Below are positions 1 through 64,000 of a DNA stretch of 64,000 nt, piece after piece. Numbering within the stretch: position 1 is the first letter of the stretch; the number at the start of each line of letters is the position of its first letter. The position numbers and the translations under genes are program-made. The stretch is taken from contig JBJDZI010000094.1 of the NCBI GenBank assembly GCA_051867925.1, positions 48,092 to 112,091 on the forward strand. The letters run 5' to 3'. The DNA comes from Eubacteriales bacterium. Its GTDB lineage: Bacteria > Bacillota > Clostridia > Oscillospirales > CAG-272. Below the pieces are notes generated by a model. That model had not been told where the DNA came from. It searched no databases and saw only the letters and a list, made by a program, of their open reading frames with translations.

Positions 1-1611
1 CAGACCGTCGCCGAGAGAGATAACTTCCCACTTGTCGTTGACAGCACCAAGGCTCATGCTGGAGTAGGTATCCTGCATACCGAGCTTCTGACCGCCCTGC
101 TCAAAGCTGAATGTACCGTCATCGTTTGCAACGACAGTCCAGATTTCGGTATCTGCATAGCCGCTTGCAACTTTGTCAGCAATCGTAACGTCTACACCCT
201 TCTGATAGTAGCCGGCAAGCTGAGACGAAAGTGCCTTATTGTTTGCGCCGTTGACGATCACTATCTTCATGCCGTCGGTCAGAGCATCTTCCAGAAGAGT
301 AGCACCGGTAGCGGGCTGTTCAGAAGTATCCGGCTTCTCGGTGGTTTCGGGATCATCATTGCCGCCCACCAGCGTGTAGGAGTCCAGCGTACAGCCGGAG
401 TTGAACTCTACCTTGCCCTTTTCGGATTTGTTATCATAGTTGATAATAGAACCGGTAACGGTGATGGTGTCGCCTACACCGATCTTGTCCGCACCGTCGC
501 CCTTCAGACGGAAGCACTGGATGGGCTTGTCGGTCAGACCTGCAACTACGATGGTAACGGTCACATTGTTGTAGCCGCTGTCAAATGCGGTATCCACGGA
601 GATAATCACTCCGGTCAACGTGTGGGTGCCTGCAAGTACGCCGCCGACTTCCAGTTCGTAAGCCGCATTGACAACTTCTTCTTCGGTCATCTCTTCGCCC
701 TGATCAATGACGGGGGCGTCACTTCCCTTTTCCAGAAACTCTGCGGGGAACTGAGACTTACCGGTGTTGTCAGCGTTAATGTAAGTGGACTCGGAAATGC
801 AGAAGGTGTCAAAGCTGCTGTAGGTACCGATTACGTAAGTGGTACCGTCTTCACAAGTGGTGAACCATGCGTTCACTTCCTGCTGATAAGACCAAACGGA
901 AGCGTTCTCTGCGGAGTAGCAGAGGTACTTGCTCATCTTGCCGGAGCCGTCCTCGTAAGGAACGGTGTATGCGTAAACATAGTTCTTCACACCGTCGATG
1001 GTGGTGTAGAACTTGTAGCCGCCGTCAACCACTTCAGCAAAGAATACTGCCGCCTTGGAGGAGTCCTCGGTGGACTTCAGATACTTGTCGTTCTGGGTCT
1101 CGGTGGTGGCGAAGAGAACCTTACCTGCGGTCATCTGCGTCATGAACATCAGATACTCTTTGCCTTCTTCAAGCTCGGTGGTGCTCTTGTTGTCGATTAC
1201 GGGGATGGAGCGGTTGAAGGATACTTCCTTGGTGTTACCTGCGGAATCCTTCACGGTTGCGGTCAGCACATACTTCAGTTCCGCATCGTTTTTGTCGGGA
1301 ATATCAATGGTCCAGTAGCCGGAAGTTTTGCTTTCCTTGATGGTGATCACGTCAACGTTGACCTTCCAGGTCACGGTGAATTGGGTAGCGCCGATCATCA
1401 TCTTAGCGGGCATATCGTAGTCACGGGGCGTGCTCTCAGCGGCATCCTTGTACAGGGCCTTCAGATAGTTCACGGCATCCGCAATCGTGCTCGCATTGGG
1501 ATCGTCGGTTACCGCGGCAGTGGTAGTAGCCGCTTCCTCGTCACTGCCGCAAGCCGCAAAACAGCCGAGGCAGAAAACAATCGCCAGAAGCAGAGAGAGA
1601 TACTTTTTCAT
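1..1611 (-). CDS. Lipoprotein of unknown function (C-terminal end cut by left window edge)
   Basis: Absent from the ORF track because it is open at the edge. My reverse-strand translation from ATG (complement of 1609-1611) stays open to base 1 (537 codons): MKKYLSLLLAIVFCLGCFAACGSDEEAATTTAAV... AAGGAG lies 5 nt upstream. Signal peptide with Cys lipobox. Segment IGVGDTITVTGSIINYDNKSEKGKVEF looks OB-fold-like. The + ORF 622..1641 is its antisense shadow. Confidence 0.75.
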   Translation of the reverse strand, partial: MKKYLSLLLAIVFCLGCFAACGSDEEAATTTAAVTDDPNASTIADAVNYLKALYKDAAESTPRDYDMPAKMMIGATQFTVTWKVNVDVITIKESKTSGYWTIDIPDKNDAELKYVLTATVKDSAGNTKEVSFNRSIPVIDNKSTTELEEGKEYLMFMTQMTAGKVLFATTETQNDKYLKSTEDSSKAAVFFAEVVDGGYKFYTTIDGVKNYVYAYTVPYEDGSGKMSKYLCYSAENASVWSYQQEVNAWFTTCEDGTTYVIGTYSSFDTFCISESTYINADNTGKSQFPAEFLEKGSDAPVIDQGEEMTEEEVVNAAYELEVGGVLAGTHTLTGVIISVDTAFDSGYNNVTVTIVVAGLTDKPIQCFRLKGDGADKIGVGDTITVTGSIINYDNKSEKGKVEFNSGCTLDSYTLVGGNDDPETTEKPDTSEQPATGATLLEDALTDGMKIVIVNGANNKALSSQLAGYYQKGVDVTIADKVASGYADTEIWTVVANDDGTFSFEQGGQKLGMQDTYSSMSLGAVNDKWEVISLGDGL

Positions 1612-1670
1612 AATGTCTCCTTAACTAATTTGATTATTTAAATCTTACAATTTAAATCTCGTTGATCCGA

Positions 1671-3014
1671 TCACTGCACAGTCACGTCATTGATCGAGAA
1701 GACCTTGATCTGATATGTACCGCTGAACACGTCCACGATACCCTTCACGTCAATGGTCTTTCCGCTGAAATAGCTTTCGGTGATCTTGTTTCCCTCCGCA
1801 TCCCGCAAAACGACGGTACGGATGGAGATGGTTTTGCCCGACGCATCCTGACAGGTGAGGGTCATGGCGCCGTTGGAATCGGTATCGCTGGTAGTGGTGT
1901 AAACGCTCTTGACCACAAGTCCCTTCATGGAAACGGAGGTTCCCAGCGCCAACTGCGCGTAAGGGAAGGTCTTCTGCTCGTCCCCCACGGTCAGCGTTAC
2001 GGAACTGTTGAAGGTTTCGATGGAGGTTTCGGTGTAAGCACCCGAATTGCTTTCGCTGATCAGTTTGATATTATCGGGATCGTCGGGATGTCTGACCTCG
2101 TAGGAAATATCCGACACCTGATAAGAATCGCCTGCTTCGTAGTACTGCACAGAGCCTACGATGCGAACGCGGTTGCCCACCGACAGGATACTCAGACCTG
2201 CACTGGACAGATTGTAACCGTAATAAACGTACATGCCGTAGTACAGACCGGTCTCAGCATCGTATTCCTCCACGTAGACCGACTGACCTGCGTTCTTGGT
2301 GATCACGCCTTCGAAGGCGACCTTGGTATTAGAATACTCCGCCACATTGCAACGCAGTTCCCGCAGAGTCAGCTCGGTCGCACCGCCGTAGTAGAAGTCG
2401 GGATCCTTTTCACCCGAATAAACCTTCAGTTTTTCTGCCTTTGCCTGTGCGATGGCGTTCATGCAAACGGTACCGTACCGGTTGTTGGCAGAATTGGATG
2501 CGATGGCAAGTCCGTTCTGCAGCAGTTCCACATTCAGATTGCGGTAGGGCGCGCTGTCGGAGGATTTGTACCAAACCCAAACCAGATAACGGCCACCGGT
2601 GGAATCGGCATTCCAGGTAGCAGTCTCAGACTCCACAATAATGGAAGTCGCAGACTTCAGTGCTTCCTTGGTAAAGTTGGAAGCCGCCTTGCCCCATTCC
2701 TCGATCTTACCGGTGGATTCGGGAGTGTTGACCGCAAGATATCTTGCTTTCAGCACGCCGCCCGGGAAATCGCCGCCGGGAAAATTGAAATGGGTGGTGT
2801 CACCGTCGACATAGGTCTTGACGGTAACTTTCTGCTTGGCAGTGGGAGATGACATATCCAGCGTCAGCGAAGCGGCGTAGTCGATATGTTCGACCTTCGG
2901 ATTGTCTTCGCCGGCAGGATCCTTGGAGGTGCAAGCCCCAAGGATTCCCACGAGTGTCGTCAGCGTCAGCAGAAGCACTGCCGCGCGGCGCAATTTTGAA
3001 AATTTCGTCTTCAT
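1671..3014 (-). CDS. Lipoprotein thermonuclease (staphylococcal nuclease/SNase fold) with C-terminal OB-fold-like barrels
   Basis: 447 aa. Signal plus lipobox LGILGAC. SNase signature: YVDGDTTHF, ARYLAVNTPES, GKAASNFTKEAL, GRYLVWVW, ELLQNGLA, AQAKAEKLKVYS. The C-terminal GKTIDVKGIVDVFSGTYQIKV is typical of OB-fold nucleic-acid-binding barrels. Confidence 0.85.
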   Translation of the reverse strand: MKTKFSKLRRAAVLLLTLTTLVGILGACTSKDPAGEDNPKVEHIDYAASLTLDMSSPTAKQKVTVKTYVDGDTTHFNFPGGDFPGGVLKARYLAVNTPESTGKIEEWGKAASNFTKEALKSATSIIVESETATWNADSTGGRYLVWVWYKSSDSAPYRNLNVELLQNGLAIASNSANNRYGTVCMNAIAQAKAEKLKVYSGEKDPDFYYGGATELTLRELRCNVAEYSNTKVAFEGVITKNAGQSVYVEEYDAETGLYYGMYVYYGYNLSSAGLSILSVGNRVRIVGSVQYYEAGDSYQVSDISYEVRHPDDPDNIKLISESNSGAYTETSIETFNSSVTLTVGDEQKTFPYAQLALGTSVSMKGLVVKSVYTTTSDTDSNGAMTLTCQDASGKTISIRTVVLRDAEGNKITESYFSGKTIDVKGIVDVFSGTYQIKVFSINDVTVQ

Positions 3015-3022
3015 ATCAGTCG

Positions 3023-4453
3023 TTAACCTGCCTGATATTCACATTCGGCGATGGCATCCTCGAATGCTTTCTTGATGGCTGCCGCAACGTCCTTATCGGT
3101 GAGAGAGAAGCACTTCTGCATCAAAAGTCCTACCTGGTCACGGGCAACGGAAGAGCCGTTGAATGCAGGGGAGGTGAAGTAGGCCGATTCCTGCTGCAGA
3201 CCGACCTTCACGCTCAGTGCCTGAATGTAGTCGCCGCCGTCAGCCTTATCCAAAAACTCGGTCTTGTAGATCTCGTCCTGTGCCGCAGACTTGATAACGG
3301 GCACATAGCCGGACTTCATGGAGAAGTCAGCCTGGAATTCGGGAGTGGTGGTCAAATACTTGACGAACAGCCAAGAAGCCATTACTTCCTGCGTGTTGGT
3401 CTTGTTGAAGATACAGAGGGAGGGTCCCTGAGAGATAACCTTGGGGTTGGAGGCATCTGCCTGAGGAATGGTAGTAATCCCTACCTCAAAGACATATTTG
3501 CCGTCAGCGTTCTTGTCGGGTTTCTGATAGGAAGCACCTGCGGAGGAACCGATGCACATATAACTGTTGCCTGCTTCGGATGCGTCCATGGTGAAAAGTT
3601 CGGAAGTGTAACCGCCGGACAGTTCCTCGGTGGTGACATAACCCTTCTGATACCAATCTCTGAAGCGGGTCACAAAGTCGATATTCTTCTGATTGTTAAA
3701 GAGAAAGTGCTCACCGGAAGAGCTGGTATAATCCGTGCCGTACTGCTCGCACATGGTGATAAACCAGTTTGCCTCGGAGTCGTAACCCAGAGGGATGCAG
3801 TCGGGATCAATCTCTTTAATCTTCTTGCATACTGCTTCCATTTCGTCCCAAGTGGTGGGAACCTGCAGATTGTTCTTTTCAAAGAAGGTCTTATTGTAGT
3901 ACAGAACCTCAGTAGACTTGGACAGAGGAAGAGAGTACATTTTGCCGTCTCCGAACTGAGCGCCTTCATCGTAGTAACCTTTGATGAAGTCGTCCTTCTG
4001 CTCACTGGTCAGACCGAGAATCTCGGTCGTGCCGTCTGCTCTCGTAACCTCAGCGGTGCTGCTGATGAGAGAATCCAGCGTAACTACAGCTTTCGCCAGA
4101 TTGTAGAGCGCAATATGGTCGGGATAGCAGTACGCGATATTAGGCTGGTTGCCCACATTGATCTCGGTAGAAATCTGGGAGCGAACGTCGTCGTAACTAC
4201 CTACCTGCTTGTGCTCAATGGTGATGTTGGGATACAGCTTGTTGAACTCAACGATATATTCGTCCAACACCTCACGCAGATTGGCACCCATGGTGTGGTA
4301 GAAGGTGATGGTAACCGGCGTTTCGGTGTCAAAACCTTCTTCGGGTACTGTGAAATCCGCTGCGGGAGTTTTTCCGCCACCGCAACCGGTCAGTACGAAG
4401 AGAGGCAGACACAGTGACGCTACTAAAAGCAGTGCTAACAGTGATTTTTTCAT
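3023..4453 (-). CDS. ABC transporter extracellular solute-binding lipoprotein (family 1 / CUT1 sugar-type)
   Basis: 476 aa. Signal peptide ending LTGCGGG (lipobox). Length and composition fit family-1 SBPs. Sits directly after two MalFG-type permeases. Confidence 0.85.
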   Translation of the reverse strand: MKKSLLALLLVASLCLPLFVLTGCGGGKTPAADFTVPEEGFDTETPVTITFYHTMGANLREVLDEYIVEFNKLYPNITIEHKQVGSYDDVRSQISTEINVGNQPNIAYCYPDHIALYNLAKAVVTLDSLISSTAEVTRADGTTEILGLTSEQKDDFIKGYYDEGAQFGDGKMYSLPLSKSTEVLYYNKTFFEKNNLQVPTTWDEMEAVCKKIKEIDPDCIPLGYDSEANWFITMCEQYGTDYTSSSGEHFLFNNQKNIDFVTRFRDWYQKGYVTTEELSGGYTSELFTMDASEAGNSYMCIGSSAGASYQKPDKNADGKYVFEVGITTIPQADASNPKVISQGPSLCIFNKTNTQEVMASWLFVKYLTTTPEFQADFSMKSGYVPVIKSAAQDEIYKTEFLDKADGGDYIQALSVKVGLQQESAYFTSPAFNGSSVARDQVGLLMQKCFSLTDKDVAAAIKKAFEDAIAECEYQAG

Positions 4454-4508
4454 ACAATACTTCCTTTCATTCTTCGGAAATCTATAATAGACGGGATTTT
4501 CCGCACTA

Positions 4509-5402
4509 TTAACCCTTAATGCCGCTTCTCGATACGCCCTTCATAATGTACTTTCTCAGAAAGATGAACACTAAGAACAGCGGGAAAGAGACGATGGCAA
4601 CCGCCGCCATCTGCACGGGGATATCCGCGTTGCCTTCCACGTCGGTGAAGGCATTGCGCAGACCGTTGGTGATGAGCTGATACTCTTCTTCATTGGCAAC
4701 CAGTCGGGGCCAAACATAGGAGTTCCACGCGCCCATCATCTTCAGAATGGTGATGGAAATCAGCGTAGGCAGAGCCAGCGGGATCATCACCTTCCACAGA
4801 TACTTGAAGTCACCGGTACCGTCTACCTTAGCGGCAAGGTACAGTTCGTTGGGAATTTGCATGAAGTTCTGCCGTAACAAATAGATGTAGAAAACGCTCA
4901 CCAGAAAAGGCACGATCAGAACGGTGTAGGTATTCATCCAGCCGAAATCGTTGACGGTGGCGTAGTTGGTGATGGTGAACAGTTCACCGGGGATCATCAT
5001 GGTACCCAGTAAAGCGGCAAACAGTGCATTCTTTCCCTTGAATTCCAGTCTTGCGAAAGCGAAAGCCGACAGCACGGTGATCACCAGCGACAGGATGGTA
5101 GACACGATGCCTACGATCATGGTGTTGATGAAAAGCTGTCCCAGATTACCGGTATTGAAGGCATCCACGTAGTTGCGCAGACGGATGACCTCAGGCCACA
5201 GAGTGGGGACTGCACGGTTATACTCATTCAGCGTTTTCACCGAGGAGATGAGCATAAAGTAGAAGGGGAAGATCACGATGATCGCCATTGCGATCAGAAA
5301 GGTGTACAGCAAGACCTTTACCGCGACTTTGCCGACTTTTTGACGGGCAGAGACCTTTTTCAGATCCTGCTCCTGCATTGTTTTGGTTTGCAGTTCAGAC
5401 AT
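4509..5402 (-). CDS. Carbohydrate-type ABC transporter permease (MalG-like)
   Basis: 297 aa, multi-TM. EAA-loop region LAAKVDGTGDFKYLWKVMIPLALP. Confidence 0.9.
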   Translation of the reverse strand: MSELQTKTMQEQDLKKVSARQKVGKVAVKVLLYTFLIAMAIIVIFPFYFMLISSVKTLNEYNRAVPTLWPEVIRLRNYVDAFNTGNLGQLFINTMIVGIVSTILSLVITVLSAFAFARLEFKGKNALFAALLGTMMIPGELFTITNYATVNDFGWMNTYTVLIVPFLVSVFYIYLLRQNFMQIPNELYLAAKVDGTGDFKYLWKVMIPLALPTLISITILKMMGAWNSYVWPRLVANEEEYQLITNGLRNAFTDVEGNADIPVQMAAVAIVSFPLFLVFIFLRKYIMKGVSRSGIKG

Positions 5403-5414
5403 TTCGGCACCTCC

Positions 5415-6356
5415 TTAGTAATGGGTCTTTTTCTTGCTGACGTACATATTGATCATCGTCACCACGAAAATAATGCCGAAGAGGATCAGTGCCGCCGCAC
5501 TTGCACGACCTTGTTGGGTTGTAAGCGAATCGTAAATATAGCCGACCATCGTATTGAGCTTGCCGGGATCGCCCGCAGGGCCCATATCCTCGCCGAAAAT
5601 ACCGACAATGCTGGAGTATTCCTTGAAACCACCGATAAAACCGGTGATGACAACGTAAGCCAACATGGGGGAAAGGAGCGGTACGGTGATGCGGGTAAAT
5701 ACTCTGCGTCTGGAAGTACCGTCCACCTTAGCGGCGTCGTAATACTGCTTGTTGATGCTCTGCAAACCGCCCAACAGAATCAGAATCTTAAAGGGCAATG
5801 CATTCCAAACGATGTAGACCACCATGACCACGATGTTCGCCGCGTAGGACGAGCCGGAGTTGATCCAGTTGATGGGTTCGCCTCCGAAAAATTCGATCAC
5901 GTTGTTGATGATACCGGAGGTGATGATCAGTTGGTTCTCACTGCCAAACGCCGTGCCTACCATGTTAAACATCGCAGCGAATACCATACCGATGGCAATG
6001 GAGTTGGTCACGTAAGGCAGGAAGAAGATGGTCTGCAGCAGCTTCTGCAGAGGCTTGATAGAGTTGAGGCAGACTGCAATCAGCAGTGCCAGAATCGTAG
6101 AAATCGGAACGGTCAGTACGCAAAGGAGCATCGTATTCTTGAGACAGGTCAAAAATCCTTTGTACTGGACTACCTTCACGAAGTTATTAAAACCGAAGCT
6201 GTAGGTCTGACCGCCTACTGCCGCCATGGAATTATAGCCTTCCAAAAACGCCATCCGAACGGTATTGATAATGGGCCATACCGTAAAGATCAGCAGAAGG
6301 ATAATGGCAGGCGCGAGGTAGATCCACGCTTTCCAAGAATGTTTACTCTCAACCAT
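5415..6356 (-). CDS. Carbohydrate-type ABC transporter permease (MalF-like)
   Basis: 313 aa, multi-TM. EAA-loop YYDAAKVDGTSRRRVFTRITVPLLSP. Overlaps the ATPase gene by 8 nt. Confidence 0.9.
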   Translation of the reverse strand: MVESKHSWKAWIYLAPAIILLLIFTVWPIINTVRMAFLEGYNSMAAVGGQTYSFGFNNFVKVVQYKGFLTCLKNTMLLCVLTVPISTILALLIAVCLNSIKPLQKLLQTIFFLPYVTNSIAIGMVFAAMFNMVGTAFGSENQLIITSGIINNVIEFFGGEPINWINSGSSYAANIVVMVVYIVWNALPFKILILLGGLQSINKQYYDAAKVDGTSRRRVFTRITVPLLSPMLAYVVITGFIGGFKEYSSIVGIFGEDMGPAGDPGKLNTMVGYIYDSLTTQQGRASAAALILFGIIFVVTMINMYVSKKKTHY

Positions 6357-7458
6357 CGGACTTCACCCCGAAGTAGATCCTGCTCTCATCTTCCTTGCTG
6401 AAGAGGAAGACCTTGTGCGGCTTCAGCGAGTAGCTGACGGTCGCACTTGCCGCCACCTGATTGTCAGCGTCGATGATGGAACGCACGGTGGCATTCAGCG
6501 AAGCGGAATGGGTGGAAACCACGCTGACGTCACGTCCCATGACCTCAACGCTGTTGAGATTGCAGACCAGAGGTCCGTTCGCATCCAGCACGAAACCTTC
6601 GGGACGGATACCCACGGTCACGGGCTGATCGCTGACGCCCTTGACATCCAATACAGCGGCATCGCCGATGTACAGTTTTTCGCCCTTGACCTCGCCGTCA
6701 AACACATTCACGGGAGGAGTACCCAAGAACTTGGCAACGAACAGGTTGGTGGGATCGTCGTAAACATCCTGAGGTTTGCCGATCTGCTGGACAACGCCCA
6801 GCTTCATCACGACAATCATATCGGAGATGGACATCGCCTCTTCCTGGTCGTGGGTAACGAAAATGGTGGTGATCCCGGTCTCCTTCTGAATCCGACGGAT
6901 CTCCTCACGGGTCTGCAAACGCAGACGGGCGTCCAAGTTGGACAGAGGCTCGTCCAGAAGCAGAACCTTGGGCATCTTCACCAGCGCGCGGGCGATGGCC
7001 ACTCTCTGCTGCTGACCACCGGAAAGTTCGCTGGGCTTTCTGTCCATGAGTTCGTCGATCTGCACCAGTTTAGCGGCGTTGTAAGCGCGCTCCAGCATCT
7101 CGTCCTTGGACAGCTTGTCCGCGCCCTTCAGATTCTGCAGGGGGAACAGAATGTTCTGCTTGACGGTCATATGAGGATACAGCGCATAGTTCTGGAACAC
7201 CAGACCTACGCCGCGGTTCTCTGCCGCCAGTTCGGTAACATCATCGTCGCCGAAGAAAATCTTGCCCGCAGAGGGCTTCTGGAGTCCACTGATCATGTAC
7301 AGCGTAGTGGACTTACCGCAACCGGAGGGGCCCAGCAGACCGATCAGCTTTCCGTCGGGAATCGTGAAGGTGAAGTTATTGACCGCGACAACTTCCTCGT
7401 TTGCCTTTTTATTGCGGCTGGGAAAGATCTTGGTCAGATTTTGCAGTTCAACTTTCAT
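6349..7458 (-). CDS. ABC transporter ATP-binding protein (MalK/MsmX/UgpC type)
   Basis: 369 aa. Walker A GPSGCGKST, signature LSGGQQQRVAIARAL, Walker B LLLDEPLS, C-terminal MalK-like regulatory barrel. AAAGGAA SD upstream of ATG 7458. Confidence 0.92.
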   Translation of the reverse strand: MKVELQNLTKIFPSRNKKANEEVVAVNNFTFTIPDGKLIGLLGPSGCGKSTTLYMISGLQKPSAGKIFFGDDDVTELAAENRGVGLVFQNYALYPHMTVKQNILFPLQNLKGADKLSKDEMLERAYNAAKLVQIDELMDRKPSELSGGQQQRVAIARALVKMPKVLLLDEPLSNLDARLRLQTREEIRRIQKETGITTIFVTHDQEEAMSISDMIVVMKLGVVQQIGKPQDVYDDPTNLFVAKFLGTPPVNVFDGEVKGEKLYIGDAAVLDVKGVSDQPVTVGIRPEGFVLDANGPLVCNLNSVEVMGRDVSVVSTHSASLNATVRSIIDADNQVAASATVSYSLKPHKVFLFSKEDESRIYFGVKSDG

Positions 7459-7483
7459 ATGTATTTCCTTTCTCGTGAATGAG

Positions 7484-7513
7484 AATGTTATATATAATAA
7501 TGTTATATATAAT
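7484..7513. repeat. Perfect 15-bp tandem duplication AATGTTATATATAAT x2 in the promoter region of the ABC/nuclease operon
   Basis: Read directly: 7484-7498 and 7499-7513 are identical. Lies 26-55 nt upstream of the ATPase start codon. Confidence 0.9.
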
Positions 7514-7595
7514 TAGGTAGAGTTCCGACAGCATTTTGGAATAGCGCATCGCACTATTCCAAATGGGGAGAATCGGCTGAATATTTCGGAAGGAT

Positions 7596-8381
7596 TTAAT
7601 AGTCAGCGTTTTGTGCTTTTTCTGTGTGGAGTTTCTGTTTGTATGCCATCAGATCCTCGGGGGTGTCGAAGATCTTCTGACTTGCCATGTCCACCGTCAC
7701 TGTATGCGACAGTTTATCGTGGATAGGTGTGCGGGCGCGGGTAGCCAGTACCGCCACGATCTGGATCACCAGAATCGCCAGAATCACCAGCAATCCGAAG
7801 ATGCCGGTCACTCCGAACCAAAACATCAAAAGAAGCATCACGGGGATCATGGTTTCCACGGTGTATTTGCCCAGCACCGTGCGGACAAACAGAAGCAGGG
7901 GCGTCAGTTTCACGCCATCCTCCCGCATCACACCGATGCCGAAGATTTTTTTGCCCACCGTCTGCCCGTTGCCAAGCACCAGCGGCACCAAAAACTCCAG
8001 TAACAAATGTCCGAATAAAATGGCAAACACCACGATGAGGAAGGTCAGATTGACCATCATCTGATAGGCGTAATTGGCGTCTTTGTCGCTTGTAAAGGCT
8101 TTGTATGCCTCGTCGTACAATGCTTTTTCCTCATCTGTTTGGGCATCGTATTCCGACGTGCTGATTTTCAGTTCAACACCATATTCCTGCTCACAGCGGA
8201 GCTTGACACTTTCCAGTCTGTCGGAATAATCGTCATAACCGAAAAGCGCAGACAAAAGGAGAGCCGCCCCGACAACCGCGATCACAAGCAAGATGAGATC
8301 GAACAACCATGCGGATACCCGTTTCCAAAGATCCGCTCTTTGCAAATCGTACATCAGGAGCCCTCCTACAATGGCGGACAC
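7596..8381 (-). CDS. RDD family membrane protein
   Basis: 261 aa. N-terminal LWKRVSAWLFDLILLVI motif and TM pattern typical of RDD domain proteins. TGn-TATAAT promoter-like sequence on the minus strand near 8415-8440. Confidence 0.8.
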   Translation of the reverse strand: MSAIVGGLLMYDLQRADLWKRVSAWLFDLILLVIAVVGAALLLSALFGYDDYSDRLESVKLRCEQEYGVELKISTSEYDAQTDEEKALYDEAYKAFTSDKDANYAYQMMVNLTFLIVVFAILFGHLLLEFLVPLVLGNGQTVGKKIFGIGVMREDGVKLTPLLLFVRTVLGKYTVETMIPVMLLLMFWFGVTGIFGLLVILAILVIQIVAVLATRARTPIHDKLSHTVTVDMASQKIFDTPEDLMAYKQKLHTEKAQNADY

Positions 8382-8671
8382 TCCCGCCTAAGCGCATTTA
8401 TACGATTTCATTATAGCACAAATCACGAAAAAAACAACACATTTTGCAGAATTTTTTCACATTTTCGGCTTTTTCGTCATACTGCACAACTCCAAGTTTA
8501 AATTTTGTAAATGATGCATATCGCATAATGCAAGGGCTTCCTGCACATGAAGGGACACCCAAAGGCGAAGAAGTCGTCGCGCAATTTCATTAGAATACAG
8601 TGCTAATCGGGTAGAATTTTGCCGTTTCCTTTCTTGGTTTTCGATCGTTCGGAATCATATTGGAATTCTGA

Positions 8672-8869
8672 GCTGTCGCAATATGCCCGGAGCGAATACA
8701 ACTGATATTCCGCTCCCTAAGGCACACCGATAGAGTGTTATTTTTCGATACTCGTTAGTTTGTTCTGAGTGAAGAAGAAAACCATCTCAGACGTCGAAGT
8801 TTTCGTAGCAACCGCAACGCAGTTGCTACACTCCTCATCAGACGCTCCGCCTTTTCCTTGCTCGGCAGT
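8672..8869 (+). repeat. Intergenic ~190-nt repeat family, copy A (degenerate central stem, extra inserted hairpin)
   Basis: Aligns by eye block-for-block with 29675-29860 and 50780-50960: GCTGTCGCAATA..ACTGATAT..AGTGTT..GTTAGTTTGTTCTGAG..ACCATCTCAGACGTCGAAGTT..TTCCTTGCTCGGCAGT. Confidence 0.85.
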
Positions 8870-8995
8870 GTGAACCGTACATAACAACTCGCCCGGCAAG
8901 GATTTGCCGGACTTCAATATAGTTCTTGGAGGTTTGGAACCTTATTTTGAGTAGGTTCCAAGAAAAAAATCGGGCGGCAAGGATTTGCCGCCCAC

Positions 8996-9107
8996 AGAGT
9001 GTCGAAAAAGTCTTTCAGAAAATCGAGAGGAGGGCGAAACCATCTCAAACGCCGAAGTTTTCGCCCTCCTCTCGAGCTCTCCACCCACTTCCTTGGCTGG
9101 CGGCACT
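8996..9107 (+). repeat. Intergenic ~190-nt repeat family, copy D (3' portion only)
   Basis: AGAGTGT.., then perfect 14-bp stem GAGAGGAGGGCGAA (9025-9038) / TTCGCCCTCCTCTC (9060-9073) with loop ACCATCTCAAACGCCGAAGT, then CTCTCCACCCACTTCCTTGGCTGGCGGCACT. Confidence 0.8.
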
Positions 9108-9245
9108 CTAAATTTATAGTTTATCGACAGACTGAGCCCGGCAAGAATTTGCCGCCCATTTTGATAAAAGATCTTGGAGGCGCAGGGAACCTCTTTCAAG
9201 AAGGTTTCTGCCGAGGCTTGGGGTAAAACCCCGATTTGATTAAAA

Positions 9246-10610
9246 TCAATTCTTCAAACTGTGGATAGGAGCGGGGATTCTGCCGCCGCGGTGGATGAAG
9301 CGTGCGGGAGAGTCGGTGGAGACGGGCATAATGGGAGCCTCGCCCAAAAGTCCGCCAAACTGCACACAGTCGCCCACTTTTTTGCCGTAAGCGGGGATGA
9401 TGCGGACAGCGGTGGTCTTGGTGTTCACCACGCCGATGGAGATTTCGTCAGCAATGATGCCGCAGATCACGTCAGAAGAGGTGTCACCGGGAACGGCGAT
9501 CATATCCAGACCAACCGAGCAAACGGCGGTCATGGCTTCCAACTTCTGCAAGGTCAGCCCACCCGATGCGGCGGCGGCGATCATACCCTCGTCTTCGGAC
9601 ACGGGAATAAACGCGCCCGAAAGTCCGCCGACATGGGAGGATGCCATTACGCCGCCCTTCTTGACGGCATCGTTGAGCAGAGCCAGACAAGCGGTGGTAC
9701 CCCAACCGCCGCAACGCTCCAGACCCATTTCTTCCAGAATACGGGCTACGCTGTCGCCGATGGCAGGAGTGGGAGCCAAAGAAAGGTCGATGATGCCAAA
9801 AGGAACGCCCAGACGGTCAGCCGCCTCGCGGGCAACGAGCTGTCCTACGCGGGTGATCTTGAAAGCGGTCTTCTTCACCACTTCAGCCAGTTCAGACAGA
9901 TTGCAGTCCCCTGCCCGCTTGATAGCGGATGCCACTACGCCGGGACCCGATACGCCCACATTGATGACGGTCTCAGGCTCGCCCATGCCGCAGAATGCAC
10001 CTGCCATAAAGGGATTGTCCTCGGGAGCGTTTGCAAAAACCACGAACTTTGCACAACCGATGGAATCGCTATCCTTGGTGCGAACTGCAAGTTCTTTGAT
10101 AATATCGCCGCATCGGATGATAGCATCCATATTGATGCCCGCCTTGGTGGAGGCTACATTCACCGAAGAGCAAAGACGGTTGGTCTCGGTCAGCGCTTCG
10201 GGGATGGAGTCCAGCAGAGCAGACGCGCCGCGGGTCATCCCCTTCTGCACCAGCGCGCCGTAACCACCGATGAAGTTGACGCCCAGCGTCTCTGCCGCAC
10301 GGTCGAGGGTCTTGGCGATCTTCACATAGCCGTCGGGGGTGGAAGTGCCGCCGATCAGCGAGATGGGAGTCAAAGAGATCCGCTTGTGAATGATCGGGAT
10401 ACCGTAGGTTTTCTCCAGTTCTTCACCGGTCTTCACCAGATTCGCCGCGGTGCGGGTGATCTTGTCATAGATCTTATCGCAAAGCCGCGCATTGTCTTCG
10501 CTGACGCAGTCGAAGAGGGAGATACCCATGGTAATGGTGCGGATGTCCAGATTTTCGTTCCGGATCATGTGAATGGTTTCGAGGATGTCCTCGTTACGGT
10601 ACATTTGCAT
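9246..10610 (-). CDS. UPF0210 (DUF711, PFL-like fold) family protein
   Basis: 454 aa. Near-colinear with the conserved UPF0210 family: [77 protein letters not shown]. Confidence 0.9.
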
Positions 10611-10628
10611 GACAAACTCGTCCTCCGC

Positions 10629-10898
10629 TCAGATTTTGTGCATGGAATTGAAGATGTCTTCGTGCATTGCCTGAATCTCCAGATTGCACTCTTTGCCCAT
10701 CTGCTTCATCAAATCTGCAAATTCGGTAAAGCCAATGCTAAGACCGTCAATGTCGGCGATCATGATCATGGCGAAATAGTCCTGCAGGACGCTCTGGGAA
10801 ATGTCAACGATGTTGATTCCGTACTTTGCGCACTCGGTGCTGACTTTGGCTACGATGCCCACGCCGTCCTTGCCGGTCACTGTAATAACTGCTTGCAT
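10629..10898 (-). CDS. ACT domain protein (UPF0237), usual partner of UPF0210
   Basis: Track ORF is 10629..10985. I trim it to ATG at 10898 (MQAVITVTGKDGVGIVAKVS...) because GGAGGA lies 8 nt upstream and the longer form overlaps the promoter. Confidence 0.85.
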   Translation of the reverse strand: MQAVITVTGKDGVGIVAKVSTECAKYGINIVDISQSVLQDYFAMIMIADIDGLSIGFTEFADLMKQMGKECNLEIQAMHEDIFNSMHKI

Positions 10899-10994
10899 AG
10901 GGATATCCTCCGAAATAGATTCTGCCGATCTCACGGACATCTCAGATGACCAATGTACGGACAGAAGAATAGTATGTTTTCGCATTACGGCATC

Positions 10995-11023
10995 ATTATA
11001 CCACAGTCCCCCTCTTTTTGCAA
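10995..11023 (-). promoter_or_regulatory. Sigma-70-type promoter for the ACT/UPF0210 operon
   Basis: Minus strand reads TTGCAA (11023-11018), 17-nt spacer, TGg-TATAAT (11000-10995). The -35 sits in the loop of a CCCCCTCTT/AAGAGGGGG hairpin. Confidence 0.6.
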
Positions 11024-11141
11024 GAGGGGGCAGTTGCGTTTTTTATTGATTTTATCCTCTATTTTCGGCAAAGAAACCATCGGGGTAAAATCGCTACGGA
11101 AATTCTTTCTTGATTTTCAATCTGTTTTCCGCGAAAATCTA

Positions 11142-11170
11142 TTGACATTCCCACTGTACTGTGCTATAAT
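11142..11170 (+). promoter_or_regulatory. Sigma-70-type promoter for the CNNM/CorC gene pair
   Basis: TTGACA (11142-11147), 17 nt, TGc-TATAAT (11165-11170). Leaves a ~115-nt leader. Confidence 0.65.
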
Positions 11171-11290
11171 GGAATTTGTATATACTGGTGTAGTTATACA
11201 GTTCACCGCAGAATTTTCTGCACCGGCAGTCCCGTCCTTTCCTTCTCTTTTCCAATCTGCCGCCGCCCCCAATCCCCGAAGGAGTGATTT

Positions 11291-12328
11291 TTGTCTATGG
11301 GCAATCCTGCCCGATGTATTTCCATCTGCATCCTGATTTTGTTCAGTGCGCTCTTTTCTGCCACTGAAACCGCGTTTTCTTACTGCAACAAGATCCGCAT
11401 CCGCCAGCTTTCGGAGGCAGGCAACAAGCGTGCCCGCCGCGCCGAAAAGATTCTCGACCGCTATGACGATGCCATCGTCGCCATTCTGGTGGGCAACAAT
11501 GTGGTCAACACGCTGATCGCCTCTATCGCCACCTTCCTGTTCATTGACCTGTGCCAAGGGGACGAGAGCCTCGGTTCTTTCTTGTCCACCGTGGTCATCA
11601 CGCTGATTGTCTTTATTTTCGGTGAAACCGTGCCGAAAAGCATCGCCAAAGTCAATTGCGACAGTTATACGATGGCAAGCGCGCGTATCTTTTCGATCTA
11701 TATGAAGTTGGTATTCCCCCTCACCTTCGTGTTTACCCGTTTCACCAATTTTCTCAAGAAAAAGATCTCCAAGGAAGATCCCTCCGCTCTGACCGACGAT
11801 GACTTTGTGGACATCGTGGAAAGCGGCGAGGAAGAAGGAATTTTAGAGCCCGAGGAGAGCGAGATCATCCGCTCTGCCGTGGAATTTTCCGATCTGACCG
11901 TGGAAACCGTCTATAAACCCATCGAGGACGTGGTATCGGTGTCCCTGTCTGCGGATCCCGAGGTGCTTCGTCAGGAACTTCTGGACGCGCACTATTCCCG
12001 TGTCCCCGTTCGCAAAGCGGACGGCGTGGGATACATGGGATTTTTGCGCTCCCGCGAGTATCTGCTGGCGGCACTCAGAGACGATCCCAAAGCATCCGAT
12101 CCCAAGAAATTCGTCTCCTCTGCGGTCTACGTCACCACCGCCACCCTGCTCTCTACCGCTTTTGAAGAAATGTGCCGCAAGAAGTGCCACATGGTCTTCG
12201 TCCGCTCGGTAGAGGATAAAAGCGTGCTGGGCATCCTGACTCTGGAGGACGTGCTGGAGGAGATCGTCGGCGACATCTACGACGAGTCCGACCGCGTTTT
12301 GGGCGGCGGAGAGGAGGTCAAGGTATGA
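11291..12328 (+). CDS. CNNM/DUF21 + CBS-pair membrane protein (HlyC/CorC family, lacks the C-terminal CorC_HlyC domain)
   Basis: 345 aa. DUF21 N-terminus SALFSATETAFSYCNKIRIRQL, VGNNVVN, FGETVPK, then CBS pair. TTG 11291 or ATG 11297 as start, after GGAG at 11281. Confidence 0.85.
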   Translation: MSMGNPARCISICILILFSALFSATETAFSYCNKIRIRQLSEAGNKRARRAEKILDRYDDAIVAILVGNNVVNTLIASIATFLFIDLCQGDESLGSFLSTVVITLIVFIFGETVPKSIAKVNCDSYTMASARIFSIYMKLVFPLTFVFTRFTNFLKKKISKEDPSALTDDDFVDIVESGEEEGILEPEESEIIRSAVEFSDLTVETVYKPIEDVVSVSLSADPEVLRQELLDAHYSRVPVRKADGVGYMGFLRSREYLLAALRDDPKASDPKKFVSSAVYVTTATLLSTAFEEMCRKKCHMVFVRSVEDKSVLGILTLEDVLEEIVGDIYDESDRVLGGGEEVKV

Positions 12329-13608
12329 TCGTGACCATCCTGATCATGTGCGCCGCCATCCTGCTCCTGCTGGTCTGCTCCGCATTTTTTGCAGGCACAG
12401 AATCGGCGTTTGCCTGCTGCAACAAACTGCGTCTGAGATCTGCCGCCGAAAAGGGCGATCGCCGCGCAAAAATCGCGGAATACATCCTGGATCACTTCGG
12501 TGTATCCATTTCCACCATTCTGCTTTCCAATAACTTGGTCAACATTCTGACCTCTACGCTTGGTACATTGATCGCCGCCATGCTGATCGCCAGCGAATCG
12601 CTGGCACAGACCGCCGCCACGGTAGTCATCACCCTGCTGATTTTGATCTGCGGCGAGATCCTGCCTAAGATCATCGCGGCGCAGTTTGCCGACCGATTGG
12701 TGCTGAAGACTGCTCCCATCCTGCGGATCGTGATGAAGATCTTCTACCCCATCGTCTTCGTGGTAGACTTCGTCCTTTCCAAACTCTCCCCGCTTTGGAC
12801 GCCAAAAGAAGAAGCACCCACCGTCACCCAGGAAGAACTGGTGACCATCGTGGACGAGATGGAGGAAAGCGGCAACTTCACCGAGGAAGAGGGTGATCTG
12901 GTTCGCGCTTCCATCGAATTTGCCGATCTGACCGCCAAGGATATTCTGACGCCCCGCGTAGACACCCTTGCCTTTGACATCGAGGACAGTCCCGCCGCTC
13001 TGCTTTCCAATCGGGATCTGCTGGAATTCTCCCGCTTCCCCGTGTACGAGGAAAGCCTCGACCACGTAATCGGCATCCTGTCCACCCAGCGCTTCGTGGA
13101 AACCTGCTACGAAGTGGGCGTGGAGAGAGTCGATATCAGAAAACTGATGACTCCCCCCGTGTATGTCCACATGACCCGCGCCATCGCCTCCATTTTGGAG
13201 GAAATGCGGGAAAAGCACTGCGAAATGGTAGTGGTGCTGGACGAATTCGGCGGCACGATGGGCATTCTGACAGTGGAAGACATCGTCGAGGAGATTGTCG
13301 GCGACATCTTCGACGAGACCGACGCCTTCGAAAGCGATTTCGTCAAACGCATCGACGGCTATGACGTTGACGGTTCCATGAACCTTCACGATTTCTTCGA
13401 TCTGATCGGGCTGGACGACAGCACCCAGGAGAGCGAGTACACCACCGCCGGTGGCTGGGCTACCGAGATGCTGGATAAGCTCCCCGAAGAGGGCGACCGA
13501 TTCGAGTTTGAAAACTATACCGTGACCGTCCTCAAGGTCGACGCCATGCGCGTGGAACGGCTTCTCGTTCATGTGCATCCCAAGAATGAAGAAGAGGAAG
13601 ACGAATAA
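12325..13608 (+). CDS. CNNM/DUF21 + CBS + CorC_HlyC transporter-associated protein (hemolysin/CorC family)
   Basis: 427 aa. FFAGTESAFACCNKLRLR, LSNNLVN, CGEILPK, CBS pair, C-terminal DGSMNLHDFFDL..YTTAGGW. ATGA start/stop overlap with the upstream paralogue. Confidence 0.88.
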   Translation: MIVTILIMCAAILLLLVCSAFFAGTESAFACCNKLRLRSAAEKGDRRAKIAEYILDHFGVSISTILLSNNLVNILTSTLGTLIAAMLIASESLAQTAATVVITLLILICGEILPKIIAAQFADRLVLKTAPILRIVMKIFYPIVFVVDFVLSKLSPLWTPKEEAPTVTQEELVTIVDEMEESGNFTEEEGDLVRASIEFADLTAKDILTPRVDTLAFDIEDSPAALLSNRDLLEFSRFPVYEESLDHVIGILSTQRFVETCYEVGVERVDIRKLMTPPVYVHMTRAIASILEEMREKHCEMVVVLDEFGGTMGILTVEDIVEEIVGDIFDETDAFESDFVKRIDGYDVDGSMNLHDFFDLIGLDDSTQESEYTTAGGWATEMLDKLPEEGDRFEFENYTVTVLKVDAMRVERLLVHVHPKNEEEEDE

Positions 13609-13612
13609 ACTG

Positions 13613-13643
13613 CCACCACTCCGCAAGGAGTGGTGGTTTTTGT
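13613..13643 (+). terminator. Rho-independent terminator
   Basis: CCACCACTCC-GCAA-GGAGTGGTGG followed by TTTTTGTT, 5 nt after the stop codon. Confidence 0.7.
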
Positions 13644-13706
13644 TGCCAAATTGCACAAATCATTCCACAATCAGCTGTTTAATTCGCTGAATTTTCGGCA
13701 CCGCTA

Positions 13707-13735
13707 TTGACAAAATTTGGTTTCTGTGCTATACT
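13707..13735 (+). promoter_or_regulatory. Sigma-70-type promoter of the low-GC cassette
   Basis: TTGACA (13707-13712), 17 nt, TGc-TATACT (13730-13735). Confidence 0.65.
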
Positions 13736-13851
13736 GAATACGAATAGAAATACTAACTCTATAATCATCAAAAGGAGTGAGTCCGATGGTGCAGCCGGAA
13801 TGAGCATTTTTCCGAGTTTTTGATGTAAAAAGGAGAAAATACAAATGTTTT

Positions 13852-15216
13852 TTGGGGTTCGCCTGTATTTTGATCTGTTCAGTCGGTCTGGCACTGAATG
13901 TCAGCGCAGACACCCTTGAGCAGAATCCCGGCACCCACGAAATCGCTATGGAAGCTGAAGTATCCGCTACTTCTGAGGTAACCATCACCCCGTCTGACGA
14001 TTTCGTTCTGATTGGCGAGAGTGTTCAATACAGTTGTTCAGGTGCTCCCGGCACTGTAACCTGGCAGATTCGTGACACCAATATTGCCACCGTCAATGGC
14101 ACCGGATTGGTCACAGGCGTTTCCCAAGGGCAGACCTATCTGACTGCGATGTGGGACGGCGGATCGCTCTCGGTCACCATCAAGGTAGGTGCTCTGAAAG
14201 AAGGCACTTATTATATTGGAAATAAGGGCTCAACGTTATACATGGATCTCGAAGGTGCAGCTTCTACCGACGGTACACCAATTCAGCAATGGCAATTCCA
14301 TGGCGGCATTCAAAGCAGATGGATTATTGCTATGGAAAGTACGGGCTTTTATTCCATCCGCTGTGCGTACACAGGAAAATACATCGGCGTAGAGAATTCC
14401 TCCACCGGCAGTAACGCGGCAATTCTGCAGTACAGTTCCATTGCCAATCAAAGAGGACGGCAATGGTATATTTCGGTCACTTCAAGCGGCGCATACCGAT
14501 TCACGCCGCGATCAGCAAGCAATATGGCATTGGCAGTTCCCCTCTCCGGCACCTTTGATAATGGAACCGATCTCGTACAGCTTGTATACACTGATAACAC
14601 CAACTATCGGGATGAGTGGGTAGTGATTGAAAATGGGATAACGACCTTTCTCGCGATTCCTGATACCGGGCACGATCACCAAGCCTCTTTCCCTTCTGCT
14701 ATCACTTCTGTCAACGCTATGGGATACGGTGAAAACCACATCTACACCAGCGCAAATACAAATTCCTGCATAGAGATGATTGCATCGTCTGATATTTTCT
14801 ACAGCAGATCGCACGGTGCTCAAACGCATATATCCCTTGCGACCGGTTCGTTTGGTGTACGGAACCTAAATAGCCAAGTCCCGAACGACAAATTTTCGAA
14901 ATGCAAGTTGGTTCTATTTGGTGCCTGTTCCACAGGTCAGGGACGCGCACTCGAGGAGAACTTAGTCAACGCAGTTCAAGCCAAAGGTGCAAAGACCGTG
15001 ATCGGTTTTGAATCCACCGTAAATTGTAGCGAAATGAACGACTGGGCAAAAGCCTTTTTCGCTGCTTTAGCGCAAAAAGATACTGTTAGAGCAGCCTGCA
15101 GAGCGGCTGATGCAGTCATTTCGGAAGAATATCCCAGCACTACAACCGTTGGGTATTGGTATATTGCCGGTATCCAAACCCAAATCATACATCTTGATAC
15201 CATAGGAGGTAACTGA
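13852..15216 (+). CDS. Secreted multidomain protein: Big_2 Ig-like domain + ricin-type beta-trefoil lectin + C-terminal CHAT/caspase-like (clan CD) peptidase-like domain
   Basis: 454 aa from TTG 13852 (start is problematic, see findings). Hydrophobic leader ..LALNVSA|D. Big_2-like VTITPSD..VTGVSQGQTYLTA (about 13978-14187). Three QxW-type repeats QQWQF / RQWYI / DEWVV (about 14203-14628). SRSHG (His codon 14812-14814) and LVLFGACSTGQG (Cys codon 14926-14928), followed by AKGAKTVIGF..FFAALA. Confidence 0.75.
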   Translation: MGFACILICSVGLALNVSADTLEQNPGTHEIAMEAEVSATSEVTITPSDDFVLIGESVQYSCSGAPGTVTWQIRDTNIATVNGTGLVTGVSQGQTYLTAMWDGGSLSVTIKVGALKEGTYYIGNKGSTLYMDLEGAASTDGTPIQQWQFHGGIQSRWIIAMESTGFYSIRCAYTGKYIGVENSSTGSNAAILQYSSIANQRGRQWYISVTSSGAYRFTPRSASNMALAVPLSGTFDNGTDLVQLVYTDNTNYRDEWVVIENGITTFLAIPDTGHDHQASFPSAITSVNAMGYGENHIYTSANTNSCIEMIASSDIFYSRSHGAQTHISLATGSFGVRNLNSQVPNDKFSKCKLVLFGACSTGQGRALEENLVNAVQAKGAKTVIGFESTVNCSEMNDWAKAFFAALAQKDTVRAACRAADAVISEEYPSTTTVGYWYIAGIQTQIIHLDTIGGN

Positions 15217-15217
15217 T

Positions 15218-16183
15218 ATGAAGTCCACCACTCGTTTTTTCAGTATTCTGTTTGCAGCATTGTTCTGCCTGACTGCTTGCGCCGGTCAAACTGATGTCAA
15301 TGACCGTCCCGAGCCCATCACATTAACTGCCGATTCCTTCTCTGCCATGCATCTTTCAGCAAGTGATGCGAACATTCTCAACGATCAAGCAGTCATCCGT
15401 TCGCAAAATACCAATCCATTCGTTGATGCAAACGCAAACACGCAAGCCGATCTGTCTCTGAAAAACAATCCCATCACCGTAGCATACAAAGAGACGCTCA
15501 TGGATGCATACGGAAATCAAATCAACCATTATCAGTCGACAGATGGGAAAATTAAAGCCAAATATGATAAAGAGAATGGAAAATTGGTTCAAATAACGGC
15601 TACCAAAAGCGACTTCCAAATGCCGGATGATCTGCAAACCGAAGAAGATTATCTGACCTTTGTCAAAGAGGTGTTGAAGGATTACGGCGTCACCGATCTG
15701 TCGGGCTACCAATACTCGTGCAAAACCGGTCTTTGTGTATTCGGAGAGAATTACGCATATGGAGATTCCAAGGACTATTTTTATCGGGATTTCGATCCTT
15801 CCTGCGAGGAACTCTCCTATTACGAGTTTTGTTTCGATAAGATCATCGACGGCTATCATACGTCTGATTCTATTCAGATCTATATCGCCATTGACCCCAT
15901 AGATATAATGTTTATCAGATTTGACGCCGGAAAGTTTGAAAACGTAACCAAAATCGAACTGAACGAATCCAAAATGCTTGAAACATTGGACGAGTATGTG
16001 AAGGGAGTCGTGAATACGGCAAAATACGAGTTTCTGTCGTATGAAGTCAGCAATCAGACTCTGACCTATGTTGACGGCAAACTCTGTAACGTATATACTG
16101 TGGAATTGAACATGAAGCATGTGACCGATCCCGACACACAATCGTTCTGTACGCTGGAGACTATCGGCATATTCTGTGAATAA
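15218..16183 (+). CDS. Lipoprotein of unknown function, translationally coupled to the lectin-protease gene
   Basis: 321 aa. MKSTTRFFSILFAALFCLTACAGQ (lipobox LTAC). ATG lies 1 nt after the upstream TGA. Same lower-GC composition. Confidence 0.75.
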   Translation: MKSTTRFFSILFAALFCLTACAGQTDVNDRPEPITLTADSFSAMHLSASDANILNDQAVIRSQNTNPFVDANANTQADLSLKNNPITVAYKETLMDAYGNQINHYQSTDGKIKAKYDKENGKLVQITATKSDFQMPDDLQTEEDYLTFVKEVLKDYGVTDLSGYQYSCKTGLCVFGENYAYGDSKDYFYRDFDPSCEELSYYEFCFDKIIDGYHTSDSIQIYIAIDPIDIMFIRFDAGKFENVTKIELNESKMLETLDEYVKGVVNTAKYEFLSYEVSNQTLTYVDGKLCNVYTVELNMKHVTDPDTQSFCTLETIGIFCE

Positions 16184-16213
16184 TTGCATAAATCAAATGA
16201 GCTTGATACAAAG

Positions 16214-16311
16214 CTCCAACCAAGCGCAAGGGCGGCAAGAATTTGTCGCCCTTGTACAATTGTTTATAGAGTTCCGCGCACTTTTTTAAAAAAGTGCCTG
16301 ATTGGTTGGAG
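16214..16311. terminator. Nested inverted repeats between convergent genes (probable bidirectional terminator structure)
   Basis: Outer 10-bp arms CTCCAACCAA (16214-16223) / TTGGTTGGAG (16302-16311). Inner hairpins CAAGGGCGGCAA-GAAT-TTGTCGCCCTTG (16227-16254) and GCACTTTTTT/AAAAAAGTGC (about 16277-16298). The latter spans the PPTase stop codon. Confidence 0.5.
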
Positions 16312-16858
16312 TCTCAAAACGATTGAGTTCAATCTCGGACACAAAGCGAGGCGGCAGAGAAACCGCTTCTCCTACTGCGGTCAGCAGATAGCCGGGAATG
16401 AGGCGCAGAGTGCAAAACGCATCTGCGGGCGGCATGACATGGGGCGCGTGTCCCGCACATTTGAGCGCCGCCTCGTATCGCGTCCACCGAAGGATGGCAG
16501 TATAGCCGTCGCCCACAGGCTCGTCGGGAGTCTCTGCCAAAAACCGTCGCCACAATGCAGGGGACACCGAGCGGATGCGCTCCAAATCTATCCCGATCGT
16601 CACGCCTGAAGCATCCGAGAGCGCGCAGACCGCCCAGCTTCCCGAATGGGAGAGGGAGCATTCCATCCCCACAGGAGTTCCGTCGGCAAAGGTCAGATAG
16701 GGCTTTCCTTCCGGAGTGCGGCAGAGCAGAACGGAGACAGGAGCGATCCCCGCATCCGCCAATGCCCTTGAGAGCAGACGGTGGACGCCCCGGGACAGCA
16801 AACGCCGCCGCTCTGCGGGCGTGTCGGGAAGGGTCAGACGGGTCAGATAGAGCCTCAC
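16286..16858 (-). CDS. 4'-phosphopantetheinyl transferase (Sfp type)
   Basis: Track ORF 16286..17188 trimmed to GTG 16858 (MRLYLTRLTL...), which forms a GTGA overlap with the upstream stop. Motifs: GKPYL, CSLSHSGSWAVCALS, IGIDLERIR, WTRYEAALKC. Confidence 0.75.
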   Translation of the reverse strand: MRLYLTRLTLPDTPAERRRLLSRGVHRLLSRALADAGIAPVSVLLCRTPEGKPYLTFADGTPVGMECSLSHSGSWAVCALSDASGVTIGIDLERIRSVSPALWRRFLAETPDEPVGDGYTAILRWTRYEAALKCAGHAPHVMPPADAFCTLRLIPGYLLTAVGEAVSLPPRFVSEIELNRFETPTNQALF

Positions 16859-17787
16859 TTCCGCCGTCCTCCGAAGGGGAGGGGCGCCAGCATCCGATCC
16901 AGCGGCCTTGCAAGGAAGGAGCAGATCAGCGCGGCAATCAGAGAGCCGTCCAACCCCGTATAAGTGCGCAGCAGGATGGTCAGCACGCCGAAGAGCGCAC
17001 CGCAAACCAGCCCGGCACGCCCGGTAATGGGCGCAGAGGTGCGGTCTGCAACGATAAAGAGCAACACCAGCAGGAAAGCACCGCTGAACAGGTGCGCGCC
17101 CATGTAATAGAAGACCGACATGGTATCGGGCGCGGTCACATATGCAGTAAGCGCCGCCGCCACCACCCCCGCCAGCGGGATCTGCCAACTCATCTGTCGG
17201 CGGAGAAGCAGATACAAACCACCCAGCAGAAGCAGGAGCGAGGCGATCTCACCCATGTTGCCGTCCATTCTGCCCAGTAGCATATCTGTGATACGCAGCG
17301 AGGGCATATCCCCCGCCCGAAGCATTTCTGCCAGCGTCACACCGCTCTCGCTGTCGATCAGTAGAGGAAAACTGCGAGCGGCGGGAAAGAGGAGCAGGAG
17401 GCATCCCGTCAGTGCCACCAGCGAGATAGGGAGATTCGATTCACTGCGAAAGACCTGCAACATTGCCACAGCGTACAGATCGGCGGCAATGAGAAGCAAC
17501 AGAGGCAGATCAGAGGGCGTGAGCAAGGCGATGAGAAGTCCCACCACAGCCCCCCGAAGGCGCAGGCACGGGAAGCCACCTCTACCGAAACGGTTTTGGA
17601 GGATGCACCCCGCCATATCCAACACAAGGACGGTCAATGTGGACAGAAGAATGCGCAAAAGGGCATCTTTGCCAAACAGCAAAACAGCCCAGACCACGGC
17701 AGGGGTCAGCGCGATCAACCGCTCCAGCGAAAGAATCGCGGGATTATCCCCACAATGCAGACGGGGTTCGGAAAAATGACGGTCCAT
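16855..17787 (-). CDS. RnfD/NqrB-like integral membrane protein
   Basis: 310 aa polytopic. RnfD-like core SESGVTLAEML (S-G-x-T flavinylation-type motif) and GNMGEIASLLLLLGGLYLLLRR. Confidence 0.8.
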   Translation of the reverse strand: MDRHFSEPRLHCGDNPAILSLERLIALTPAVVWAVLLFGKDALLRILLSTLTVLVLDMAGCILQNRFGRGGFPCLRLRGAVVGLLIALLTPSDLPLLLLIAADLYAVAMLQVFRSESNLPISLVALTGCLLLLFPAARSFPLLIDSESGVTLAEMLRAGDMPSLRITDMLLGRMDGNMGEIASLLLLLGGLYLLLRRQMSWQIPLAGVVAAALTAYVTAPDTMSVFYYMGAHLFSGAFLLVLLFIVADRTSAPITGRAGLVCGALFGVLTILLRTYTGLDGSLIAALICSFLARPLDRMLAPLPFGGRRK

Positions 17788-18969
17788 TTAACTCTCCCCT
17801 TTCTCGGATTTTTCTTTCTGCTCACTCTGCTCCCGCTGTTCGCGGCGGCGAAGCAGCTGCCGCTCCCGCGTCTCTTCTGCAAAGAGGCGCAGAGGAAGCC
17901 CCATGGGGCAAATGTAAGAGCAGCATCCGCAACCGATACAGCATTCCGCATCCCGCGGCGCACCCGACAAACGAGCGATCCAAGGCTTTTCAGGAAGGAA
18001 ACGGTAGGGTTGCAAAAACATCGGGCAGGCTTCGCTGCATTTGCCGCAACGAATGCAATCGCCGATTCGCTCGGAGCCGGGCGCGGCAGGGATCAGTGCC
18101 GTGAGTCCACGCTCTACCATTGCAGGCGCGGGACGACCGTCCATCAGCCCGCAAAGCAGAAGCGGGGTGGCTGAGCTGCCGGCTTGGGCGGACTTCACCG
18201 CATCGGGAGAGACGGTATCGAACAGTCCCGCCCTAATCAGATCCGTCACGGGCAGACCGCAGGGCAGATCGTACACCCTTCCCTCTCCGTTTTCAAACAA
18301 AGTGGTGCGCACGGATGTCCGAATCGTCCCCGTGGCAAAATATTGATGCAACGAGATACAACTTTCGGCATCGGCAAGAAACAGTCCCGCCGCTTCGACA
18401 GATGAGGTGGCGGACAGTTCCTTTTGGCAGAGCCAGCGAACGATCAGTTTCGGATGCGCCTGAGGAAAGCGATTCTCCAAAAGTTCCACGGCAATCAGCC
18501 GACTCTTCCGACAAGCCTCACGGATGGCGGCAACTGTCTCGGGATGGTCTTTGTCGCAGAGGATAGACCCCTCCCGCACCGACAAAAGCTTCAGCAGGAT
18601 GGACAGACCTCCCGCGATAGCGTCTGCAAACTCCACGCCCAGCGATGACAAAGACAGCGAAGCGGGATCTGGCTCCAGCAGAGAGACCGCCACATGGCGC
18701 AACTTTCCGGCATTGGAGCGCTCCAGCGCAGTTTCGATATGTTCGGCAAGGGATTTGCCGTCCGCCTCTATGATCCCCGCGGCGCGAACCTCGGCAAGCA
18801 GCTCCTCCGGTGTCGCTTGTGCAAGGGTCTTCCCTGTGCGCACACCAAAGGGGATCGTCCCCTCTTCGGCAGATGAAGCGTCGGGCAGAGTGATCGATGC
18901 GGGAAGCGGACAAACGGTCAGCGAACCTTTGAATACAGGCAGGGAGACCCCGCCGTGAAAATTACTCAT
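17788..18969 (-). CDS. RnfC-like protein with two 4Fe-4S ferredoxin motifs but no recognisable NADH/FMN-binding motif
   Basis: Track ORF to 19008 trimmed to ATG 18969 (MSNFHGGVSLP, GAGG SD 5 nt upstream). CIRCGKCSEACP and CIGCGCCSYICP near the C-terminus. I could not find a GxGGAGFP-type motif. Lys/Glu-rich tail. Confidence 0.75.
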   Translation of the reverse strand: MSNFHGGVSLPVFKGSLTVCPLPASITLPDASSAEEGTIPFGVRTGKTLAQATPEELLAEVRAAGIIEADGKSLAEHIETALERSNAGKLRHVAVSLLEPDPASLSLSSLGVEFADAIAGGLSILLKLLSVREGSILCDKDHPETVAAIREACRKSRLIAVELLENRFPQAHPKLIVRWLCQKELSATSSVEAAGLFLADAESCISLHQYFATGTIRTSVRTTLFENGEGRVYDLPCGLPVTDLIRAGLFDTVSPDAVKSAQAGSSATPLLLCGLMDGRPAPAMVERGLTALIPAAPGSERIGDCIRCGKCSEACPMFLQPYRFLPEKPWIARLSGAPRDAECCIGCGCCSYICPMGLPLRLFAEETRERQLLRRREQREQSEQKEKSEKGES

Positions 18970-19070
18970 ACAAACCTCGTAAAAACAAAGAACAGGGACA
19001 GCGCGCAAAACACGGCATTCGGCGCGCGAGAGCGGTACGATATCCGCAGAATGCCCCTATTTTATGAAGT

Positions 19071-19099
19071 ATTATAATACAGTTTGCCACAAAAATCAA
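19071..19099 (-). promoter_or_regulatory. Sigma-70-type promoter for the rnfC-like operon
   Basis: Minus strand reads TTGATT (19099-19094), 17 nt, TATAAT (19076-19071). Confidence 0.55.
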
Positions 19100-19169
19100 G
19101 AGGAAAGTCGTGAATAGTTGGTAAATTCCGAAAAAGCGAAAAAATCGAATTTTTTTTTTGAAAAAGGTA

Positions 19170-19198
19170 TTGACAAACAGGCTTCTTTATGTTAGAAT
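19170..19198 (+). promoter_or_regulatory. Sigma-70-type promoter for the tRNA pair
   Basis: TTGACA (19170-19175), 17 nt, TGt-TAGAAT (19193-19198), preceded by an A/T tract (UP-like). Confidence 0.65.
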
Positions 19199-19225
19199 AA
19201 TCAAGCGCTCAACCGAGCGATAAAT

Positions 19226-19302
19226 GGCGGAGTAGCTCAGCTGGCTAGAGCAACCGGTTCATACCCGGTAGGTCATGGGTTCAAGTCCAATCTCCGCTAC
19301 CA
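19226..19302 (+). tRNA. tRNA-Met (anticodon CAT, elongator-like; tRNA-Ile2/lysidine cannot be excluded)
   Basis: 77 nt cloverleaf folded by hand: acceptor GGCGGAG/CTCCGCT (G1-U72), D arm GCTC-AGCTGGCTA-GAGC, anticodon arm ACCGG-TTCATAC-CCGGT, T arm with GTTCAAGTC, encoded CCA. One G-A mismatch in the T stem. Confidence 0.9.
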
Positions 19303-19326
19303 ATTATCCGCAAAGCGGATAATTTC

Positions 19327-19401
19327 GGCCCGTTGGTCAAGCGGTTAAGACACGGCCCTTTCACGGCTGTAACATGGGTTCGATTCCCGTACGGGTCACC
19401 A
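19327..19401 (+). tRNA. tRNA-Glu (anticodon TTC)
   Basis: 75 nt: GGCCCGT..GGTCAAGCGGTTAAGAC..anticodon loop CTTTCAC..GGTTCGATTCC..ACGGGTC-A-CCA. Classic Firmicutes tRNA-Glu sequence. Confidence 0.9.
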
Positions 19402-19407
19402 AACGTA

Positions 19408-19457
19408 ACAAATCCGAACTATTTCGTCAATCGAAATTGGTTCGGATTTGTTTTTAT
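19408..19457 (+). terminator. Rho-independent terminator after the tRNA pair
   Basis: ACAAATCCGAAC (19408-19419) pairs with GTTCGGATTTGT (19440-19451), with an inner ATTTCG/CGAAAT stem, followed by TTTTAT. Confidence 0.75.
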
Positions 19458-19931
19458 TTGAATTGTTAATATCTGCATTTGTCGTATTTTTCTCGTTTTT
19501 TCCATTGGATTTGCCCAATTGCGATTCCCAAATCGAGCACGGCAGTCGCGCAAGCGGTCAATACATTTGCCTGCATAAATTTCATCCCCAAGCAAACACT
19601 TGAAACGGCAAGCATATTGTCAGGCAGCATAATAAATGTACCATTTTTTATTATAATGATTGACTTTTGGAGTTTTGTATGGTACAATAAATTTATCAAG
19701 TCATATCAGGAGGTGAACATTATGGCAAACGACGGCAGTTGTGGGGCAAGTGGACGATTATGCAGATATCTACCACGGTTGACAGAGTCGGCTCGTTTTG
19801 CCGCATTGATGTTCTGTGATATGATATTCTGAAATTTCCGTATTGCCTCGCGCACTACGGTATTTTTATGCCCATTTGTTTCTCGCATCAGTTGATACGT
19901 ACAAACTATCAATGAAACGGAGGAAAACAAA

Positions 19932-21356
19932 ATGGAAAACAAAGAAATTTTAACAAGTGAAACCATGGCGGTAAAGCCCGATTACACCGGCAAAATCGTT
20001 GAGATCATCCGAAGCGATGACACGCCAAAGGCGATTATGTTCAAACTGGAGGACTATCACGGCAACGATATTGCCGAAGCAATCGCGGCGCTGACGGTCA
20101 ACGAGCGAAAAAAATTCTATCGGGTATGCAGCGTCAGTATGCTGGCAGATATTTTCGAATATCTTGAAGCTGATCAAGCAGGAGTTTATCTCAACGAAAT
20201 GGACATCCGAAAAGCCGTATCCATTATTTCCAAACTGGACACGGACACGGCTTTGGAGATTCTCCGCTGTGTCGAGAAGGAAAAGCGCGCGCTTTTCATT
20301 GATATGCTGCCCGACGATATTCAAAAAGAAATTCGTTTTATCGCCTCGTTGGACGAAGACCAGATCGGCAGCAGAATGACCACCAACTGCATCGTCATCC
20401 ACGAAGGGATGACGGTCAAGCAGGCGATGAACGAACTGGTTCGCCAAGCGGAGGAAAACGACAACATTTCAACGCTGTTCGTAGTGGATGAAAAAGACGA
20501 GTTCTGCGGTGCAATCGATCTGAAAGACCTGATCACGGCAAGAAGCAACACGCCTCTGGAAAATTTGATCGCAAGCTCCTTCCCCTACGTTTACGCAAAT
20601 GAGCAGGTCGCTGACTGTATCGAAAAACTGAAGGACTATTCCGAAAGCATCATCCCCGTGCTGGATGATTCCAACAAATTGCTGGGCGTCATTACGTCCC
20701 AAAACATTATCGAAGCCGTGGACGATGAAATGGGCGAGGATTACGCCAAACTTGCAGGTCTGACCGCCGAAGAAGATCTGAACGAAACTCTGGCACAAAG
20801 CATCCAAAAACGTATGCCTTGGCTTCTGGTCTTACTGGGGCTGGGCATCGTCGTTTCAACGGTTGTGGGTGTCTTTGAAAAGGTCGTGGCACAGCTCACG
20901 TTGATCATGGCGTTTCAGTCTTTGATTCTGGATATGGCGGGCAACGTGGGGACGCAATCTCTTGCGGTCACCATCCGAGTTCTGACCAATGAAAATCTCA
21001 CCTTACAGCAGAAATTCAAGCTGGTTTCCAAGGAAGTGCGGGTCGGTCTGTGCAACGGAGTGTTTCTCGGCTCTATCTCGTTCGTACTGATCGGGTTGTA
21101 TATTCTCCTGTTCAAGCACAAAACTGCCCTCTTCTCCTTTGCAGTATCGGGTTGTATCAGTATGTCTCTGATCCTTGCCATGCTGATCTCCAGTGCCGTA
21201 GGTACGCTGATCCCTCTGTTCTTCAAGAAGATCAAGGTCGATCCTGCCGTTGCATCGGGTCCGCTGATCACAACCGTCAACGACTTGGTGGCTGTGGTAG
21301 CCTATTACGGGATGAGTTGGTTGCTTCTGATCAACGTCCTGCACCTTGCCGCCTGA
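19932..21356 (+). CDS. mgtE: Magnesium transporter MgtE
   Basis: 474 aa. MgtE N-domain, CBS pair, C-terminal TM domain with GNVGTQS and PLITTVNDL motifs. GGAGG SD. Confidence 0.92.
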   Translation: MENKEILTSETMAVKPDYTGKIVEIIRSDDTPKAIMFKLEDYHGNDIAEAIAALTVNERKKFYRVCSVSMLADIFEYLEADQAGVYLNEMDIRKAVSIISKLDTDTALEILRCVEKEKRALFIDMLPDDIQKEIRFIASLDEDQIGSRMTTNCIVIHEGMTVKQAMNELVRQAEENDNISTLFVVDEKDEFCGAIDLKDLITARSNTPLENLIASSFPYVYANEQVADCIEKLKDYSESIIPVLDDSNKLLGVITSQNIIEAVDDEMGEDYAKLAGLTAEEDLNETLAQSIQKRMPWLLVLLGLGIVVSTVVGVFEKVVAQLTLIMAFQSLILDMAGNVGTQSLAVTIRVLTNENLTLQQKFKLVSKEVRVGLCNGVFLGSISFVLIGLYILLFKHKTALFSFAVSGCISMSLILAMLISSAVGTLIPLFFKKIKVDPAVASGPLITTVNDLVAVVAYYGMSWLLLINVLHLAA

Positions 21357-21474
21357 ATGGCGTTACCACCATCAGTCACCTGCGCAGATGCGCTCGATGC
21401 CCCCTTTGCGCGTATCCCCCGCAATTTTTCTTGGTCTGAAATCAATAAATCCAAGCAGAAAGGATTGCATTCAT

Positions 21475-23136
21475 TTGATCTGTACAAAACTGGTATCTTC
21501 TCTGGAAAAGTGCTTCGTCGATGAGCCCATCGAGAAATTTGAGGCACTCAGGCAAATCTCCATGCTGAAAAACGAACGGCTTTCGGTTCAGCTGTTGTAC
21601 ACGGCAAGGGGGGACGAGGAGACGCACACTACACGGCGCAAGCTGTCCATTGAGGGTGCGCCCGCTGCTTTTGCCACCGTCCGCACCGTCGAGCAGGTTC
21701 CCGTGATGCTTGCGGCACCCGACCCCGTGCCGGACGGCAACTATCTGCGCACCGCCCCCGGTATTTATCCCGATATTCTGCAACCGCTCCACTATCACGA
21801 AAGCGTGACGGTGGTGAGAAATCATCTGCTCAGCGTATGGGTGGAATTTGATCCCCGGGATCGCCTTGCCGCAGGGGAATACGAGGTCACATTTTCGCTG
21901 ACCGATGCCGACAGTCAGGTTTGTGCGCAGGAAGTGCTGAGGTTAGATGTGATCGACGCCGACCTTCCCCCGCAGGAGCTGATCTTCACCCAGTGGTTTC
22001 ATTGCGACACGCTGGCAAATTACTACAACTGCGAGCCTTGGTCGGAAAGACATTGGGAGATCGTGGAAAATTTCGCCAAAGCCGCGGTGCGAAACGGTGT
22101 CAATCTCCTGCTGACTCCCATCCATACCCCACCCCTGGACACCGAGATGGGTGGCGAGCGTCTGACCACGCAGCTGGTGGACGTCACGCTTGAGGACGGC
22201 GTTTACAGCTTCGGCTTTGAAAAATTGGATCGCTGGATCGATCTGTGCGACCGCATCGGCATTCAATATTTCGAGATCGCCCACTTCTTTACGCAGTGGG
22301 GCGCAGAACACGCTCCGAAAATCATGGCAACTGTCAACGGTGAATACAAAAAACTCTTCGGCTGGGAAACCGATGCCACGGGCGAGGAATACACCGCATA
22401 TCTGCGCACCTTCATTACCGCCTTTTTGGCGCATATGAAGGCAAGGGGGGATGACAAGCGTTGCTTTTTCCACGTGTCTGACGAGCCCAGCGCCGCACAT
22501 CTTAGCTCCTACCGTGCCGCCAAGAACGTGGTGGCAGATTTGCTGAAGGATTACGTGATCATGGATGCACTCTCAAACTTTGAATACTGGAGCGCTGGAC
22601 TGGTCAGAACCCCCATTCCCGCCAGCGATCACATCGAACCTTTTATCGAAGCAAAGGTGCCCGGGCTTTGGACCTATTACTGTTGTGGTCAAACGAAAGA
22701 TGTTTCCAACCGCCTCGTCGCCATGCCCCTTTGGCGCACGCGCTCCATCGGAATGCAGATGTACAAATTCGATATCGCAGGCTTTTTGCATTGGGGTTTC
22801 AACCATTTCAACAACTGCGGTTCGATCGATGCCATCAATCCCTACACCGATCTTTCCGGCGATTACTGGGTGCCTGCAGGAGACACACACTCGGTCTATC
22901 CCGCGCAGAACGGAACGGCACTGGAGTCGATCCGCATCATCTCTTTCTACGAAGCCTTGCAGGATCTGCGGGCGATGAAACTCGCCGAGACGGTCTGCGG
23001 CAAAGAGATACTCGTCAGCGAGATGGAAAAACGGTTCGGCGGCGAAATCCGCTTCGACCGCTGCGCCCATGATGCCGTCACCCTGCTCTCTGTCCGCGAG
23101 TATGTGAACAGCGTCATCAAACAATCCTTGCAATAA
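21475..23136 (+). CDS. DUF4091 domain protein (glycoside-hydrolase-like, GH123-related fold)
   Basis: Track ORF starts at 21346, inside the mgtE 3' end. I prefer TTG 21475 (..CTKLVSSLEKCF, the typical family N-terminus). The start is uncertain. Body ..FTQWFHCD..LLLTPIHTPPLD..FHVSDEP..GFLHWGFNH. Confidence 0.7.
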   Translation: MICTKLVSSLEKCFVDEPIEKFEALRQISMLKNERLSVQLLYTARGDEETHTTRRKLSIEGAPAAFATVRTVEQVPVMLAAPDPVPDGNYLRTAPGIYPDILQPLHYHESVTVVRNHLLSVWVEFDPRDRLAAGEYEVTFSLTDADSQVCAQEVLRLDVIDADLPPQELIFTQWFHCDTLANYYNCEPWSERHWEIVENFAKAAVRNGVNLLLTPIHTPPLDTEMGGERLTTQLVDVTLEDGVYSFGFEKLDRWIDLCDRIGIQYFEIAHFFTQWGAEHAPKIMATVNGEYKKLFGWETDATGEEYTAYLRTFITAFLAHMKARGDDKRCFFHVSDEPSAAHLSSYRAAKNVVADLLKDYVIMDALSNFEYWSAGLVRTPIPASDHIEPFIEAKVPGLWTYYCCGQTKDVSNRLVAMPLWRTRSIGMQMYKFDIAGFLHWGFNHFNNCGSIDAINPYTDLSGDYWVPAGDTHSVYPAQNGTALESIRIISFYEALQDLRAMKLAETVCGKEILVSEMEKRFGGEIRFDRCAHDAVTLLSVREYVNSVIKQSLQ

Positions 23137-23259
23137 GTAACAAGAGCGCATCATCGGTCGCACCGCTTTGCGGTGCGACCGACAGTCATCCCATCCTCTC
23201 TCAAAAGAACCCGCCGAAAAGGTTTGCCCCTCTCCGACGGGTGTTTTGACTTTTCCGCA

Positions 23260-24267
23260 TCACTCCCACGCCTGCCCCAGCGTACAATCGGGGTAGTAAT
23301 GCGACAGAATCTCCCCCGAGTTCAGCCCGCCCCGGGCGTACACCTCTGCCCCTGCCCGGGAAAGTCCGCAGCCGCTTCCCGCGCCCCTGCAGGTGACGAT
23401 CAGCGCATCCGCAGTCCCCTCAATCTGCAGATTCCCCGACGGCAGATCCAGCGCATCGGCAAAAACGGTAGCAGACAGGATTGTTCCCCCTACGCACACC
23501 GACTCCGCCGTCCCCTCATTCGGTGAGACGGCAACCTCCCATTCTCGCGGATCGGCAGACAAAAGCAAGCCAAAACGGGCTGCCAGCGCGGCGCGGGCAT
23601 CCTCTGCGGGAATGCGGCAGACCGTCACTGCCGCTTCCTCGGGGGTGGTCACCGATGTCAGCCATGGCAGACTCTCTACTGAACGGGTCACGCCTACGGA
23701 AGAGGTATGCACCATAGCGGGGATCACCTCTCCCTCAAAGCACAGCACCTGCCCGCGGGTGGCGGTGACCGCCCGCTTGGCGGCATCGATGCGGGCGGCG
23801 GTCTCGTCCTTGCCCAGCGCAACGGTCAGTTCACGCTCCGAACAGTAAGGAAGCCCGTGAGCGGGACTGTCGCAAAGCGTTCGCCGTGCCACTGGCGTTT
23901 TCGCGCTTTCCTGCTCCTTCTCCGCGCCGCCGTCGCAATAATCCATCCACCAGACCGCGCGGGAACGAAGTACCACCGCCTGCGCCTCCAGCGAAGCGGA
24001 CGGCGTATCCGAAGCATTGGTTGCCGCCAGCGACAGAATCAGCACCCGCTCCAGCGTCAGTTCATCCGCCTCCTCCCCGCCGTGACGGCAGATCAGGACG
24101 ACAGTCTGCTCGGACAAGAACTCTGCCTCCCCGCCTCCCGAAAGCCCGAACAGGAGTGCCGCCAGCGCAGGGAGCGCAGTCGCCATCAAAAGCCCAAACA
24201 GCCCCAGTGCCCACTCCTTGCGCAGTCCTCTTTTCTGCCTCTCGTCCCGATTTCTGTATTTTTTCAT
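23260..24267 (-). CDS. SpoIID/LytB domain protein (divergent), N-terminal membrane anchor
   Basis: Trimmed to ATG 24267 (MKKYRNRDERQKR, GGGGAG SD). LEAQAVVLRSRAVWW, MVHTSSVGVTRS, CRGAGSGCGLSRAGAEVYA..GEILSHYYP resemble SpoIID blocks. Confidence 0.7.
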   Translation of the reverse strand: MKKYRNRDERQKRGLRKEWALGLFGLLMATALPALAALLFGLSGGGEAEFLSEQTVVLICRHGGEEADELTLERVLILSLAATNASDTPSASLEAQAVVLRSRAVWWMDYCDGGAEKEQESAKTPVARRTLCDSPAHGLPYCSERELTVALGKDETAARIDAAKRAVTATRGQVLCFEGEVIPAMVHTSSVGVTRSVESLPWLTSVTTPEEAAVTVCRIPAEDARAALAARFGLLLSADPREWEVAVSPNEGTAESVCVGGTILSATVFADALDLPSGNLQIEGTADALIVTCRGAGSGCGLSRAGAEVYARGGLNSGEILSHYYPDCTLGQAWE

Positions 24268-24329
24268 AGAAAACGCTCCCCTTCTACAATCTTTTTTAGT
24301 ATATGCGTGAACTTTTTTCCAAAGAACAA

Positions 24330-24358
24330 TTGACAGAACGGCTTTCATCGGTTATAAT
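24330..24358 (+). promoter_or_regulatory. Sigma-70-type promoter for galM
   Basis: TTGACA (24330-24335), 17 nt, TATAAT (24353-24358). Confidence 0.6.
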
Positions 24359-24420
24359 AAAGGTAATTATTCCAAGATACGGGAGTCCATCAGCATCCCG
24401 TACCCATCCGGAGGTACATT

Positions 24421-25467
24421 ATGAGCATTACGAAATCCCTGTTCGGCACGATGCCCGACGGCACCGAAGTGAACCTGTACACCATGGCGCAGGAGGATAT
24501 GACCGTCTCGGTCACCGAATACGGCGCCCGTATCACAAAGGTTTTGTTTAACGGTGTCAGCGTAGTCTGTGGCTTCGACACCCTTGCAGGCTATCTGGCA
24601 GACGGCGATTACCACGGCTCTGTCGTAGGCAGATACGCCAACCGCATTGCGGGCGGGCGTTTCACGCTTCACGGCAAGACCTATCAGCTCAACAACAACG
24701 AAAAGGGCAGATACCATCTTCACGGCGGCAATGTTGGCTATTCCAGCCGCCTTTGGGAGACCGTCTCCGCCCGCGAAGATGACGGTGCCGATCTGGTGAC
24801 CTTCAAACTCCGCTCCCCCGACGGGGAGGAAGGCTATCCCGGCACTCTGCGGATCCTCGTGACCTATATGCTGAAGGACAACGCGCTGACCATCTCGTAC
24901 AGTGCCATCAGCGATGCCGACACTGTCATCAATCTTACCAACCACGCTTACTTCTCGTTGGGTGGCGTAGGCTCCACCGTTCTGGATCAGACCCTGACCC
25001 TCGCCTGCGATCACTACGTTCCCGTAGACGGCAAGCTGATCCCCTTCGGCGATCTGGCAGATGTCAGCGGCACACCCTTCGACTTCCGCACCCCCAAAAC
25101 CATCGGGCAGGATATCGCCGCAGACGATCCGCAGATCAAGGTCGGCGGCGGCTATGACCATTGCTTCGTGCGAAACGGCGGCGCAGAACTGAGTTCTCCC
25201 GAGTGGATCGGCACCATCTCCTCGCCCAAGACAGGCATTGAGATGCAGATCCTCACCACGGAAGGGGGCATCCAGATGTACACCTGCAACTTCATGTCCG
25301 CGCCCAACCCCTTCTTCCGAACCATTCCTCAGCAAAAGAACGAGGCGGTGGCGCTGGAGTGCAACCGCATCCCCGACTCTCCCAACCAGAAGAACTTCCC
25401 CTCTCCCGTGCTGAAGGCGGGCGACGAGTACAGCCAAACCACCGTTTACGCTTTTAAGAAGCTGTAA
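24421..25467 (+). CDS. galM: Aldose 1-epimerase (galactose mutarotase)
   Basis: 348 aa. VVGRYANRIAGGRFTLHGKTYQL..NEKGRYHLHGG, TNHAYFSL, GYDHCF. Typical mutarotase motifs. Confidence 0.9.
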   Translation: MSITKSLFGTMPDGTEVNLYTMAQEDMTVSVTEYGARITKVLFNGVSVVCGFDTLAGYLADGDYHGSVVGRYANRIAGGRFTLHGKTYQLNNNEKGRYHLHGGNVGYSSRLWETVSAREDDGADLVTFKLRSPDGEEGYPGTLRILVTYMLKDNALTISYSAISDADTVINLTNHAYFSLGGVGSTVLDQTLTLACDHYVPVDGKLIPFGDLADVSGTPFDFRTPKTIGQDIAADDPQIKVGGGYDHCFVRNGGAELSSPEWIGTISSPKTGIEMQILTTEGGIQMYTCNFMSAPNPFFRTIPQQKNEAVALECNRIPDSPNQKNFPSPVLKAGDEYSQTTVYAFKKL

Positions 25468-25476
25468 CCGTACTTC

Positions 25477-25516
25477 ATTGCCTCGGATGCGCCATGCATT
25501 CGAGGCAATCTTTTCT
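25477..25516 (+). terminator. Terminator hairpin after galM
   Basis: ATTGCCTCG (25477-25485) / CGAGGCAAT (25501-25509), then CTTTTCT. Confidence 0.6.
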
Positions 25517-25603
25517 CCTGTTTTCCCAATAAACGGGCGGCAAAGAAGATTCAATTCTATTTTTCTAAATCTTCATATAACCGTCACATTTCAGGGGTAA
25601 ACT

Positions 25604-27193
25604 ATGGATACGATCTGTGAAAGGATGATAGCAATGAACGAAAACGAACGCATATACAATGAACCTGCCGACGAAAACAGTTCAGGTGCCCCCGCATCTC
25701 CCCCGTCCGGTGAGAACGGCACTCCCCCGGTGGAGCCGCAAACTCCCGAAGTCACCGCTCCCGTCTACGACGATATCGCTTCCGCTTCCCACAACAGCAC
25801 TGCTTCCCCTGCTCCCAACGGTGCTTCCGGCAACATCCCCGGCGTAGCAGACTTCGCAGGCATCGGGCAGGCAGGTGTAACCCCCGCCTCATCCGAACCT
25901 ACTCCTCCCCGTAACGAATACGAGGTATCCTACGACAGCGCCAGCGGTCGTTATACCTATACCTACACCGAAGAGAGTCCCGCTCCTGCCGCCACTCCCA
26001 AAAAGCGGAGCGGATGGAAGACCACTCTGATTATTTGCGGATGCGCACTCCTGCTGGTCTGTTCCCTTCTTCTGGGACTGGTGGGCGGAGCCATCGGCGC
26101 CGCTTCTGCCACTGATTCCGGCGGCTATACCAATCTGAATGCGCCGGTCATCACCGAAACGGTGGTCAAGGTCAACAATGCCGAGATCGGCACTACCTCC
26201 GTGATGCAAGCCGCCGCAGACGCGGTGAACTCAGTAGTGGTCATCGACACCTTCGCCAGCCAATCTGCCGCCAATGCAGGCGAACAAAGCGGTGCCGGCA
26301 GCGGCGTCATCTGGACCGCCGACGGCTATATTGTCACCTGTAACCATGTAGTTGACGGATATTCCATTATCCGCGTCACCCTTGCCGACGGCAGTACCTT
26401 CTTTGCAGATGTGGTCGGCACCGACTCCCGCACCGATCTGGCGGTTCTGAAGATCGCCACCAGCGGACTGCCTGCCGTCACCGTTCGGGGTACCGAACTG
26501 GTGCTTGCCGAAACAGTCATCGCCATCGGCAACCCGCTGGGCGTACTGTCCAACACCGTTTCCAGCGGCATCCTATCCTGCCTCACCCGTGAGATCACCG
26601 TAGAAGGGCAGACCATGTCGCTGATTCAGATTGATGCGGCAGTCAACCACGGCAACTCGGGCGGCGGTCTGTTCGACACCAACGGCTCGCTGATCGGCAT
26701 CGTCAACGCCAAATCCACAGGCGAGAGCGTGGAGGGCATCGGCTTTGCCATCCCTATCACCACCGTGCTGGACGTTGCCAATCAGCTCATCGAAGTGGGC
26801 TACGTTGCGGGACGCCCCCGTCTGGGCATTACGGTCGTCGCGGTTAACCAATCCAACGCTTCCTACGTCTTTGAGGACGAGTACTACCCCAAACTGAAAG
26901 ATTATGCAACCTCCACCTATAAAGACATTTGGGGACGCGAACACACCCAGGTAATCCCCGGCGTGTATATCTACGACACCTCGTTGGTAGCAGGTTACGC
27001 CAGCGGAAGTGCAGAATTGCAGTTTGGCGATCGCATTCTCTTCGTAGGCAGTACAGAGATTTCGGAAAATTCCGACGTCCTCTCTGCGCTGAGTAGTTAT
27101 AACGCAGGCGACGTAATCCAAATGACCGTCCAGCGCGATCACAGCACCACCATCGTGGTAGACGTGATTCTGGGGCAGCAGGGCGCAGACTAA
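25604..27193 (+). CDS. HtrA/DegP-family serine protease (trypsin-like S1C domain + PDZ) with long Pro/Ser-rich cytoplasmic N-terminus and one TM
   Basis: 529 aa. Catalytic context TCNHVV (His), TDLAVLKI (Asp), GNSGGGLFD (Ser). C-terminal PDZ-like region. The start could instead be ATG 25634. Confidence 0.85.
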   Translation: MDTICERMIAMNENERIYNEPADENSSGAPASPPSGENGTPPVEPQTPEVTAPVYDDIASASHNSTASPAPNGASGNIPGVADFAGIGQAGVTPASSEPTPPRNEYEVSYDSASGRYTYTYTEESPAPAATPKKRSGWKTTLIICGCALLLVCSLLLGLVGGAIGAASATDSGGYTNLNAPVITETVVKVNNAEIGTTSVMQAAADAVNSVVVIDTFASQSAANAGEQSGAGSGVIWTADGYIVTCNHVVDGYSIIRVTLADGSTFFADVVGTDSRTDLAVLKIATSGLPAVTVRGTELVLAETVIAIGNPLGVLSNTVSSGILSCLTREITVEGQTMSLIQIDAAVNHGNSGGGLFDTNGSLIGIVNAKSTGESVEGIGFAIPITTVLDVANQLIEVGYVAGRPRLGITVVAVNQSNASYVFEDEYYPKLKDYATSTYKDIWGREHTQVIPGVYIYDTSLVAGYASGSAELQFGDRILFVGSTEISENSDVLSALSSYNAGDVIQMTVQRDHSTTIVVDVILGQQGAD

Positions 27194-27250
27194 GCGGCAT
27201 TTTATCTGCTGCACATTGATCCTATTGGGGCTTGACCCCCGCAAAACGTA

Positions 27251-27280
27251 GGGGCGGCAAGCACTTGCCGCCCCTTTTTA
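27251..27280 (+). terminator. Rho-independent terminator (member of the CGGCAA-N4-TTGCCG hairpin family)
   Basis: GGGGCGGCAA-GCAC-TTGCCGCCCC followed by TTTTTA. Confidence 0.7.
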
Positions 27281-27416
27281 TGAAATTCGGAAAAGACGAA
27301 AGAACCTTCTTTCAAGGGATCGGTCTCTTCCACGGACGACATCCATTACAGTCCTTTTCAAAAAAGCACTTGGAGGTGCAAAAGCCTTCTTTCAAGAAAG
27401 CTTTTGCAAAAATACT

Positions 27417-28094
27417 ATGGCAAAATTACTGATCGTAGACGACGAAGAAAAAATCCGCACGCTGATCCGCAAATACGCGGAATTTGACGGTCACACCGTC
27501 GTGGAAGCGGGCAACGGCATGGAAGCACTGGAGTGCTTCCGCAGAGAACCCTTTGATCTCATCGTGATGGACATTATGATGCCCGTGCTGGACGGACTGT
27601 CCGCGTCGCGGGAGATTCGCAAGCATAGCGAAGTCCCCATCATCGTGCTTTCGGCGCGGGGCGAGGAATATGACCGCATCGGCGGCTTTCAGCTTGGCGT
27701 GGACGACTATGTGGTCAAACCCTTCTCGCCCAAGGAGTTGATGCTGCGCATTGAGGCAATCCTCAAGCGCACCGTGGGAAGCAGCACATCCGACAAAAAA
27801 GAGATCTACCGCAAAGAAGGTCTGACGGTAGACTTCACCGCCCGCATCGTCACGGTGGACGGAGCGGTCGCCGAACTGTCCCCCAAAGAATACGAACTGC
27901 TCTTCTACATGATCCGCAACAAAAACATCGCGCTGACCAGAGAAAAACTGATCTGCGAGGTCTGGGGCTACGATTTTTACGGCGACGATCGCACGCTGGA
28001 CACCCACATCAAACTCCTACGCCACTCTTTAGGCCCATACAGCAAGTTCATCGTCACCCTGAGAGGAGTGGGCTACCGCTTTGAAGGCAACTAA
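27417..28094 (+). CDS. OmpR-family response regulator
   Basis: 225 aa. LIVDDEEKIR, DLIVMDIMMP, winged-helix C-terminus LTREKLICEVWG..TLDTHIKLLR..RGVGYRF. Confidence 0.92.
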   Translation: MAKLLIVDDEEKIRTLIRKYAEFDGHTVVEAGNGMEALECFRREPFDLIVMDIMMPVLDGLSASREIRKHSEVPIIVLSARGEEYDRIGGFQLGVDDYVVKPFSPKELMLRIEAILKRTVGSSTSDKKEIYRKEGLTVDFTARIVTVDGAVAELSPKEYELLFYMIRNKNIALTREKLICEVWGYDFYGDDRTLDTHIKLLRHSLGPYSKFIVTLRGVGYRFEGN

Positions 28095-29661
28095 ACACAG
28101 CAGTAGTAAATCCGTCCTGCACACCGCCCACCCCGGAAGGACTCACCCCCACAAAGGACTTTCGGTGCGGGTGAAGATCCTCCTCGCATTCCTGCTTTTC
28201 ACCATCCTTACTATGGGATTGCTTTGGCTGATGCAGGTCGTCTTCTTAGATCAGATTTACCGCACCATCAAGATTCGCAGTTTGGAAGACAGTGCCGACG
28301 AGGTCATCGCGGCGGTGGGAGGCGACGATCTGTACGATTGCGCAGATTCCCTTTCCAATCGCCACGGTCTGACGCTCCTGCTCTTCTATCCCGAAACGGG
28401 AAGCCTGACGCGGCTGGCATCTGCCTCACCGCTGACCGGCATGGGACGGGAACTCACCGCAGAAGACTGTATGCAACTGGTGATGCTGGCAGAAAAGGAA
28501 GGTGGTACTTACCTGCGCACCGAGGAGTTTGACGGCAACCGTCTGCCTCACGGCTCCAAAGATCCGCAGAATCAATCCTCCGCCCCCTCGCCAAACAAAG
28601 ATGCACTCCCCGCTCCCTCTGATGAGGATGCCATGGAGGTTGTGACCTACACCGCCCTGTTCGAAGCGGAAGAGGGCGTCACCGCCGCGCTGATCCTTCG
28701 CACGGTCATCACGCCCATCTCTGCCGCCCGGGACACCATCTTTTTCGTTCTGATGGCGGCATCTGTCCTGCTGACCCTGCTGGCAATTCTGCTGGCGATC
28801 TTCATCGCCCGCACCGTGGTACGCCCCATCGAGCAAATCAACAAAGGCGCGCATCGGCTGGCGGACGGCGATTACAGCTACCGTTTCCCCGAAACAGGCA
28901 GTTATCGGGAAGCGGGTGAGTTGGCGGCAACCCTCAACCATGCTTCCGAGGAACTTTCCAAGGTTGACAGCCTGCGCCGCGAACTAATCGCCAACGTTTC
29001 CCACGATCTGCGCACACCGCTGACTCTGATCTCGGGTTACAGCGAGGTGATGCGCGATCTGCCGGGCGAGATCACTCCCGAAAATCTGCAGACCATCATT
29101 GACGAGAGCGCACGGCTCACCTCGCTGGTCAACGATATGCTGGAGATCTCCAAAATCCAAAGCGGCAATCTGAACCCGATCCTCTTCCCCTTCTCCATCA
29201 GCGAAATGCTGCGGGAGAGCGTCGCCACCTACAAGAATCTCGCCACCTGTCAAGGCTATCATTTCACGCTTTGGATCGATCAAGAGGTTACGGTAAACGG
29301 TGACCGCGCCATGCTGGTGCGGGCACTGAACAATCTGATCAACAACGCGCTGACCTACACAGGCGAGGACAGAAAGATCGGTATCCGCCAGATCACCACC
29401 GCCTCCCGCGTGCGGATAGAGGTCACCGACACCGGTGCAGGCATCCCACAGGACAAACTGCAGGACATCTGGGATCGCTATTACAAAGTGGACACCGAAC
29501 ACAAACGCTCCGCCGTAGGCACGGGGCTGGGGCTGTCTATTGTCAAATCCATCATCTCGCTCCACGGCGGCTCTTGGGGTGTGCGCAGCAGCAACGGTTA
29601 TGGCTCCACCTTCTGGTTTGAACTGAGTCGGGAATCCGATGATGCTCCGAAAGCAATATAA
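28081..29661 (+). CDS. Sensor histidine kinase (TM-HAMP-HisKA-HATPase_c)
   Basis: 526 aa from TTG 28081 (overlapping the regulator). Alternative start GTG 28165 with AAAGGA SD. H-box VSHDLRTPLT, N-box NNLINNALTYT, G-box DTGAGIP..GTGLGLSIV. Confidence 0.88.
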   Translation: MKATKHSSSKSVLHTAHPGRTHPHKGLSVRVKILLAFLLFTILTMGLLWLMQVVFLDQIYRTIKIRSLEDSADEVIAAVGGDDLYDCADSLSNRHGLTLLLFYPETGSLTRLASASPLTGMGRELTAEDCMQLVMLAEKEGGTYLRTEEFDGNRLPHGSKDPQNQSSAPSPNKDALPAPSDEDAMEVVTYTALFEAEEGVTAALILRTVITPISAARDTIFFVLMAASVLLTLLAILLAIFIARTVVRPIEQINKGAHRLADGDYSYRFPETGSYREAGELAATLNHASEELSKVDSLRRELIANVSHDLRTPLTLISGYSEVMRDLPGEITPENLQTIIDESARLTSLVNDMLEISKIQSGNLNPILFPFSISEMLRESVATYKNLATCQGYHFTLWIDQEVTVNGDRAMLVRALNNLINNALTYTGEDRKIGIRQITTASRVRIEVTDTGAGIPQDKLQDIWDRYYKVDTEHKRSAVGTGLGLSIVKSIISLHGGSWGVRSSNGYGSTFWFELSRESDDAPKAI

Positions 29662-29674
29662 CAACGCAGAATAG

Positions 29675-29860
29675 AATGTCGCAATAAGTCTCTGATAGAC
29701 TACAACTGATATGCCAAATTCATGTGCGTCAACAGAGTGTTTATTGGCAATAATGGTTCGTTTCTGAGAGGAGGGCGGACGCCGAAGTTTCCGCCCTCCT
29801 CTCCGAGCCGCCGCGTAGCGGCTGTTGCTCCTCTCCACCCACTTCCTTGACTCCGGCAGT
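29675..29860 (+). repeat. Intergenic ~190-nt repeat family, copy B
   Basis: AATGTCGCAATA..CAACTGATAT..CAGAGTGTTT..GTTCGTTTCTGAG, perfect stem GAGAGGAGGGCGGA (29766-29779) / TCCGCCCTCCTCTC (29790-29803), ..CTCTCCACCCACTTCCTTGACTCCGGCAGT. Begins 14 nt after the kinase stop codon. Confidence 0.85.
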
Positions 29861-29987
29861 TTTGCGAAATTCAATCAAAAACAAATGCTGTCGCAAATAC
29901 AGAAATCATTCCTATCGAAACGACAACTTCTATAATAGGGACTATAGCAAAACTCCTGTTTTTCACGAAATTTGTGTGAAAAAGCGA

Positions 29988-30030
29988 CAAAAAATCAAGG
30001 TTTTCTTTGCGTGAAAACCTTGATTTTTTG
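29988..30030. terminator. Bidirectional rho-independent terminator
   Basis: Perfect 18-bp stem CAAAAAATCAAGGTTTTC / GAAAACCTTGATTTTTTG with a 7-nt loop. The A-run and T-run are built into the arms. Confidence 0.7.
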
Positions 30031-30094
30031 TGCATTATGCGGGTTTTACAACAGTTCCTTTGTTTTGATGCTGTGGACACACCGTCCGCCCGCA

Positions 30095-31063
30095 TTACTC
30101 CATTTCCCAAAGGTTCAGGGATTTGTAATCGTCATCATAGACGATCTCCATCTTCTCGCCGTAATCGCGGACATAATAAGCGAATTCCCGCTCCTTATAG
30201 CTTTGAATGATGTCGTTGTAATTGTCGTTCACAAAATCCATGGATAACGCCTTGCGGCGGGCGATGAGAATACCGTCTCCCCGCACCACAGGCGCGGCGC
30301 ATTCCCCTTCCTTCAGCGAAAGGATCAATTCTTCAAAGTCCTCGTTCTGCTGGGTGTAGGTGAACGCATTCAGGTTAACGTATTCCATCGACAGCGCATA
30401 TTCGCCCGCATAGCGATCATCCAGCGTCTGCATAGATGTTCCCGCCTTGATCTCGGCGTACAAACTGTCGGCAAACGCGATCTTCTCGTCCTTATCGGTT
30501 TCCGAATAGTAGATATACAAATACTCGGCGGAGAAGAAATTGCCTGTGGCAATGTCCGCATCAATGGTAGCCGCATCGGTGGGAATCAAATTGTAACGCT
30601 CTTCAGTCAGATAGTCGTAGACCTTCCGCGCCAAGATCTGCAGTTCCACCAGTTCCTTGTAAACGTCCTCGGTCAAATATGCCTCTGCCAGTGCCGCTTG
30701 ATACGCGGCATCGTCGGCATACTCCGCCTTCATGGACTCCAGCGAAGACTCAACGCTTTTTTTCTCTTCATCGCTCAGTTTCAGATCAAACTCGTCTGCC
30801 AGCGCACGGTACGCCATCAATTCACGAATCGCATCGTAAACCAGAGTCTCCAGCCGCTCAACCTTGGCGGGATCAGCGGTATACTCCTCAGCGGTGTAGC
30901 CCAGTTCGCCTCGGTAATTCATGGTGAAATAGCGAAGCAGATCGTAGGAGACTTTCTCGTCCCCCACCTTCATTGCGACGTCGGAACAGCCAACCAGACA
31001 TCCCACGGCAAAGAGTGCCGCCATGAACAGAGCAATGATCTTAGCAATCGGTCGAGTGCGCAT
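30095..31063 (-). CDS. PrsA/SurA-N-like foldase-type lipoprotein
   Basis: Trimmed to ATG 31063 (MRTRPIAKIIALFMAALFAVGCLVGCSD, AAAGGAGG 7 nt upstream). Helical SurA_N-like region and a C-terminal PpiC-like remnant (..GECAAPVVRGDGILIARR..). Confidence 0.7.
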   Translation of the reverse strand: MRTRPIAKIIALFMAALFAVGCLVGCSDVAMKVGDEKVSYDLLRYFTMNYRGELGYTAEEYTADPAKVERLETLVYDAIRELMAYRALADEFDLKLSDEEKKSVESSLESMKAEYADDAAYQAALAEAYLTEDVYKELVELQILARKVYDYLTEERYNLIPTDAATIDADIATGNFFSAEYLYIYYSETDKDEKIAFADSLYAEIKAGTSMQTLDDRYAGEYALSMEYVNLNAFTYTQQNEDFEELILSLKEGECAAPVVRGDGILIARRKALSMDFVNDNYNDIIQSYKEREFAYYVRDYGEKMEIVYDDDYKSLNLWEME

Positions 31064-31092
31064 ACAAGCGCCTCCTTTCGGTAATACGCGGA

Positions 31093-32934
31093 TCAATATC
31101 TTTGGGTTTCATCCACGGGCAGACCGTCCCGCAGATCCTGCATGGCGACATACAACTGCTCCAGCCGCGAGGACAGCACATAGAAACTGCCCGCTTCCTC
31201 AGATGCCTTGCCGTCCGCGTCGATCTCCTGAATGGTGCAGAACAATCTGCCGTCGGACAACTCGTAGAAGCGGTACTTCTTGGAAACGCTCTCCAGAATG
31301 TAATCCACCTCTGTGGTGCTGGTGCCGGAGGAATCGGTCTTGTAGACCACTCTACGGCGGGAGGAGACCTCGATGGTTGCCACGGGATCGTTCTTCATCG
31401 CTTCTTTTGCTATCTCATCGGTGACTCTGCCGCGGTTGGCAATGCTGACGAGAATCTGATAGAACTCTCTGAATTCCTTCGTATTCAGCGTGATGCCGTC
31501 AGCCGTATTGATCACCAGATTGGTACCTGTGCCGGTCAGCTGATAGGTCTCGTTGATCTCCTGCAGACCAACTCTGTCGCTTTCTCCGACGCCCAGCGCG
31601 TAATACTTACCGCTGATCTTGATGGAGTCGCACTTGTCGATGCCCAGAAAAACCAGCTGATTCATCAGAAACGCCTGATCGTCCCACTGCAGGAAATAAG
31701 CGGTGTCCAGCGATACCTTGCAGATAGTGTTGAAGTTCAGCGAATAAGCATAGTAGTAGGACTCTTCCTGCAGATCGCTGAACCAGACTTCGCTTTCTAT
31801 GCCCTGATATTTATAGCGCAAAGTATATTTGATCTGATCGGGAGAAAGCCCATATTTTTCAAAGGTGGCGTCATCAAAGCCGTAGTAAGACTCTCCGTCT
31901 TCATCGGTGATCAAAGACGCCAGTTCCAGCACCTCATCCCCTGTAAAATCAGAGAACAGGCTGGTCAGCGTTTCAAAGCGGGTAGACACGTAGTAGCCGG
32001 GATGAGAAGCGGCATAGTAAACGCTGAGTCCTGCATACTGGGCAAAGGGATCTTTGGATGCGTTCAAGGGTTTGATGCTGATGGCAGGAGACAGTTTTTG
32101 CGTAACCGTTCCGTCTTCGTTGACGACGTCGTAGAGATATTCCTCTTCGTGTCTCCAGATGAAGAACGAATCGAATAATGTGGTATTCTGACTGTCAATG
32201 GGTAGTGTCAGCGTAGGCGTGATCAGCTTCACGGGAGAGAGGAGCAAAGCCGCGTCCAAATTGTTGGGAGACAGGGTGTAGACCGAGTCCCGCTCCATCG
32301 TCTCGCCGGTAGAGAGCAGTTTGTCCTCACCGACCACGCGAACGTAATATCCGCTTCCCGAAGGTGTTTTGTCGCCGACATAATAGGTGTAGGTCACCCC
32401 GTCAGTGGTTTCCAAGGTGACGGAAACCGCTTCCTCGGGAGTGGCATAGTCCAGACCGTAGCGACTGTAATCGTCGCAGTGATCCTCCACACGGGAGGTA
32501 GCCAGCGTCAGTCCTGCGCCCACCACCACGTTGGACAGCAGAGAACTGTTATAGGGAGCGTACTCGTAATTGATCAGGTAAAAATCACCGGGAACCAGAC
32601 CGTCCTCGTTGTCTTCGGAACCGCTGTACTGATAGAATCCCCAATCCACGTACTGTTTGCCGTAAACGGCGTTGCCGGGATTGTGGATCGAAATCTTGCT
32701 GATATTGGCGCGCTCGTAGTGGGGGTACATCAGTACGCGCCCGTTGGTGGACTCCACTTCGCTTTCCCAAATGGGCTTATACACTACCGTTTGGGTGGTG
32801 CCATCATCGTCTTCCATCAAATAACTGATGACGAAGTAGCCCACAAGCAGTACCACGAAAGCCGCCAAAAGCACGCCGATCGTCAGCATACTTCTTTGGA
32901 TCGAATTTTTTTTCTTAGTCACAAGACTGCTCAT
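31093..32934 (-). CDS. DUF4340 domain protein (N-terminal TM anchor), accessory to GldG-type ABC systems
   Basis: 613 aa. MSSLVTKKKNSIQRSMLTIGVLLAAFVVLLVGYF, then a large extracytoplasmic beta-rich body. 4-nt overlap with the upstream GldG-like gene. Confidence 0.75.
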   Translation of the reverse strand: MSSLVTKKKNSIQRSMLTIGVLLAAFVVLLVGYFVISYLMEDDDGTTQTVVYKPIWESEVESTNGRVLMYPHYERANISKISIHNPGNAVYGKQYVDWGFYQYSGSEDNEDGLVPGDFYLINYEYAPYNSSLLSNVVVGAGLTLATSRVEDHCDDYSRYGLDYATPEEAVSVTLETTDGVTYTYYVGDKTPSGSGYYVRVVGEDKLLSTGETMERDSVYTLSPNNLDAALLLSPVKLITPTLTLPIDSQNTTLFDSFFIWRHEEEYLYDVVNEDGTVTQKLSPAISIKPLNASKDPFAQYAGLSVYYAASHPGYYVSTRFETLTSLFSDFTGDEVLELASLITDEDGESYYGFDDATFEKYGLSPDQIKYTLRYKYQGIESEVWFSDLQEESYYYAYSLNFNTICKVSLDTAYFLQWDDQAFLMNQLVFLGIDKCDSIKISGKYYALGVGESDRVGLQEINETYQLTGTGTNLVINTADGITLNTKEFREFYQILVSIANRGRVTDEIAKEAMKNDPVATIEVSSRRRVVYKTDSSGTSTTEVDYILESVSKKYRFYELSDGRLFCTIQEIDADGKASEEAGSFYVLSSRLEQLYVAMQDLRDGLPVDETQRY

Positions 32935-34514
32935 GAATATCTTCTCCTAACATTGACCGCCAAACCGAGAATTGCGATTACGGAAGGCAACGCCACAGAC
33001 AGGACTACCGTCCAGCGGGTAGCCTGCGCGGTGGTAATATTGAGTCCCTCGTTTGGGATGACCTTGTCATTCAATTCGTATGCGACGGTATTGCCGGACA
33101 TCATCCCCAGCGCCGCCACCAGCACTTCGCGGTTGGCGTATTCCGCCCGCTCGGTATAGGTGCCGTTGGGCAACATAGTAGTACCTGCCGCCAGCAGATA
33201 GGAGCCGTCGGAAATGGTGCTGAAGGTCAGCAGAGCGTCGCCTGCCTTCACCTGCTCGGCATCAGCGGCGTCGGCATAGGAGGATGCGGGAACGGTGTAG
33301 ACCGCCGTAGCCTTGGCAGGATCGGTCACACGGATGGGACGGGTGTTACGAAAGATCATCTTCTCTTCCGTATCCAACTTGGCAAGACGTTGCGACAGCA
33401 GATCATCGCCGAGCGTGGGAACGCCCACCAGACTGAAGCCGTCCACGTGAATGCCCGCGGAGCCGTCATCCTTGAGTTTCGCATTCAGATAATCCACGCC
33501 TGCCGACTCATTCAGGAAGCTCTCCAGATTGGTCAGCGAGCGGGTGCCGGGATTCAGGAAGACCATCAGCGAATTGCCATCGGTCTCTGCAAACTTCTTC
33601 AGTTTTTCCAGTTCTCCGTCTTCGGAGGAATCAGAAGAGATATAATCGGTCTCGGGGCCGAAGACGATGGCAACAGCGTTGCCGCTGTGGTCAAAATTCT
33701 CGTACTGCAGGTCGATCTTGCGGATCTCGTAACCGCAGTCCCGCAGGAGATTCCACAGATTTGCCGCAGAGCCGTAATCGTTGCTTTCTTCGCCGATGAC
33801 GTACTCGCCCACCGCCTCACCATGACCGGTGATGAAGTAGGCAGTGGGAGTGACCGTCTGGGTAACAGACAGAATCGCGGAAACCAAGCGATATTCGCCC
33901 TTAAAGGAGGTCACGCAGTAACTCGAATTGAACCCGTAGAACGAGTTTCGGTTATACAGACGGTAATTGTGCCAATATTCCATCGGCTCACCGGTCTGCT
34001 GATTGTAAACGATATCGCCGTGATTATCGCGAACGGGGGTATAATTATCGATCAGGACGGAGGTCACACCGAAGGTGCGATCCGAGGATTCGTAATACTC
34101 ATCGCCCACGATGTTCTTGATCTTATGTCCCTCGGTGTTCAGATCAATAAACTCTACGTTGATATAAGAATGGCGATCTGCCATCTCTTCTGCCAGTTCC
34201 AGGATATATTTCATTCCCCAAGCGGTGTAATCACCGTAATAATTTGCCGAGGATGCAGGGCGATTGAGTTGGTCACGGTCTGCCATAAAATAGATGGTGA
34301 CCCGGTTGTCCTGCCCTTCCCGTTCTGCAAGCAGAGTGTCGGAGGTGTCTGACAGTTCGAACAGGTTGTCGGCAGTCATATCCAGATTGTTTCCAACCGC
34401 CGAGAAGATGGCGGAAACGATCACGTTGAAGATGACGACTACTGCTACCACGGCGGCGGTCAGACCGATCGCCGCACCGCCGTAGCAGAAGGATTTGCGT
34501 TCAGTGAATTTCAT
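32931..34514 (-). CDS. GldG-like protein (ABC-type uncharacterized transport system auxiliary component), paralogue 2
   Basis: 527 aa. N- and C-terminal TM helices. IYFMADRDQL.., YFITGHGE, LVFLNPG. Paralogous to 34528..36228. Confidence 0.8.
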   Translation of the reverse strand: MKFTERKSFCYGGAAIGLTAAVVAVVVIFNVIVSAIFSAVGNNLDMTADNLFELSDTSDTLLAEREGQDNRVTIYFMADRDQLNRPASSANYYGDYTAWGMKYILELAEEMADRHSYINVEFIDLNTEGHKIKNIVGDEYYESSDRTFGVTSVLIDNYTPVRDNHGDIVYNQQTGEPMEYWHNYRLYNRNSFYGFNSSYCVTSFKGEYRLVSAILSVTQTVTPTAYFITGHGEAVGEYVIGEESNDYGSAANLWNLLRDCGYEIRKIDLQYENFDHSGNAVAIVFGPETDYISSDSSEDGELEKLKKFAETDGNSLMVFLNPGTRSLTNLESFLNESAGVDYLNAKLKDDGSAGIHVDGFSLVGVPTLGDDLLSQRLAKLDTEEKMIFRNTRPIRVTDPAKATAVYTVPASSYADAADAEQVKAGDALLTFSTISDGSYLLAAGTTMLPNGTYTERAEYANREVLVAALGMMSGNTVAYELNDKVIPNEGLNITTAQATRWTVVLSVALPSVIAILGLAVNVRRRYS

Positions 34515-34527
34515 CCTTACATCCTCC

Positions 34528-36228
34528 TCAGCTATGACGACGTTTGATAAAGACGATGGTACCCATGATCAGCGAACCTGCAGGGATCAGACTGCACAGG
34601 ACGATGGTCCAGGTCAGTGCCGCAGTATCGTCAATATCATCGAGTCCTTCCCCTGCCATGACCTTGAAATCGATCTCGAAGGGGACGGTGTCACGGCTCA
34701 TCAGTCGCATGGTGTAATACAGGACATCCCGATTGGCGTAAGCGGTGCTGTCCAGCAGTTCGTTGGACGCAAAACCGGTTCCGCCGCAGGTAAAGACATA
34801 GGTTGCAACCTGATCGTTGTCGTCGTTCATCAGCGTTTCGTAGGTCAGTGCCGCCAAAACCGCACCGCCCTGCTCCTCATCGGAAAGCGCACTGCCGTCT
34901 GCCGCCGCCAAAGCAGTCCCTTCGGGAGCGAGGAATACGGCACCTGCCGTCAGCGAAGCGAACATTTCGCTATAGCCGATGGACTGGGCAAAATTGGGGT
35001 CCAGTTTCATGGGACGTGCGTTCTTAAACGCCGCGCGGGGCTGGGAATCCAGTTCGGAAAGCTGACTGGTCAGATTGATGCCCACGCTGTACTGGTCGGT
35101 CTCGTATGCGCCGAGGAAACTCAGACCGTCATCGGACAACCCGTTCTTGCCGCTGTCCTTGATCAGCGCATCCTCAAAGGAAACGCCCCAGTAGTCGTAC
35201 AGATAGGACTCCAGATTGTAAAGCGGCGCATCGGTCTCGTCCACAAACGCCATCAGATGATGATCTTCCTGCACCAGAAAGTGGCGGATCAGAGCGATCT
35301 CGTTGACTCCGCCCGAAGCGGCGGCGGCATCACCTTGGTAATCGGTACGGGGACCATAGATCACCAGAATGCGCGCGCTGTCATCTTCAAAAAGCATATC
35401 GGCTTCTTTGGTCAGATCGATCTTCTTGGTGGTGAAACCGGCGTCAAAGAAGAGATCGCGCAGTTCCTGCGCCTCGCCGTAGTCACCGGAGGAGGAAAAT
35501 TCGCCCGCAGTATACGTACCCACAGGCTCGCCGTGTCCCGTGATGAAGTAAACGGTGGGGTTTGCCCCTGCCAGAGACAGGATGGTAGCGGTAAACCGCT
35601 GGTCGCCCTTGAAGGCATATACATAAGAGGTATCCGAATCGAAGGTGAAGAAGGCATCCCGCTTGACAATGCGGAAGTTGTGGTGCATTACGGGTTTTCC
35701 GTTCTCATCCAGCACGTCGTTTCCGTCAATGTCCTTCTCGCTGGTGTAATTGTCGATGATCACGTCCTGCTTGGTCAGGGTCGTACCCACCGTGGAGCGG
35801 AATACTTCCAGTTCTTCGGAATTTTTGGTCAAATGCAGGTGTTTCACCGAGATAAAATCGTATCGGTTGGCAAATTCCAGCGCGATATCGTAAACATACT
35901 TCATTCCCCACAAACTACCGGATGCATCGTAGCCAAGGCTTGCGTAGTGGGAATTGGAGTAATCCAGATAGGTGGAGCGAAGCTCGTCCGCATCCGCCAA
36001 AAAGTAGATGGTGATATTGTTTTCATCGGCATTCAACTCGTTCAGCATAGTCTGAGACTCGTTGGAGATCTCGCTGTAATTGGCGTCGGTCATATCCAGA
36101 CGCAAAAGCGCTCGATCAGACAGAACGGTAAAGCCGATATTCACAGCCAACACCGCAAGTAGGACTACAACCGTCAGTCCGGAATGCAACAGTCGGCGCT
36201 TGATCTTGCTCTGTTTTTTCTGTTCCAT
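34528..36228 (-). CDS. GldG-like protein, paralogue 1
   Basis: 566 aa. N/C-terminal TM anchors. IYFLADADEL, YFITGHGEP, ILVIYGP. Same architecture as paralogue 2. Confidence 0.8.
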   Translation of the reverse strand: MEQKKQSKIKRRLLHSGLTVVVLLAVLAVNIGFTVLSDRALLRLDMTDANYSEISNESQTMLNELNADENNITIYFLADADELRSTYLDYSNSHYASLGYDASGSLWGMKYVYDIALEFANRYDFISVKHLHLTKNSEELEVFRSTVGTTLTKQDVIIDNYTSEKDIDGNDVLDENGKPVMHHNFRIVKRDAFFTFDSDTSYVYAFKGDQRFTATILSLAGANPTVYFITGHGEPVGTYTAGEFSSSGDYGEAQELRDLFFDAGFTTKKIDLTKEADMLFEDDSARILVIYGPRTDYQGDAAAASGGVNEIALIRHFLVQEDHHLMAFVDETDAPLYNLESYLYDYWGVSFEDALIKDSGKNGLSDDGLSFLGAYETDQYSVGINLTSQLSELDSQPRAAFKNARPMKLDPNFAQSIGYSEMFASLTAGAVFLAPEGTALAAADGSALSDEEQGGAVLAALTYETLMNDDNDQVATYVFTCGGTGFASNELLDSTAYANRDVLYYTMRLMSRDTVPFEIDFKVMAGEGLDDIDDTAALTWTIVLCSLIPAGSLIMGTIVFIKRRHS

Positions 36229-36260
36229 GTTTCTTTTCCTTTACATAGACGGTAGACGAA

Positions 36261-36968
36261 TCAGTTCCAACGGCGCTTGTCGTAAACGCGGACGGTCAGG
36301 AAGAGGAACACGAAGGTCAGGGAGAGATAATAGACGATGGCGTTGAAGTCAAAAATACCGGAGGTAAAGTTGACGAAGCGCTCCATAATGGACAGCCAGT
36401 TGATCACCGAACGGATGACGGCGTTGTCAATATAACTGTTGAGGAAAGAGAGCAGAACGAAGAAGACCAGGATCGCCATAGTGCCCAGCGCGGAGATCAG
36501 CTGATTCTCGGTCAGAGAGGAGATGAACACGCCGACGGCAATGCAAGCCGCGCCGGAGAGCAGGATCGCCAACGAGGAACCCAGCAGAATCGCGCTGTTG
36601 GGAGTGCCGTACTGATACAGCAGGAAGAAATCCAGACAGGAGATCAGATAGGTTGCGGCGAACACGGTGTAAGCCGCCAGAAACTTTGCCGCTACCATGC
36701 CCATCAAACTGACGGGAGAGGTCAGCAGAAGCTGTTCGGTACGCATCTTCTTTTCATCGGAGAAGAGTTTCATGGTCAGCAGCGGAAGCACGATGATGAA
36801 CATATACATCAGTGTGGAGAAATAAGCAGATACGCTGCTGCCCGTTCCTGCCTGCAATGTGCAGTAAGAGAAGAGCAGACCGCTGGCGATCAGAAAGATC
36901 GCAACGAAAATGTATCCGATGGGAGAAACGAAGTAAGAACGCAGTTCTCGTTTATAAATGGCAAGCAT
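36261..36968 (-). CDS. ABC-2 type permease (GldF-like)
   Basis: 235 aa, 6 TM. MLAIYKRELRSYFVSPIGYIF is a typical ABC-2 N-terminus. Confidence 0.85.
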   Translation of the reverse strand: MLAIYKRELRSYFVSPIGYIFVAIFLIASGLLFSYCTLQAGTGSSVSAYFSTLMYMFIIVLPLLTMKLFSDEKKMRTEQLLLTSPVSLMGMVAAKFLAAYTVFAATYLISCLDFFLLYQYGTPNSAILLGSSLAILLSGAACIAVGVFISSLTENQLISALGTMAILVFFVLLSFLNSYIDNAVIRSVINWLSIMERFVNFTSGIFDFNAIVYYLSLTFVFLFLTVRVYDKRRWN

Positions 36969-36971
36969 CGG

Positions 36972-37961
36972 TTATGCCTCCTTTGCGGCGCTGTCGCGAT
37001 TGCGGCGGCGTTTTTTACGGGTAGTTTGTTCGGGTTCTTCCACTACGGAGATGAAGATGTCCTCCAGCGAAGCACCCATAGATTCGATGCCGATGATAGG
37101 CCAACCCTTGGAAGCCAGAGCATTGAAGAGCATCTTGCGGATGTCCACCCCGGGAGTGGATTCCACCAGATAGGAAGTGGAGTCGGCATCGTGACTGCCC
37201 AGCACCTCGGCGTAGGAAACGCCCTGCACACCGCGGATGGCAGACAGCACTGTGGGAGTGGGACCGCAGACCTTGATGTTCAGGCGGCGGCTTCCTTCGA
37301 AGACCTTTCCGATATCCTCGGTCTTCTCGTTTGCCACAATCTTGCCCTTGTTGATGATGATGATGCGGTCACAGACGGCTTGTACCTCAGGCAGGATGTG
37401 GGTGGACAGAATGACAGTGTGGTTCTTGCCCAGCGTCTTGATCAGATTACGGATCTCGATGATCTGCTTAGGGTCAAGACCGACGGTAGGCTCGTCAAAA
37501 ATGATAACTTTGGGGTTGCCCACCAGTGCCTGTGCGATACCCACGCGCTGACGGTAGCCCTTGGACAGGTTGCGGATCACGCGGTCATACACATCGGAGA
37601 TGCGGACGGTATCGCAGATCTCCTTCAGATGCATGGAGCGATTGAGGGTACAGCCCTTCAGATCGTAGATGAAGTTCAAATATTCTCTGACAGTCATCTC
37701 CATGTAAACGGGAGGATTCTCGGGCAGATAACCGATCTGCTTCTTGGCGGCGATGGGGTCTTCCAAAATGTCAATGCCGTTGATCTCGGCTTTTCCCGAG
37801 GTGCTGGACAGAAATCCGGTCAGCATACTCATAGTAGTGGTCTTACCTGCGCCGTTCGGACCAAGGAAGCCGACAATTTCACCCTCCTCAACGGTAAAGC
37901 TGATGTCGTTGACGGCGTATTTGTCGCCGTACCGTTTCACCAGATGCTCAATTTTTATCAT
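36972..37961 (-). CDS. ABC transporter ATP-binding protein (GldA-like, with C-terminal DUF4162-type extension)
   Basis: Trimmed to ATG 37961 (MIKIEHLVKRYGDK, AAAGGAAC SD). GPNGAGKTTT, LSKGYRQRVGIAQAL, IIFDEPTVGLD. Confidence 0.9.
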   Translation of the reverse strand: MIKIEHLVKRYGDKYAVNDISFTVEEGEIVGFLGPNGAGKTTTMSMLTGFLSSTSGKAEINGIDILEDPIAAKKQIGYLPENPPVYMEMTVREYLNFIYDLKGCTLNRSMHLKEICDTVRISDVYDRVIRNLSKGYRQRVGIAQALVGNPKVIIFDEPTVGLDPKQIIEIRNLIKTLGKNHTVILSTHILPEVQAVCDRIIIINKGKIVANEKTEDIGKVFEGSRRLNIKVCGPTPTVLSAIRGVQGVSYAEVLGSHDADSTSYLVESTPGVDIRKMLFNALASKGWPIIGIESMGASLEDIFISVVEEPEQTTRKKRRRNRDSAAKEA

Positions 37962-38101
37962 ATCTTCGTTCCTTTCAAGCAAAAAAATTGCATGGCATAC
38001 TTTCGTATTTTCCAGTATACCATACAATTGTAAACAAATCCTGAATAACAGCAAAATAATTCGATTTTTCGGAAAAATTCATCCTACCGTCACACAATCG
38101 G

Positions 38102-38905
38102 CTATAGTTTTGCTGATTTGCACTCGGTGATTCCGATGGCGGCAGCCATTGCACCCCGCAGACCTTTAGTGGCGCGATGGGAATGATAGAGAAAAGGGGA
38201 GCAACAGGTGCAATCGGCAGCGATGTCAATTTGGTCGGCAGAGATCCCCGCCTCCGTTAGAAGTGCGCAGTTCATCCCCACTAAATCGGCGTACAATGCG
38301 CCTCCCCGACGGCGAATGTGCGCATCGGCAAAGGCGGCACCGCGCAGAGTGCTGACGGCATCCACGAAATCGCTCTGCACCTCAAAACAGCAATCGTGAA
38401 TGCAAGCGCCGATCGCCACGCGGATATGCGCAAGCGACGCTCCCAGCCGAAGCATTTCGGCAACGGCGCTTTGCACAATGGAGCCGACGGTTCCCCGCCA
38501 GCCTGCATGTACGGCGGCGATCACCCCCGCCTCGGCATCCGCCAAAAGGATAGGCACGCAGTCTGCGGTCTTGACCACCAGCGTTACCCCGGGGCGATCG
38601 GTGACGAATCCGTCACAGTCGTCAAAGCATCTGCCCCGATCCGCCTCGGTGACATAGCGCACGCGGGCAGAATGGATCTGATGCGCCGACACGCGGGATG
38701 CGGGATCCAGCCCCAGTGCAGAGAAAAAGATGCGGTAGTTCTCCGCCACATTGGCTTCGCTGTCTCCCGTGTTGACAGTGAAATTCATCGACGCCAGATG
38801 CTCAAGGGTGCTGACTCCGCCCGTACGGGTGGAAAAGCCGTGGGGAATGGCGATAGTATCGGAGGCGGCGAAAATCAGCGCACCGTGATTGCGAAAGTAG
38901 AACAT
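38102..38905 (-). CDS. pgeF: YfiH/PgeF family protein (laccase-domain; peptidoglycan editing factor / purine nucleoside phosphorylase-like)
   Basis: 267 aa. HGFSTRTGGVS, QIHSARV, TADCVPILL, AVHAGWRG, CCFEV, CTCC..FYSHR. Confidence 0.85.
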   Translation of the reverse strand: MFYFRNHGALIFAASDTIAIPHGFSTRTGGVSTLEHLASMNFTVNTGDSEANVAENYRIFFSALGLDPASRVSAHQIHSARVRYVTEADRGRCFDDCDGFVTDRPGVTLVVKTADCVPILLADAEAGVIAAVHAGWRGTVGSIVQSAVAEMLRLGASLAHIRVAIGACIHDCCFEVQSDFVDAVSTLRGAAFADAHIRRRGGALYADLVGMNCALLTEAGISADQIDIAADCTCCSPFLYHSHRATKGLRGAMAAAIGITECKSAKL

Positions 38906-38986
38906 AAAGGCTCCTATCGGAAAAATGGGATCAAACGGGGGACTTCCAAGCAGAAGTCCCCCAATATGGATGCAGTACGCCCAGAA

Positions 38987-39964
38987 TCAGTTCAGTCCGA
39001 TCTTTTGCAGGCGCACGTCGCGCCCTTCGAAGCGCATCACCGTGTACTCGCCGAACAGACGGGAGGCGATGCGATCGGTATATCGGGAGCGGATCTCATC
39101 GGGCGTCAGATTGGTACTGATGATGGTCGGACGGCAGGCGACGATACGGGTGTTGATCAGGTTATACAGCACGCTGACGGTGAAACTGTTGGACAGCTCC
39201 GCCCCCAGATCGTCTATGACCAGCAGGTCGCAGGTCAGATAGCGGGAGGTGTCGGCAACCGAAGCGGTGAGACTTCTGCCAAATCGTTCCGCCTCAAAAG
39301 CGGAGAGCAGATTGGGCGCAGACTCGTAAAGCACATCAAAACCCTTCAGCACCACTTCGCCTGCAATGGCGGTGGAGAGATGAGTCTTGCCAAGTCCCGT
39401 CCCGCCGCAAAAGAGCAGACTTTCTCGGGTATCTTGGTCAAAACGGTCAGCAAATCGGCGGCAGATATCCAGATAATTCTGCATTACCCGATAAACCCGG
39501 GGATCGTGACGGTAATATTCCAGGCTGAAAGTGTCAAACCGCTGGGTTTCAAACAGATGGGAGAGTCCCGCCCGCTTCATCCCCGCTTCGCTGAGTGCCG
39601 CCTTCAGACAGCCGCACATTTTCTGCCCGACGTAGCCCGTGTCTTTGCAGACGGGACAGTTGAACTTCGGAACATCGTAGTCGGTGGGATAGCCGGCGCG
39701 CCGCAGACATGCGTCGCGCTGGGCTTGCAGATCCAGATTGTCCAGCCGAATGTTTTCCAGCCGCTCGGACAGACCTTCCTTACCCTTGGCGATCTCGTCC
39801 ATGATCATCAGACCTGTGCGGGAAAGTTCAAAGTCGATCTGCTCCACCTCGGGCAGATCGGCGTACAGCTCCCACCGACGGGCGTCGGCTGATTCGATCG
39901 CCGCCTGACGGCGGACATCCATCTGTCTGCGAACTTCCGCGAACAGTTCCTTGTTGTATCCCAT
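38987..39964 (-). CDS. DnaC/DnaI-like helicase-loader AAA+ ATPase
   Basis: 325 aa. Zn-binding-type CPVCKDTGY..CGC, Walker A GGTGLGKTHLS, Walker B LLVIDDLG, sensor ISTNL. Confidence 0.8.
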   Translation of the reverse strand: MGYNKELFAEVRRQMDVRRQAAIESADARRWELYADLPEVEQIDFELSRTGLMIMDEIAKGKEGLSERLENIRLDNLDLQAQRDACLRRAGYPTDYDVPKFNCPVCKDTGYVGQKMCGCLKAALSEAGMKRAGLSHLFETQRFDTFSLEYYRHDPRVYRVMQNYLDICRRFADRFDQDTRESLLFCGGTGLGKTHLSTAIAGEVVLKGFDVLYESAPNLLSAFEAERFGRSLTASVADTSRYLTCDLLVIDDLGAELSNSFTVSVLYNLINTRIVACRPTIISTNLTPDEIRSRYTDRIASRLFGEYTVMRFEGRDVRLQKIGLN

Positions 39965-40006
39965 AATCGTTCTCCTTTACGAAGAAATTCGGAAAATTTT
40001 GAATCC

Positions 40007-41173
40007 TCAGCTACCCTCGTGCAGTGCGAGACTGCGCTTGAGTGCCGCCTCAAAAAACTCATCGGTGGCAAAGCTGTTGTTGGGTGCCCCCGCCGCGCGG
40101 GTCTCCTTCTTCTGCTTGTATTCCTCCATCGCCGCTCTCACCTGATCGGCAGTGACATAGCCTGCCTCTTTCCAATTGGACAGGACTTTGTTGATATAGG
40201 GCATCGACGGCGCGCCCGTAGCGTCCACCGACACCTCGTAGGCGATCTTCAGCATCTCGGGCTTGACGCTCCACTTCACCCATTGCGCCAAAAACCTGCT
40301 CTCCCGATCGGTGAAGGAGCGCTTTCCCGCCCCCGACAGAGTGCGATAGTAGCCGCCCAACTCTGCCGCCGCTTCGAGCTGCCCCAAACGGTCGCCGAGG
40401 GCGTCCACATTGTCGATTCCCTCGTTATACAGCGAGCGTGCCAGTTTATCCAGATAAGGAACGCTGACTTTGCCGATCTTTCTGCAGTAATAGCAGAGCA
40501 GTAATATGTATTCACAGTCGAGACGGAAATATTCGGTCAGCGCCATGATCTTGTTGATCTCGGTGGGATTGAACAGTTTTCCGAAAATGTTCTGACACTC
40601 GTCGATCATGCCCGACAGTTCGCCGTTTTCAGCAAAAATGCGATTGATCTCCTCGGCGGTGTAGTGGGGCATTCCGTCGTCACTGCGGACGATGGTCACG
40701 CTGGCTTTTGGGGATTGGGACTTGGCAGGGGATGTCGCGTCAGTCGCAGAAGTTTCCGCAGGCACGCCCTTATCGGCGGTATCCATTGCCGCGTCCTCAG
40801 CCGTATCGCCGTTCCCATCACCGATCGGCGCGGCTGTCGAAGTGGCAGAGCCCGCAGACTCTGCCTCCTCCGCAGACTCGACTTTTTTCGGCAATGCAGG
40901 CAGAGCACCCGCTTCGGGTGCGGACTTCAGTTCGCTCTTTTTCAGCACACCTGCGCCCCGCCAAAACTCTAGCGCACCCTGCACGGCGGCGGGATCCAGT
41001 CCCAGCCGCTCTGCCACTTCGGACTTATCGAAGGCAGCACGGGTAGCGGCATCGCCAAGCGAAAGCAATACCTTCAGCTCTACCTCGCCCGCCACATTCA
41101 GCCGCTCCAGCACGGCGGCGGGGAGCGTCAGCGCATCGGTTCCGTAGAGCAGATCAATCTTCAGTTTCTTCAT
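40007..41173 (-). CDS. DnaD/DnaB_2 domain replication initiation protein with Ala/Ser/Asp-rich central linker
   Basis: 388 aa. The C-terminal half, ..FGKLFNPTEINKIMALTEYFRLDCEYILLLCYYC..YINKVLSNWKEAGY, is typical of the DnaD domain. Start overlaps the rex 3' end by 20 nt. Confidence 0.75.
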   Translation of the reverse strand: MKKLKIDLLYGTDALTLPAAVLERLNVAGEVELKVLLSLGDAATRAAFDKSEVAERLGLDPAAVQGALEFWRGAGVLKKSELKSAPEAGALPALPKKVESAEEAESAGSATSTAAPIGDGNGDTAEDAAMDTADKGVPAETSATDATSPAKSQSPKASVTIVRSDDGMPHYTAEEINRIFAENGELSGMIDECQNIFGKLFNPTEINKIMALTEYFRLDCEYILLLCYYCRKIGKVSVPYLDKLARSLYNEGIDNVDALGDRLGQLEAAAELGGYYRTLSGAGKRSFTDRESRFLAQWVKWSVKPEMLKIAYEVSVDATGAPSMPYINKVLSNWKEAGYVTADQVRAAMEEYKQKKETRAAGAPNNSFATDEFFEAALKRSLALHEGS

Positions 41174-41819
41174 TTTCCTGTTCCTTTGCGTGAATCTCGT
41201 AACAGAGGGTCATCAAAAGATCGCCTAAATGGACGTTCTCCACCGATACATTCTCGGGAGCGTCCAGTTCTTCTCCGGTAAAATTCCAGATGCCCTTCAC
41301 GCCCAGCAGAGAGAGTTGCTCCGCACTTCTGCGGGCTTGGGTTCTGGGGACTGCCAGCGCCGCAATGGAGGGATGCCATTGACGACAGCAATCGGCAAGC
41401 TGACTGATGGGAAGCACGGTGTACTCTCCCACTTCGGTACCGATCACGTCGGGATCGCTGTCGAAGATTCCCTTCAGATGAACGCCCCGTCCCACGAATG
41501 TGGTGCCTGTGGCAAGGGCTCTGCCCATATTGCCCGCGCCCACGATGATGGCGGAGTAGGACTCACCCACACCGAGGATATCTCCGATGGCTTTATATAG
41601 ATTCTTCACATTGTATCCGTAGCCCTGCTGACCGAAGCCGCCGAAGCAGTTCAGATCCTGACGGATCTGAGAGGCGGTGACATTCATCAGCCGCGCCAGT
41701 TCTCCCGAGCTGATCCGCAGGATATCCTGAGAGAGCAGTTCCCGCAGATAGCGGTAATAGCGGGGCAGGCGACCGATGACCGCCTTGGATACGGGTGTGG
41801 TTGTATTCTTGTTTTGCAT
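41154..41819 (-). CDS. rex: Redox-sensing transcriptional repressor Rex
   Basis: 221 aa. RLPRYYRYL, SSGELA..VTASQIRQDLNCFGGFGQQGYGYNV, Rossmann GAGNMGRAL. Confidence 0.9.
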   Translation of the reverse strand: MQNKNTTTPVSKAVIGRLPRYYRYLRELLSQDILRISSGELARLMNVTASQIRQDLNCFGGFGQQGYGYNVKNLYKAIGDILGVGESYSAIIVGAGNMGRALATGTTFVGRGVHLKGIFDSDPDVIGTEVGEYTVLPISQLADCCRQWHPSIAALAVPRTQARRSAEQLSLLGVKGIWNFTGEELDAPENVSVENVHLGDLLMTLCYEIHAKEQENEETED

Positions 41820-42074
41820 GAAATGACTCCGAATGGTAATTTCTTGATACGATACAGCGGTGCGCGGTTGGATGAGCGCAACCGTCCAAAGCGGGGACGG
41901 TTCCCCGTCCTTGCGAGTATTGGGCGTGCGCAGGATCGCGTCGTGATTAAAAAGTTCTTTCGGCGGCGCAAGAATTGTGCCGCTTTAGCAAAAGTTCCGG
42001 GAGGTGTCGGAACCTTCCTCCGGGAAGGTTCCGACCGGCTTGGGAGCAGAGTTACGCCCGAAGCCCCAATTCAA

Positions 42075-43241
42075 TCAAAGATTCTTCAGGGTTTCCATTA
42101 CATATGCGGCAAATTCGGCGCAGGTGCAGCCGGTGTCGCGACCGGTAATGGTCAGTTTCTTCTCCTCGAACATACAGATGTCCAGCGCGCGTGCCAGTTT
42201 GTCGGACTCTGCCTGATAGCCGATGTGGGAGAGGAGCAGAACGGTAGCGCGGAGCATGGAGCAAGGATCGGCGTACTGCGCTCTTCCCTCCTTCACCATT
42301 CTGGGTGCAGAACCGTGGATGGCTTCGAACATCGCGTACTTCTTGCCGATGTTGGCAGAGCCTGCGGTGCCTACACCGCCCTGGAACTCAGCCGCTTCGT
42401 CGGTGATAATGTCGCCGTACAGATTGGGCAGGATGAAGACCTTGAAATCACGGCGACGCTTTTCGTCCACCAGTTTGGCGGTCATAATGTCGATGAACCA
42501 CTCGTCGGTGGTAATTTCGGGATATTCCTTCGCCATCTCTTCGCACAGGCGCAGGAACTTGCCGTCTGTGGTCTTAATCACATTGGCCTTGGTGACGATG
42601 GACACGCGGTTCTTGCCGTTGGCGCGGGCGTACTCGAATGCAAGACGGGCGATTCGATTGGTACCCTCGGTGGTGGTCACCACAAAATCCATGCCCAGAT
42701 CCTCGGTCACGTGAATACCCTTGGAGCCGACTGCGTAACCGCCCTCGGTATTTTCACGGAAGAAGGTCCAGTCGATGCCCTGCTCGGGAACCGATACGGG
42801 GCGCACGTTGGCGTACAGATCCAGTTCTTTGCGCATGGCAACGTTGGCAGACTCAATATTAGGCCAAGGATCGCCGGCGCGAGGCGTGGTGGTGGGTCCC
42901 TTCAGAATGACGTTGCAGGATTTCAGTTCTGCCAGAACGTCGTCAGGGATAGCTTTCATATGAGCAACGCGGTTCTCGATGGTCAAACCGTCGATGACTT
43001 TGAAGACGATCTTGCCCTTCCCCACCTCGTCAGCCAGCATTTCGGTCAGAACGGTCTGTGCCGCCGCGGTAATGGTGGGGCCAATGCCGTCGCCGCCGCA
43101 AATGCCGATGACGATCTGTTCCTTCTTGGAATAATCCACCGCGTCGCCTGCGGCGTTGATGCGGTCTACCCGATCCAGCTGCTCGGCAAGCAGTTTCTTA
43201 AAATGTTCGGCGGCAGCCTCGATTTGTGCTTCGTATTTCAT
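42075..43241 (-). CDS. Isocitrate/isopropylmalate dehydrogenase family enzyme (most likely isocitrate dehydrogenase)
   Basis: 388 aa. GDGIGPTI, LKGPTTTP..SANVAMRKELDLYANVRP, NLYGDIITDEAAEFQGGVGTAGSANIG, FEAIHGSAP. Confidence 0.85.
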   Translation of the reverse strand: MKYEAQIEAAAEHFKKLLAEQLDRVDRINAAGDAVDYSKKEQIVIGICGGDGIGPTITAAAQTVLTEMLADEVGKGKIVFKVIDGLTIENRVAHMKAIPDDVLAELKSCNVILKGPTTTPRAGDPWPNIESANVAMRKELDLYANVRPVSVPEQGIDWTFFRENTEGGYAVGSKGIHVTEDLGMDFVVTTTEGTNRIARLAFEYARANGKNRVSIVTKANVIKTTDGKFLRLCEEMAKEYPEITTDEWFIDIMTAKLVDEKRRRDFKVFILPNLYGDIITDEAAEFQGGVGTAGSANIGKKYAMFEAIHGSAPRMVKEGRAQYADPCSMLRATVLLLSHIGYQAESDKLARALDICMFEEKKLTITGRDTGCTCAEFAAYVMETLKNL

Positions 43242-43367
43242 TGTTTGGTTTCTCCTTTGGATGTTGTGATGTATCGTCTCGATCGGAGTTCCGATCGGAG
43301 TAAACTTTTGATTTGTCTATTTTGTCAAATATATTCGTTGGGATTTTTCTGCGGAAAATCCTTGGAC

Positions 43368-43504
43368 TATTCCACATTTTCCACAGGGTTTTCCACAGGT
43401 AATTGCGAAAAATCAGTCGAAAACAGGCATTCTTTTCATTTTCGACCGTTTTTTCGGTGTCAAACTACCCGAAATCCGCTGAAAGCAGGTGAAAGTTTTC
43501 CACA
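43368..43504 (+). promoter_or_regulatory. Cluster of DnaA-box-like 9-mers (3x TTTTCCACA + 1x TATTCCACA), all in the same orientation
   Basis: Read directly: TATTCCACA 43368-43376, TTTTCCACA 43377-43385, 43389-43397 and 43496-43504 (consensus TTATCCACA). Lies between the tsaD stop and the icd-like promoter (TTGACA on the minus strand at 43328-43323). Confidence 0.45.
43408..43454. terminator. Bidirectional terminator-like hairpin downstream of tsaD
   Basis: AAAAA-TCA-GTCGAAAA (43416-43423) ..loop.. TTTTCGAC (43439-43446) -CG-TTTTTT. Confidence 0.6.
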
Positions 43505-43612
43505 CCCCTCTATGGGGAATATTCATTGCAACTTGATTCGAAATCAGCCGATTCTCCCTGTCAGGCAGTCGATTTTCCATCAAAACTTTCGTCATTTTTG
43601 CCGTATCACACT

Positions 43613-44629
43613 TTAGAATACCGACTTGCCCGAGGTGGCTTTGGCATTCAGCGAAGCATCGGCAAAATGTCCCGCCTGCGCCTCAAAATAGCCTTGGGCG
43701 GCGATCATGGCGGCGTTGTCGCCACAGAGATGTTTGGGGGTCAGACAAAGTCTGATTCCCTTTTTTCCGGCAAAATTCGACACGGCGGCGCGCAAATGGG
43801 AGTTTGCCGCCACACCGCCCGCCAAAACCAGCGTTTCGTATTGATATTCCTCGTATGCGCCCGCCAGTTGCTTGACGATGGAACGGGTGACCGTGCGGGT
43901 AAAGGAAGCGGCAACATCTTCGGGGATGAGGTCGATGCCCTTCTGCTTTTGTCCGTTGGCGTAGTTGAGGACGGCGGTCTTCAGCCCGCTGAAGCTGAAA
44001 TCCAGACTGCCGTCGATGGCGGCAGAGGGGAGTTTGATGGCTTCGGGATCACCCAAAGCCGCCAGCCGATCCATCTCAGCCCCGCCGGGATAGGGGAGTC
44101 CCAGCACGCGGGCAACCTTATCAAAGGCTTCGCCTACCGCATCGTCGCGGGTGCGGCTGACCGGGATAAACTCCGTGGGGGACTTGACATAAGTCAGCGA
44201 GGTATGTCCGCCCGACGCGATCAGCGCGAAAAAGGGCGCGTTCAGTTCGGGGAAAGCAAGATACGCCGCCGCCGCGTGCCCCTTCACATGGTTCACGGGG
44301 ATGAGGGGCTTTTTCCATGCAGAGGCAAGCCCTTTGGCAAAGTTGACACCTACCAGCAGTGCGCCGATCAGCCCGGGGGAGGCGGTGACGGCAATAGCGT
44401 CGATCCCGTCGCGGGTAACGCCCGCGTGTTCCAGCGCCAATTTGGTCAGCGAGGAGATCGCCTCGGTATGGGCGCGGGATGCAATCTCGGGAACTACGCC
44501 GCCGTAGAGGGCGTGGGTCGCCACCTGAGTGGCTACCTCGGAGGAGAGGATGCGGCGGGTGTCCTCGCGCATCTCCACCACCGCTACGGCGGTCTCGTCA
44601 CAAGAGGATTCAAATGCAAGAATAATCAT
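43613..44629 (-). CDS. tsaD: tRNA N6-adenosine threonylcarbamoyltransferase TsaD (Gcp/Kae1)
   Basis: 338 aa. MIILAFESSCDETAVAVV, HALYGGVVPEIASRAH, VTASPGLIGALLVG, NHVKGH, GGVAANSHLR. Confidence 0.93.
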   Translation of the reverse strand: MIILAFESSCDETAVAVVEMREDTRRILSSEVATQVATHALYGGVVPEIASRAHTEAISSLTKLALEHAGVTRDGIDAIAVTASPGLIGALLVGVNFAKGLASAWKKPLIPVNHVKGHAAAAYLAFPELNAPFFALIASGGHTSLTYVKSPTEFIPVSRTRDDAVGEAFDKVARVLGLPYPGGAEMDRLAALGDPEAIKLPSAAIDGSLDFSFSGLKTAVLNYANGQKQKGIDLIPEDVAASFTRTVTRSIVKQLAGAYEEYQYETLVLAGGVAANSHLRAAVSNFAGKKGIRLCLTPKHLCGDNAAMIAAQGYFEAQAGHFADASLNAKATSGKSVF

Positions 44630-44655
44630 AAGTCAACGCTTTCGTTTCGAAAAAT

Positions 44656-45207
44656 TCAGCGGTACAACCGCTTTTTCTCCCAGTACAGATGCAGACAGGG
44701 GAACAGCAGAAGGGAAAAGACCCAATACGCCACGATGTCCACCAGATAGGCGATCCACACGCCGAACAGTTCGGTCAGCGCATACTGCGGATAGAATAGA
44801 GTGGGCAGGTATCGGATATCGGGGATCAGCCACAGGAAAAAGGTGGGAATCAGACAGAAGATCGCATATGCTCCACCGCCGATCCACAGCCCGCCCTTCA
44901 GAAAGACTTTCAGATCACTGCCGAAACTGTAAGTTCTGTCGACGGTGGCAGACAGATAAGCAGTGCGCTGGATGGGGCTTTTAGCAAAGATGATCGCCAG
45001 TACCACGTAAAACAGGATCGCAAATACGGCAAACAGGATGGCATCCACCAGCCTCTCCTTCGCCGCATTTCCCCGAGCCATTTCCACAAAGATCGGGCGC
45101 AACATCAGATTCACCGCAAAGGTGACGATCATGCAGATCACGTCTGCCGCTAAAAAGTACAGCAGATGCTCGGGCAGATTGCGTAGTAATTTTCTGGTTG
45201 CATCCAT
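44656..45207 (-). CDS. Hypothetical polytopic membrane protein
   Basis: 183 aa, 4-5 predicted TM stretches, tightly packed between rimI and tsaD. No motif I recognise. Confidence 0.65.
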   Translation of the reverse strand: MDATRKLLRNLPEHLLYFLAADVICMIVTFAVNLMLRPIFVEMARGNAAKERLVDAILFAVFAILFYVVLAIIFAKSPIQRTAYLSATVDRTYSFGSDLKVFLKGGLWIGGGAYAIFCLIPTFFLWLIPDIRYLPTLFYPQYALTELFGVWIAYLVDIVAYWVFSLLLFPCLHLYWEKKRLYR

Positions 45208-45222
45208 AATGATTCCTCCGTT

Positions 45223-45675
45223 TTATCGGTTATCGTCGGCAAGGGACAGCATCATCAGGACGGCGTCCTCTCTCGGGCGGTCGTAATAGCCGCGGCGAAG
45301 TCCGATCCGCCGAAAGCCGAACTTTTCGTATAGCTTCTGCGCAGGCAGATTGGAGGCGCGCACCTCCAGATAGAACCGGGTGCAGTCACAGTTTTCCATC
45401 AGCGCCCGCAAGAGCCGACTGCCGATGCCCTGCCCTCTCACTGCAGGCGCCACACAGATGTCCGCGATCTCCCCCTCGGGCGGGATCAGATAGGCGATGA
45501 CGAAGCCGACGATGTCCCCTTCCCGGCGGGCGGCAAGAGCGCGCACCACGGGGATCATCAGCGTTGCCGCCATGGCAGATTCCGACCAAGGGTCACTAAA
45601 GGAGATCTGCTCCAGTTCCATCAGACGGGGCAGATCGGCAGGGGTGATCGGCGTAATCTCAATAGCACCGGTCAT
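45223..45675 (-). CDS. rimI: Ribosomal-protein-alanine N-acetyltransferase (GNAT)
   Basis: 150 aa. GNAT A motif VAPAVRGQGIGSRLL. Classic position next to tsaD. Confidence 0.85.
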   Translation of the reverse strand: MTGAIEITPITPADLPRLMELEQISFSDPWSESAMAATLMIPVVRALAARREGDIVGFVIAYLIPPEGEIADICVAPAVRGQGIGSRLLRALMENCDCTRFYLEVRASNLPAQKLYEKFGFRRIGLRRGYYDRPREDAVLMMLSLADDNR

Positions 45676-46469
45676 GACGCGCTGCTCAGAATATCTTCCA
45701 GCGATTTGAGATAATCGTCGAAGTAAGCGGAATCTACTTTTACCAAGAAGGGATCGTCCAAAATCTTGGCGCCCTCGGGGCTGATGTAATAATTCCCGTC
45801 CTCATCGCCGTAAACGGTCAGATTCAGATAGAGCCAGCGATAGGTGTTCGAGGTCACGCGCAGAGTCAGTTTGATGTCCAGCGTATCCATCAGACCCGAA
45901 TCGTACAGATCCTTATTGTCCTCGGCAAGGATCTCCTTCATCAGTTTGTCGGTCTTTTCGGCATTCAGCGTGTAGGTGGAAAAAGAAGTGGAACCGGGAT
46001 TGCTGAAATAGATCTGCTCCCAATCAAAATCGGCATAATCGGGCATCGTGACCGCATCGGGATTGTAGTAGATCTGACCGCCCACCGATTTGGCAGTGGT
46101 GAGCCATTCCGTAGCGGGGCGGAAATGCACCTTATTCTCCTCATCCCGATAGCCGACCTGATAAAGCGGCCAACGGTCGCTTCTGGCGTAAGGATACTCC
46201 TCCCCTGCATTGGTCACCGCCTCAAAGCAGAAGGGCGCAGGGATATAGGTAATTCCCTTGGTCTCATCGGTATAGGTACCGTCTTTGGAATTGTAGACCA
46301 GCCACTCGGTATGCCACTCTTCCTCTGCGGTCAGCGCGTTATAGATGACGACGCCGACGGCGATGGCTGCCAGTACACCAAAGATAATGAGCCAAGGCAG
46401 TAACGTGCGGAAGGGCGGCAGACTACGGAATTTTTTCTGAATGGGTTTCTGATTTGCGGAATGTTTCAT
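45672..46469 (-). CDS. Hypothetical membrane-anchored extracytoplasmic protein
   Basis: 265 aa. Basic N-terminus, single TM LLPWLIIFGVLAAIAVGVVIY, acidic/aromatic-rich body. 4-nt overlap with rimI. Confidence 0.65.
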   Translation of the reverse strand: MKHSANQKPIQKKFRSLPPFRTLLPWLIIFGVLAAIAVGVVIYNALTAEEEWHTEWLVYNSKDGTYTDETKGITYIPAPFCFEAVTNAGEEYPYARSDRWPLYQVGYRDEENKVHFRPATEWLTTAKSVGGQIYYNPDAVTMPDYADFDWEQIYFSNPGSTSFSTYTLNAEKTDKLMKEILAEDNKDLYDSGLMDTLDIKLTLRVTSNTYRWLYLNLTVYGDEDGNYYISPEGAKILDDPFLVKVDSAYFDDYLKSLEDILSSAS

Positions 46470-46489
46470 AAATTATCCAAACTATAAGA

Positions 46490-46978
46490 TCAATAACCGA
46501 ATTTGCCGCTGAGGCTGTCATCCTCGCGGATCCAGTCGCGGACGTTGACGGTCTGGTAGGTGACGGGAGAGGTACGGATCAGCACGGTGGCGATGCCTGC
46601 GTTGATAATCATGCGCTTGCACATGGCGCAGGAGCAAACATCGGTCAGCAGTTCTCCGGTAGGGCTGTCCTCTCCTACCAGATAGAGGGTCGCCCCCAGC
46701 ATCTGATCGCGGGAAGCATTGATGATGGCGTTTTGCTCGGCGTGCAGGGCGCGGCACAGCTCGTACCGTTCGCCGCGGGGAATATTGAGTTGTTCGCGGA
46801 CACAAAATCCCAGTTCGATGCAGTTGGCACGTCCTCTGGGCGCGCCATTGTAACCGGTGGAAACGATCACGTCGTTCTTGACAATGATGGCGCCGTAACG
46901 CTTTCTGAGGCAGGTGGAACGCTTCAAGACAGTCTGGGCGATATCCAGGTAATAGTTTGGTTTGGACACTCGATCCAT
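46490..46978 (-). CDS. dCMP deaminase family protein (ComEB-like cytidine/deoxycytidylate deaminase)
   Basis: Trimmed to ATG 46978 (MDRVSKPNYYLDIA.., GGAGGT SD). HAEQNAI and PCxxC-type CSCAMCKRMI zinc motifs. Confidence 0.85.
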   Translation of the reverse strand: MDRVSKPNYYLDIAQTVLKRSTCLRKRYGAIIVKNDVIVSTGYNGAPRGRANCIELGFCVREQLNIPRGERYELCRALHAEQNAIINASRDQMLGATLYLVGEDSPTGELLTDVCSCAMCKRMIINAGIATVLIRTSPVTYQTVNVRDWIREDDSLSGKFGY

Positions 46979-47024
46979 ACGGTACCTCCAAAATGGGGAG
47001 ATTTCCCCTATTATCGTATTTTCT

Positions 47025-47053
47025 ATTGTAGCACACCAAAGCGGCGAAATCAA
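47025..47053 (-). promoter_or_regulatory. Sigma-70-type promoter for the deaminase gene
   Basis: Minus strand reads TTGATT (47053-47048), 17 nt, TGc-TACAAT (47030-47025). Confidence 0.6.
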
Positions 47054-47335
47054 TAGGGACAGACTAAGTTTTCATAGAATTGTTACATTTTTCACGAAAT
47101 CCGATTCCCGCCTTCCCCGCAGGTAGCCCATTTCCACTCGGTCATCCTGAGCATGATCGCAAAGCGACAGTCTAAGGATCTCCTGGGGTTTCGCCATAGC
47201 AGGGTTCTATGACACTAAAAGCGGAGCGGAAGGATCTGCCGGCATCAAAAAGTCATCCGTAAATCCTTCCACTCCGCAAACGTGAACCGCCTGTTCTGTT
47301 TAGGAGAGATGCCCGCATAAGCGCGAGCACTGCCG

Positions 47336-48217
47336 TCACACGCCTTCCAACCGAAAGGACGGCGTATATTCCGCCTTCGCGCTGTCGGGAGACTGACAGT
47401 AGCCTGCAAAGCCCGTCTCCTCCACCGCCGAGAGTACCGATTGATACTCAAAAGTAGTGATCCGCCGATCGGGCGCGCCCGCCGCGCCGTTGGGGGTGTA
47501 CTGCGCCATGAGCGACAGCAAAATCTCATCCTCCCCGAAAGTATCGGCAAGCATCTTCACTGCCGCAATACTGTTTTTCCGCTGCCCGGGCAAAACCAGA
47601 TGCCGCACCAATACCCCGCGGCGAAGCAGTCCGTCAGCATCAAGCAGAGGCTTCCCTGCCCGTTTTACCATCTCGCGGATGGCGGCAAGTGCCACCATAG
47701 GATAATCTCCCGCGCCCGACAGACGGGCGGCAAGATCGCTATCAGCGTACTTAAAGTCGGGGAGCCACACATCTGCGACTCTCGCAAACAGTTCCACCTG
47801 CATGGGCGAAAAATAACCGCCGCAGTTGATGACGATGGGAAGGGCAAGTGCTTCCTTGATTTCCTCCAACACAGGAACAACCGGCTTCGCATACGCATCG
47901 GGGGTCACCAGATTGAGATTGTGTACACCCGCCGCTTTCAGCTCAAAACAAATCTCCCGAAAACGGTCGGGAGTGATGTCTTTTCCGAAATTTTCGGTAG
48001 AAATCACGCGATTTTGACAAAACACGCATCGGAGCGTACATCCCGAAAAGAAGATCGCACCCGACCCTCGAGTTCCCGAGATACACGGCTCCTCCCACAG
48101 ATGGGGCATCGCCCGCGCCAGACGGATGGCGCCCCCCGCCCCGCAGTACCCCTGCCGTACCGAGCGATCGGCACCGCAGGCGCGGGGGCAGAGGGTGCAA
48201 CGGCTGCTCCCACTCAT
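47336..48217 (-). CDS. Radical SAM protein of the PflX type (pyruvate formate-lyase-activase-like)
   Basis: 293 aa. N-terminal CTLCPRACGADR..GYCG plus radical SAM CTLRCVFCQN. ATGA overlap with the upstream ClC gene. Confidence 0.85.
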   Translation of the reverse strand: MSGSSRCTLCPRACGADRSVRQGYCGAGGAIRLARAMPHLWEEPCISGTRGSGAIFFSGCTLRCVFCQNRVISTENFGKDITPDRFREICFELKAAGVHNLNLVTPDAYAKPVVPVLEEIKEALALPIVINCGGYFSPMQVELFARVADVWLPDFKYADSDLAARLSGAGDYPMVALAAIREMVKRAGKPLLDADGLLRRGVLVRHLVLPGQRKNSIAAVKMLADTFGEDEILLSLMAQYTPNGAAGAPDRRITTFEYQSVLSAVEETGFAGYCQSPDSAKAEYTPSFRLEGV

Positions 48218-49512
48218 TTGATCCGCCGTCCCATTCCCACGCGGCTATGATGGACATACTCTTCCTGCAGTTTGGAATAGGCAACTTCCCGTCCCGAATA
48301 GAAGCTGTAATAGCCCGACAGCAGATAAAGCATTGCCGCCATCATAGCGAAATACAGGATGCCCTCGCCGCCGAACAGTTCTAGTCCCAAAACCAAGGAT
48401 GCGATAGGGCAGTTGGTCATTCCCGAGAAGAGAGCCACCAGTCCCAGCGCCGCACCGAAAGAGGGAGGAAGCCCCATCCAGGTCGCCAGTACACACCCAA
48501 AGGTAGCACCGATAAAGAAACCCGGGACGATCTTGCCGCCCTTGAAGCCGCAACCCAGTGTAAAGGCGGTGAAGGCGATCTTCAGCAGGCAATCCCAAGG
48601 ATTTGCCTTGCCCGCCACCGCGGCGACCACTCCTTCCATGCCCGCTCCGTTGTAAGCAAAGCCGCGGGTGAACAGCCACACGATCCCGGTCAAGAGGATC
48701 ACGATCACGCCGCCCGCCACCACTCGCAGATAGGGGCTGGACAGATGATGCGCCGCCAAATGCTGTACTTTATGCACCGAAGAGACGAACAGCACGGTCA
48801 GCAGGGCAAAAACCACGCCCATCAAAAGTGCTTTGCCAAGCGTCGCAAGCGACAGTTCGGGTATGATGACCTCTGCCATCTTCTGTGCCGCAGGCACCAC
48901 GCCGCAGGTGGTTGCCAGCAGGTAAGCGATCACGGAGGAGATAAAACAGGGGAAGAATGCCATATAGTAGACCGTTCCCACGCTGATCATCTCAATGGCG
49001 AAGACTGACGCCGTCACGGGCGTCCCGAAAACGGCGGAAAAGAGTGCCGCCATGCCGCACATCGCCAAAATGTTGGTGTCCTTTTCCTTCAAACGGAGCA
49101 TTCTTCCGCAGAAAGTACCAACCGCGCCGCCCATTTGGAGCGCCGCCCCCTCTCTGCCCGAAGAACCGCCGCAAAGCTGTGTCAGTGCAGTTCCCACGAA
49201 GACCAGCGGTGCCACGGCATAAGGGACTTTCAGATCCTCTCTCACCGAGTGGACGATCATATCGGAGCCGTTGTCCTTTTTGACTTTGCCGATCTTGTAC
49301 AGCCACACGATGACCACACCCACCACAGGCAAAAGGAAGATCAGCCAGCGATGGTGGGCAAACTGATGAGAGGCAAGCTCCAGCGTCAGGTCGAAGGCGG
49401 TGCCGATCAGCCCGCAGAGCAGTCCCATGGAGGCGGCAAAAGCCAACCAGCGCAAAAGAGTAAACAGATAAGTGTAACGAAGCCGCCATTTACGGAATAG
49501 TTTTTTCAGCAT
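48214..49512 (-). CDS. ClC family voltage-gated chloride channel / H+-Cl- antiporter
   Basis: Trimmed to ATG 49512 (MLKKLFRKWRL, GAAGGA SD). GGSSGREGAALQMG and GFKGGKIVPGFFIGATFG selectivity-filter-type motifs. Confidence 0.85.
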   Translation of the reverse strand: MLKKLFRKWRLRYTYLFTLLRWLAFAASMGLLCGLIGTAFDLTLELASHQFAHHRWLIFLLPVVGVVIVWLYKIGKVKKDNGSDMIVHSVREDLKVPYAVAPLVFVGTALTQLCGGSSGREGAALQMGGAVGTFCGRMLRLKEKDTNILAMCGMAALFSAVFGTPVTASVFAIEMISVGTVYYMAFFPCFISSVIAYLLATTCGVVPAAQKMAEVIIPELSLATLGKALLMGVVFALLTVLFVSSVHKVQHLAAHHLSSPYLRVVAGGVIVILLTGIVWLFTRGFAYNGAGMEGVVAAVAGKANPWDCLLKIAFTAFTLGCGFKGGKIVPGFFIGATFGCVLATWMGLPPSFGAALGLVALFSGMTNCPIASLVLGLELFGGEGILYFAMMAAMLYLLSGYYSFYSGREVAYSKLQEEYVHHSRVGMGRRIK

Positions 49513-49692
49513 TTTTTGTCCTTCACGAATAAACATTTGTAGCCGGCAAACATTTGCCGGCTTTTAGATGTCCGTAAACCAGTTTTTGGAATACGCCTCC
49601 GCCCCTCCGGGGCGGAGGGAGTGGCAAAGCCACTCCCTTCCGATCTCATGCCCCGGCGGTCGGAAAGATGCGCTGTATCGGGTGCAGACTTC

Positions 49693-50664
49693 TTAAATTG
49701 CGTTGACGCAGACCGATACGGCGGCAGAGCAAGTGAAGACATCGTAGTCCTTCTCCTCGGTGGGCAGACCCAGCTGGGTGTTCATCAGTCCCTTGGAGTT
49801 CTTGTTCGCCCATGCGCTGTCGGCGTTTTTGCGGAGCCAATCCATATACTCGGGCTTGTCAAAGGAGAGGGCGAACAGACGGAGCCAGCGCGCCATAATG
49901 CCCTTGAAGCCGGGCAGATCGTTGCCGCCCTCCTCGTTGTTCATCACGCCACCGTGATACATCTCGTTCATGGCAAAGGACGCCGCCTTTTCTGCATTCT
50001 GACGGTATTCTTCCTCGCCTGTATGGGCGTACAGCAGGCAGTTTGCGCCCACATAGGTTCCCTGATTGTAGGTAGACGCCCAATGGTTGTACTTCCCTTC
50101 CAAATTGATACAGTCGGACACGTGTCCGTTGGAAGTATCGGTCAGCACCTTGTTCTGCCACGCGATGATCGCCTTTGCCTGATCGTAGTATGTCTCATCG
50201 TCCATCGCTTTAGCCAACAGACAGGCAGCAATGGCACCGGGGCAGTTGACACAGGAGTTCTTGCACTGGTTTTCCACGCGCCAGAACAGACCGCCGCCCA
50301 TAAATTTCTCATCCCATGCCCGGGCGAAGGTCAGATCGTAGTTGACCTTTGCGGTCTGTGCATACTTGCGCTCACCGGTGAGCAGGGTTGCACGGGTCAG
50401 CGCGATGACCAGCCACATAATATCGTCGTTGTAGGGATTATACTCCCATGTCGCATGATAATTCTGCAGGACGAACTGATACATTTCCTCGATCTGCTCT
50501 TTGTAGATGGGATCGCCGGTGATCTGGTACATATCGTCGATGATTTCAAAAATCTCGGCATAGTCCCAGAAATCGGCTTTTTCGTAGCCGCCCTCTTTGT
50601 AATAGACCGCCTTGTGTGCTTCGATGGCTTCTTTGGCGCGGGCGATGCGCTCGGTTTGTGTCAT
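49693..50664 (-). CDS. Glycoside hydrolase family 76-like (alpha-1,6-mannanase fold), no signal peptide
   Basis: Trimmed to ATG 50664 (MTQTERIARAKE, GGAGGAG SD). YNDDIMWLVIAL, GGGLFWRVENQCKNSCVNCPGAIA, STYNQGTY. Confidence 0.8.
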   Translation of the reverse strand: MTQTERIARAKEAIEAHKAVYYKEGGYEKADFWDYAEIFEIIDDMYQITGDPIYKEQIEEMYQFVLQNYHATWEYNPYNDDIMWLVIALTRATLLTGERKYAQTAKVNYDLTFARAWDEKFMGGGLFWRVENQCKNSCVNCPGAIAACLLAKAMDDETYYDQAKAIIAWQNKVLTDTSNGHVSDCINLEGKYNHWASTYNQGTYVGANCLLYAHTGEEEYRQNAEKAASFAMNEMYHGGVMNNEEGGNDLPGFKGIMARWLRLFALSFDKPEYMDWLRKNADSAWANKNSKGLMNTQLGLPTEEKDYDVFTCSAAVSVCVNAI

Positions 50665-50779
50665 ATGGATCTCCTCCTCGGACGATAATGGAATTGCTTG
50701 TATTGTAGCACATACTTTGGCAAATTGCAAGTATTTCGGACAAAAAAGATGCATTTGCAATAGCATAAATGCAATAGGG

Positions 50780-50960
50780 GCTGTCGCAATAAACCCTCTG
50801 AGCGAATACTACTGATATTCTGCCCTGCCAAGGCGAACCAATAAAGTGTTTGTTTTTTGATCATCGTTAGTTTGCTCTGAGGAGAGGGAGAAACCATTTC
50901 AGACGCCGAAGTATTCTCCCTCTCCTCAGACTGCTCTCCCTCTTCCTTGGCTCCGGCAGT
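50780..50960 (+). repeat. Intergenic ~190-nt repeat family, copy C
   Basis: GCTGTCGCAATA..CTACTGATAT..AAAGTGTTT..GTTAGTTTGCTCTGAG, perfect stem GAGGAGAGGGAGAA (50879-50892) / TTCTCCCTCTCCTC (50914-50927), loop ACCATTTCAGACGCCGAAGTA, ..CTCTCCCTCTTCCTTGGCTCCGGCAGT. Confidence 0.85.
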
Positions 50961-51021
50961 TCAGCAAAATCCAAATATATAACAAAGTGCCCTCAAAAAC
51001 ACACTTTTGCAAAAGCACTTG

Positions 51022-51056
51022 CAAAAAACCTCCGCCCCGATCAGTCGGAGCGGAGG
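51022..51056 (-). terminator. Rho-independent terminator of the large surface hydrolase gene
   Basis: Minus strand: CCTCCGC..GCGGAGG hairpin (51029-51056) followed by TTTTTT (plus-strand A-run 51023-51028). Confidence 0.7.
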
Positions 51057-51084
51057 CTCGGTTTGAAAAGCAATACAGATCTGC

Positions 51085-54000
51085 TTACTTCTTGCGTTTG
51101 AGGATCAAAAGCACGACGACTGCCGCGACTGTCACCGTCGCGATCACGATCACCACCACGGTTACCGTGGAGCCTCCGTCCTCTTCGCCCACATCGACGG
51201 GATCGTCCCCTGTCTCGTCGGGCGTCTCAGGAGTCTTGTCGGAACCGGGAGCGGTAGTCGTTCCGGGGTCCGCAGGATCGCCGGGATCGGAGGGATCGCC
51301 GGGATTGCCGGGATCGGAGGGATCGTCTGCTGTTCCGGGCGCATCGGGATCAGCGGGCAGTTGATACTCGTTGTCCACCGATACGTTGGTAGCATACTGA
51401 TTCTGTGCAAGTCCGGGCTTCAGCTCGCTGATGGAGTCTGTCCGCTCTCCTGCAAAGTAGACATTGCAGAAGGTCACGCCGTCCACATAGCTGGCTTCGT
51501 TCAGTCCCTGCACCACGATTCCCTTCTCGCCCAACGCTTCGGGATATACGTATACATTGTTCAGTACCACATTTTCCACGATGCCGTTGCCCCGTGCGTT
51601 CTGCTCGGTGTAGACGTAGAACCATACGCAATAATTGCCGATGAGCGAGTTGATCTTCTCAATATAGCAGTTGTCGAAAACGATATTCTTGACCGTTCCC
51701 TCGCCCGACTTCAGATGGATACCCATGCCGCGCGCCGCGTCGATGGTAACACAGTCGCGGAAGGTCACGTCGTATTGCATCTGATTGGAGCCCTGTCCTA
51801 CCTTGTAGCCAAAACACTTACTGTAAGCCATACAGTTCTCAAAGACCACATCGGAGAGGTACTCGGGAACGCCCGCCCAGTTGATGGTGATACCCGTCTT
51901 GTAGGGCCATGTTTTGGTAGAGAACGAGTCATCGCGGGAGAAGCCGATGCAACTACGCACCACCACGTTCTGGCTCTCGCAAATGTCAATGCAGTCATCC
52001 TCGTACTGACGGTAGCCGATGAGCTGATACATCTTCAGCCATTCGAATACCATATGGTCGCTGCGCACGGCGATGACCGACCAGCAGATGCCCTCGCGGA
52101 TGGTAAGTCCTTCCAGAGTAAAGTAGGAGCAGGCGATCGGGATCACGGTATTGTTGCCGATCTCATACTGGAACGCGCCCGGATTATTGATAGACCAGAA
52201 CTCGCTGTCCCGTCCGTCCAGAACGCCGCGTCCGCCGATGCGGATGTCATAGGAGCCCTCCACCTTGGTGCCATCCTCACTCTCCTTGGCGTAGGTAGTA
52301 ATCCACCAGGTGTAGTCCAGTCCCTTACCGCCCGCAGGCGTATCCATAGAGGTCTTGTTGCCATGAACCTTCAAGAGAGAGGTGTCGGAGGTGATCCGCA
52401 TCGTGGCGCCGCCCTCCAGATACAGGAAGGTGTTGGAAGAGATCACCAGATTGCCCACATAGTACAGACCTGCGGGAATATAGACCACGCCGTTTTGGTG
52501 GCCCTTGACGCTGCCGTATGCGGAAGCATCGTCCAGTGCCTTCTGGATCGCCTCAGTGACCTGCTTATCGCTCATCTTGGTGGGGTCTACCGAATAGGGC
52601 GCGGCGGTGATGTTGAAGATGCCCTCGCCGCTCCGGGCGGGAACGTCAGTCTGCATCGGGTCTGCGGAGACGCAGAGATGCTTGCCGTTGATGATCAAAT
52701 CGTAGTTGTAGTTTTCGGTAATGGTCAGCGTGATCTTCTTGTTATTCTTGGAACACTCCACATTCATGTGCTGAGGGCTGACCGTAAGACTCCGCACGGA
52801 AACGTTGCATTCCACCACAACGGTCACAGGGCCCTTTTCGGGATCGTAATCGAAGGAAGCGAACTCGTACTGATCGTTTGCCATCACCGAGATCGGCACC
52901 TCCACACCGTCTACGGTGAGTTTATACTGCTCCGACTGATTATAGCAGTCGGCAAGGGGATAAACGGTGATCTTGTCGGTGGTTTGGGGAGCAGCCTTCA
53001 CACCGGGATAGGTATCCAGCATTCCGTCGGGAACGGTCACGGTGGCAGGCGTGCTGTTTTCTTTGGTGGCGATCTTGGGAATCTCCAATTCGGAGGTGAA
53101 GGTCAGCGTGGACTCGTCCACGGGATCGCCCAGTCTGATGTAGTCGATAGTAAAGGCGGAAGTCTCTTCGGTAGCACCTGCGCCAACCAGTTTGAAGGAC
53201 ACGGTATTCTCGCCCTTCTTGAAGTCGGCGTTACCCAGCGTTACGGTGCGGACATTACTGAGCCAGCCGTTCATCACACCGCCCACCAGTACGCCGGATT
53301 TCTGCGAGATCTCGCCGCCGATCTCCTTGCCGTTGACCAGCACCTGCACGGTGGAATAACTGTCGGTACCCGGACGGTACGCCCAGACCACGCTGTGTTG
53401 CCCTGCTTCTTCCAGCGTAACGGTATAATCCACGGTACCGCCGATGCCGCCGCTGCGGAAGTATGCCAGATCGCCCGATACCAGCGACGCACCCGTGATC
53501 TTCAGGCTCCACGCCCATTTGCTTTCCTTATTGACGGTAGTGGTCACGCCCTCGCTGTCGGTCACCGAGAAGGGAGTCGTTTCTGCCTCGAAAAGGAAGG
53601 GATCGGCCGGCTCACCGGGATCGGGTTCCACCGTGGGCTTGTCGCCGGGATTGCCGGTTGCGGCAACCAGTTTGAAATAGTCCACCGTAATGGCGGAATT
53701 GTACTCGCCGCCCGGATGGTTGGCGGTGGTCATAAAGGTGACGGTATTGATTCCTTTGACGAATGCCGCAGTACCCAGCGTAATCTCGCGGACGGCGTTG
53801 TGCTTGTTGACCTCACCTGCTACGGTATCGCCCGCTTTCAGCGAGATCTCGTCACCTACCGCCGTTCCGTTAACATAGACCTGCACGGTGGAGTAGGAAT
53901 CATTGCTGGGGCGCATCGCCCAGATCAGATCGTAATTCTTTGCCTCGTCCAGCGTGATGGTGTAATCCACAGTACCGCCCTCACCGCCGCTGCGAAAATA

Positions 54001-54246
54001 GGCGATGTTGCCGGAGTTGCCGGTGACACCGGTGAGGTTCAACTTCAGATTCCATTTCCATTTGCTGTTATTGGCACCGCTGCCGTCGCTCTTGGAAGTG
54101 GTGACGCCCGTGTTATCGGTTACGGTAAAGGGAGTATCTTCCCCTTCAAATTTCAGTTCTGCGGACTGGGTTGCGAAGACGCTCACACTGGGCAATGTCA
54201 AAACGCACCCCAGAATCAAAATCAAAGCAATGAGTTTTCTTTTCAT
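51085..54246 (-). CDS. Large secreted protein: 2 CBM6/35-like modules + beta-sandwich + right-handed beta-helix glycoside hydrolase-like domain (GH28/GH49/GH87-like) + Pro/Asp linker + C-terminal TM anchor
   Basis: About 1053 aa from ATG 54246 (MKRKLIALILILGCVL..VFA, GAGGAA SD). Modules start (L/F)(K/F)FE(G/A)E.TPF and end DY(F/I)(K/R)L. Helix region with EDDCIDI, SRDDSFSTKTW, GMGIHLKS. Tail ..VVVIVIATVTVAAVVVLLILKRKK. Confidence 0.8.
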   Translation of the reverse strand: MKRKLIALILILGCVLTLPSVSVFATQSAELKFEGEDTPFTVTDNTGVTTSKSDGSGANNSKWKWNLKLNLTGVTGNSGNIAYFRSGGEGGTVDYTITLDEAKNYDLIWAMRPSNDSYSTVQVYVNGTAVGDEISLKAGDTVAGEVNKHNAVREITLGTAAFVKGINTVTFMTTANHPGGEYNSAITVDYFKLVAATGNPGDKPTVEPDPGEPADPFLFEAETTPFSVTDSEGVTTTVNKESKWAWSLKITGASLVSGDLAYFRSGGIGGTVDYTVTLEEAGQHSVVWAYRPGTDSYSTVQVLVNGKEIGGEISQKSGVLVGGVMNGWLSNVRTVTLGNADFKKGENTVSFKLVGAGATEETSAFTIDYIRLGDPVDESTLTFTSELEIPKIATKENSTPATVTVPDGMLDTYPGVKAAPQTTDKITVYPLADCYNQSEQYKLTVDGVEVPISVMANDQYEFASFDYDPEKGPVTVVVECNVSVRSLTVSPQHMNVECSKNNKKITLTITENYNYDLIINGKHLCVSADPMQTDVPARSGEGIFNITAAPYSVDPTKMSDKQVTEAIQKALDDASAYGSVKGHQNGVVYIPAGLYYVGNLVISSNTFLYLEGGATMRITSDTSLLKVHGNKTSMDTPAGGKGLDYTWWITTYAKESEDGTKVEGSYDIRIGGRGVLDGRDSEFWSINNPGAFQYEIGNNTVIPIACSYFTLEGLTIREGICWSVIAVRSDHMVFEWLKMYQLIGYRQYEDDCIDICESQNVVVRSCIGFSRDDSFSTKTWPYKTGITINWAGVPEYLSDVVFENCMAYSKCFGYKVGQGSNQMQYDVTFRDCVTIDAARGMGIHLKSGEGTVKNIVFDNCYIEKINSLIGNYCVWFYVYTEQNARGNGIVENVVLNNVYVYPEALGEKGIVVQGLNEASYVDGVTFCNVYFAGERTDSISELKPGLAQNQYATNVSVDNEYQLPADPDAPGTADDPSDPGNPGDPSDPGDPADPGTTTAPGSDKTPETPDETGDDPVDVGEEDGGSTVTVVVIVIATVTVAAVVVLLILKRKK

Positions 54247-54306
54247 AGTATTCCTCACAAGTTCGAATGGAATGACGACTCGGATAAAACTAACGGTTCC
54301 CTGCGA

Positions 54307-56130
54307 TCAAACGGTTCTTCTTCTGCGGGTATACAGAATACATCCGCCCAAGGTCACCATCAAAGGCACAGCGACGAGCCAAAGGGGGTCGCCGGTGGCG
54401 GGAGCCGTCTCGACAGGAGTATCAGGTTGCGGAAATTCCGTGAAGGTCAACGTGGATTCATCCACCGGCTCGGTGATATCGATATAGTCGATGACAAAGC
54501 CGGTCTTTTCCATATTGCCGTCATCGCGGGCGGCAACCAGCTTGAAGGTGATGATATTCTCGCCCTCCACGAAGTCGGCGTTGCCCAACACTACGGAGCG
54601 CAGACCGTTCTCTGCGTTGACCTTGCCGCCTACAGTCAGTCCCGCCTTCTGAGAGATGAGACCGCCCACTTCTTTGCCGTTGACCAGCACCTGCACCACG
54701 GCATAGCTTTCGTTGTGGGAGCGCATCCGCCAGGTGATGCCGTAATTGCCCGCCTTAGCAATGTCCACGGTATAATTGACGGTAGCACCGATACCGCCGC
54801 TGCGGAAGAACGCCAGCTGACCGGATTTCGTATCCTCATAACCGCCCAGTTTCAGCGTCCATTTCCAATCGGTTGCGGAAGGATCGTCAGAGGTGGTCTT
54901 GCCGTTGGCGTCGGTCACGCTGAAGGGAGTGGATTCTGCCTCGATGCGGATAGGAAGCGTGAAGACAGGATCGGTATCAGGATCAGGATCAGGATCGGTA
55001 TCAGGATCAAGATCAGGGAACTCGGTGAAGGTCAGCGTAGACTCATCCACGGGTTCGGTCAGTTCGATGTAGTCGATGACAAATCCCGTCTTTGCCATAT
55101 CGCCGTCGTCGCGGGCGCCCACCAATTTGAAAGTAACGATATTCTCTCCCTTTGCAAAATCGGCGTTGCCCAGCACCACGGAGCGCAGTCCGTTCTCTGC
55201 GTTGACCTTGCCGCCTACGGTCAATCCCGCCTTCTGAGAGATGAGACCGCCCACCTCTTCGCCGTTGACCAGCACCTGTACAGTGGCATAGGTATCGTAG
55301 TAAGAGCGCATTCTCCAGGTAATGCCGTAATTGCCCGCCTCGGGGATAGTGACGGTATAATCCACCGTGCCGCCGATGCCGCCGCTGCGGAAAAATGCCA
55401 GTTGACCGGACTTTTGATCGTCGTAGCCGTTCAGTTTCAGCGTCCATTTCCAATCGGTTGCGGAGGTGTCGTTGGTAGTAGTCTTGCCGTTGGCGTCGGT
55501 CACGCTGAAAGGAGTGGACTCTGCCTCAATGCGGTAAGGGAGTTCAAACGCAGGCTCCTCTTCCTCAGAAGCGGAAAGACGGATATAGTCTACGGTAAAG
55601 GCAGTATTCTTTTCGGAAGGACCTGCAGCTACCAGTTCAAAGGTGACGGTGTTCTTACCTGCTGTAAACGATGCCCTGCCGAGACTCACTTCCCGAACTG
55701 TATTCTCTACGTTGACAGCACCGCCGACGGTGTCGCCGCCCTTTTGGGAAACGGGAGTGCCCAGCGCCGTTCCGTTCACGTAAACCTGCACGGTGGAGTA
55801 GCTGTCCGAGTTGGGACGGTACGCCCAGAACACGTCGAAATCGCCCGCCTGCTCCAGCTGGATTTCGTAAGTCACGGTACCGCCTATGCCGCCGCTACGG
55901 AAATAGGGCAATGTGCCGGACACGTTCGAGGCACCTTTCAAAGCCATGGTAAACGCCCATTTGCTGGCGTTACTCTCTGTAGCGGTTACCCCTTCGCTGT
56001 CAGTGACCGAAAAGGGGGTGGATTCGCCCTCGAATTTCAGATCGGTGTTCTCTGCATCTGCGAAAATGGTGATGCTGAGTCCCGTCACCACGAAGGCAAG
56101 GGTCAAAAGGATGGAAATCAGTTTTTTCAT
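54307..56130 (-). CDS. Cell-surface protein with three CBM6/35-like modules and a sortase-type C-terminal sorting signal
   Basis: 607 aa from ATG 56130 (MKKLISILLTLAFVVTGLSITIFA, AAGGAAG SD). Modules begin DLKFEGESTPF / YRIEAESTPF / IRIEAESTPF. DLDPDTDPDPDPDTDP linker. C-terminus APATGD + hydrophobic PLWLVAVPLMVTLGGCILY + TRRRRTV. Confidence 0.8.
   Translation of the reverse strand: MKKLISILLTLAFVVTGLSITIFADAENTDLKFEGESTPFSVTDSEGVTATESNASKWAFTMALKGASNVSGTLPYFRSGGIGGTVTYEIQLEQAGDFDVFWAYRPNSDSYSTVQVYVNGTALGTPVSQKGGDTVGGAVNVENTVREVSLGRASFTAGKNTVTFELVAAGPSEKNTAFTVDYIRLSASEEEEPAFELPYRIEAESTPFSVTDANGKTTTNDTSATDWKWTLKLNGYDDQKSGQLAFFRSGGIGGTVDYTVTIPEAGNYGITWRMRSYYDTYATVQVLVNGEEVGGLISQKAGLTVGGKVNAENGLRSVVLGNADFAKGENIVTFKLVGARDDGDMAKTGFVIDYIELTEPVDESTLTFTEFPDLDPDTDPDPDPDTDPVFTLPIRIEAESTPFSVTDANGKTTSDDPSATDWKWTLKLGGYEDTKSGQLAFFRSGGIGATVNYTVDIAKAGNYGITWRMRSHNESYAVVQVLVNGKEVGGLISQKAGLTVGGKVNAENGLRSVVLGNADFVEGENIITFKLVAARDDGNMEKTGFVIDYIDITEPVDESTLTFTEFPQPDTPVETAPATGDPLWLVAVPLMVTLGGCILYTRRRRTV
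54430..55539 (-). repeat. Intragenic tandem duplication: two 525-bp module-coding units (54430-54954 and 55015-55539), period 585 bp, separated by a GGATC(A/G)-rich Asp-Pro linker
   Basis: Protein modules aa 216-390 and 411-585 of the track ORF are mostly identical by eye, e.g. SGQLAFFRSGGIG, NYGITWRMRS, GGLISQKAGLTVGGKVNAENGLRSVVLGNADF, TEPVDESTLTFTEFP. Long identical DNA runs are visible. Confidence 0.85.
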
Positions 56131-56355
56131 TCGAATAACTTCCTTTCGTGAAATCATCAGTTCTGCCACCATGCGGCGATTCATGGGTGCATTTCTTCAT
56201 TATTATTATAAATTGATTTTGTCAAGATTTCAATATTATTTTCTTTGCATTTCTTGCATTTAACTACGATTTTTGTTCTCTTTTCTCTATTTTGCACAAA
56301 TATAGCGTTTCTTGATTGTGTGTTTTAACCATATCTAATTCCGCCCTTCCCCACT

Positions 56356-56386
56356 AAAAATCGGCAGAGGACAAGTCCTCTGCCGA
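56356..56386 (-). terminator. Rho-independent terminator of the GLUG lipoprotein gene
   Basis: TCGGCAGAGG (56361-56370) / CCTCTGCCGA (56377-56386). The minus strand is then followed by TTTTT (plus-strand A-run 56356-56360). Confidence 0.75.
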
Positions 56387-56403
56387 TGGCATACTGATTC
56401 GAT

Positions 56404-57480
56404 TTAGTGCAGTGTTGTACCGATCGCCCCGCCTGCGACGCCGCCCAGTGCGATGCCCTCGCCCTTATAAGCCAAAACGTCGGCGGTGGGATTTGCGTGA
56501 ACCTTGCAATTCGCTTGGGAATTGCTTCCCTCGATGGAAAGGGTGCCGTCCGCCTCCAGCACGCCTACCAGCGTGCCGGTGTTGAACATGACGTTAGCGG
56601 AGGTATCCACAACACAAGCGGAGCTGACCGTACAAGCGGTCACGGCAGAGGTGCCGCTGACTCTGCCCGCGATGGGTGCGGCGTAGCCGGTAAAACCCTG
56701 ATTGTAGTTGACGTTTGCGGGGACGGTCACATCCACGTTGTTGAGCGTCACGCCCTGCACCAAGCCGCCGTTCAGATAGCCCACCAGACCGCCGATGTAC
56801 ATCTGATAGTTCTTGTTAAAACTGCAATTGATGTTCAGCGAGCTGTCGGACAGCGTCAGATCCTTCACCACACCGCCTTCGTCCAGTTCCAGCACCAAAA
56901 GTGTCACCGTACCTCTGGCGTAGCGATTGTAAGTGCCGTCGGGCAGATCTTCCAATACATAGGAGCCTACCTTGTCCGCGTTGGGCATATTTCCGCCGCC
57001 GTTTGCCATCACGAAGGTCCAGTTCAGATTTTTGATGGTATGCCCTGCGCCGTTGAAGATTCCGCTGTAACGGTACAACGGTTCGTAAGCCCCCACGTCT
57101 GCGTAGCCGGTCAGATCAATGTCAGCGGTCAGGGTAATATTGGTATCCACAGCGGCATCACCCTTATTGATGGCGTCGATGGCGGCGATCAGCTGGTTCG
57201 CATCTCCGACGGTAAAGCCGTCCGTTTCAGCAGGCTTGTCCTCGGTCTGGGGTTTGTCGGTCACCTCGGGTGCATCGGTGGCAGGGGTATCGGTGGTCAC
57301 CTTGTCCAAAATGGGATTTTTGGTTGTGGTGGCGGGATCGTCGGAAGAGGGCGTGGTGCTGATAGGAGCAGGCGCGCCCGTGGTACTCACCGCTTCGGTG
57401 GCGGGATCGTCGGTTGCAGAGCAGGAAGCCAGTGGCAGAGTCAACAGAAGCGCCGCCAGCAGCAGAGACAGTTTTTTCAT
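56404..57480 (-). CDS. Lipoprotein with Thr/Pro-rich linker and GLUG-motif beta-helix-like repeats
   Basis: 358 aa. MKKLSLLLAALLLTLPLASCS lipobox, TTPSSDDPATTT linker, YIGGLVGYLNGGLVQG and GGVAGGAIG (GLUG-type). Confidence 0.75.
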   Translation of the reverse strand: MKKLSLLLAALLLTLPLASCSATDDPATEAVSTTGAPAPISTTPSSDDPATTTKNPILDKVTTDTPATDAPEVTDKPQTEDKPAETDGFTVGDANQLIAAIDAINKGDAAVDTNITLTADIDLTGYADVGAYEPLYRYSGIFNGAGHTIKNLNWTFVMANGGGNMPNADKVGSYVLEDLPDGTYNRYARGTVTLLVLELDEGGVVKDLTLSDSSLNINCSFNKNYQMYIGGLVGYLNGGLVQGVTLNNVDVTVPANVNYNQGFTGYAAPIAGRVSGTSAVTACTVSSACVVDTSANVMFNTGTLVGVLEADGTLSIEGSNSQANCKVHANPTADVLAYKGEGIALGGVAGGAIGTTLH

Positions 57481-57645
57481 CGCGGAAATTCTCCTTTTTG
57501 GTTCGATTGGGAAATTTGCTTCATTATATCATATAAATCGGCGGGTGTAAAGATGTTATGGCTTCCTTTTCCCAAAATGCGCAAAATCTTGGACTGCCGT
57601 GGGACAAACACAAACCGCCGATCCGAGAGACTCCCGAATCGGCGG

Positions 57646-57697
57646 GTGCAAAGAGCAAGTGCAAAGAGCAAGTGCAAAGAGCGGGTGCAAAGAGCCG
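57646..57697. repeat. 13-nt tandem repeat x4 (GTGCAAAGAGC-RR)
   Basis: GTGCAAAGAGCAA GTGCAAAGAGCAA GTGCAAAGAGCGG GTGCAAAGAGCCG, read directly. Intergenic, between the capA-like stop and the GLUG gene start. Confidence 0.9.
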
Positions 57698-57714
57698 GCG
57701 CACGGGGCGCAATT

Positions 57715-59163
57715 CTATTCTTCGCGCACTGTTTCGGTTACTCTTCCATCGGCATCGATCATAACGCCGTCAGAGTGGAGTCTGAGCCAGTTCAGGATGT
57801 TACTGCCCATCTGTTTTCCCCCCACGAAGGAGGTCACGCACCCCTTCTGGAGCGCGGGAAGGAAGGTGTGCACCAGACTGCCGTCGGAGCGGATCTCCAC
57901 CTTCAGCAGTCCCGTGCCGAGATCGTAATCGTTGAACCAGAAGTTTCCCAGATTATAGAAGATAGCCTTCCCCTTGTAATACTCAATCCCCTGCAATTGA
58001 TGGGCGTGAGCGCCCACGATCAGGTCAGCCCCCGCGTCGATATACTCTCGGGCGGTGGAGACCTGCACATCTTCCGGTTCCGCCGAATACTCGGTTCCCC
58101 AGTGCACGCAGGCGATCACAAAATCGCTGTTTGCCTTTGCCTCGCGGATCACCTGCAAAAACTTCGCCGTGTCGTAACAGCGCAGGATACCGGGAGAGTC
58201 TGCGGTAGCCTCTGGCGTCATCTTGTGCTTTTCCGCCCGGCTGGCGGCAACGTAAGCGATCTTCCTGCCGTTTGCAATATAGTACATCGGCTTCATCGCT
58301 TCGTCTATATTGGCGCCGCCTCCCACGGAATCCACATTATACTGCCTGAGCGCATCCAGCGTATCGAGAAAAGCATCCTTTCCGTAGTCGTACGCGTGAT
58401 TGTTGGCAAGAGACACGATGTCCACCCCCAACGTATTGTAGAGAGCGGTGTTTTGCACGGCGGCACGGAAGGTATAATACTTGTTCGCCAGCGGCGTACC
58501 GCGATTTGAGATGGTGAACTCGTTATTCAAAAAGGTAATGTCATCCGCTTGCATCTCGGCGATCAGCGCAGGATCGATGCAATCGGTGATGGGCAGTCCG
58601 TTTTTCGCCATATACTGCATAGGCAGATAATTGTCAGCAAGACAAATATCCCCTCCGAAGGTGAGAACGGTGGAATCGCCCGCCACTCCGGGCGTACCCG
58701 TACTGAGCAGACGGATGCGGCAATTCTCCTCCACGGCGCGGGTGCCAAGATCCCGCAGGACGAAATAACTGTTGCCCGTGACCTCGTACCAGATCTCTCG
58801 GGAATAAGCCTGCTGGGACAGGTGGGACTGCAATGCAAGCAGAACCTCCGTCCCAAAGGTGTCCGCCAGATAGTTCAGGATCTCCTCTAGATATTCGTCG
58901 GATTCCTGCTTCTGCTCCAGCAAGGTCAAGATCTCTCCGATCACCGTCTGCCCATCGGGGGAAGGTTCGGGCAAACTCTCCGACGGCTCTGTTGTCGTGG
59001 GAACAGTAGTGGTCGCAGTCGTTGAACCGGTCGTTGCGGCGGGAGATGCCGAGGTCAGTGCAGCGGTGACCGTCTGCAAAGCGGCAGGATCGCTTATACA
59101 GCCGCACAGCAGCGACAGGAGCAGAGCGGCGGCGATCAGAATCCGATAATGCTTGTATTTCAT
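57715..59163 (-). CDS. CapA/PGA_cap family metallophosphatase-like lipoprotein
   Basis: 482 aa. LLSLLCGC lipobox. FGGDICLADN, SLANNHAYDYG, VHWGTEYS, IVGAHAHQLQGIEYY, YNLGNFWF. Confidence 0.8.
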   Translation of the reverse strand: MKYKHYRILIAAALLLSLLCGCISDPAALQTVTAALTSASPAATTGSTTATTTVPTTTEPSESLPEPSPDGQTVIGEILTLLEQKQESDEYLEEILNYLADTFGTEVLLALQSHLSQQAYSREIWYEVTGNSYFVLRDLGTRAVEENCRIRLLSTGTPGVAGDSTVLTFGGDICLADNYLPMQYMAKNGLPITDCIDPALIAEMQADDITFLNNEFTISNRGTPLANKYYTFRAAVQNTALYNTLGVDIVSLANNHAYDYGKDAFLDTLDALRQYNVDSVGGGANIDEAMKPMYYIANGRKIAYVAASRAEKHKMTPEATADSPGILRCYDTAKFLQVIREAKANSDFVIACVHWGTEYSAEPEDVQVSTAREYIDAGADLIVGAHAHQLQGIEYYKGKAIFYNLGNFWFNDYDLGTGLLKVEIRSDGSLVHTFLPALQKGCVTSFVGGKQMGSNILNWLRLHSDGVMIDADGRVTETVREE

Positions 59164-59173
59164 TAATTTCTCC

Positions 59174-61717
59174 TCACTTGCACTCGTACCAGGTCTTGCC
59201 GCAGGACACCTCTGCTGTCAGAGGAACCAGCGCGTCAAATGCCCGCTCCATTTCCTCTTTCAAGAGAGCAGCGGCGGCTTCCGCACAATCGTCGCGCACC
59301 TCAAGGATCAATTCGTCGTGAACCTGGAGGATCAGTTTGGCATCCATCTCCGATCGGGAGAGCGCATCCTCCACGCGGATCATCGCCACCTTGATGATGT
59401 CGGCGGCAGAGCCTTGAATGGGGGAGTTCATTGCCACCCGCTCGCCGAAGGCGCGCATCATGGCTTTGGAGGAGGTCAGTTCGGGGATATACCGCCGTCT
59501 GCCGAAGAGGGTTTTGACGAAGCCCTTCTCCTTCCCTTCCTCGATGGTGGAATGCAGGTAAGCATCCACCCCGCTGTAAGTCTCTTTGTAAGAGCGGATA
59601 TATTCACCCGCCTGATATTTGGTGATTCCCAGATCCTGTGCCAGAGCAAAGTCCGAAATGCCGTACACGATACCGAAGTTCACCGCCTTCGCCCGTTTCC
59701 GCAGTTCGGGCGTGACCTCTGCTTCGGGCACACCGAAGACTTGGGACGCGGTGACGGTGTGGATGTCGGTACCTTTGCGGAAGGCGTCGATCATAATGGG
59801 ATCGCCCGCACAGTGCGCCAGCAGGCGAAGTTCGATCTGCGAATAGTCGGCGTCCACCAGGGTGTAGCCCTCCCGTGCCACGAAAGCGCGGCGCAGTTCC
59901 CTGCCCAGTTCGGTGCGGATGGGGATATTCTGCAGGTTCGGCTCGGTAGAGGAGAGCCGTCCCGTAGCGGTCAGTGCCTGCTTGAAGGTGGTGTGAACCC
60001 GCCCCTCCATATCAGCCACCGCCAACAAGCCCTCCGCATAGGTGGAGCGGAGTTTGGTCACCTGACGGTAGTCGAGGATCAGATCAATGATGGGATGGAT
60101 AGGGCGCAGTTTCTCCAAAACCTCCGCATTGGTGGAGTAGCCCGTCTTGGTTTTCTTGAAAAAGGGGAGTTTCAGTTCATCGAACAGTACCTCCCCCAGT
60201 TGTTTGGGAGAATTGATGTTGAACTCGTGTCCCGCCATACGGTAGATCTCCGCCATATCGCCTGCGGCGGCGATCTCCAGCGCAACCGAAAACGCCTGCA
60301 GGGCGTTCCGATCCACCAAAAAGCCCCGATTTTCCATATTGTACAGGACTCTCGCCAGCGGAAATTCCATGGTTTCGTAAAGGTTCAGACATTCGTCTGC
60401 CTTCATGCGGGCGGTCAGCGGCTCGATCAGCTGACGGATCGCCTCGGCACTCTCGGTGGGCGCGCCCAGATAGGCTCCCGCAATCTTGGCAAGGGAGGGC
60501 GTACTGTCGGAGGAATTGATGACATACGCCGCCAGCAAAACATCGAATGAGCAACGGAAGGATGCCGCATCAAAGTGCGGCAGAATCTCGTCCAGCGTAT
60601 GCAGGAGCGTTTTCAGATCGTACACCGCAAAGGAAAGGTCGGTCTCTTTCAGCCAGTCGGCGATTTGTTCCAGCGTGTCGCCTGCAAGCAGACCTTCCCC
60701 CAGCGCACAGGAGAGACAGCGATTGCCGTCGCAAACCTCGATGGCATCATCGGTCAGCCACAGCGCCACAGGAGCAGTGAGACCTGCCGTCACCAGCAGA
60801 TCGGCGGTGACCGCCTCCACGGGCATCTCCTCTGCCGCCTCGGCAGCGGGGAGATCCGCGTCCAGTCCCATCCGTTTGATGTAGCCTGCAAACTCCAGTT
60901 CTGCAAACAGGGAGCGAAGGGCGGCTCGATCAGGGGCTTTCATCACCAGTGCTTCGGGTGCAAAATCCAGCGGCATATCGCGAACGATCCGCGCCAGTTT
61001 TTGCGACAGATACGCCTGCTCCTTCTGCCGGCGAAGATTGGTCAGCACCTTCTCGCTTGCCTTCACCTCGTCGATGTGGGCGTAGATCCCATCCAGACTG
61101 CCGTAGGCGGCGATCAGTTTGGCGGCGGTTTTCTCTCCCACCCCCGCAACGCCGGGGATATTGTCGGACGAATCGCCCATCAGGGCTTTCATATCCACGA
61201 ACTGCTCCACCCGCACGCCGTAATCGGCTTGGAAGCGGTCAGGCGTATAGGGGACATTCTCGTTGTTTTTGGCAAGGAGAACGGTAGTCTTTTCGGAGAT
61301 AAGTTGCAGGCTGTCCCGGTCGCCGGTGAGGATGAAGCACTCCCCGCCGTCCTTTTCCCAAAGAGCGGAGAGGGTACCCAGCCAGTCGTCCGCCTCATAG
61401 CCTTCCTTCTCCAGGATGGGAATGCCCATGGCGTGCAAAAATCGTTTGGCATAGGGGAATTGCATCAACAGTTCGGGGGGCGTGCCGTGCCGCCCCGCCT
61501 TATATCCGTCGTACATTTTGTGGCGGAAGGTGGGCGCATGAACGTCAAACGCCACCGCAACGGCATCGGGCTTCAGCGCGTCCAATTGACTGAGCAGAAC
61601 GTTCACGAAGCCGTAAACGGCATGAGTAAACACGCCCGCGGAATTGGTCAGCGGACGCACGCCGAAGTATTGGCGGTTCAGAATCGAGTTGCCGTCGATC
61701 AGCAGAAGTTTTTTCAT
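59174..61717 (-). CDS. polA: DNA polymerase I
   Basis: 847 aa. 5'-nuclease N-terminus LLLIDGNSILNRQYF, GDSSDNIPGVAGVGEKTA. Polymerase motifs DYSQIELR, RRAKAVNFGIVYG, QVHDELILE. Confidence 0.95.
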   Translation of the reverse strand: MKKLLLIDGNSILNRQYFGVRPLTNSAGVFTHAVYGFVNVLLSQLDALKPDAVAVAFDVHAPTFRHKMYDGYKAGRHGTPPELLMQFPYAKRFLHAMGIPILEKEGYEADDWLGTLSALWEKDGGECFILTGDRDSLQLISEKTTVLLAKNNENVPYTPDRFQADYGVRVEQFVDMKALMGDSSDNIPGVAGVGEKTAAKLIAAYGSLDGIYAHIDEVKASEKVLTNLRRQKEQAYLSQKLARIVRDMPLDFAPEALVMKAPDRAALRSLFAELEFAGYIKRMGLDADLPAAEAAEEMPVEAVTADLLVTAGLTAPVALWLTDDAIEVCDGNRCLSCALGEGLLAGDTLEQIADWLKETDLSFAVYDLKTLLHTLDEILPHFDAASFRCSFDVLLAAYVINSSDSTPSLAKIAGAYLGAPTESAEAIRQLIEPLTARMKADECLNLYETMEFPLARVLYNMENRGFLVDRNALQAFSVALEIAAAGDMAEIYRMAGHEFNINSPKQLGEVLFDELKLPFFKKTKTGYSTNAEVLEKLRPIHPIIDLILDYRQVTKLRSTYAEGLLAVADMEGRVHTTFKQALTATGRLSSTEPNLQNIPIRTELGRELRRAFVAREGYTLVDADYSQIELRLLAHCAGDPIMIDAFRKGTDIHTVTASQVFGVPEAEVTPELRKRAKAVNFGIVYGISDFALAQDLGITKYQAGEYIRSYKETYSGVDAYLHSTIEEGKEKGFVKTLFGRRRYIPELTSSKAMMRAFGERVAMNSPIQGSAADIIKVAMIRVEDALSRSEMDAKLILQVHDELILEVRDDCAEAAAALLKEEMERAFDALVPLTAEVSCGKTWYECK

Positions 61718-61890
61718 AGGAAGACCTCTTCATCGGATAGATAATTTTATTGTACCACATTTTCAGACAAATGGGTAGACTTTTTTGAAAAAATATGAAA
61801 AAAGTAGCCGCCAAACGCACCAAGCACCCTTTGATCAGTACCAACCCACTGAAAGTTTCGGTAAGTTGTTTGTTATTTTTGTCATTTCTA

Positions 61891-61919
61891 TTGACAAACA
61901 CGAACTGTTGTTATATACT
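61891..61919 (+). promoter_or_regulatory. Sigma-70-type promoter for the small ORF
   Basis: TTGACA (61891-61896), 17 nt, TATACT (61914-61919). Confidence 0.6.
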
Positions 61920-61971
61920 ATTTTTGCCATTTAAGGGAATTATTGTTATTTCATACAGGAGAAGAAAGAAG

Positions 61972-62202
61972 ATGAGGTATACTTATCGCGTGCGGGAAGA
62001 TCGCCTAAGGGATGAAGAAGGGGTGGAGCATAAGGTCTACGGCATCGAAGTGCTCAGCGAGGCGGGCGAATTGCTTCCGGAGTATACGATCCCCGATCTG
62101 TTTTGTCAGCGGGAACCGGCGGAAGGGCTTGCATCGCTCTGCACCGAACTACAGCTGGAGCCGATCCATCTCGCCGCCGTAGCCGAGGACACGCTGGTAT
62201 AG
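61972..62202 (+). CDS. Small hypothetical protein (76 aa)
   Basis: ATG 61972 after AGGAGAAG. MRYTYRVREDRLRDEEGVEHKVYGIEVLSEAGELL... Promoter upstream and terminator downstream. The longer track ORF start at 61795 is unlikely. Confidence 0.55.
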   Translation: MRYTYRVREDRLRDEEGVEHKVYGIEVLSEAGELLPEYTIPDLFCQREPAEGLASLCTELQLEPIHLAAVAEDTLV

Positions 62203-62291
62203 AGAGAGCCGCTGAAAACAAAAAAACACGTACCCCCAACCGAGCGCAAGTATTCTGACCTGCTTTCGATTGGGGGCGTGTCCATTGAATG

Positions 62292-62332
62292 AATTGTCGG
62301 CAAAGGCACAAAAAGTGCCTTTGCCGACAATT
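62292..62332. terminator. Bidirectional terminator hairpin
   Basis: AATTGTCGGCAAAGGCAC-AAAAA-GTGCCTTTGCCGACAATT, a perfect 18-bp stem between convergent small genes. Confidence 0.75.
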
Positions 62333-62378
62333 CAAGCCGGATATATGTATATATTCCGACCAGTCGTATTGGATTAGA

Positions 62379-62606
62379 TTAGCCAACTTTGTAGCCGATA
62401 TTTTTCGGCTTGGTAGGATCAAACATCAAATTGAAAATCGATGCAACCACACCGTAAATTCCGAAAGTTACAATAGACAGCAGGATGTAGCATCCGGTTC
62501 TGGAAACGAAGCCTTCAGGCTTCAAGGAAGTATGATTGATGATAAGGCTTCCAATCCATCCAAGGAAAAATGTCAACAAAAAGCGCACGAGCTTGTTGTT
62601 ATCCAT
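62379..62606 (-). CDS. Small two-TM membrane protein (75 aa; TM2-like N-terminal motif)
   Basis: Trimmed to ATG 62606 (MDNNKLVRFLLTFFLGWIGSLIIN.., AAGGAGG SD). Confidence 0.55.
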   Translation of the reverse strand: MDNNKLVRFLLTFFLGWIGSLIINHTSLKPEGFVSRTGCYILLSIVTFGIYGVVASIFNLMFDPTKPKNIGYKVG

Positions 62607-62767
62607 ATCAGTATCCTCCTTTCTCAAAGATTGTGCCGGGAATTTATTCGGAGTCGACATATGCCGAATCTCTCGATTGTGATTGTAGCATATTCAGATG
62701 CTTTTGTCAATAGGCAAACAGGAAAAGAGACTCTTTTTTCAGATTCCTCTGAATCACCGTCGAAAAT

Positions 62768-64000
62768 TCAATACGGCAGTGTATTCTCGGCGAAAATGAT
62801 CACCGGCGCGCTTGCCCACGGATGAAAGAGTGAGCAGTTCCATTTTTCGTCCTTCCCCCATGCTTCGAAGGCGGTGGTCGCCCCTTGATCGATCATTTTC
62901 AGCCAGCAATCCCCGTCAGTGGCAAGACGGACGCAAAGCTCATCATAGCCCTTTTGCTTCAGCGCCGCCAATGTAAAGTACGCCATGTACACGCCCATCG
63001 CGCTGAGTTTTTTGGTTTCGATCAGACCGACGATGCGCGAGGCGGCTCCGTCTCTTCCGTCGGCGATACCGAACAAAAGCGGCAGGACATTGGAATGAAT
63101 TGCATAATGCGGCTCCTTTTCGGTCAGCGGCGAGTCGGCAAAGAGTTTGTCCCTTTCACAGTAGAAGGTTTTCAGAAACGCATCCTTGACCTTTTGAGCG
63201 TGCAGGGTGATTCGCTGTTTGCCCAAAATCCCGTAGATCTGATCCAGCGCGGCGATAGAGCCGTACCAAAATGCGTTGAGGACGTTATGTGCCCCCTCTC
63301 CGATGGGTTTGGTCAGCGGGAAGTCGTAGCCGTCGCGCAAATTGGCAGGCCAATCCACTAAATTCCATTTGTCGGTGACATTCGAGAGCAGACCGTTTTC
63401 GCTTTCGTACCGTCGGAAATACTCGTACACCTTGGTGGCATACGGCTCGACCTGTTTCAAAAAGGCGAGATCGCCGTCGGTTTTGTATGTCCACAGAAGC
63501 ACCGCCGCAAACTGCAACGAATAATCGGCGATCTCCTGCATCAGCGAAGCACCGGAGACTGCCAGCAATCCGTCACAGACTTTTGCCGTGTCACAGAACT
63601 GCAGGATCGCTTTTTTCAGCATGGTGCAGTCTCCCGTTGCCACTGCGTGGGCCCTGCCGGCAATGGAGATATCCCCCAAATATGCGCCTTTTTCTCTGCT
63701 GGGACAGTCCACGAATCCCTCTTGCATTCCGTATTTTACGGTGTTCAGGCAAAGCTGAATAACCTTTTGGAGTGCTTGATTTTCGGTCTTGTAAACGGCT
63801 TTCTGTTCATACGGATAATGGCGCACCAGCATTTGCAAATCGGAGATTTCCGTGTCCGACGGGACGATGATCTCGGCGTAGCGAAACGCCTTGTAATCGT
63901 ATTGCTCCAAGCGGTCATCCCCGCCCGACAAGATCCATTTTTCTTCGTATCGGCAGTTGCACCGCATCTCATAGCGCACCGTACCGTCGGCATTCAGTTC
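62768..64000 (-). CDS. Alpha-L-rhamnosidase (GH78) C-terminal (alpha/alpha)6 catalytic region; N-terminus lies beyond the right window edge
   Basis: The frame stays open from the track start (63979) to base 64000. FVDCPSREKGAYLGD, NLVDWP, AFWY, TTAFEAWG..SLFHPWASAP are GH78 six-hairpin-domain blocks. Full-length enzymes are much longer than 403 aa. Confidence 0.75.
   Translation of the reverse strand, partial: ELNADGTVRYEMRCNCRYEEKWILSGGDDRLEQYDYKAFRYAEIIVPSDTEISDLQMLVRHYPYEQKAVYKTENQALQKVIQLCLNTVKYGMQEGFVDCPSREKGAYLGDISIAGRAHAVATGDCTMLKKAILQFCDTAKVCDGLLAVSGASLMQEIADYSLQFAAVLLWTYKTDGDLAFLKQVEPYATKVYEYFRRYESENGLLSNVTDKWNLVDWPANLRDGYDFPLTKPIGEGAHNVLNAFWYGSIAALDQIYGILGKQRITLHAQKVKDAFLKTFYCERDKLFADSPLTEKEPHYAIHSNVLPLLFGIADGRDGAASRIVGLIETKKLSAMGVYMAYFTLAALKQKGYDELCVRLATDGDCWLKMIDQGATTAFEAWGKDEKWNCSLFHPWASAPVIIFAENTLPY

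Follow-up and report, generated by a model that had tools for sequence, protein, structure and literature searches.

The window analysed here, a stretch of 64,000 nucleotides, carries at its start a cluster of seven genes on the minus strand, in the order RDD membrane protein, ABC ATPase, permease 1, permease 2, binding lipoprotein, SNase lipoprotein and OB-fold lipoprotein. The ATPase (6349..7458, minus strand; 369 aa; PF00005, E 1.2e-37) is of the MalK/UgpC type with a C-terminal regulatory domain, and has weak matches to CysA_C_terminal and OB_MalK. The two permeases are of the CUT1 type, one UgpA/MalF-like (5415..6356, minus strand; 313 aa; PF00528, E 2.6e-17) and the other UgpE/MalG-like (4509..5402, minus strand; 297 aa; PF00528, E 1.1e-15). 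They are followed by a substrate-binding lipoprotein (3023..4453, minus strand; 476 aa; lipobox LTGC with Cys24; SBP_bac_8, E 3.9e-40), a nuclease lipoprotein (1671..3014, minus strand; 447 aa; lipobox LGAC with Cys28; PF00565, E 3.4e-10) and a surface lipoprotein (1..1611, minus strand; lipobox FAAC) that is truncated by the window start (537 of ~589 aa). Pfam and NCBIfam searches agree on these assignments (ABC_tran, two BPD_transp_1, SBP_bac_8/1 and SNase). The junctions from the ATPase through the last lipoprotein are -8, 12, 55, 8 and 59 nt, exactly as the earlier note had given them for six same-strand genes, the first being an 8-nt overlap of the permease 1 gene with the ATPase stop codon. 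The six genes stand as described, but the last one continues past the window start, so that the 3′ end of the cluster lies outside. The cluster also does not begin with the ATPase, as had been assumed; its conserved portion starts one gene further upstream, with the RDD gene.

The RDD-family integral membrane protein (7596..8381, minus strand; Pfam PF06271, E 2.8e-14) has a probable ATG at 8354, following the call in L001. In 68 related loci its gene directly precedes that of the ATPase, in the same orientation, with a median ORF gap of ~55 nt (down to 12–32 nt in some loci), and it is probably the first gene of the operon. A candidate promoter upstream of it (8410..8437, minus strand), located by eye, has an extended -10 element, TGcTATAAT (8418-8410), with TTGTTT 16 nt upstream; it was missed in a consensus scan because the -35 element is weak, and its promoter role is one that we only infer from the sequence. 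The region between the RDD and ATPase genes (7459..7595, minus strand) contains an imperfect hairpin (TTGGAATAG...CTATTCCAA), a tandem 15-bp repeat (7479-7508) and a ribosome-binding site (GAAAGGAAA). The tandem repeat is not conserved among the orthologous loci, where just the AT-rich tract and the ribosome-binding site recur. In the consensus scan, the intergenic gaps of the cluster are free of terminator-like sites, in agreement with the earlier reading of these gaps, and the site counts are those expected from shuffling. The same scan finds a weak promoter-like match (9/12) between the permease and binding-protein genes, which would not part the nuclease from the binding protein. No regulator, riboswitch or conserved operator tying expression of the locus to the supply of nucleic acid or phosphate was found.

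The seven-gene order is present in 80 of 80 related species-level genomes, wherever the contig reaches, and the cluster is thus more than a chance arrangement; as the 80 loci come from a single order-level clade and have binding-protein identities of at least 61%, this conservation is partly inheritance. The co-occurrence of nuclease and binding protein, which the earlier note had raised as a subject for a neighbourhood survey, is found throughout these loci. The ATPase is 74–93% identical across the 80 loci, a median of 6 nt separates the ORFs of the binding protein and the SNase across 79 loci, and a median of 23 nt those of the SNase and the last lipoprotein. The genes upstream of the RDD gene are mostly unrelated from locus to locus.

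This arrangement bears on the possibility that the transporter is an ordinary CUT1 importer of oligosaccharides or polyols, functionally uncoupled from neighbouring surface nucleases that act in biofilm or extracellular DNA remodelling or in defence against extracellular traps. Members of the SBP_bac_1/8 and MalK-type ATPase families are mostly sugar importers, and database annotation names the binding lipoprotein a 'multiple sugar transport system' protein. On the other hand, the adjacency to the nuclease is universal, with a spacing of a few nucleotides both in the window and across the loci, the recurrent neighbours of the related loci include no glycoside hydrolase or sugar kinase, and sugar binders are among the weaker structural matches of the binding protein (E 1e-12 or weaker). 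We regard this explanation as very improbable.

The nuclease consists of an SNase domain (residues ~55–203) followed by two OB-like β-barrels (~228–302 and ~336–446). The SNase catalytic blocks noted earlier are present (VDGDT, residues 69–73, and RYLAVNTPE, residues 91–99), and a Foldseek comparison with S. aureus nuclease gives an E value of 1e-10 and TM scores of 0.84–0.87. The equivalents of D19, D21, T22, R35, T41, P42, E43 and R87 are invariant in 76 SNase orthologues, and the position of the Ca2+ ligand D40 is Asn in 68 of them and Asp in the other 8. The two C-terminal barrels, also proposed before, do not reach the Pfam threshold (20.1 bits versus 27), but in the confident AlphaFold model (pLDDT 87.9) both have the β1-β2-β3-helix-β4-β5 topology of the OB type. 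The lipoprotein assignments hold as well, as the lipobox cysteines are present, and Cys24 of the binding protein and Cys28 of the nuclease are invariant in their orthologue alignments. The products of micrococcal nuclease are 3′-phosphorylated mono-, di- and short oligonucleotides.

The last lipoprotein, whose complete copy in a 97%-identical strain has 589 aa, has an Ig-like region at its N terminus and, at residues ~308–411, a conserved module of the OB-like type. The copy in the window scores below the threshold for an OB fold, but the orthologues pass it, with one to many PF01336 domains at 28.6–62.7 bits. These orthologues are always lipoproteins and vary greatly in length (231–2203 aa). 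We propose that the last lipoprotein is a nucleic-acid capture protein.

The continuation past the window edge is seen in a contig of the same species (L083, 97.2% nucleotide identity to the window). One protein just past the edge has three tandem repeats of the OB module of the last lipoprotein, and further surface proteins with OB folds are also encoded there, as is a candidate secreted RNase. The contig then meets a convergent operon for SurE, two NrnA-like DHH enzymes, a dGTPase-like HD protein, uridine kinase, pyrimidine-nucleoside phosphorylase, cytidine deaminase and a probable phosphopentomutase. Among the 57 loci that extend at least 5 kb past the SNase gene, SurE is found near this gene in 38 and DHH/DHHA1 genes in 39. 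The SurE-DHH block is inverted or on the opposite side in three loci (L050, L072 and L073), yet still adjacent. SurE, NrnA and deo-type genes are common housekeeping genes.

[quoted passage not shown] The sequence search gives an E value of 1.5e-25 and the profile search one of 1e-22, and the 312 aligned positions are ~28% identical. The ligand in 7C0F was reportedly carried along from the expression host and may not be the physiological one, and the protein reportedly also binds glycerophosphocholine (GPC). Residues Y87, S180, S303/S304 and Y383 of the window protein are aligned with residues mutated by the 7C0F authors or with conserved phosphate contacts, and show no variation among 24 homologues; these Tyr/Ser contacts are also found in glycerol-3-phosphate (G3P) and GPC binders, and hence mark a phosphate-bearing ligand, not a nucleotide specifically. 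At four positions that were mutated in 7C0F, the Tyr and Ser are retained, Thr is replaced by Ser, and Asn by Asp. Nine of ten 7C0F variant sequences score lower than the wild type against the window protein. The AlphaFold model of the binding protein is poor (pLDDT 55). In the supplement of PMC12718374, 7C0F is given as a U3G-binding protein, and that paper reports a volume of 1291 Å3 for its dinucleotide pocket, compared to about 315–320 in G3P binders. Based on these comparisons, the binding lipoprotein is a candidate di-/oligonucleotide or nucleotide binder.

A different phosphate-bearing ligand is proposed if the system is a Ugp-like phosphate scavenger, importing sn-glycerol-3-phosphate or glycerophosphodiesters, with the nuclease merely freeing phosphate compounds or being co-regulated under phosphate limitation. 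The top NCBIfam matches of all four transporter components are indeed UgpC, UgpA, UgpE and UgpB, but the scores are far under the equivalog cut-offs (342 bits versus 432 for the ATPase, 64 versus 335 for permease 1, 106 versus 297 for permease 2, and 71 versus 411 for the binding protein). The retained Tyr/Ser positions are shared with UgpB, and the reported binding of GPC by 7C0F points the same way, as does the reported link of M. pneumoniae MPN133-136 to glycerol or phospholipid-derived nutrients. In comparison, the UgpB structures match the binding protein with E values of 1e-12 to 6e-14, 29–43 bits below 7C0F, and the recurrent neighbours of the related loci include no GlpQ/UgpQ or glycerol-metabolism gene and are all nucleotide enzymes. 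Ugp-like scavenging is thus an improbable function for this locus.

Only slightly less doubtful is the possibility that surface enzymes digest the nucleic acid to monomers first, and that the importer takes up mononucleotides (3′-NMP, 2′,3′-cNMP or 5′-NMP) or nucleosides. The exonuclease activity of SNase gives 3′-mononucleotides, SurE, a 5′/3′-nucleotidase, is the most constant neighbour, and a monophosphate would suit the conserved phosphate contacts equally well. However, the two NrnA-like oligonucleotide-degrading enzymes are equally constant and would be needless for monomers, 7C0F, the nearest relative of known structure, has a dinucleotide bound in its large pocket, and nucleosides are normally imported by BMP-family (CUT2) systems in Bacillota.

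Overall, as judged from sequence comparisons, the cluster likely serves a gut Clostridia bacterium of the Oscillospirales type in scavenging extracellular nucleic acids and taking them up. The earlier proposal that the importer takes up products of the nuclease is supported by the conserved adjacency, the relation to 7C0F, the conserved phosphate-contact residues and the nucleotide-processing neighbourhood. In such a system, lipid- and wall-anchored OB-fold proteins, namely the last lipoprotein and the three-repeat protein of the near-identical strain, would hold extracellular DNA or RNA at the cell surface. The SNase-OB-OB lipoprotein would cut it, possibly helped by the neighbouring candidate secreted RNase, into products expected to be like those of micrococcal nuclease. 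The binding lipoprotein would capture a small product carrying a phosphodiester or phosphate, a dinucleotide or an oligonucleotide of very short length being the most likely, and hand it to the CUT1 permease pair for import driven by the MalK-type ATPase. In the cytoplasm, the two NrnA-like DHH/DHHA1 phosphoesterases, SurE and the HD phosphohydrolase would reduce the imports to nucleosides, which may then enter salvage or catabolism through the kinase, phosphorylase, deaminase and phosphopentomutase of the convergent operon.

Among known systems, 7C0F and the window binding protein are both of the CUT1 type, with the aligned phosphate-coordinating Tyr/Ser residues in common. The window protein exceeds 7C0F by 70 aa, contains an insertion near residues 130–165, and has the one Asn-to-Asp change among the mutated ligand residues; we know of no nuclease partner described for 7C0F. 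The UgpBAEC transporters of E. coli and M. tuberculosis share the architecture and the phosphate contacts, but differ by the sub-cut-off scores, the greater distance of UgpB compared to 7C0F, and a neighbourhood without glycerophosphodiesterase or glycerol genes. Surface nucleases with OB folds are found in other Bacillota, including B. subtilis YhcR (OB, SNase and 5′-nucleotidase domains), which like SNase yields 3′-nucleotides, and the LPXTG proteins SpnA of S. pyogenes and SsnA of S. suis. As in the window, a surface-tethered nuclease is joined to nucleic-acid-binding OB folds. However, these enzymes are sortase-anchored and are not known to have an adjoining ABC importer, whereas the window nuclease is lipid-anchored and its gene starts 8 nt past the stop codon of the binding protein.

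Hujiaoplasma nucleasis zrk29 (Izemoplasmatales), which grows on nucleic acids, has a DNA/RNA-induced 'nucleic acid-degradation locus' with an extracellular ribonuclease, NrnA and ABC transporters (PMC10470597). It resembles the window cluster in gene content, the transporter type and nuclease family being undefined in the portion of that report at hand. A close parallel in organization is the M. agalactiae operon MAG_5030-MAG_5070, in which an SNase lipoprotein (MAG_5040) is co-transcribed with a sugar-type ABC transporter; kindred operons include M. hyopneumoniae Mhp379, M. pneumoniae MPN133, M. hominis MHO_0730 and M. bovis MbovNase, and it has been hypothesized that the nuclease supplies nucleotide precursors for import by the adjoining transporter (PMC3585158, PMC9740415). 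The window cluster is a new, unusually complete example of an already known, putative kind of system, for which mycoplasma researchers have put forward the same idea since 2007–2013. The earlier claim of a substrate class undescribed for CUT1 transporters fails because both these operons, with the same hypothesis, and a CUT1 dinucleotide-binding protein (Chandravanshi et al., FEBS J 2021, cited by PMC12718374) were already published. Judging from the published descriptions, the Mollicutes operons appear homologous to the window cluster, sharing an SNase surface lipoprotein, a binding-protein-like lipoprotein (P80 in Mollicutes), a sugar-type ATPase and two permeases. The gene order is different, binding protein-nuclease-ATPase-permeases in Mycoplasma and transporter genes first in the window. 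Moreover, the window nuclease has two additional OB-like domains, and its cluster, which lies next to the NrnA/SurE/nucleoside-catabolism operon, includes the RDD protein as well as dedicated OB-fold proteins proposed to act in capture. Finally, in contrast to the nucleotide-auxotrophic mycoplasmas, the window host is a free-living gut commensal, presumably with biosynthetic capacity.

The gene cluster lies entirely on the minus strand. It contains the genes for an RDD-family membrane protein (7596-8381; PF06271, 2.8e-14), a MalK/UgpC-type ATPase (6349-7458; PF00005 above threshold), two CUT1 permeases (5415-6356 and 4509-5402; PF00528 above threshold for both), a binding lipoprotein (3023-4453; PF13416, 3.9e-40, and PF01547, 5.3e-24), a lipoprotein of the staphylococcal nuclease (SNase) family (1671-3014) and a last lipoprotein, which starts at 1611 and is open at the start of the window (537 codons, with the stop codon absent). 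The earlier note had placed six genes, from the ATPase onward, on one strand; all are present there, and their Pfam and NCBIfam families agree. The junctions, an 8-nt overlap followed by gaps of 12, 55, 8 and 59 nt, exactly reproduce the lengths given before. The extent of the locus is revised on two points, as the last gene is cut by the window edge and the unit begins one gene further upstream, with the RDD gene.

The absence of terminators between the genes is borne out by a consensus scan, with 0 terminator-like sites in any intergenic gap and a count for the region equal to the shuffle expectation. The 55-nt gap before the binding-protein gene contains a single weak promoter-like match in this type of scan (9/12). 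Such a match at this position is common for ABC operons, and it would leave the nuclease and the binding protein coupled. Lipoprotein signal peptides are present at the N-termini of all three extracytoplasmic proteins (LTGC, LGAC and FAAC), and the lipobox cysteine shows no variation among the aligned orthologues of the binding protein and of the SNase.

A search of species-representative genomes with marker peptides of the binding protein gave at least 599 matching stretches, of which 585 encode a relative. The best 80 of these loci were used as the comparative set. All are from metagenome-assembled genomes of Clostridia (labeled Oscillospiraceae, Acutalibacteraceae, Faecousia, Eubacteriales and similar), and their sources are the guts of ruminants, horses, chickens and humans. 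With the seven window proteins as tblastn queries, the order RDD-ATPase-permease-permease-binding protein-SNase-lipoprotein is found in 80 of the 80 best loci, as far as the contigs reach. Whether the SNase and the transporter co-occur in relatives had been raised as a check, and they stay together throughout the 80, within the limits of each contig. Identity to the window proteins is 65-93% for the transporter parts, 61-88% for the binding protein, 48-84% for the SNase and 27-57% for the last lipoprotein. ORF-based gaps are short, with medians of 6 nt between the binding protein and the SNase (79 loci) and 23 nt between the SNase and the last lipoprotein. For a single transcript of the nuclease, binding-protein and transporter genes, the indirect evidence consists of the 8-nt junction, the lack of terminator-like sites in the gaps and the short gaps across the 79 loci. 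Clustering of all the ORFs shows that the genes upstream of RDD are mostly unrelated from locus to locus, which means that the cluster is kept as a unit in its own right, not through general synteny. That an unrelated sugar importer merely sits beside nuclease genes is very improbable, being contradicted by this universal tight linkage and by the absence of glycoside genes among the recurrent neighbours.

In 68 related loci, the RDD and ATPase genes are direct neighbours on one strand, RDD first, with a median gap of about 55 nt (ORF-based). This spacer often leaves too little room for a terminator and a promoter of its own, as at 12-32 nt in L008, L009, L046 and L054. The RDD gene is probably the first of the operon.

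An Rfam search finds no riboswitch or leader upstream of the cluster, and the 68 aligned RDD-to-ATPase spacers have only AT-richness and a ribosome-binding site in common. The window carries a tandem 15-bp repeat (7479-7508; ATGAGAATGTTATAT / ATAATAATGTTATAT on the plus strand) with a palindromic TATATA core, just upstream of the ribosome-binding site of the ATPase gene. This repeat does not recur in the corresponding spacers of other species among the 68, and no operator is proposed on that ground. Beyond the RDD gene is a non-coding stretch of approximately 860 nt (8382-9245), with three copies of a hairpin element (core GGCAAATYCTTGCC, at 8895, 8976 and 9140) and a pair of 27-nt repeats at 8779/9037. 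A fourth copy, with one mismatch, is located at 16234 (0.03 matches expected by chance). The elements in the non-coding stretch look like REP-like repeats, and they have no match in Rfam. Genes for tRNA-Met(CAT) and tRNA-Glu(TTC) are found in tandem at 19226-19401 on the plus strand.

The SNase assignment is clear, with a PF00565 score of 40.8 bits against a cut-off of 21. In the AlphaFold model (mean pLDDT 87.9, from 82 homologues), the N-terminal domain superimposes on staphylococcal nuclease structures with TM scores of 0.84-0.87 and an rmsd of about 2.7 Å (E 1e-10). The catalytic residues were mapped by alignment to S. aureus nuclease A. The equivalents of D19, D21, T22, R35, T41, P42, E43 and R87 are invariant in 76 orthologues; in window numbering, those of R35, E43, R87, D21 and T41 are Arg91, Glu99, Arg142, Asp72 and Thr97. 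The catalytic residues Arg35, Glu43 and Arg87 and the Ca2+ ligands Asp21, Asp40 and Thr41 are all represented, apart from one conservative deviation in a metal ligand of the predicted nuclease. The equivalent of Asp40 is Asn96 in the window protein, and this position is Asn in 68 of the 76 orthologues and Asp in 8.

The nuclease has two further domains (about residues 228-302 and 336-446), described before as OB-like barrels. In the model, both show the strand-strand-strand-helix-strand-strand order of the OB fold, and two such barrels are probable. Support from sequence is weak: at the C-terminus, the Pfam OB match reaches 20.1 bits (cut-off 27), and 6 of 26 orthologues have weak matches; hhalign relates the C-terminal region to the OB module of the last lipoprotein with a probability of 23%, a weak match; and a profile search of the PDB with this region gives no match. 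Surface nucleases with OB folds are familiar in Bacillota, for example YhcR, SpnA and SsnA.

The product of the last gene is a lipoprotein in essentially all the loci, and its length varies from 231 to 2203 aa. The OB-like segment attributed to it is found in the orthologues, which have one to many PF01336 OB-fold nucleic-acid-binding domains (whole-protein scores of 28.6-62.7 bits), but the window copy has no PF01336 match above threshold. A module at about residues 308-411 is common to the window copy and the orthologues. The protein is fast-evolving, modular and surface-exposed, properties that fit a putative role in substrate capture.

The transporter belongs to the CUT1 family (TC 3.A.1.1). 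Its binding protein is a cluster D / family 1 solute-binding protein by PF13416 and PF01547, and its relatives in the PDB are all CUT1 binding proteins. The two permeases are of the MalF/MalG (UgpA/UgpE) type. The ATPase, of the MalK/UgpC type, aligns over its full length with the UgpC, GlcV and MalK models, and its C-terminal domain is just under the cut-offs (CysA_C_terminal, 26.1/29.7; OB_MalK, 24.6/27).

The closest solved structure to the binding protein is the 7C0F series from Thermus thermophilus (E 1.5e-25, 93 bits with phmmer), with only 28% identity over 312 aligned positions. UgpB and sugar binders score 51 bits or less, with E values of only 1e-12 for the UgpB structures and 1e-10 or worse for oligosaccharide binders. 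A profile of 24 homologues ranks the structures alike (83 bits for 7C0F versus 54). In the PDB, 7C0F carries just the molecule name 'sugar ABC transporter'. In the supplement of PMC12718374 it appears as 'U3G binding protein', with uridylyl-3'-5'-phosphoguanosine as the ligand, and that paper cites Chandravanshi et al. As described there, the pocket volume is 1291 Å3 in 7C0F versus about 315-320 Å3 in glycerol-3-phosphate (G3P) binders, and two Tyr and two Ser residues holding the phosphate show strict conservation across UgpB, the glycerophosphocholine binder and the U3G binder and are not kept in glucose binders (PMC12718374).

The ligand residues of 7C0F were deduced from its deposited mutant sequences, which were set against wild type in an alignment that includes the window protein. 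Only four mutated positions are readable. The Y to F and S to A mutations correspond to Tyr87 and Ser180 of the window protein, which has the same residues, and the T to A and N to A mutations correspond to Ser303 and Asp112. Comparison with a C-terminal fragment makes no further position readable. The alignment of 24 sequences shows no variation at Tyr87, Ser180, Ser303/Ser304 and Tyr383, the last of which is in the shared GYVPV motif. Moreover, 9 of the 10 variant sequences of 7C0F score under wild type against the window protein, as expected if it has the residues that were mutated. The AlphaFold model of the binding protein has a pLDDT of 55, too low to be usable, from an alignment of 24 close homologues only (at least 71% identity).

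Taken together, the ligand very probably carries a phosphate or phosphodiester, and a dinucleotide-sized molecule is the best single guess. The conserved residues alone fit a dinucleotide, a mononucleotide and a glycerophosphodiester alike. The last of these would make the transporter a Ugp-like system, which is decidedly unlikely: every Ugp equivalog cut-off of NCBIfam is missed by a wide margin (UgpB 71/411, UgpA 64/335, UgpE 106/297 and UgpC 342/432 bits), and glycerol-related neighbours are absent. Import of mononucleotides instead of oligonucleotides is unlikely too, if a little less so; it is disfavoured by the large pocket of 7C0F as the nearest solved structure and by the constant presence of an NrnA-like pair among the neighbouring genes.

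The N-terminal lobe of the binding protein (residues 1-189) also matches the NCBIfam model 'P68 family surface lipoprotein' of mycoplasmas (1.3e-10, model positions 1-171 of 669). This partial match is the sole hint of common descent with the components of the Mycoplasma nuclease operon (MAG_5030-5070). It was dropped as a lead, as the literature searched ties the P68 family to no nuclease operon; P68 there denotes mhp390 of M. hyopneumoniae or a P48-like protein of M. bovis.

The continuation of the locus is seen in L083, a contig of the same species from another sample that is 97.2% identical to window positions 1-7203. Its last lipoprotein has 589 aa and is on the same strand. This gene is followed by one for a secreted protein of 555 aa (L083 7393-9060, plus strand) with three tandem repeats of ~118 aa, near-identical to each other, of which ~100 aa per repeat correspond to the OB-like module of the lipoprotein. 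Its C-terminus has a PxTG-like anchor with a hydrophobic tail. Next is a 426-aa secreted protein or lipoprotein with a Big_2 domain (L083 9166-10446, plus strand; protein cluster c20), a candidate second extracellular nuclease of the locus. Its C-terminus gives a sub-threshold match to the Pfam 'Ribonuclease' family (9e-4, measured on the cluster representative from L008), and E/R/R/H motifs like those of RNase Sa (YYEIDI, RGAARIVY and YNHYNDF) can be read by eye; a MAFFT alignment to barnase is ambiguous. A promoter-like site (10/12) is located just upstream of this gene, at L083 9139-9167.

A convergent operon follows (L083 10602-17362, minus strand), encoding eight proteins. Cytidine deaminase, pyrimidine-nucleoside phosphorylase and uridine kinase pass the NCBIfam cut-offs, as does SurE (TIGR00087, 151.7 bits versus 135.1). 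Two NrnA-like DHH/DHHA1 proteins (230 and 234 bits, under the cut-off of 350) and an HD dGTPase-like protein are under the cut-offs, and a Metalloenzyme-family protein, a probable phosphopentomutase whose gene is cut by the end of the locus, has a Pfam family match only. A deo-type nucleoside operon is here fused, unusually, with oligonucleotide-finishing enzymes.

Of the loci, 57 extend 5 kb or more past the SNase gene; among these, DHH/DHHA1 genes are found near the cluster in 39, SurE in 38, the HD protein in 18 and the Big_2/RNase candidate in 11 (12 of all fetched loci). In several of the remaining loci, long lipoprotein genes use up the flank. Genes for a 5'-3' exonuclease, a PHP phosphoesterase, an NT5C-guanylate kinase fusion, a PRK-family kinase and DeoC also recur as neighbours. 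Although inverted or on the opposite side in L050, L072 and L073, the SurE-DHH-DHH-HD block still adjoins the cluster there, which argues for selection on proximity. The window itself has a homologue of the exonuclease that neighbours the cluster in some species, at 60938-61717 on the minus strand (31% identity, E 3e-27).

From gene content, order, conservation and family assignments, we infer the following scheme. Extracellular DNA or RNA would be held by the OB-fold surface proteins and cut by the SNase lipoprotein, and possibly also by the candidate secreted RNase. The established products of micrococcal nuclease are 3'-phosphomononucleotides and 3'-phospho-oligonucleotides. The binding lipoprotein would pass a small product to the CUT1 permease, with a dinucleotide or very short oligonucleotide as the most likely one, and the MalK-type ATPase would drive its import. 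Conversion of the imports to nucleosides may then fall to the NrnA-like proteins, a type known as nanoRNases and pAp phosphatases, together with the 5'/3'-nucleotidase SurE and the HD protein, and the nucleosides would be salvaged or catabolised by the adjoining nucleoside enzymes.

The proposal that the importer takes up products of the surface nuclease is plausible in this light and has gained considerable comparative support. In its full form, a dedicated importer of nuclease-made dinucleotides or short oligonucleotides, at the core of a nucleic-acid utilisation locus in hundreds of gut Oscillospirales species and sharing ancestry with the Mycoplasma nuclease-ABC operons, it is put forward tentatively, as a real possibility that falls short of being probable.

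The system is not of a new kind, however. The earlier note had been aware of no CUT1 transporter tied to nuclease products, but there are two precedents, the Mycoplasma operons and the dinucleotide-binding CUT1 protein from Thermus. In M. agalactiae, the gene for an SNase lipoprotein (MAG_5040) is located between that for P80 (MAG_5030), modelled as a sugar-type solute-binding protein, and those for a sugar-type ABC ATPase and two permeases; the P80, nuclease and transporter genes are on one polycistronic RNA, and the published proposal is that the nuclease provides the transporter with nucleotide precursors and that P80 acts as the binding protein (PMC3585158, PMC9740415). A 'nucleic acid-degradation locus' induced by DNA/RNA, with an extracellular RNase, NrnA and ABC transporters, is described for Hujiaoplasma nucleasis in PMC10470597.

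If the oligonucleotide-importer reading is true, very abundant, mostly uncultured gut bacteria would use a sugar-family ABC importer for oligonucleotide nutrition, nucleic acids from diet, host and dead microbes would form a major and hitherto unrecognised nutrient niche for these commensals, and the long-orphaned U3G-binding protein and the Mycoplasma operons would have a physiological explanation. To our knowledge, transport of nucleic-acid fragments by the Mycoplasma, Thermus or Hujiaoplasma systems has no direct demonstration, and we know of no test of the Mycoplasma nuclease-importer hypothesis since it was raised in 2007-2013. The locus provides a richer comparative framework for this hypothesis, with capture proteins, nuclease, importer and an adjacent degradation-finishing operon, and it points to concrete candidate ligands (NpN, NpNp and 3'-NMP).

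Such a system in gut Oscillospirales appears to be undescribed in the literature searched, as do its completeness (RDD protein, OB-fold capture proteins and SNase-OB-OB architecture) and its linkage to an NrnA/SurE/nucleoside operon. As in the Mollicutes operon, compared by its description in PMC3585158, the SNase lipoprotein adjoins a binding-protein-like lipoprotein and a sugar-type ABC ATPase with two permeases. The window binding protein is nearer to 7C0F than to binders of other ligand classes. The locus also suggests what the Thermus dinucleotide-binding protein of known structure may do physiologically.

What the first reader, a model, noticed from the sequence alone, without database searches (positions are those of the whole stretch)
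8672..9107. Novel ~190-nt intergenic element in 3.5 copies with compensatory changes in a 14-bp stem (structured sRNA family or MITE-like element)
Copies lie on the + strand at 8672-8869 (A), 8996-9107 (D, 3' part only), 29675-29860 (B) and 50780-50960 (C), all intergenic. Conserved blocks: TGTCGCAATA .. ACTGATAT .. AGTGTT .. GTT(A/C)GTTT(G/C)TCTGAG. A 14-bp perfect stem follows whose sequence differs between copies yet stays fully complementary: C has GAGGAGAGGGAGAA/TTCTCCCTCTCCTC, B has GAGAGGAGGGCGGA/TCCGCCCTCCTCTC, D has GAGAGGAGGGCGAA/TTCGCCCTCCTCTC. The loop ACCATCTCA(A/G)ACGCCGAAGT is conserved but shortened in B. The 3' block is CTC(T)CC..CTTCCTTG(G/A)CTCCGGCAGT. Copy A has a decayed stem plus an inserted GTAGCAAC-N9-GTTGCTAC hairpin. 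No conserved ORF, no transposase, and no clear terminal inverted repeats (only a weak CTGYCG at both ends). The copies are not consistently upstream of a gene, so a cis-leader is unlikely. I cannot match the element to any named RNA family from memory. Two copies sit in an 864-bp gene-free stretch (8382-9245) that is unusual for this compact genome.
Basis: seen in the sequence. Interest (0 to 1): 0.65.

Follow-up and report, generated by a model that had tools for sequence, protein, structure and literature searches.

The report
Multi-copy hairpin small-RNA gene family

Summary
There are four copies in the window (A, B, C, D), and Rfam, plasmid, phage and viral collections give no match. The long stem covaries strongly. 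In 6 distinct copies, including relatives, 10 of 16 pairs changed on both sides, none changed on one side only, and 0 of 500 shuffles reached this.

The interpretation needs correcting in two ways. First, the functional strand is most likely the minus strand. Second, copy D is a complete short gene, not a fragment. It has an AT-rich -10-like box, a purine tract (GCCAAGGAAGUGGGUGGAGAG), a 15-bp hairpin with a conserved loop (ACUUCGGCGUUUGAGAUGG), a linker, and a canonical terminator with U7. A relative's copy (L013) has the same layout with a different terminator. Copy A's "decayed" stem is intact on the minus strand.

The family is unstable. A strain of the same species lacks B: about 265 nt are replaced by CGGG. 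Relatives carry copies at other sites, and assemblies break at copies. I found no terminal inverted repeats, no convincing target duplication, no transposase and no conserved ORF.

Best reading: a new family of sibling sRNA genes that behaves like a repeat. The RNA's function is unknown. Rivals are a DNA-level palindromic repeat and a cis antiterminator. Interest is moderate.

The parts
8963..9118 (-). Copy D, a complete short-form unit. It has a -10-like TATAAA (9118-9113) and a purine tract GCCAAGGAAGUGGGUGGAGAG (9097-9077). The main hairpin spans 9073-9025: a 15-bp stem and the loop ACUUCGGCGUUUGAGAUGG. A linker containing ACACUCU follows, then the terminator GGGCGGCAA-AUCC-UUGCCGCCC (8993-8972) and a U7 run (8969-8963).
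   Evidence: Sequence. Terminator scan. Covariance-model hit of 108 bits. Fold with z = -5.6, with the main hairpin and terminator both formed.
8672..8886 (-). Copy A, long form. It has an extended -10-like TGTTATGTA (8886-8878) and a degenerate purine tract. The main stem (8842-8764) carries two G-U pairs, one U-G pair and one bulge. A perfect GTAG...CTAC palindrome is inserted at 8805-8829. A 3' hairpin domain follows, ending in UAUUGCGACAG (8683-8673).
   Evidence: Minus-strand fold with z = -3.2 versus -1.95 on the plus strand. The 3' domain folds with z = -3.2. Palindrome scan.
29666..29934 (-). Copy B plus its upstream promoter-like region. This is the segment that is absent from a strain of the same species. 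The RNA part is 29862-29675. The main stem is 29803-29766, with a shortened loop that keeps CUUCGGCG. An extra hairpin lies between the purine tract and the stem.
   Evidence: Alignment with L020, where about 265 nt are replaced by CGGG and the flanks match. Covariance-model hit of 81 bits.
50741..50984 (-). Copy C, long form. It has an extended -10-like TGTTATATA (50984-50976). The RNA part is 50962-50780. The main stem is 17 bp (50930-50914 with 50892-50876). A downstream hairpin, UGCAUUU...AAAUGCA (50773-50750), is followed by a U6 run (50748-50743).
   Evidence: The copy is identical in strain L004. It is present with 7-10 substitutions in strain L021.
9137..9245 (.). A hairpin module that precedes D on the minus strand. 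It is a variable hairpin, then CCUCCAAGANCUUUU, then a CGGCAA..UUGCCG hairpin. It is repeated before A (8885-8970), so D and A form a tandem duplication of [module + sRNA].
   Evidence: the repeat finder family D8, pattern search, flank BLAST of A_up against D_up, and alignment.

Best explanation
These are paralogous small non-coding RNA genes ('sibling sRNAs') read from the window's minus strand.

Each unit has, in order:
- an AT-rich -10-like box;
- a 5' purine-rich tract (GCCAAGGAAGUGGGNGGAGAG);
- a 14-17-bp perfectly Watson-Crick hairpin, whose sequence drifts by paired changes while its 19-21-nt apical loop (ACUUCGGCGUYUGARAUGG) stays fixed;
- a linker containing ACUCU;
- a terminator.

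Two forms exist. The short form (D, L013, L018) is about 145 nt and ends in an ordinary Rho-independent terminator. The long form (A, B, C) is found only in this species. It carries an extra segment of about 70 nt, and in C a hairpin with U6 follows.

Shown: the anatomy, the covariation, and the gain and loss of copies. Inferred: the strand and the transcription. Guessed: the function. The invariant apical loop, and perhaps the exposed purine tract, would be the contact surface for a target RNA or an RNA-binding protein. The long perfect duplex would give stability or act as an RNase III site.

The genes spread or are lost as promoter-plus-RNA cassettes in terminator-rich spacers. Duplication or recombination is the likely route, rather than a dedicated transposase.
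For: Strand:
- D is followed on the minus strand by a 9-10-bp GC-rich hairpin plus U7.
- L013 is followed by CCGACGGCA-AU-GCCGUCGG plus CUUUUUG, and that hairpin has no T-run for the convergent CNNM gene.
- C is followed by a hairpin plus U6.
- A's main stem is continuous only on the minus strand, through G-U pairs.
- The invariant CUUCGG reads as a UUCG-type loop only on this strand, and it is what remains in B's shortened loop (sequence).

Structure:
- 10 of 16 stem pairs are compensated, and 0 of 500 shuffles reach this.
- Folds have z = -5.6 (D), -6.5 (L013) and -5.0 (C).

Independent unit, not a leader:
- B and L013 converge on the 3' ends of genes.
- C sits between a terminator and the GH76 gene's own TTGCAA-17-TACAAT promoter.

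Non-coding: ORFs starting at the loop AUG differ in length and sequence between copies, and B lacks the AUG (read directly from the sequences).

Family:
- 8 copies are known: A, B, C, D, C' in L021, L006, L013 and L018.
- Rfam has no family for it, even at E up to 10.
Against: - There is no transcript evidence.
- The promoters are only -10-like boxes, without good -35 elements. The same AT-rich boxes can also be read as plus-strand -10s (flags TTGGCT-16-TATAGT on the plus strand at D).
- B has no recognisable terminator.
- The stem shows no G-U pair in six copies. That is unusual for an RNA helix and would also fit a DNA palindrome.
- Strain L021 carries an A-C mismatch in the minus-strand reading that would be a G-U pair on the plus strand.
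- No target was found. Complementarity searches in the window gave only composition-driven hits.
- The long-form 3' domain has no conserved fold.
Confidence: 0.5

Rival explanations
1. It is a selfish, DNA-level intergenic repeat: a REP/BIME-like or MITE-like mosaic of palindromes. On this reading the hairpins matter as DNA or single-stranded DNA structures, or only as passive 3'-UTR stabilisers and terminators. Any transcription would be incidental.
For: - The stems are strictly Watson-Crick, with no one-sided change in six copies.
- B is present in one strain and absent in another of the same species.
- Copies sit at non-orthologous sites in relatives.
- Four independent assemblies end at or inside a copy.
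- Five of the eight copies carry extra perfect hairpins inserted at two sites.
- The only two GTAG...CTAC palindromes in about 350 kb of window plus loci lie inside copies A and L018.
- L018 is flanked by a 29-37-nt direct repeat.
- Copies travel with another hairpin repeat family.
Against: - There are no TIRs, no consistent target duplication and no transposase or RAYT in the window.
- The apical loop is conserved in sequence while the stem drifts. That is the opposite of what a purely structural palindrome predicts.
- The layout is directional, with terminators with U-runs on one strand only.
- The unit that is gained or lost includes about 72 nt of promoter-like upstream sequence.
- Density in relatives is low: 0-1 copies per 15-21 kb.
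Confidence: 0.22
2. It is a cis-acting transcription attenuator, working as an antiterminator 'ON switch'. The 5' segment just upstream of the purine tract would pair with the 5' arm of the unit's own terminator. When a factor bound to the enclosed domain stabilises that pairing, transcription would read through. Read-through would run into the downstream gene (RDD after D and A, GH76 after C, PPIase after L018) or run antisense into a convergent gene (HK after B, CNNM after L013).
For: - In D, UGCCGCC at the 5' end is the exact complement of the terminator's 5' arm GGCGGCA (shuffle p = 0.001).
- In L013 a different 5' segment, CCGUUGGC, matches its own, different terminator arm GCCGACGG (p = 0.02).
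- C gives p = 0.035 and L018 p = 0.055.
- With the terminator's 3' arm removed, D folds into this alternative.
- L018 lies directly upstream of, and co-oriented with, the PPIase start codon.
Against: - A and B show no significant pairing.
- Non-cognate combinations score as well as the cognate one for L013.
- B and L013 have no downstream co-oriented gene.
- C is separated from GH76 by a second terminator and GH76's own promoter.
- The downstream genes are functionally unrelated.
- The full-length MFE structures keep the terminator.
Confidence: 0.13
3. It is a plus-strand RNA. It would be a CU-rich anti-Shine-Dalgarno sRNA whose tracts CCCUCCUCUC and CUCUCCACCCACUUCCUUGG pair with ribosome-binding sites. 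It could arise as a 3'-UTR product, for example B lying 14 nt after the HK stop codon.
For: - On the plus strand the RNA carries classic C/U-rich seed-like tracts.
- B starts 14 nt after the HK stop codon on that strand.
- A plus-strand closing helix CUGUCG/CGGCAG has a G-U pair (sequence).
- The L021 stem mismatch would be a G-U pair on this strand.
- A hairpin followed by AUUUUG lies 30 nt downstream of D on the plus strand.
Against: - D and L013 have no room for a plus-strand promoter. Their plus-strand 5' ends abut a hairpin preceded by an A-run, which is a minus-strand terminator.
- A's stem breaks on the plus strand, with z = -1.95.
- A and C have no co-oriented upstream gene to read through from.
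- The closing helix exists only in the long copies.
Confidence: 0.1
4. It is a small-protein or type I toxin-antitoxin locus. These too are multi-copy, strain-variable and intergenic, with a Shine-Dalgarno sequence sequestered in a hairpin.
For: The 5' arm of the stem is Shine-Dalgarno-like (GGAGG), and an AUG sits in the loop of most copies. Tandem duplication and strain variability are typical of type I systems (general knowledge; review PMC2887945 was listed but not read).
Against: - The AUG is 17-22 nt from GGAGG.
- The ORFs from it are 7 to 79 codons long, unrelated in sequence beyond what nucleotide identity gives, and not hydrophobic.
- B lacks the AUG.
- Compensatory changes in both stem arms are not what a coding constraint produces.
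Confidence: 0.03

Closest known systems
Sibling sRNA families of Gram-positive bacteria (e.g. LhrC1-5 of Listeria, csRNA1-5 of Streptococcus; recalled from general knowledge, not tested here)
   Same: Several paralogous genes of about 100-200 nt per genome, some of them in tandem. Each has its own terminator. A short invariant exposed sequence sits in an otherwise drifting structure.
   Different: Those families expose C/U-rich anti-Shine-Dalgarno seeds and have defined regulators (LisR, CiaR). Here the exposed parts are a purine tract and a mixed-sequence loop, and no regulator site is known. Copy presence differs even between strains of one species. There is no sequence or Rfam similarity.
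bcr1-type structured intergenic repeats of the Bacillus cereus group, and stem-loop repeat families in general (topic of PMC3184786 and PMC2267715, listed; the details here are from my own knowledge)
   Same: Intergenic repeats of about 150-200 nt with predicted stable RNA folds and compensatory changes. They vary between strains and are sometimes transcribed.
   Different: As I recall it, bcr1 has a defined target duplication and high copy number. Here there is no TIR or TSD, copy number appears low, and each unit has a directional promoter-to-terminator layout.
REP/BIME elements and GTAG-tagged palindromes mobilised by RAYT transposases (topic of PMC3733652, listed; the details here are from my own knowledge)
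   Same: Mosaics of perfect palindromes in spacers at the 3' ends of genes. Two hairpins inserted inside copies A and L018 carry the GTAG...CTAC signature.
   Different: The main hairpin has no GTAG/CGTC head. Its loop, not its stem, is what is conserved. No RAYT gene was seen. The unit is far larger than a REP.
ON-type riboswitch / antiterminator leaders (e.g. the pbuE adenine riboswitch; from general knowledge)
   Same: In D and L013 the strand that could close the 5' domain is also the 5' arm of the terminator.
   Different: There is no consistent downstream gene and no conserved multi-helix aptamer. The pairing is not supported in A and B.

Membership tests
Any Rfam 15 family | Covariance-model score at or above the family's gathering threshold | tested here: not met
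   The whole window at gathering thresholds gives only two tRNAs. The A/D region and the C region, searched at E up to 10, give only hairpin noise of 23 bits or less against thresholds of 41-144.
MITE | Terminal inverted repeats | tested here: not met
The ends of the B insertion, as defined by the empty site in L020, are TATAGAAGTTG... and ...GACATTCTAT(TCTGC). They are not inverted repeats.
MITE | Target-site duplication of fixed length at filled versus empty sites | tested here: inconclusive
   One clean comparison was available (B versus L020). At most CTAT or TAT is repeated, and the flanks have diverged. L018 instead has a 29-37-nt flanking direct repeat that includes a terminator.
MITE | Related autonomous element with a transposase in the genome | not testable with these tools
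   Only 64 kb of the genome is available. No transposase-like ORF lies next to any copy. There is no match in plasmids, phages or viral contigs.
MITE / mobile repeat | Dispersed copies with presence/absence polymorphism | tested here: met
   B is absent in same-species strain L020. L013 has a copy after the CNNM gene where the window has none. L018 has a copy before the PPIase gene where the window has none. The A/D spacer holds two small ORFs in L010, L012 and L013.
Independently transcribed bacterial sRNA gene | Rho-independent terminator at the 3' end on the coding strand | tested here: met
   D has the hairpin at 8994-8971 plus ATTTTTTT. L013 has CCGACGGCAATGCCGTCGG plus CTTTTTG. C has a hairpin plus U6. 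The terminator is weak or absent for A and B.
Independently transcribed bacterial sRNA gene | Own promoter | tested here: inconclusive
   -10-like boxes lie 15-24 nt upstream of GCCAAGG in all complete copies: TGTTATATA, TGCTATATA, TGTTATGTA, TATAAA, TTATAG and TTATAC. There is no convincing -35, and the consensus scan did not call them.
Independently transcribed bacterial sRNA gene | A discrete transcript is detected | not testable with these tools
   No expression data are available.
Structured RNA (any) | Covariation supporting the helix beyond phylogenetic noise | tested here: met
   10 of 16 pairs changed on both sides, 94.8% of cells are paired, 0 of 500 shuffles reach this, and slid registers give 52-63%. 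Caveats: there are only 6 sequences, the alignment was fitted to the model, and all pairs are Watson-Crick, so a DNA palindrome is not excluded.
Type I toxin-antitoxin | Conserved small hydrophobic ORF | tested here: not met
   ORFs from the loop AUG are 7-79 codons long, are not conserved, and are absent in B (sequences).
Cis-regulatory leader / riboswitch | Consistent position upstream of, and co-oriented with, a gene class | tested here: not met
   B and L013 converge on gene 3' ends. The genes downstream of the other copies are unrelated: RDD, GH76 and PPIase.

The most novel reading that the evidence does not exclude
The family could be a self-contained sRNA cassette (promoter, RNA and terminator) that moves without a transposase. 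It would colonise terminator-rich spacers by duplicating or borrowing the local terminator. The terminator repeats flanking D and L018 point this way. Its 5' end would be tuned to each acquired terminator, so that the same RNA doubles as a factor-dependent antiterminator. Read-through would then run into downstream genes, or antisense into convergent ones, many of which encode envelope-related proteins. That would be a mobile, modular riboregulator of a kind not yet described.
Probability: 0.1. Interest if true: 0.75.

Novelty: new member of a known kind. Interest (0 to 1): 0.42.

Why it matters
If this is confirmed, it adds an undescribed sRNA family from a poorly studied, uncultured Clostridia lineage (MAGs labelled Eubacteriales or Clostridia bacterium). 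It also shows sRNA genes turning over between strains like repeats. This bears on how new riboregulators arise and spread. The strict Watson-Crick drift of a 14-17-bp stem around a fixed loop gives a clear handle for experiments. The practical value is modest: it would be an annotation for an Rfam-type family, and it explains why assemblies of these genomes break at these sites.

Tried and rejected
- **Rfam.** Gathering and permissive searches found nothing.
- **Genome-collection scan.** In hindsight the core pattern would have been the better choice.
- **Metagenome scan.** The core pattern gave one true relative (L006) and four chance hits in coding sequence.
- **Viral contigs, plasmids, phages.** No match.
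- **Covariance model.** The core model, run over about 270 kb of window plus loci, added only C' in strain L021 to the copies nhmmer had already found.
- **Target search.** Perfect complementarity of 11 nt or more within the window gave only a D-specific GC-rich 12-13-mer that matches Leu/Ala codon runs, plus one 13-mer at 61659 on the strand opposite the likely gene. I judged both uninformative. An RNAduplex scan timed out.
- **Long-range 5'/3' helix in the long copies.** Registers differ between A, B and C, and shuffles are not significant for A and B. I do not claim it.
- **Conserved fold of the long-form 3' domain.** Rejected: z is about 0 for B and C.
- **Similarity between flanks of different copies.** Only the A/D tandem module is shared.
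- **Coding readings on both strands.** Rejected.
- **G-U asymmetry as a strand test.** The minus strand is favoured by copy A's wobble pairs and the plus strand by one site in L021. This is too few to decide.

Full report
**1. Observation**

A profile built from A, B and C finds exactly A (8663-8870), B (29666-29870), C (50771-50970) and the partial match D (8997-9098). It finds nothing else in the 64 kb. A degenerate 25-base pattern spanning the loop and the 3' block hits all four, against 0.00 expected.

The stems are perfect and differ between copies, as stated. C's stem is in fact 17 bp. Rfam 15 has no family for the element. At gathering thresholds the window yields two tRNAs. At E up to 10 the A/D and C regions give only generic hairpin noise.

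**2. Context**

All neighbours are ordinary chromosomal genes.

- A and D lie between an RDD-family gene (7596-8381, minus strand) and a DUF711/PFL-family gene (9246-10610, minus strand).
- B lies between a convergent histidine kinase gene (28081-29661, plus strand) and a PrsA/SurA-like PPIase gene (30095-31096, minus strand).
- C lies between a large surface-protein gene with its own strong terminator and a GH76 gene. The GH76 promoter, TTGCAA-17-TACAAT with a TG motif, lies between C and the gene.

The organism belongs to an uncultured Clostridia lineage. The DUF711 protein is 100% identical to one from an NCBI 'MAG: Eubacteriales bacterium' contig of 115 kb. Proteins that are 95-96% identical come from 'Clostridia bacterium' MAGs.

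**3. Relatives of the element**

The genome-collection scan used the long-form 5' pattern. It gave only a chance hit and consumed the quota. The metagenome scan used a core pattern. It gave one true relative, L006, a contig cut inside the copy, plus four chance hits in coding sequence.

I then fetched contigs through homologues of the flanking proteins. This yielded the following.

- **L013/L014** (DUF711 96% identical). Both contigs end inside a new short copy after the CNNM gene. The window's orthologous spacer is empty.
- **L018** (PPIase 67% identical). A copy lies between a DUF4340 gene and the PPIase gene. Three extra hairpins are inserted in it, and it is flanked by a 29-37-nt direct repeat that contains the upstream terminator.
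- **L021** (same species). C is retained with several substitutions.
- **L020** (same species). B is absent. Window positions ~29666-29934 are replaced by CGGG, and both flanks align well.
- **L010, L012, L013.** The DUF711-RDD spacer holds two small ORFs instead of A and D.
- **L015, L019, L022.** No copy at the B or C sites.
- **Logan contigs L002/L003.** Both stop exactly at window position 9108, which is D's edge.

A covariance model of the core finds no further copies in about 270 kb. Plasmid, phage and viral collections have nothing.

**4. Strand and anatomy**

Read on the minus strand, D is a textbook small gene. In order it has:

- a TATAAA box;
- the tract GCCAAGGAAGUGGGUGGAGAG;
- a 15-bp hairpin with the loop ACUUCGGCGUUUGAGAUGG;
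- a linker with ACACUCU;
- a 9-10-bp GC-rich hairpin;
- a U7 run.

L013 has the same order, with a different stem sequence and a different canonical terminator. That terminator's U-run serves this strand, not the convergent CNNM gene. C is followed by a hairpin plus U6.

On the minus strand A's 'decayed' stem becomes 17 bp, with two G-U pairs, one U-G pair and one bulge. It forms a three-way junction around the inserted hairpin. The fold has z = -3.2, against -1.95 on the plus strand. The invariant CUUCGG reads as a UUCG-type loop only on this strand, and it is the part that B's shortened loop keeps.

All complete copies have an AT-rich -10-like box 15-24 nt upstream of GCCAAGG. The -35 elements are poor. 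The same boxes can also be read on the plus strand.

So the terminators are the main evidence for strand, and the promoter evidence is weak. One counter-datum exists: the L021 copy has a G-to-A change that is an A-C mismatch on the minus strand but would be a G-U pair on the plus strand.

**5. Covariation**

The test used six distinct copies aligned to the model.

| Measure | Result |
|---|---|
| Cells paired in the 16-bp helix | 94.8% |
| Pairs changed on both sides | 10 of 16 |
| Pairs changed on one side only | 0 |
| Shuffles reaching the observed values | 0 of 500 |
| Cells paired in slid registers | 52-63% |

The helix is therefore under selection. The complete absence of G-U intermediates is notable. 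It keeps open either a DNA-level palindrome or a requirement for a perfect duplex, such as an RNase III substrate.

The loop is conserved in sequence while the stem drifts. This points to the loop as the functional surface.

**6. What is not conserved**

It folds convincingly only in A. B and C give z near 0. Its terminal motif UUAUUGCGACAG is already rewritten in strain L021. With three sequences that are about 75% identical, invariant blocks of 8-11 nt are only marginally unexpected. That last point is my estimate, not a tool result.

No ORF is conserved on either strand.

**7. Other readings**

*(a) DNA-level repeat.* This is supported by:

- the strain polymorphism;
- the assembly breaks at copies;
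- the strict Watson-Crick stems;
- the extra perfect hairpins inserted in five of the eight copies;
- the location of the only two GTAG...CTAC palindromes in all the sequence held, which lie inside copies A and L018 (0.1 expected per 64 kb).

It is opposed by the conserved loop, the directional layout, and the absence of TIRs, TSDs and a transposase.

*(b) Cis antiterminator.* In D and L013 the 5' segment is complementary to the 5' arm of that copy's own, different, terminator (p = 0.001 and 0.02). C and L018 are marginal, and A and B are not significant. Non-cognate pairs score as well as the cognate pair for L013. Two copies also have no downstream co-oriented gene.

*(c) Plus-strand CU-rich sRNA.* The chemistry is attractive, but this reading is incompatible with the layout of D and L013.

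*(d) Type I toxin or small protein.* Rejected.

**8. Verdict**

This is a real family that matches nothing in Rfam. It is best described as sibling sRNA genes on the minus strand that turn over like repeats. Confidence is about 0.5.

The function is unknown. My best guess is a trans-acting RNA that binds an RNA or a protein through the invariant apical loop.

It is a new member of a known kind and of moderate interest. The more exotic reading is a mobile cassette whose 5' end is matched to an acquired terminator and acts as an antiterminator. It is not excluded, but it is weakly supported.

Noticed in passing
window 9137-9245, 8885-8970, 27240-27410, 41950-42100; L006:140-240: A second repeat family. 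It is a hairpin whose stem differs between copies but stays paired, followed by a conserved CCUCCAAGANCUUUU (read on the minus strand), and often by a CGGCAA..UUGCCG hairpin. It lies downstream of unrelated genes (DUF711, an isocitrate/isopropylmalate dehydrogenase-like gene, and a gene ending at 27193). It directly precedes sRNA copies D, A and L006.
   Followed up: partly
window 8805-8829; L018:9860-9882: These are the only two perfect GTAG...CTAC palindromes in the window plus about 290 kb of fetched loci. Both are insertions inside copies of the element (0.1 expected per 64 kb). Other copies carry different inserted perfect hairpins: B, L006, and two more in L018. This suggests small palindromes invading or expanding within the family.
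   Followed up: partly
L010:11993-12702, L012:11987-12857, L013:6001-6866 (orthologous to window 8494-9165): In relatives with 95-96% identical DUF711, the DUF711-RDD spacer holds two small ORFs without Pfam hits (148+88 aa or 146+142 aa). The window has the two sRNA copies there instead. The spacer is a variable islet.
   Followed up: no
window 51085-56184 versus L021:2676-4316: The large repetitive surface-protein genes upstream of C (1057 and 625 aa, with internal repeats of about 585 nt, families D1-D6) are missing in same-species strain L021. L021 has only a 98-aa ORF that keeps the signal peptide and the last codons plus the terminator. This looks like a deletion through the repeats.
   Followed up: no
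L018:9733-9791 and 9952-9989: A direct repeat of about 29-37 nt flanks the L018 copy. It comprises the upstream gene's terminator hairpin (GCTCTCGTYAGGGAGCAGTATCTCTTAT) and CATTCCGA. Likewise, D is flanked by two near-identical CGGCAA..TTGCCG hairpins (9137-9158 and 8972-8995). Terminator duplication may be part of how the units arise.
   Followed up: partly
window 8654-8681, 29640-29686, 50750-50790 (minus strand): The conserved end of each long copy contains TTGCGA. It is followed after 16-18 nt, outside the conserved part, by TATGAT (A), TATATT (B) or TATGCT (C). This could be an outward-facing hybrid promoter. The scan tool called only the one at A. The same TTGCGACAG motif also lies about 30 nt upstream of B's RNA start.
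   Followed up: partly
window 19226-19398: Two adjacent tRNA genes are the only Rfam gathering-level hits in the window.
   Followed up: no

Follow-up and report, generated by a model that had tools for sequence, protein, structure and literature searches.

An accessory gene pair of gut Clostridia encoding a predicted exported lectin-peptidase and a lipoprotein of an unannotated family

Results

Two adjacent genes form an accessory module of low GC content

The two genes described here lie on the forward strand of a 64-kb stretch of DNA, hereafter the window, from an uncultured gut Clostridia genome. Gene 1 (13852..15216) encodes 454 aa counted from a TTG codon and combines the hydrophobic and cleavage regions of a signal peptide with a Big_2 domain, a ricin-type lectin and a CHAT-like peptidase domain. 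Gene 2 (15218..16183) encodes a lipoprotein of 321 aa and begins 1 nt past the stop codon of gene 1, as stated in a preliminary description of this DNA. The pair was also said to have its own promoter and terminator. In agreement with this, a sigma-70-type promoter-like site is located upstream (13707..13735, + strand; TTGACA-17-TATACT with a TG extension, 11/12, a consensus match only) and a terminator-like hairpin is located 3′ of gene 2 (16226..16255, + strand; 13-bp stem with 7 GC pairs and a weak T tail). No Rfam RNA elements were found in the 110-nt leader or in the rest of the cassette.

The AT-richness of the region had previously been judged by eye. The computed GC content of positions 13609-16285 is 0.455 compared to 0.537 for the window, which is the minimum among all 2677-bp windows of the 64 kb, 0.16% of them being equally low. 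The GC content at third codon positions is 0.49 and 0.50 in the two genes and 0.62-0.73 in the flanking genes. Homology breaks and GC content together delimit a variable segment that contains the entire cassette (13609..16367, unstranded) and lies between the conserved CNNM2 and PPTase genes: in nucleotide comparisons, homology to the sister MAGs L001, L002 and L005 stops at 13603-13609 and restarts at 16368-16378. On the left, the boundary is the hairpin that terminates the preceding CNNM/CorC gene (13612..13637, + strand; a stem of 11 bp and then a T run), and the neighbours of the cassette are CNNM transporters, PPTase and Rnf genes. We looked for direct or inverted repeats bounding the segment and found none, nor is there an integrase ORF within 13609-16367; the closest tRNAs are 3 kb away.

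The cassette is strain-specific and was found at none of 12 syntenic loci in related MAGs. Ten of these loci extend to the downstream neighbours in the order CNNM-CNNM-gap-PPTase-RnfD-RnfC; the other two contigs stop earlier. The corresponding gap is empty in L002 and holds different cargo in L001 and L005, the latter carrying a secreted alpha-galactosidase-like enzyme and a lipoprotein. The atypical composition and the absence from related loci support a horizontal or accessory status, horizontal acquisition having been suggested earlier, and we conclude that the two genes make up an accessory module, which occupies a hotspot of variable content between conserved genes.

Gene 1 carries a lectin domain and has an apparently disrupted 5′ end

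Residues 1-19 of gene 1 (13852..13908, + strand) were read directly from the sequence as the hydrophobic core of a signal peptide followed by an NVSA/D cleavage-type region. A Big_2 Ig-like domain follows at residues 41-112 (13972..14187, + strand; Pfam PF02368, E=2.6e-10, 40.6 bits versus a cut-off of 22.8) and a ricin-type beta-trefoil lectin at residues 115-254 (14194..14613, + strand; PF14200 RicinB_lectin_2, E=5.9e-30 in 3 stretches, 104.2 bits versus a cut-off of 25.6). Both domains had been proposed before, the lectin as a protein with three QxW repeats. The trefoil with its three Pfam stretches is indeed present, but only one of the repeats has a strict QxW motif (QQW at residue 145), the remaining two being degenerate. 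No linker separates the lectin from the peptidase domain, whose first strand comes directly after the last trefoil motif (Y.DEW). Gene 1 itself has no anchoring domain, and an exact-sequence look-up of the gene gave no match.

The 5′ end of gene 1 (13823..13851, + strand) looks frameshifted, because the in-frame codons 13825-13851 read VKRRKYKCF, a typical signal-peptide n-region, with no in-frame start codon, and both nearby ATG codons are out of frame. The frame opened by the ATG at 13823 runs into a TAA, and the ATG at 13845 begins a 24-aa ORF in the other frame. The listed start, TTG 13852, has no well-spaced Shine-Dalgarno sequence. The stretch GATGTAAAA of the 5′ region is shared by L013. 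The apparent frameshift would be either real or due to an assembly error.

The C-terminal domain is predicted to fold as a clan-CD peptidase

The C-terminal domain of gene 1 (residues 255-454; 14614..15213, + strand) was modelled with AF2 using an alignment, which gave a pLDDT of 95.1 and a pTM of 0.91; a single-sequence model of full-length gene 1 was unusable (pLDDT 33.6). The domain model is an alpha/beta/alpha sandwich with a central, mostly parallel sheet, and the best 31 Foldseek matches are all clan CD, with no non-peptidase fold among them. SAVED-CHAT was matched at E=1.7e-9 and gingipain R with a TM-score of 0.74, the best obtained. SAVED-CHAT, gingipain, separase, caspase-3/7/9, legumain and MALT1 were all matched with a probability of 1.00, and Csx29 is also among the matches. 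At the sequence level, Pfam CHAT (PF12770) matches gene 1 over model positions 187-268 of 289 with 21.0 bits (E=2.5e-4), which is under the gathering cut-off of 24. CHAT homology was nevertheless found through intermediates, as 46 of 70 relatives match at E≤0.01 (best 1.4e-11), and a CHAT protein was the sole peptidase match of the domain profile among PDB sequences. These results support the assignment of the modelled domain to the caspase/CHAT/gingipain type of clan-CD peptidases, which is what the preliminary description had proposed.

The two residues that are invariant in the family are the His and the Cys that the same description had singled out. His321 in FYSRSHG and the adjacent Gly322 (codons 14812..14817, + strand) are each conserved in 104/105 homologues, and Cys359 in LVLFGACSTGQG (codon 14926..14928, + strand) in 105/105. 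Both the His-Gly and the (Ala)-Cys motif come right after a hydrophobic beta-strand of the AF2 model, IFYSRSHG after strand 61-65 and LVLFGAC after strand 99-103. In the profile alignment, His321 and Cys359 fall on the catalytic dyad of SAVED-CHAT (8TL0), which is H375/C422 (bioRxiv 10.1101/2023.06.23.546230). They are therefore the predicted catalytic His and nucleophile, respectively.

Exhaustive searching with HMMER revealed at least 578 cluster representatives of the C-terminal domain; a word-indexed protein search with the domain had yielded one fragment only. A metagenome scan with an 8-sequence alignment gave one locus. The domain is nearly always located at the extreme C-terminus, with no more than 30 residues beyond it in 143 of 150 matches, and family members bear canonical signal peptides. 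Among 70 scanned relatives, 60 carry RicinB_lectin_2, and CBM96 or Big_2 is found in others; a dockerin is found in two of the 70, and one matches Peptidase_C25. The databases label these proteins merely as “RICIN domain-containing”. The loci come from herbivore and human gut metagenomes. In one of them, L025, ricin proteins with other C-termini are also seen, as are SurA_N-like membrane proteins adjoining ricin proteins. A search of the literature for secreted or ricin-linked CHAT proteins found nothing specific. A secreted, glycan-targeted CHAT version had been called unusual; a signal peptide and a fused lectin are usual in the family, but the protein is no one-off, since most members of this large and unannotated family combine ricin and CHAT-like domains.

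Gene 2 is conserved next to the peptidase gene

Gene 2 had been described as an uncharacterised lipoprotein. It encodes a signal peptide with a lipobox of the form [LVI][ASTVI][GAS]C in the sequence MKSTTRFFSILFAALFCLTAC, reading LTAC, of which Cys21 (15278-15280) is invariant in 11/11 members of its family. A Shine-Dalgarno sequence, AGGAGG (15204..15209, + strand), lies within the final Gly-Gly-Asn codons of gene 1, 8 nt before the ATG at 15218. Searches with gene 2 against Pfam, NCBIfam, PADLOC, PHROGs and PDB sequences, as a single sequence and as a profile, gave nothing significant, and this includes Imm36, Imm57 and the other Imm families of Pfam. A SurA/PrsA-like chaperone identity was considered and rejected, as the hhalign alignment was confined to the signal peptide.

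Seven independent loci (the window, L017, L018, L019, L023, L026/27 and L028) each have a lipoprotein gene of the gene 2 family directly downstream of a gene of the protease family. The two genes are separated by 1-15 nt, or about 150 nt in L019. The sequence identities of protease and lipoprotein rise and fall together (Spearman 0.90), divergence being faster in the lipoprotein than in the protease. Downstream of the more distant members in L022 and L025 are other small membrane proteins that are weakly similar to gene 2 (hhalign probability 54-66%); by way of the L022 lipoprotein there is also a weak connection to DUF4901 (54% hhalign probability). The direct adjacency and the co-divergence indicate that the gene 2 lipoprotein evolves together with the peptidase as its cognate partner, one of the roles that had been suggested for it.

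In the sister strains L013-L016, a segment comprising the ribosome-binding site and codons 1-408 of gene 1 (13831..15076, unstranded) has been deleted, as seen by blastn. Window positions 13000-13830 and 15077-16252 adjoin in L013 with 92-96% identity, and the deletion junction shows AAAA(A)G microhomology. All four strains retain an intact lipoprotein gene (93% identical) behind the same promoter. Lipoprotein paralogues in the absence of a protease gene are also found in L020 and L021. By analogy with known toxin systems, the lineage that has lost gene 1 and kept the lipoprotein presents an orphan-immunity pattern. In L023, a relative is split into 103 and 247 aa, the intact allele being 357 aa.

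Discussion

Gene 1 shares its fold with the CHAT proteases (PF12770), namely SAVED-CHAT (8TL0), Csx29/TPR-CHAT of Craspase and separase (Foldseek E 1.7e-9 to 1e-4), and its His-Gly...Ala-Cys dyad matches theirs residue for residue. The known CHAT proteases are cytoplasmic and activated by a fused sensor or a partner complex, whereas the gene 1 protein is predicted to be Sec-exported, joins a domain of only ~190 aa to a lectin and has a lipoprotein partner. Gingipain R (RgpB; MEROPS C25, PDB 1CVR/4IEF) is likewise a secreted bacterial clan-CD protease with Ig-like domains. Unlike the gene 1 protein, it belongs to a Gram-negative, is exported by T9SS and bears in cis an inhibitory pro-domain at its N-terminus; its catalytic domain is roughly double the size, and it has neither a ricin lectin nor a lipoprotein partner.

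Secreted proteins with C-terminal caspase-like toxin domains and a downstream immunity gene have been predicted earlier as a class, Tox-Caspase (Zhang et al., 2012, PMC3482391). Here, too, the caspase-like peptidase and candidate toxin domain is at the extreme C-terminus of a predicted Sec-exported protein, and a small downstream gene is proposed to provide immunity. Unlike Tox-Caspase proteins, gene 1 has no RHS or filamentous repeats but a lectin in its N-terminal part, and its partner belongs to a new 320-aa lipoprotein family rather than to Imm36 or Imm57. One scaffold bearing alternative C-terminal toxins is a hallmark of the polymorphic toxins. In the T6SS Tae-Tai systems, extracytoplasmic peptidase effectors are paired with lipoprotein or periplasmic immunity proteins, and LlpA is a lectin-like bacteriocin. 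These systems differ in fold (NlpC/P60 papain-like; MMBL lectin), secretion route and phylum, and the likeness drawn here is one of logic: a cysteine peptidase or lectin toxin that acts outside the cytoplasm, an adjacent membrane-tethered immunity gene and the persistence of orphan immunity.

We propose that the gene 1 protein would be exported by Sec as a Big_2 and ricin lectin protein fused, linker-free, to a minimal 190-aa clan-CD peptidase of the CHAT lineage. Through its lectin the enzyme would attach to a surface that carries glycans, and its peptidase would cut a protein or peptide target there with the predicted His321/Cys359 dyad. Gene 2 is expected to be translationally coupled to gene 1, because its Shine-Dalgarno sequence lies inside the last codons of gene 1 and the genes are 1 nt apart. 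Its product would be anchored in the membrane of the producer, facing outwards. By genomic logic, gene 2 is probably an inhibitor or immunity factor, and the lipoprotein would most likely bind and neutralise the peptidase on the surface of the producing cell itself. If it does so, the pair is a lectin-guided protease toxin/immunity module consisting of a secreted lectin-peptidase and its immunity lipoprotein, probably aimed at neighbouring bacteria. We hold this reading with moderate confidence.

The module may instead supply a host- or diet-directed protease whose lectin targets mucin-type or plant glycoproteins, with the lipoprotein as an anchor, a receptor or a maturase of the kind known from lactococcal PrtP-PrtM. 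The gut origin of the loci and the carbohydrate-binding partner domains (ricin, CBM96 and, in two relatives, dockerin) are consistent with such a role, as are the glycosidase-lipoprotein cargo of L005, the lack of an anchor in gene 1 and the SurA_N-like neighbours of the L025 ricin proteins. We nevertheless consider it rather unlikely. The lipoprotein stays intact in L013-L016 although its client is deleted, which counts against a chaperone or an anchor, as neither has an obvious use without a client. Gene 2 is also unlike lipoproteins of the SurA/PrsA type beyond the signal peptide, and the faster divergence of the partner is more typical of immunity proteins. A cis-acting autoprocessing domain resembling the C80 CPD of MARTX and large clostridial toxins, which would merely release or mature the lectin module, is improbable. 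Releasing clan-CD peptidases are common in secreted toxins (PMC3482391) and the domain is as small as 190 aa, but such peptidases lie upstream of their cargo and this one is terminal. Moreover, trefoil and peptidase have no cleavable segment between them, no C80 CPD structure is among the best 50 fold matches, and the conserved dedicated partner would be left unexplained. A cytoplasmic signalling or anti-phage defence protease of the CHAT type is the least credible reading, one that we give hardly any weight, even though SAVED-CHAT and Csx29 are among the best sequence and fold matches and the L018 module adjoins type I-C cas genes. The signal peptides, the extracellular lectin, Ig and dockerin domains of the family and the lipoprotein partner all argue against it; no sensor domain (TPR, SAVED) is fused or adjacent, PADLOC finds nothing, and the neighbours at other loci are unrelated.

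A further alternative concerns the present allele and not the nature of the module. Gene 1 may be crippled in this genome by the 5′ frameshift, as a decaying pseudogene that has lost its start codon and n-region and left only the lipoprotein functional. We regard this as a serious possibility, though we lean against it. The in-frame KRRKYK codons that no start codon precedes speak in its favour, as do the shared lesion context in L013, which subsequently lost most of gene 1, and the split relative in L023. Against this, the remaining 454 codons are unbroken and every conserved residue is intact, TTG 13852, 16 nt 3′ of an AGGAG motif, could still initiate, and the lesion may be an assembly error in a homopolymer.

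Current work on bacterial CHAT and caspase-like proteases treats them as switches that act in the cytoplasm to control immunity and cell death. The family described here adds a branch that is sizeable, unannotated, exported, hard-wired to lectins and genetically locked to a new lipoprotein family. If the toxin/immunity reading is right, the pair would represent a new effector class in the competition among gut Firmicutes. We suggest, more tentatively, that it could be the founding example of a new Gram-positive antibacterial weapon, a freely secreted, lectin-guided CHAT-type protease acting on the envelopes of competing gut Clostridia. Each allele of the protease would have a fast-evolving surface lipoprotein of its own, from an unannotated fold family, to neutralise it, and a CHAT protease would for the first time have a role outside the cell and between bacteria. 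If the enzyme is a glycoprotein-directed protease, it would be a clan-CD counterpart of the CBM-linked mucinases. Either reading offers a testable pair with a candidate inhibitor and natural strains that have or lack each gene.

A low-GC cassette in a cargo hotspot

The two ORFs of the cassette lie on the plus strand at 13852..15216 (gene 1, 454 aa) and 15218..16183 (gene 2, 321 aa), spaced by 1 nt as the preliminary description had it. Their lower GC content, which had been judged by eye, was borne out by calculation: the GC fraction is 0.455 for 13609–16285 and 0.537 for the whole window, which makes this stretch the minimum among all 2677-bp windows. GC3 is 0.49 in gene 1 and 0.50 in gene 2 vs. 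0.62–0.73 in the CNNM, PPTase and Rnf genes on either side. The promoter and terminator region ascribed to the cassette could also be located. A near-consensus, TG-extended promoter-like site (TTGACA-17-TATACT) is found at 13707–13735, shortly 3′ of the terminator of the upstream gene (13612–13637), and a 13-bp hairpin lies 3′ of gene 2 (16226–16255). An Rfam scan of the cassette leader returned no element.

Twelve related MAG loci (from roe-deer caecum, rabbit and others) were gathered via the CNNM gene. Ten of them span CNNM-CNNM-[gap]-PPTase-RnfD-RnfC, while the contigs of L003 and L004 stop before the gap. Neither gene 1 nor gene 2 is present in any of the 12 loci, including the ten that reach the downstream neighbours, which supports the claim of a horizontally acquired, accessory cassette. 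Homology to the relatives breaks off at exactly 13608 and picks up again at 16368; the cassette has neither an integrase nor repeats at its borders. The CNNM2-PPTase intergenic gap (13609–16367) is a cargo hotspot. It is empty in L002 (11281–11616, about 290 bp) and holds a low-GC 178-aa multi-pass membrane protein in L001 (2353–3400). In L005 (1353–5465) it encodes a secreted alpha-galactosidase-like protein of 1035 aa that includes a rhodanese-like segment, as well as a 146-aa lipoprotein on the opposite strand.

Four Logan sister contigs (L013–L016; SRR6824193/4/5/179) have the window site at 92–96% nucleotide identity and carry a clean 1246-bp deletion (window 13831–15076) between AAAA(A)G microhomologies. 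Lost are the ribosome-binding site and codons 1–408 of gene 1; the promoter, a 3′ stub of 46 codons and the lipoprotein, intact and 93% identical, remain.

Two features of the neighbourhood were also recorded. The intergenic region between rnfC (minus strand) and an mgtE-like gene (plus strand) is a second strongly low-GC stretch (19009–19931, 0.42) with two tRNA genes (19226–19299 and 19327–19398). The PPTase ORF as listed (16286–17188, minus strand, 300 aa) overlaps the rnfD ORF (16855–17787), and because the PPTases of relatives have 183–184 aa, its true start is probably near 16840.

A family of lectin-fused, predicted clan-CD peptidases

Pfam matched gene 1 to RicinB_lectin_2 (5.9e-30) and Big_2 (2.6e-10), with a sub-threshold CHAT match at residues 348–425 (E=2.5e-4, 21.0 bits vs. 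a cut-off of 24). Residues 255–454 were used in an exhaustive HMMER search, in which 578 cluster representatives passed a threshold of E<=1e-3; of these, 178 also passed E<=1e-10. The domain sits nearly always at the extreme C-terminus of homologues of 200–1400 aa, many of which open with canonical signal peptides. Among 105 aligned domains, His321-Gly322 is kept in 104, as (I/V)F..R(S/T)HG, and Cys359 in all, as L(V/I).(Y/F)GAC.TG.G; N370, G379, G385-F386, W398 and F402 are further conserved.

AlphaFold2 modeled the peptidase domain from a 41-sequence alignment with a pLDDT of 95.1 and a pTM of 0.91, placing strand 61–65 before the His and strand 99–103 before the Cys. The first 31 Foldseek ranks against the PDB are exclusively clan-CD peptidases; matches include SAVED-CHAT 8TL0 (E=1.7e-9), gingipain R (TM 0.74), Csx29/TPR-CHAT, separase, caspases-3/7, legumain and DdvA. 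The only peptidase matched by the family profile among PDB sequences is 8TL0, where the HG and C align to chain positions 355 and 402. Each of these numbers is 20 lower than its counterpart in the published dyad, H375/C422 (bioRxiv 10.1101/2023.06.23.546230); given this constant offset, we take them to be the same residues. Both the CHAT/caspase-type fold and the clan-CD His and Cys contexts proposed earlier agree with these results.

Among 70 full-length relatives, 46 matched CHAT (best 1.4e-11), and the partner domains were RicinB_lectin_2 (60), Big_2 (32), CBM96 (15) and dockerin (2). The named relatives come from Eubacteriales, Clostridia and Oscillospiraceae MAGs, and are called only “RICIN domain-containing protein” or “Ig-like domain-containing protein.” Judged from these architectures, lectin-CHAT fusion is the rule in a real, unannotated family and no isolated case.

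Pairing with the lipoprotein

Gene 2, which was rightly described as a coupled, uncharacterized lipoprotein, carries a canonical lipobox (LTAC21); searches of Pfam, NCBIfam, PDB, PADLOC and PHROGs gave no match. Its AGGAGG Shine-Dalgarno lies inside the last Gly-Gly-Asn codons of gene 1, 8 nt before the ATG (15201–15217). This C-terminal GGN motif is kept in the closest protease homologues (P0002, P0008 and the one in L018), so that the signal for gene coupling is part of the coding sequence itself.

Eight homologues of gene 2 were found (93–42% identity). A CHAT-like gene is followed by a gene-2-family lipoprotein in L017 (1-nt gap), L018 (1-nt gap, after a protease-family protein of 924 aa with 64% identity), L019, L023 (15-nt gap), L026/27 (11-nt gap; profile E=2e-64) and L028 (12-nt gap; E=1.8e-56). 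With the window, this gives seven independent contexts of direct adjacency with unrelated neighbours. Pairwise identities of peptidase domain and lipoprotein co-vary (Spearman 0.90, 15 non-independent pairs), with quicker divergence in the lipoprotein. Both observations support the suggestion that gene 2 encodes a partner.

The more distant L022 and L025 have other small membrane proteins or lipoproteins downstream, weakly similar to gene 2 (hhalign 54–66%). L025 (499–7142, human gut metagenome) is a three-module array, one module with a CHAT-like member and two with ricin-lectin proteins (243 and 223 aa) of differing beta-rich C-termini; a membrane-anchored protein follows in each, two with sub-threshold SurA_N-like matches. 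It may be a polymorphic lectin-effector locus. Lone gene-2-family paralogues occur in L020 (3473–7236) and L021 (1842–3939) among other unannotated lipoproteins, 3′ of a PolyA_pol/CCA-adding enzyme gene, and these clusters may represent a poly-lipoprotein (poly-immunity-like) locus. The L018 module (7270–12969, GCA_052829005.1) has a type I-C CRISPR-Cas operon (cas3, cas5d, csd1, cas7, cas4) immediately downstream, probably through coincidental island clustering. The family member of L023 (3936–5009; also in L024) is broken into 103-aa and 247-aa ORFs with 18 nt between them, and its cluster-mate P0174 is intact at 357 aa; L023 is a second disrupted protease allele with an intact lipoprotein downstream.

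Proposed function

Gene 1 encodes an exported lectin-Ig scaffold that passes, with no linker, into a domain of clan-CD fold whose invariant dyad is intact, and gene 2 a coupled, co-diverging, membrane-tethered partner. We propose that the lectin would dock the enzyme on glycans, where the peptidase would cut an extracytoplasmic target, and that the lipoprotein would be its inhibitor or immunity protein. The module could instead be a protease of host or dietary glycoproteins whose lipoprotein serves as anchor or maturase. We prefer inhibitor or immunity because the lipoprotein outlives the enzyme deletion in L013–L016, occurs solo elsewhere, evolves faster than the enzyme and has no similarity to SurA/PrsA. 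Alternatively, the peptidase might be a cis-autoprocessing domain. A cytoplasmic defence role was rejected because family members carry signal peptides and extracellular domains and because PADLOC returned no hit.

Gene 1 might also be a decaying pseudogene allele. 5′ of TTG 13852, its frame encodes VKRRKYKCF, which is an ideal n-region for a signal peptide, and lacks a start codon as far back as a stop at 13801. ATG 13823 and ATG 13845 both lie out of frame with gene 1: reading from the former meets a TAA, and from the latter gives a 24-aa ORF in the third frame. The most probable explanation is the gain or loss of one nucleotide near 13826, whether genuine or introduced by assembly, and gene 1 may therefore be poorly expressed or dead in this genome. 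L013 has the same 5′ sequence; the remaining 454 codons are otherwise intact.

The closest published concept to the inhibitor or immunity reading of the cassette comes from Zhang et al. (PMC3482391), who predicted caspase-like toxin domains at the C-termini of Sec-exported proteins, with immunity genes downstream. Taken together, the observation and the interpretation of the preliminary description are both supported, and the evidence favors a module that is a variation on secreted clan-CD proteases and toxin-immunity pairs, with a newly delineated partner family.
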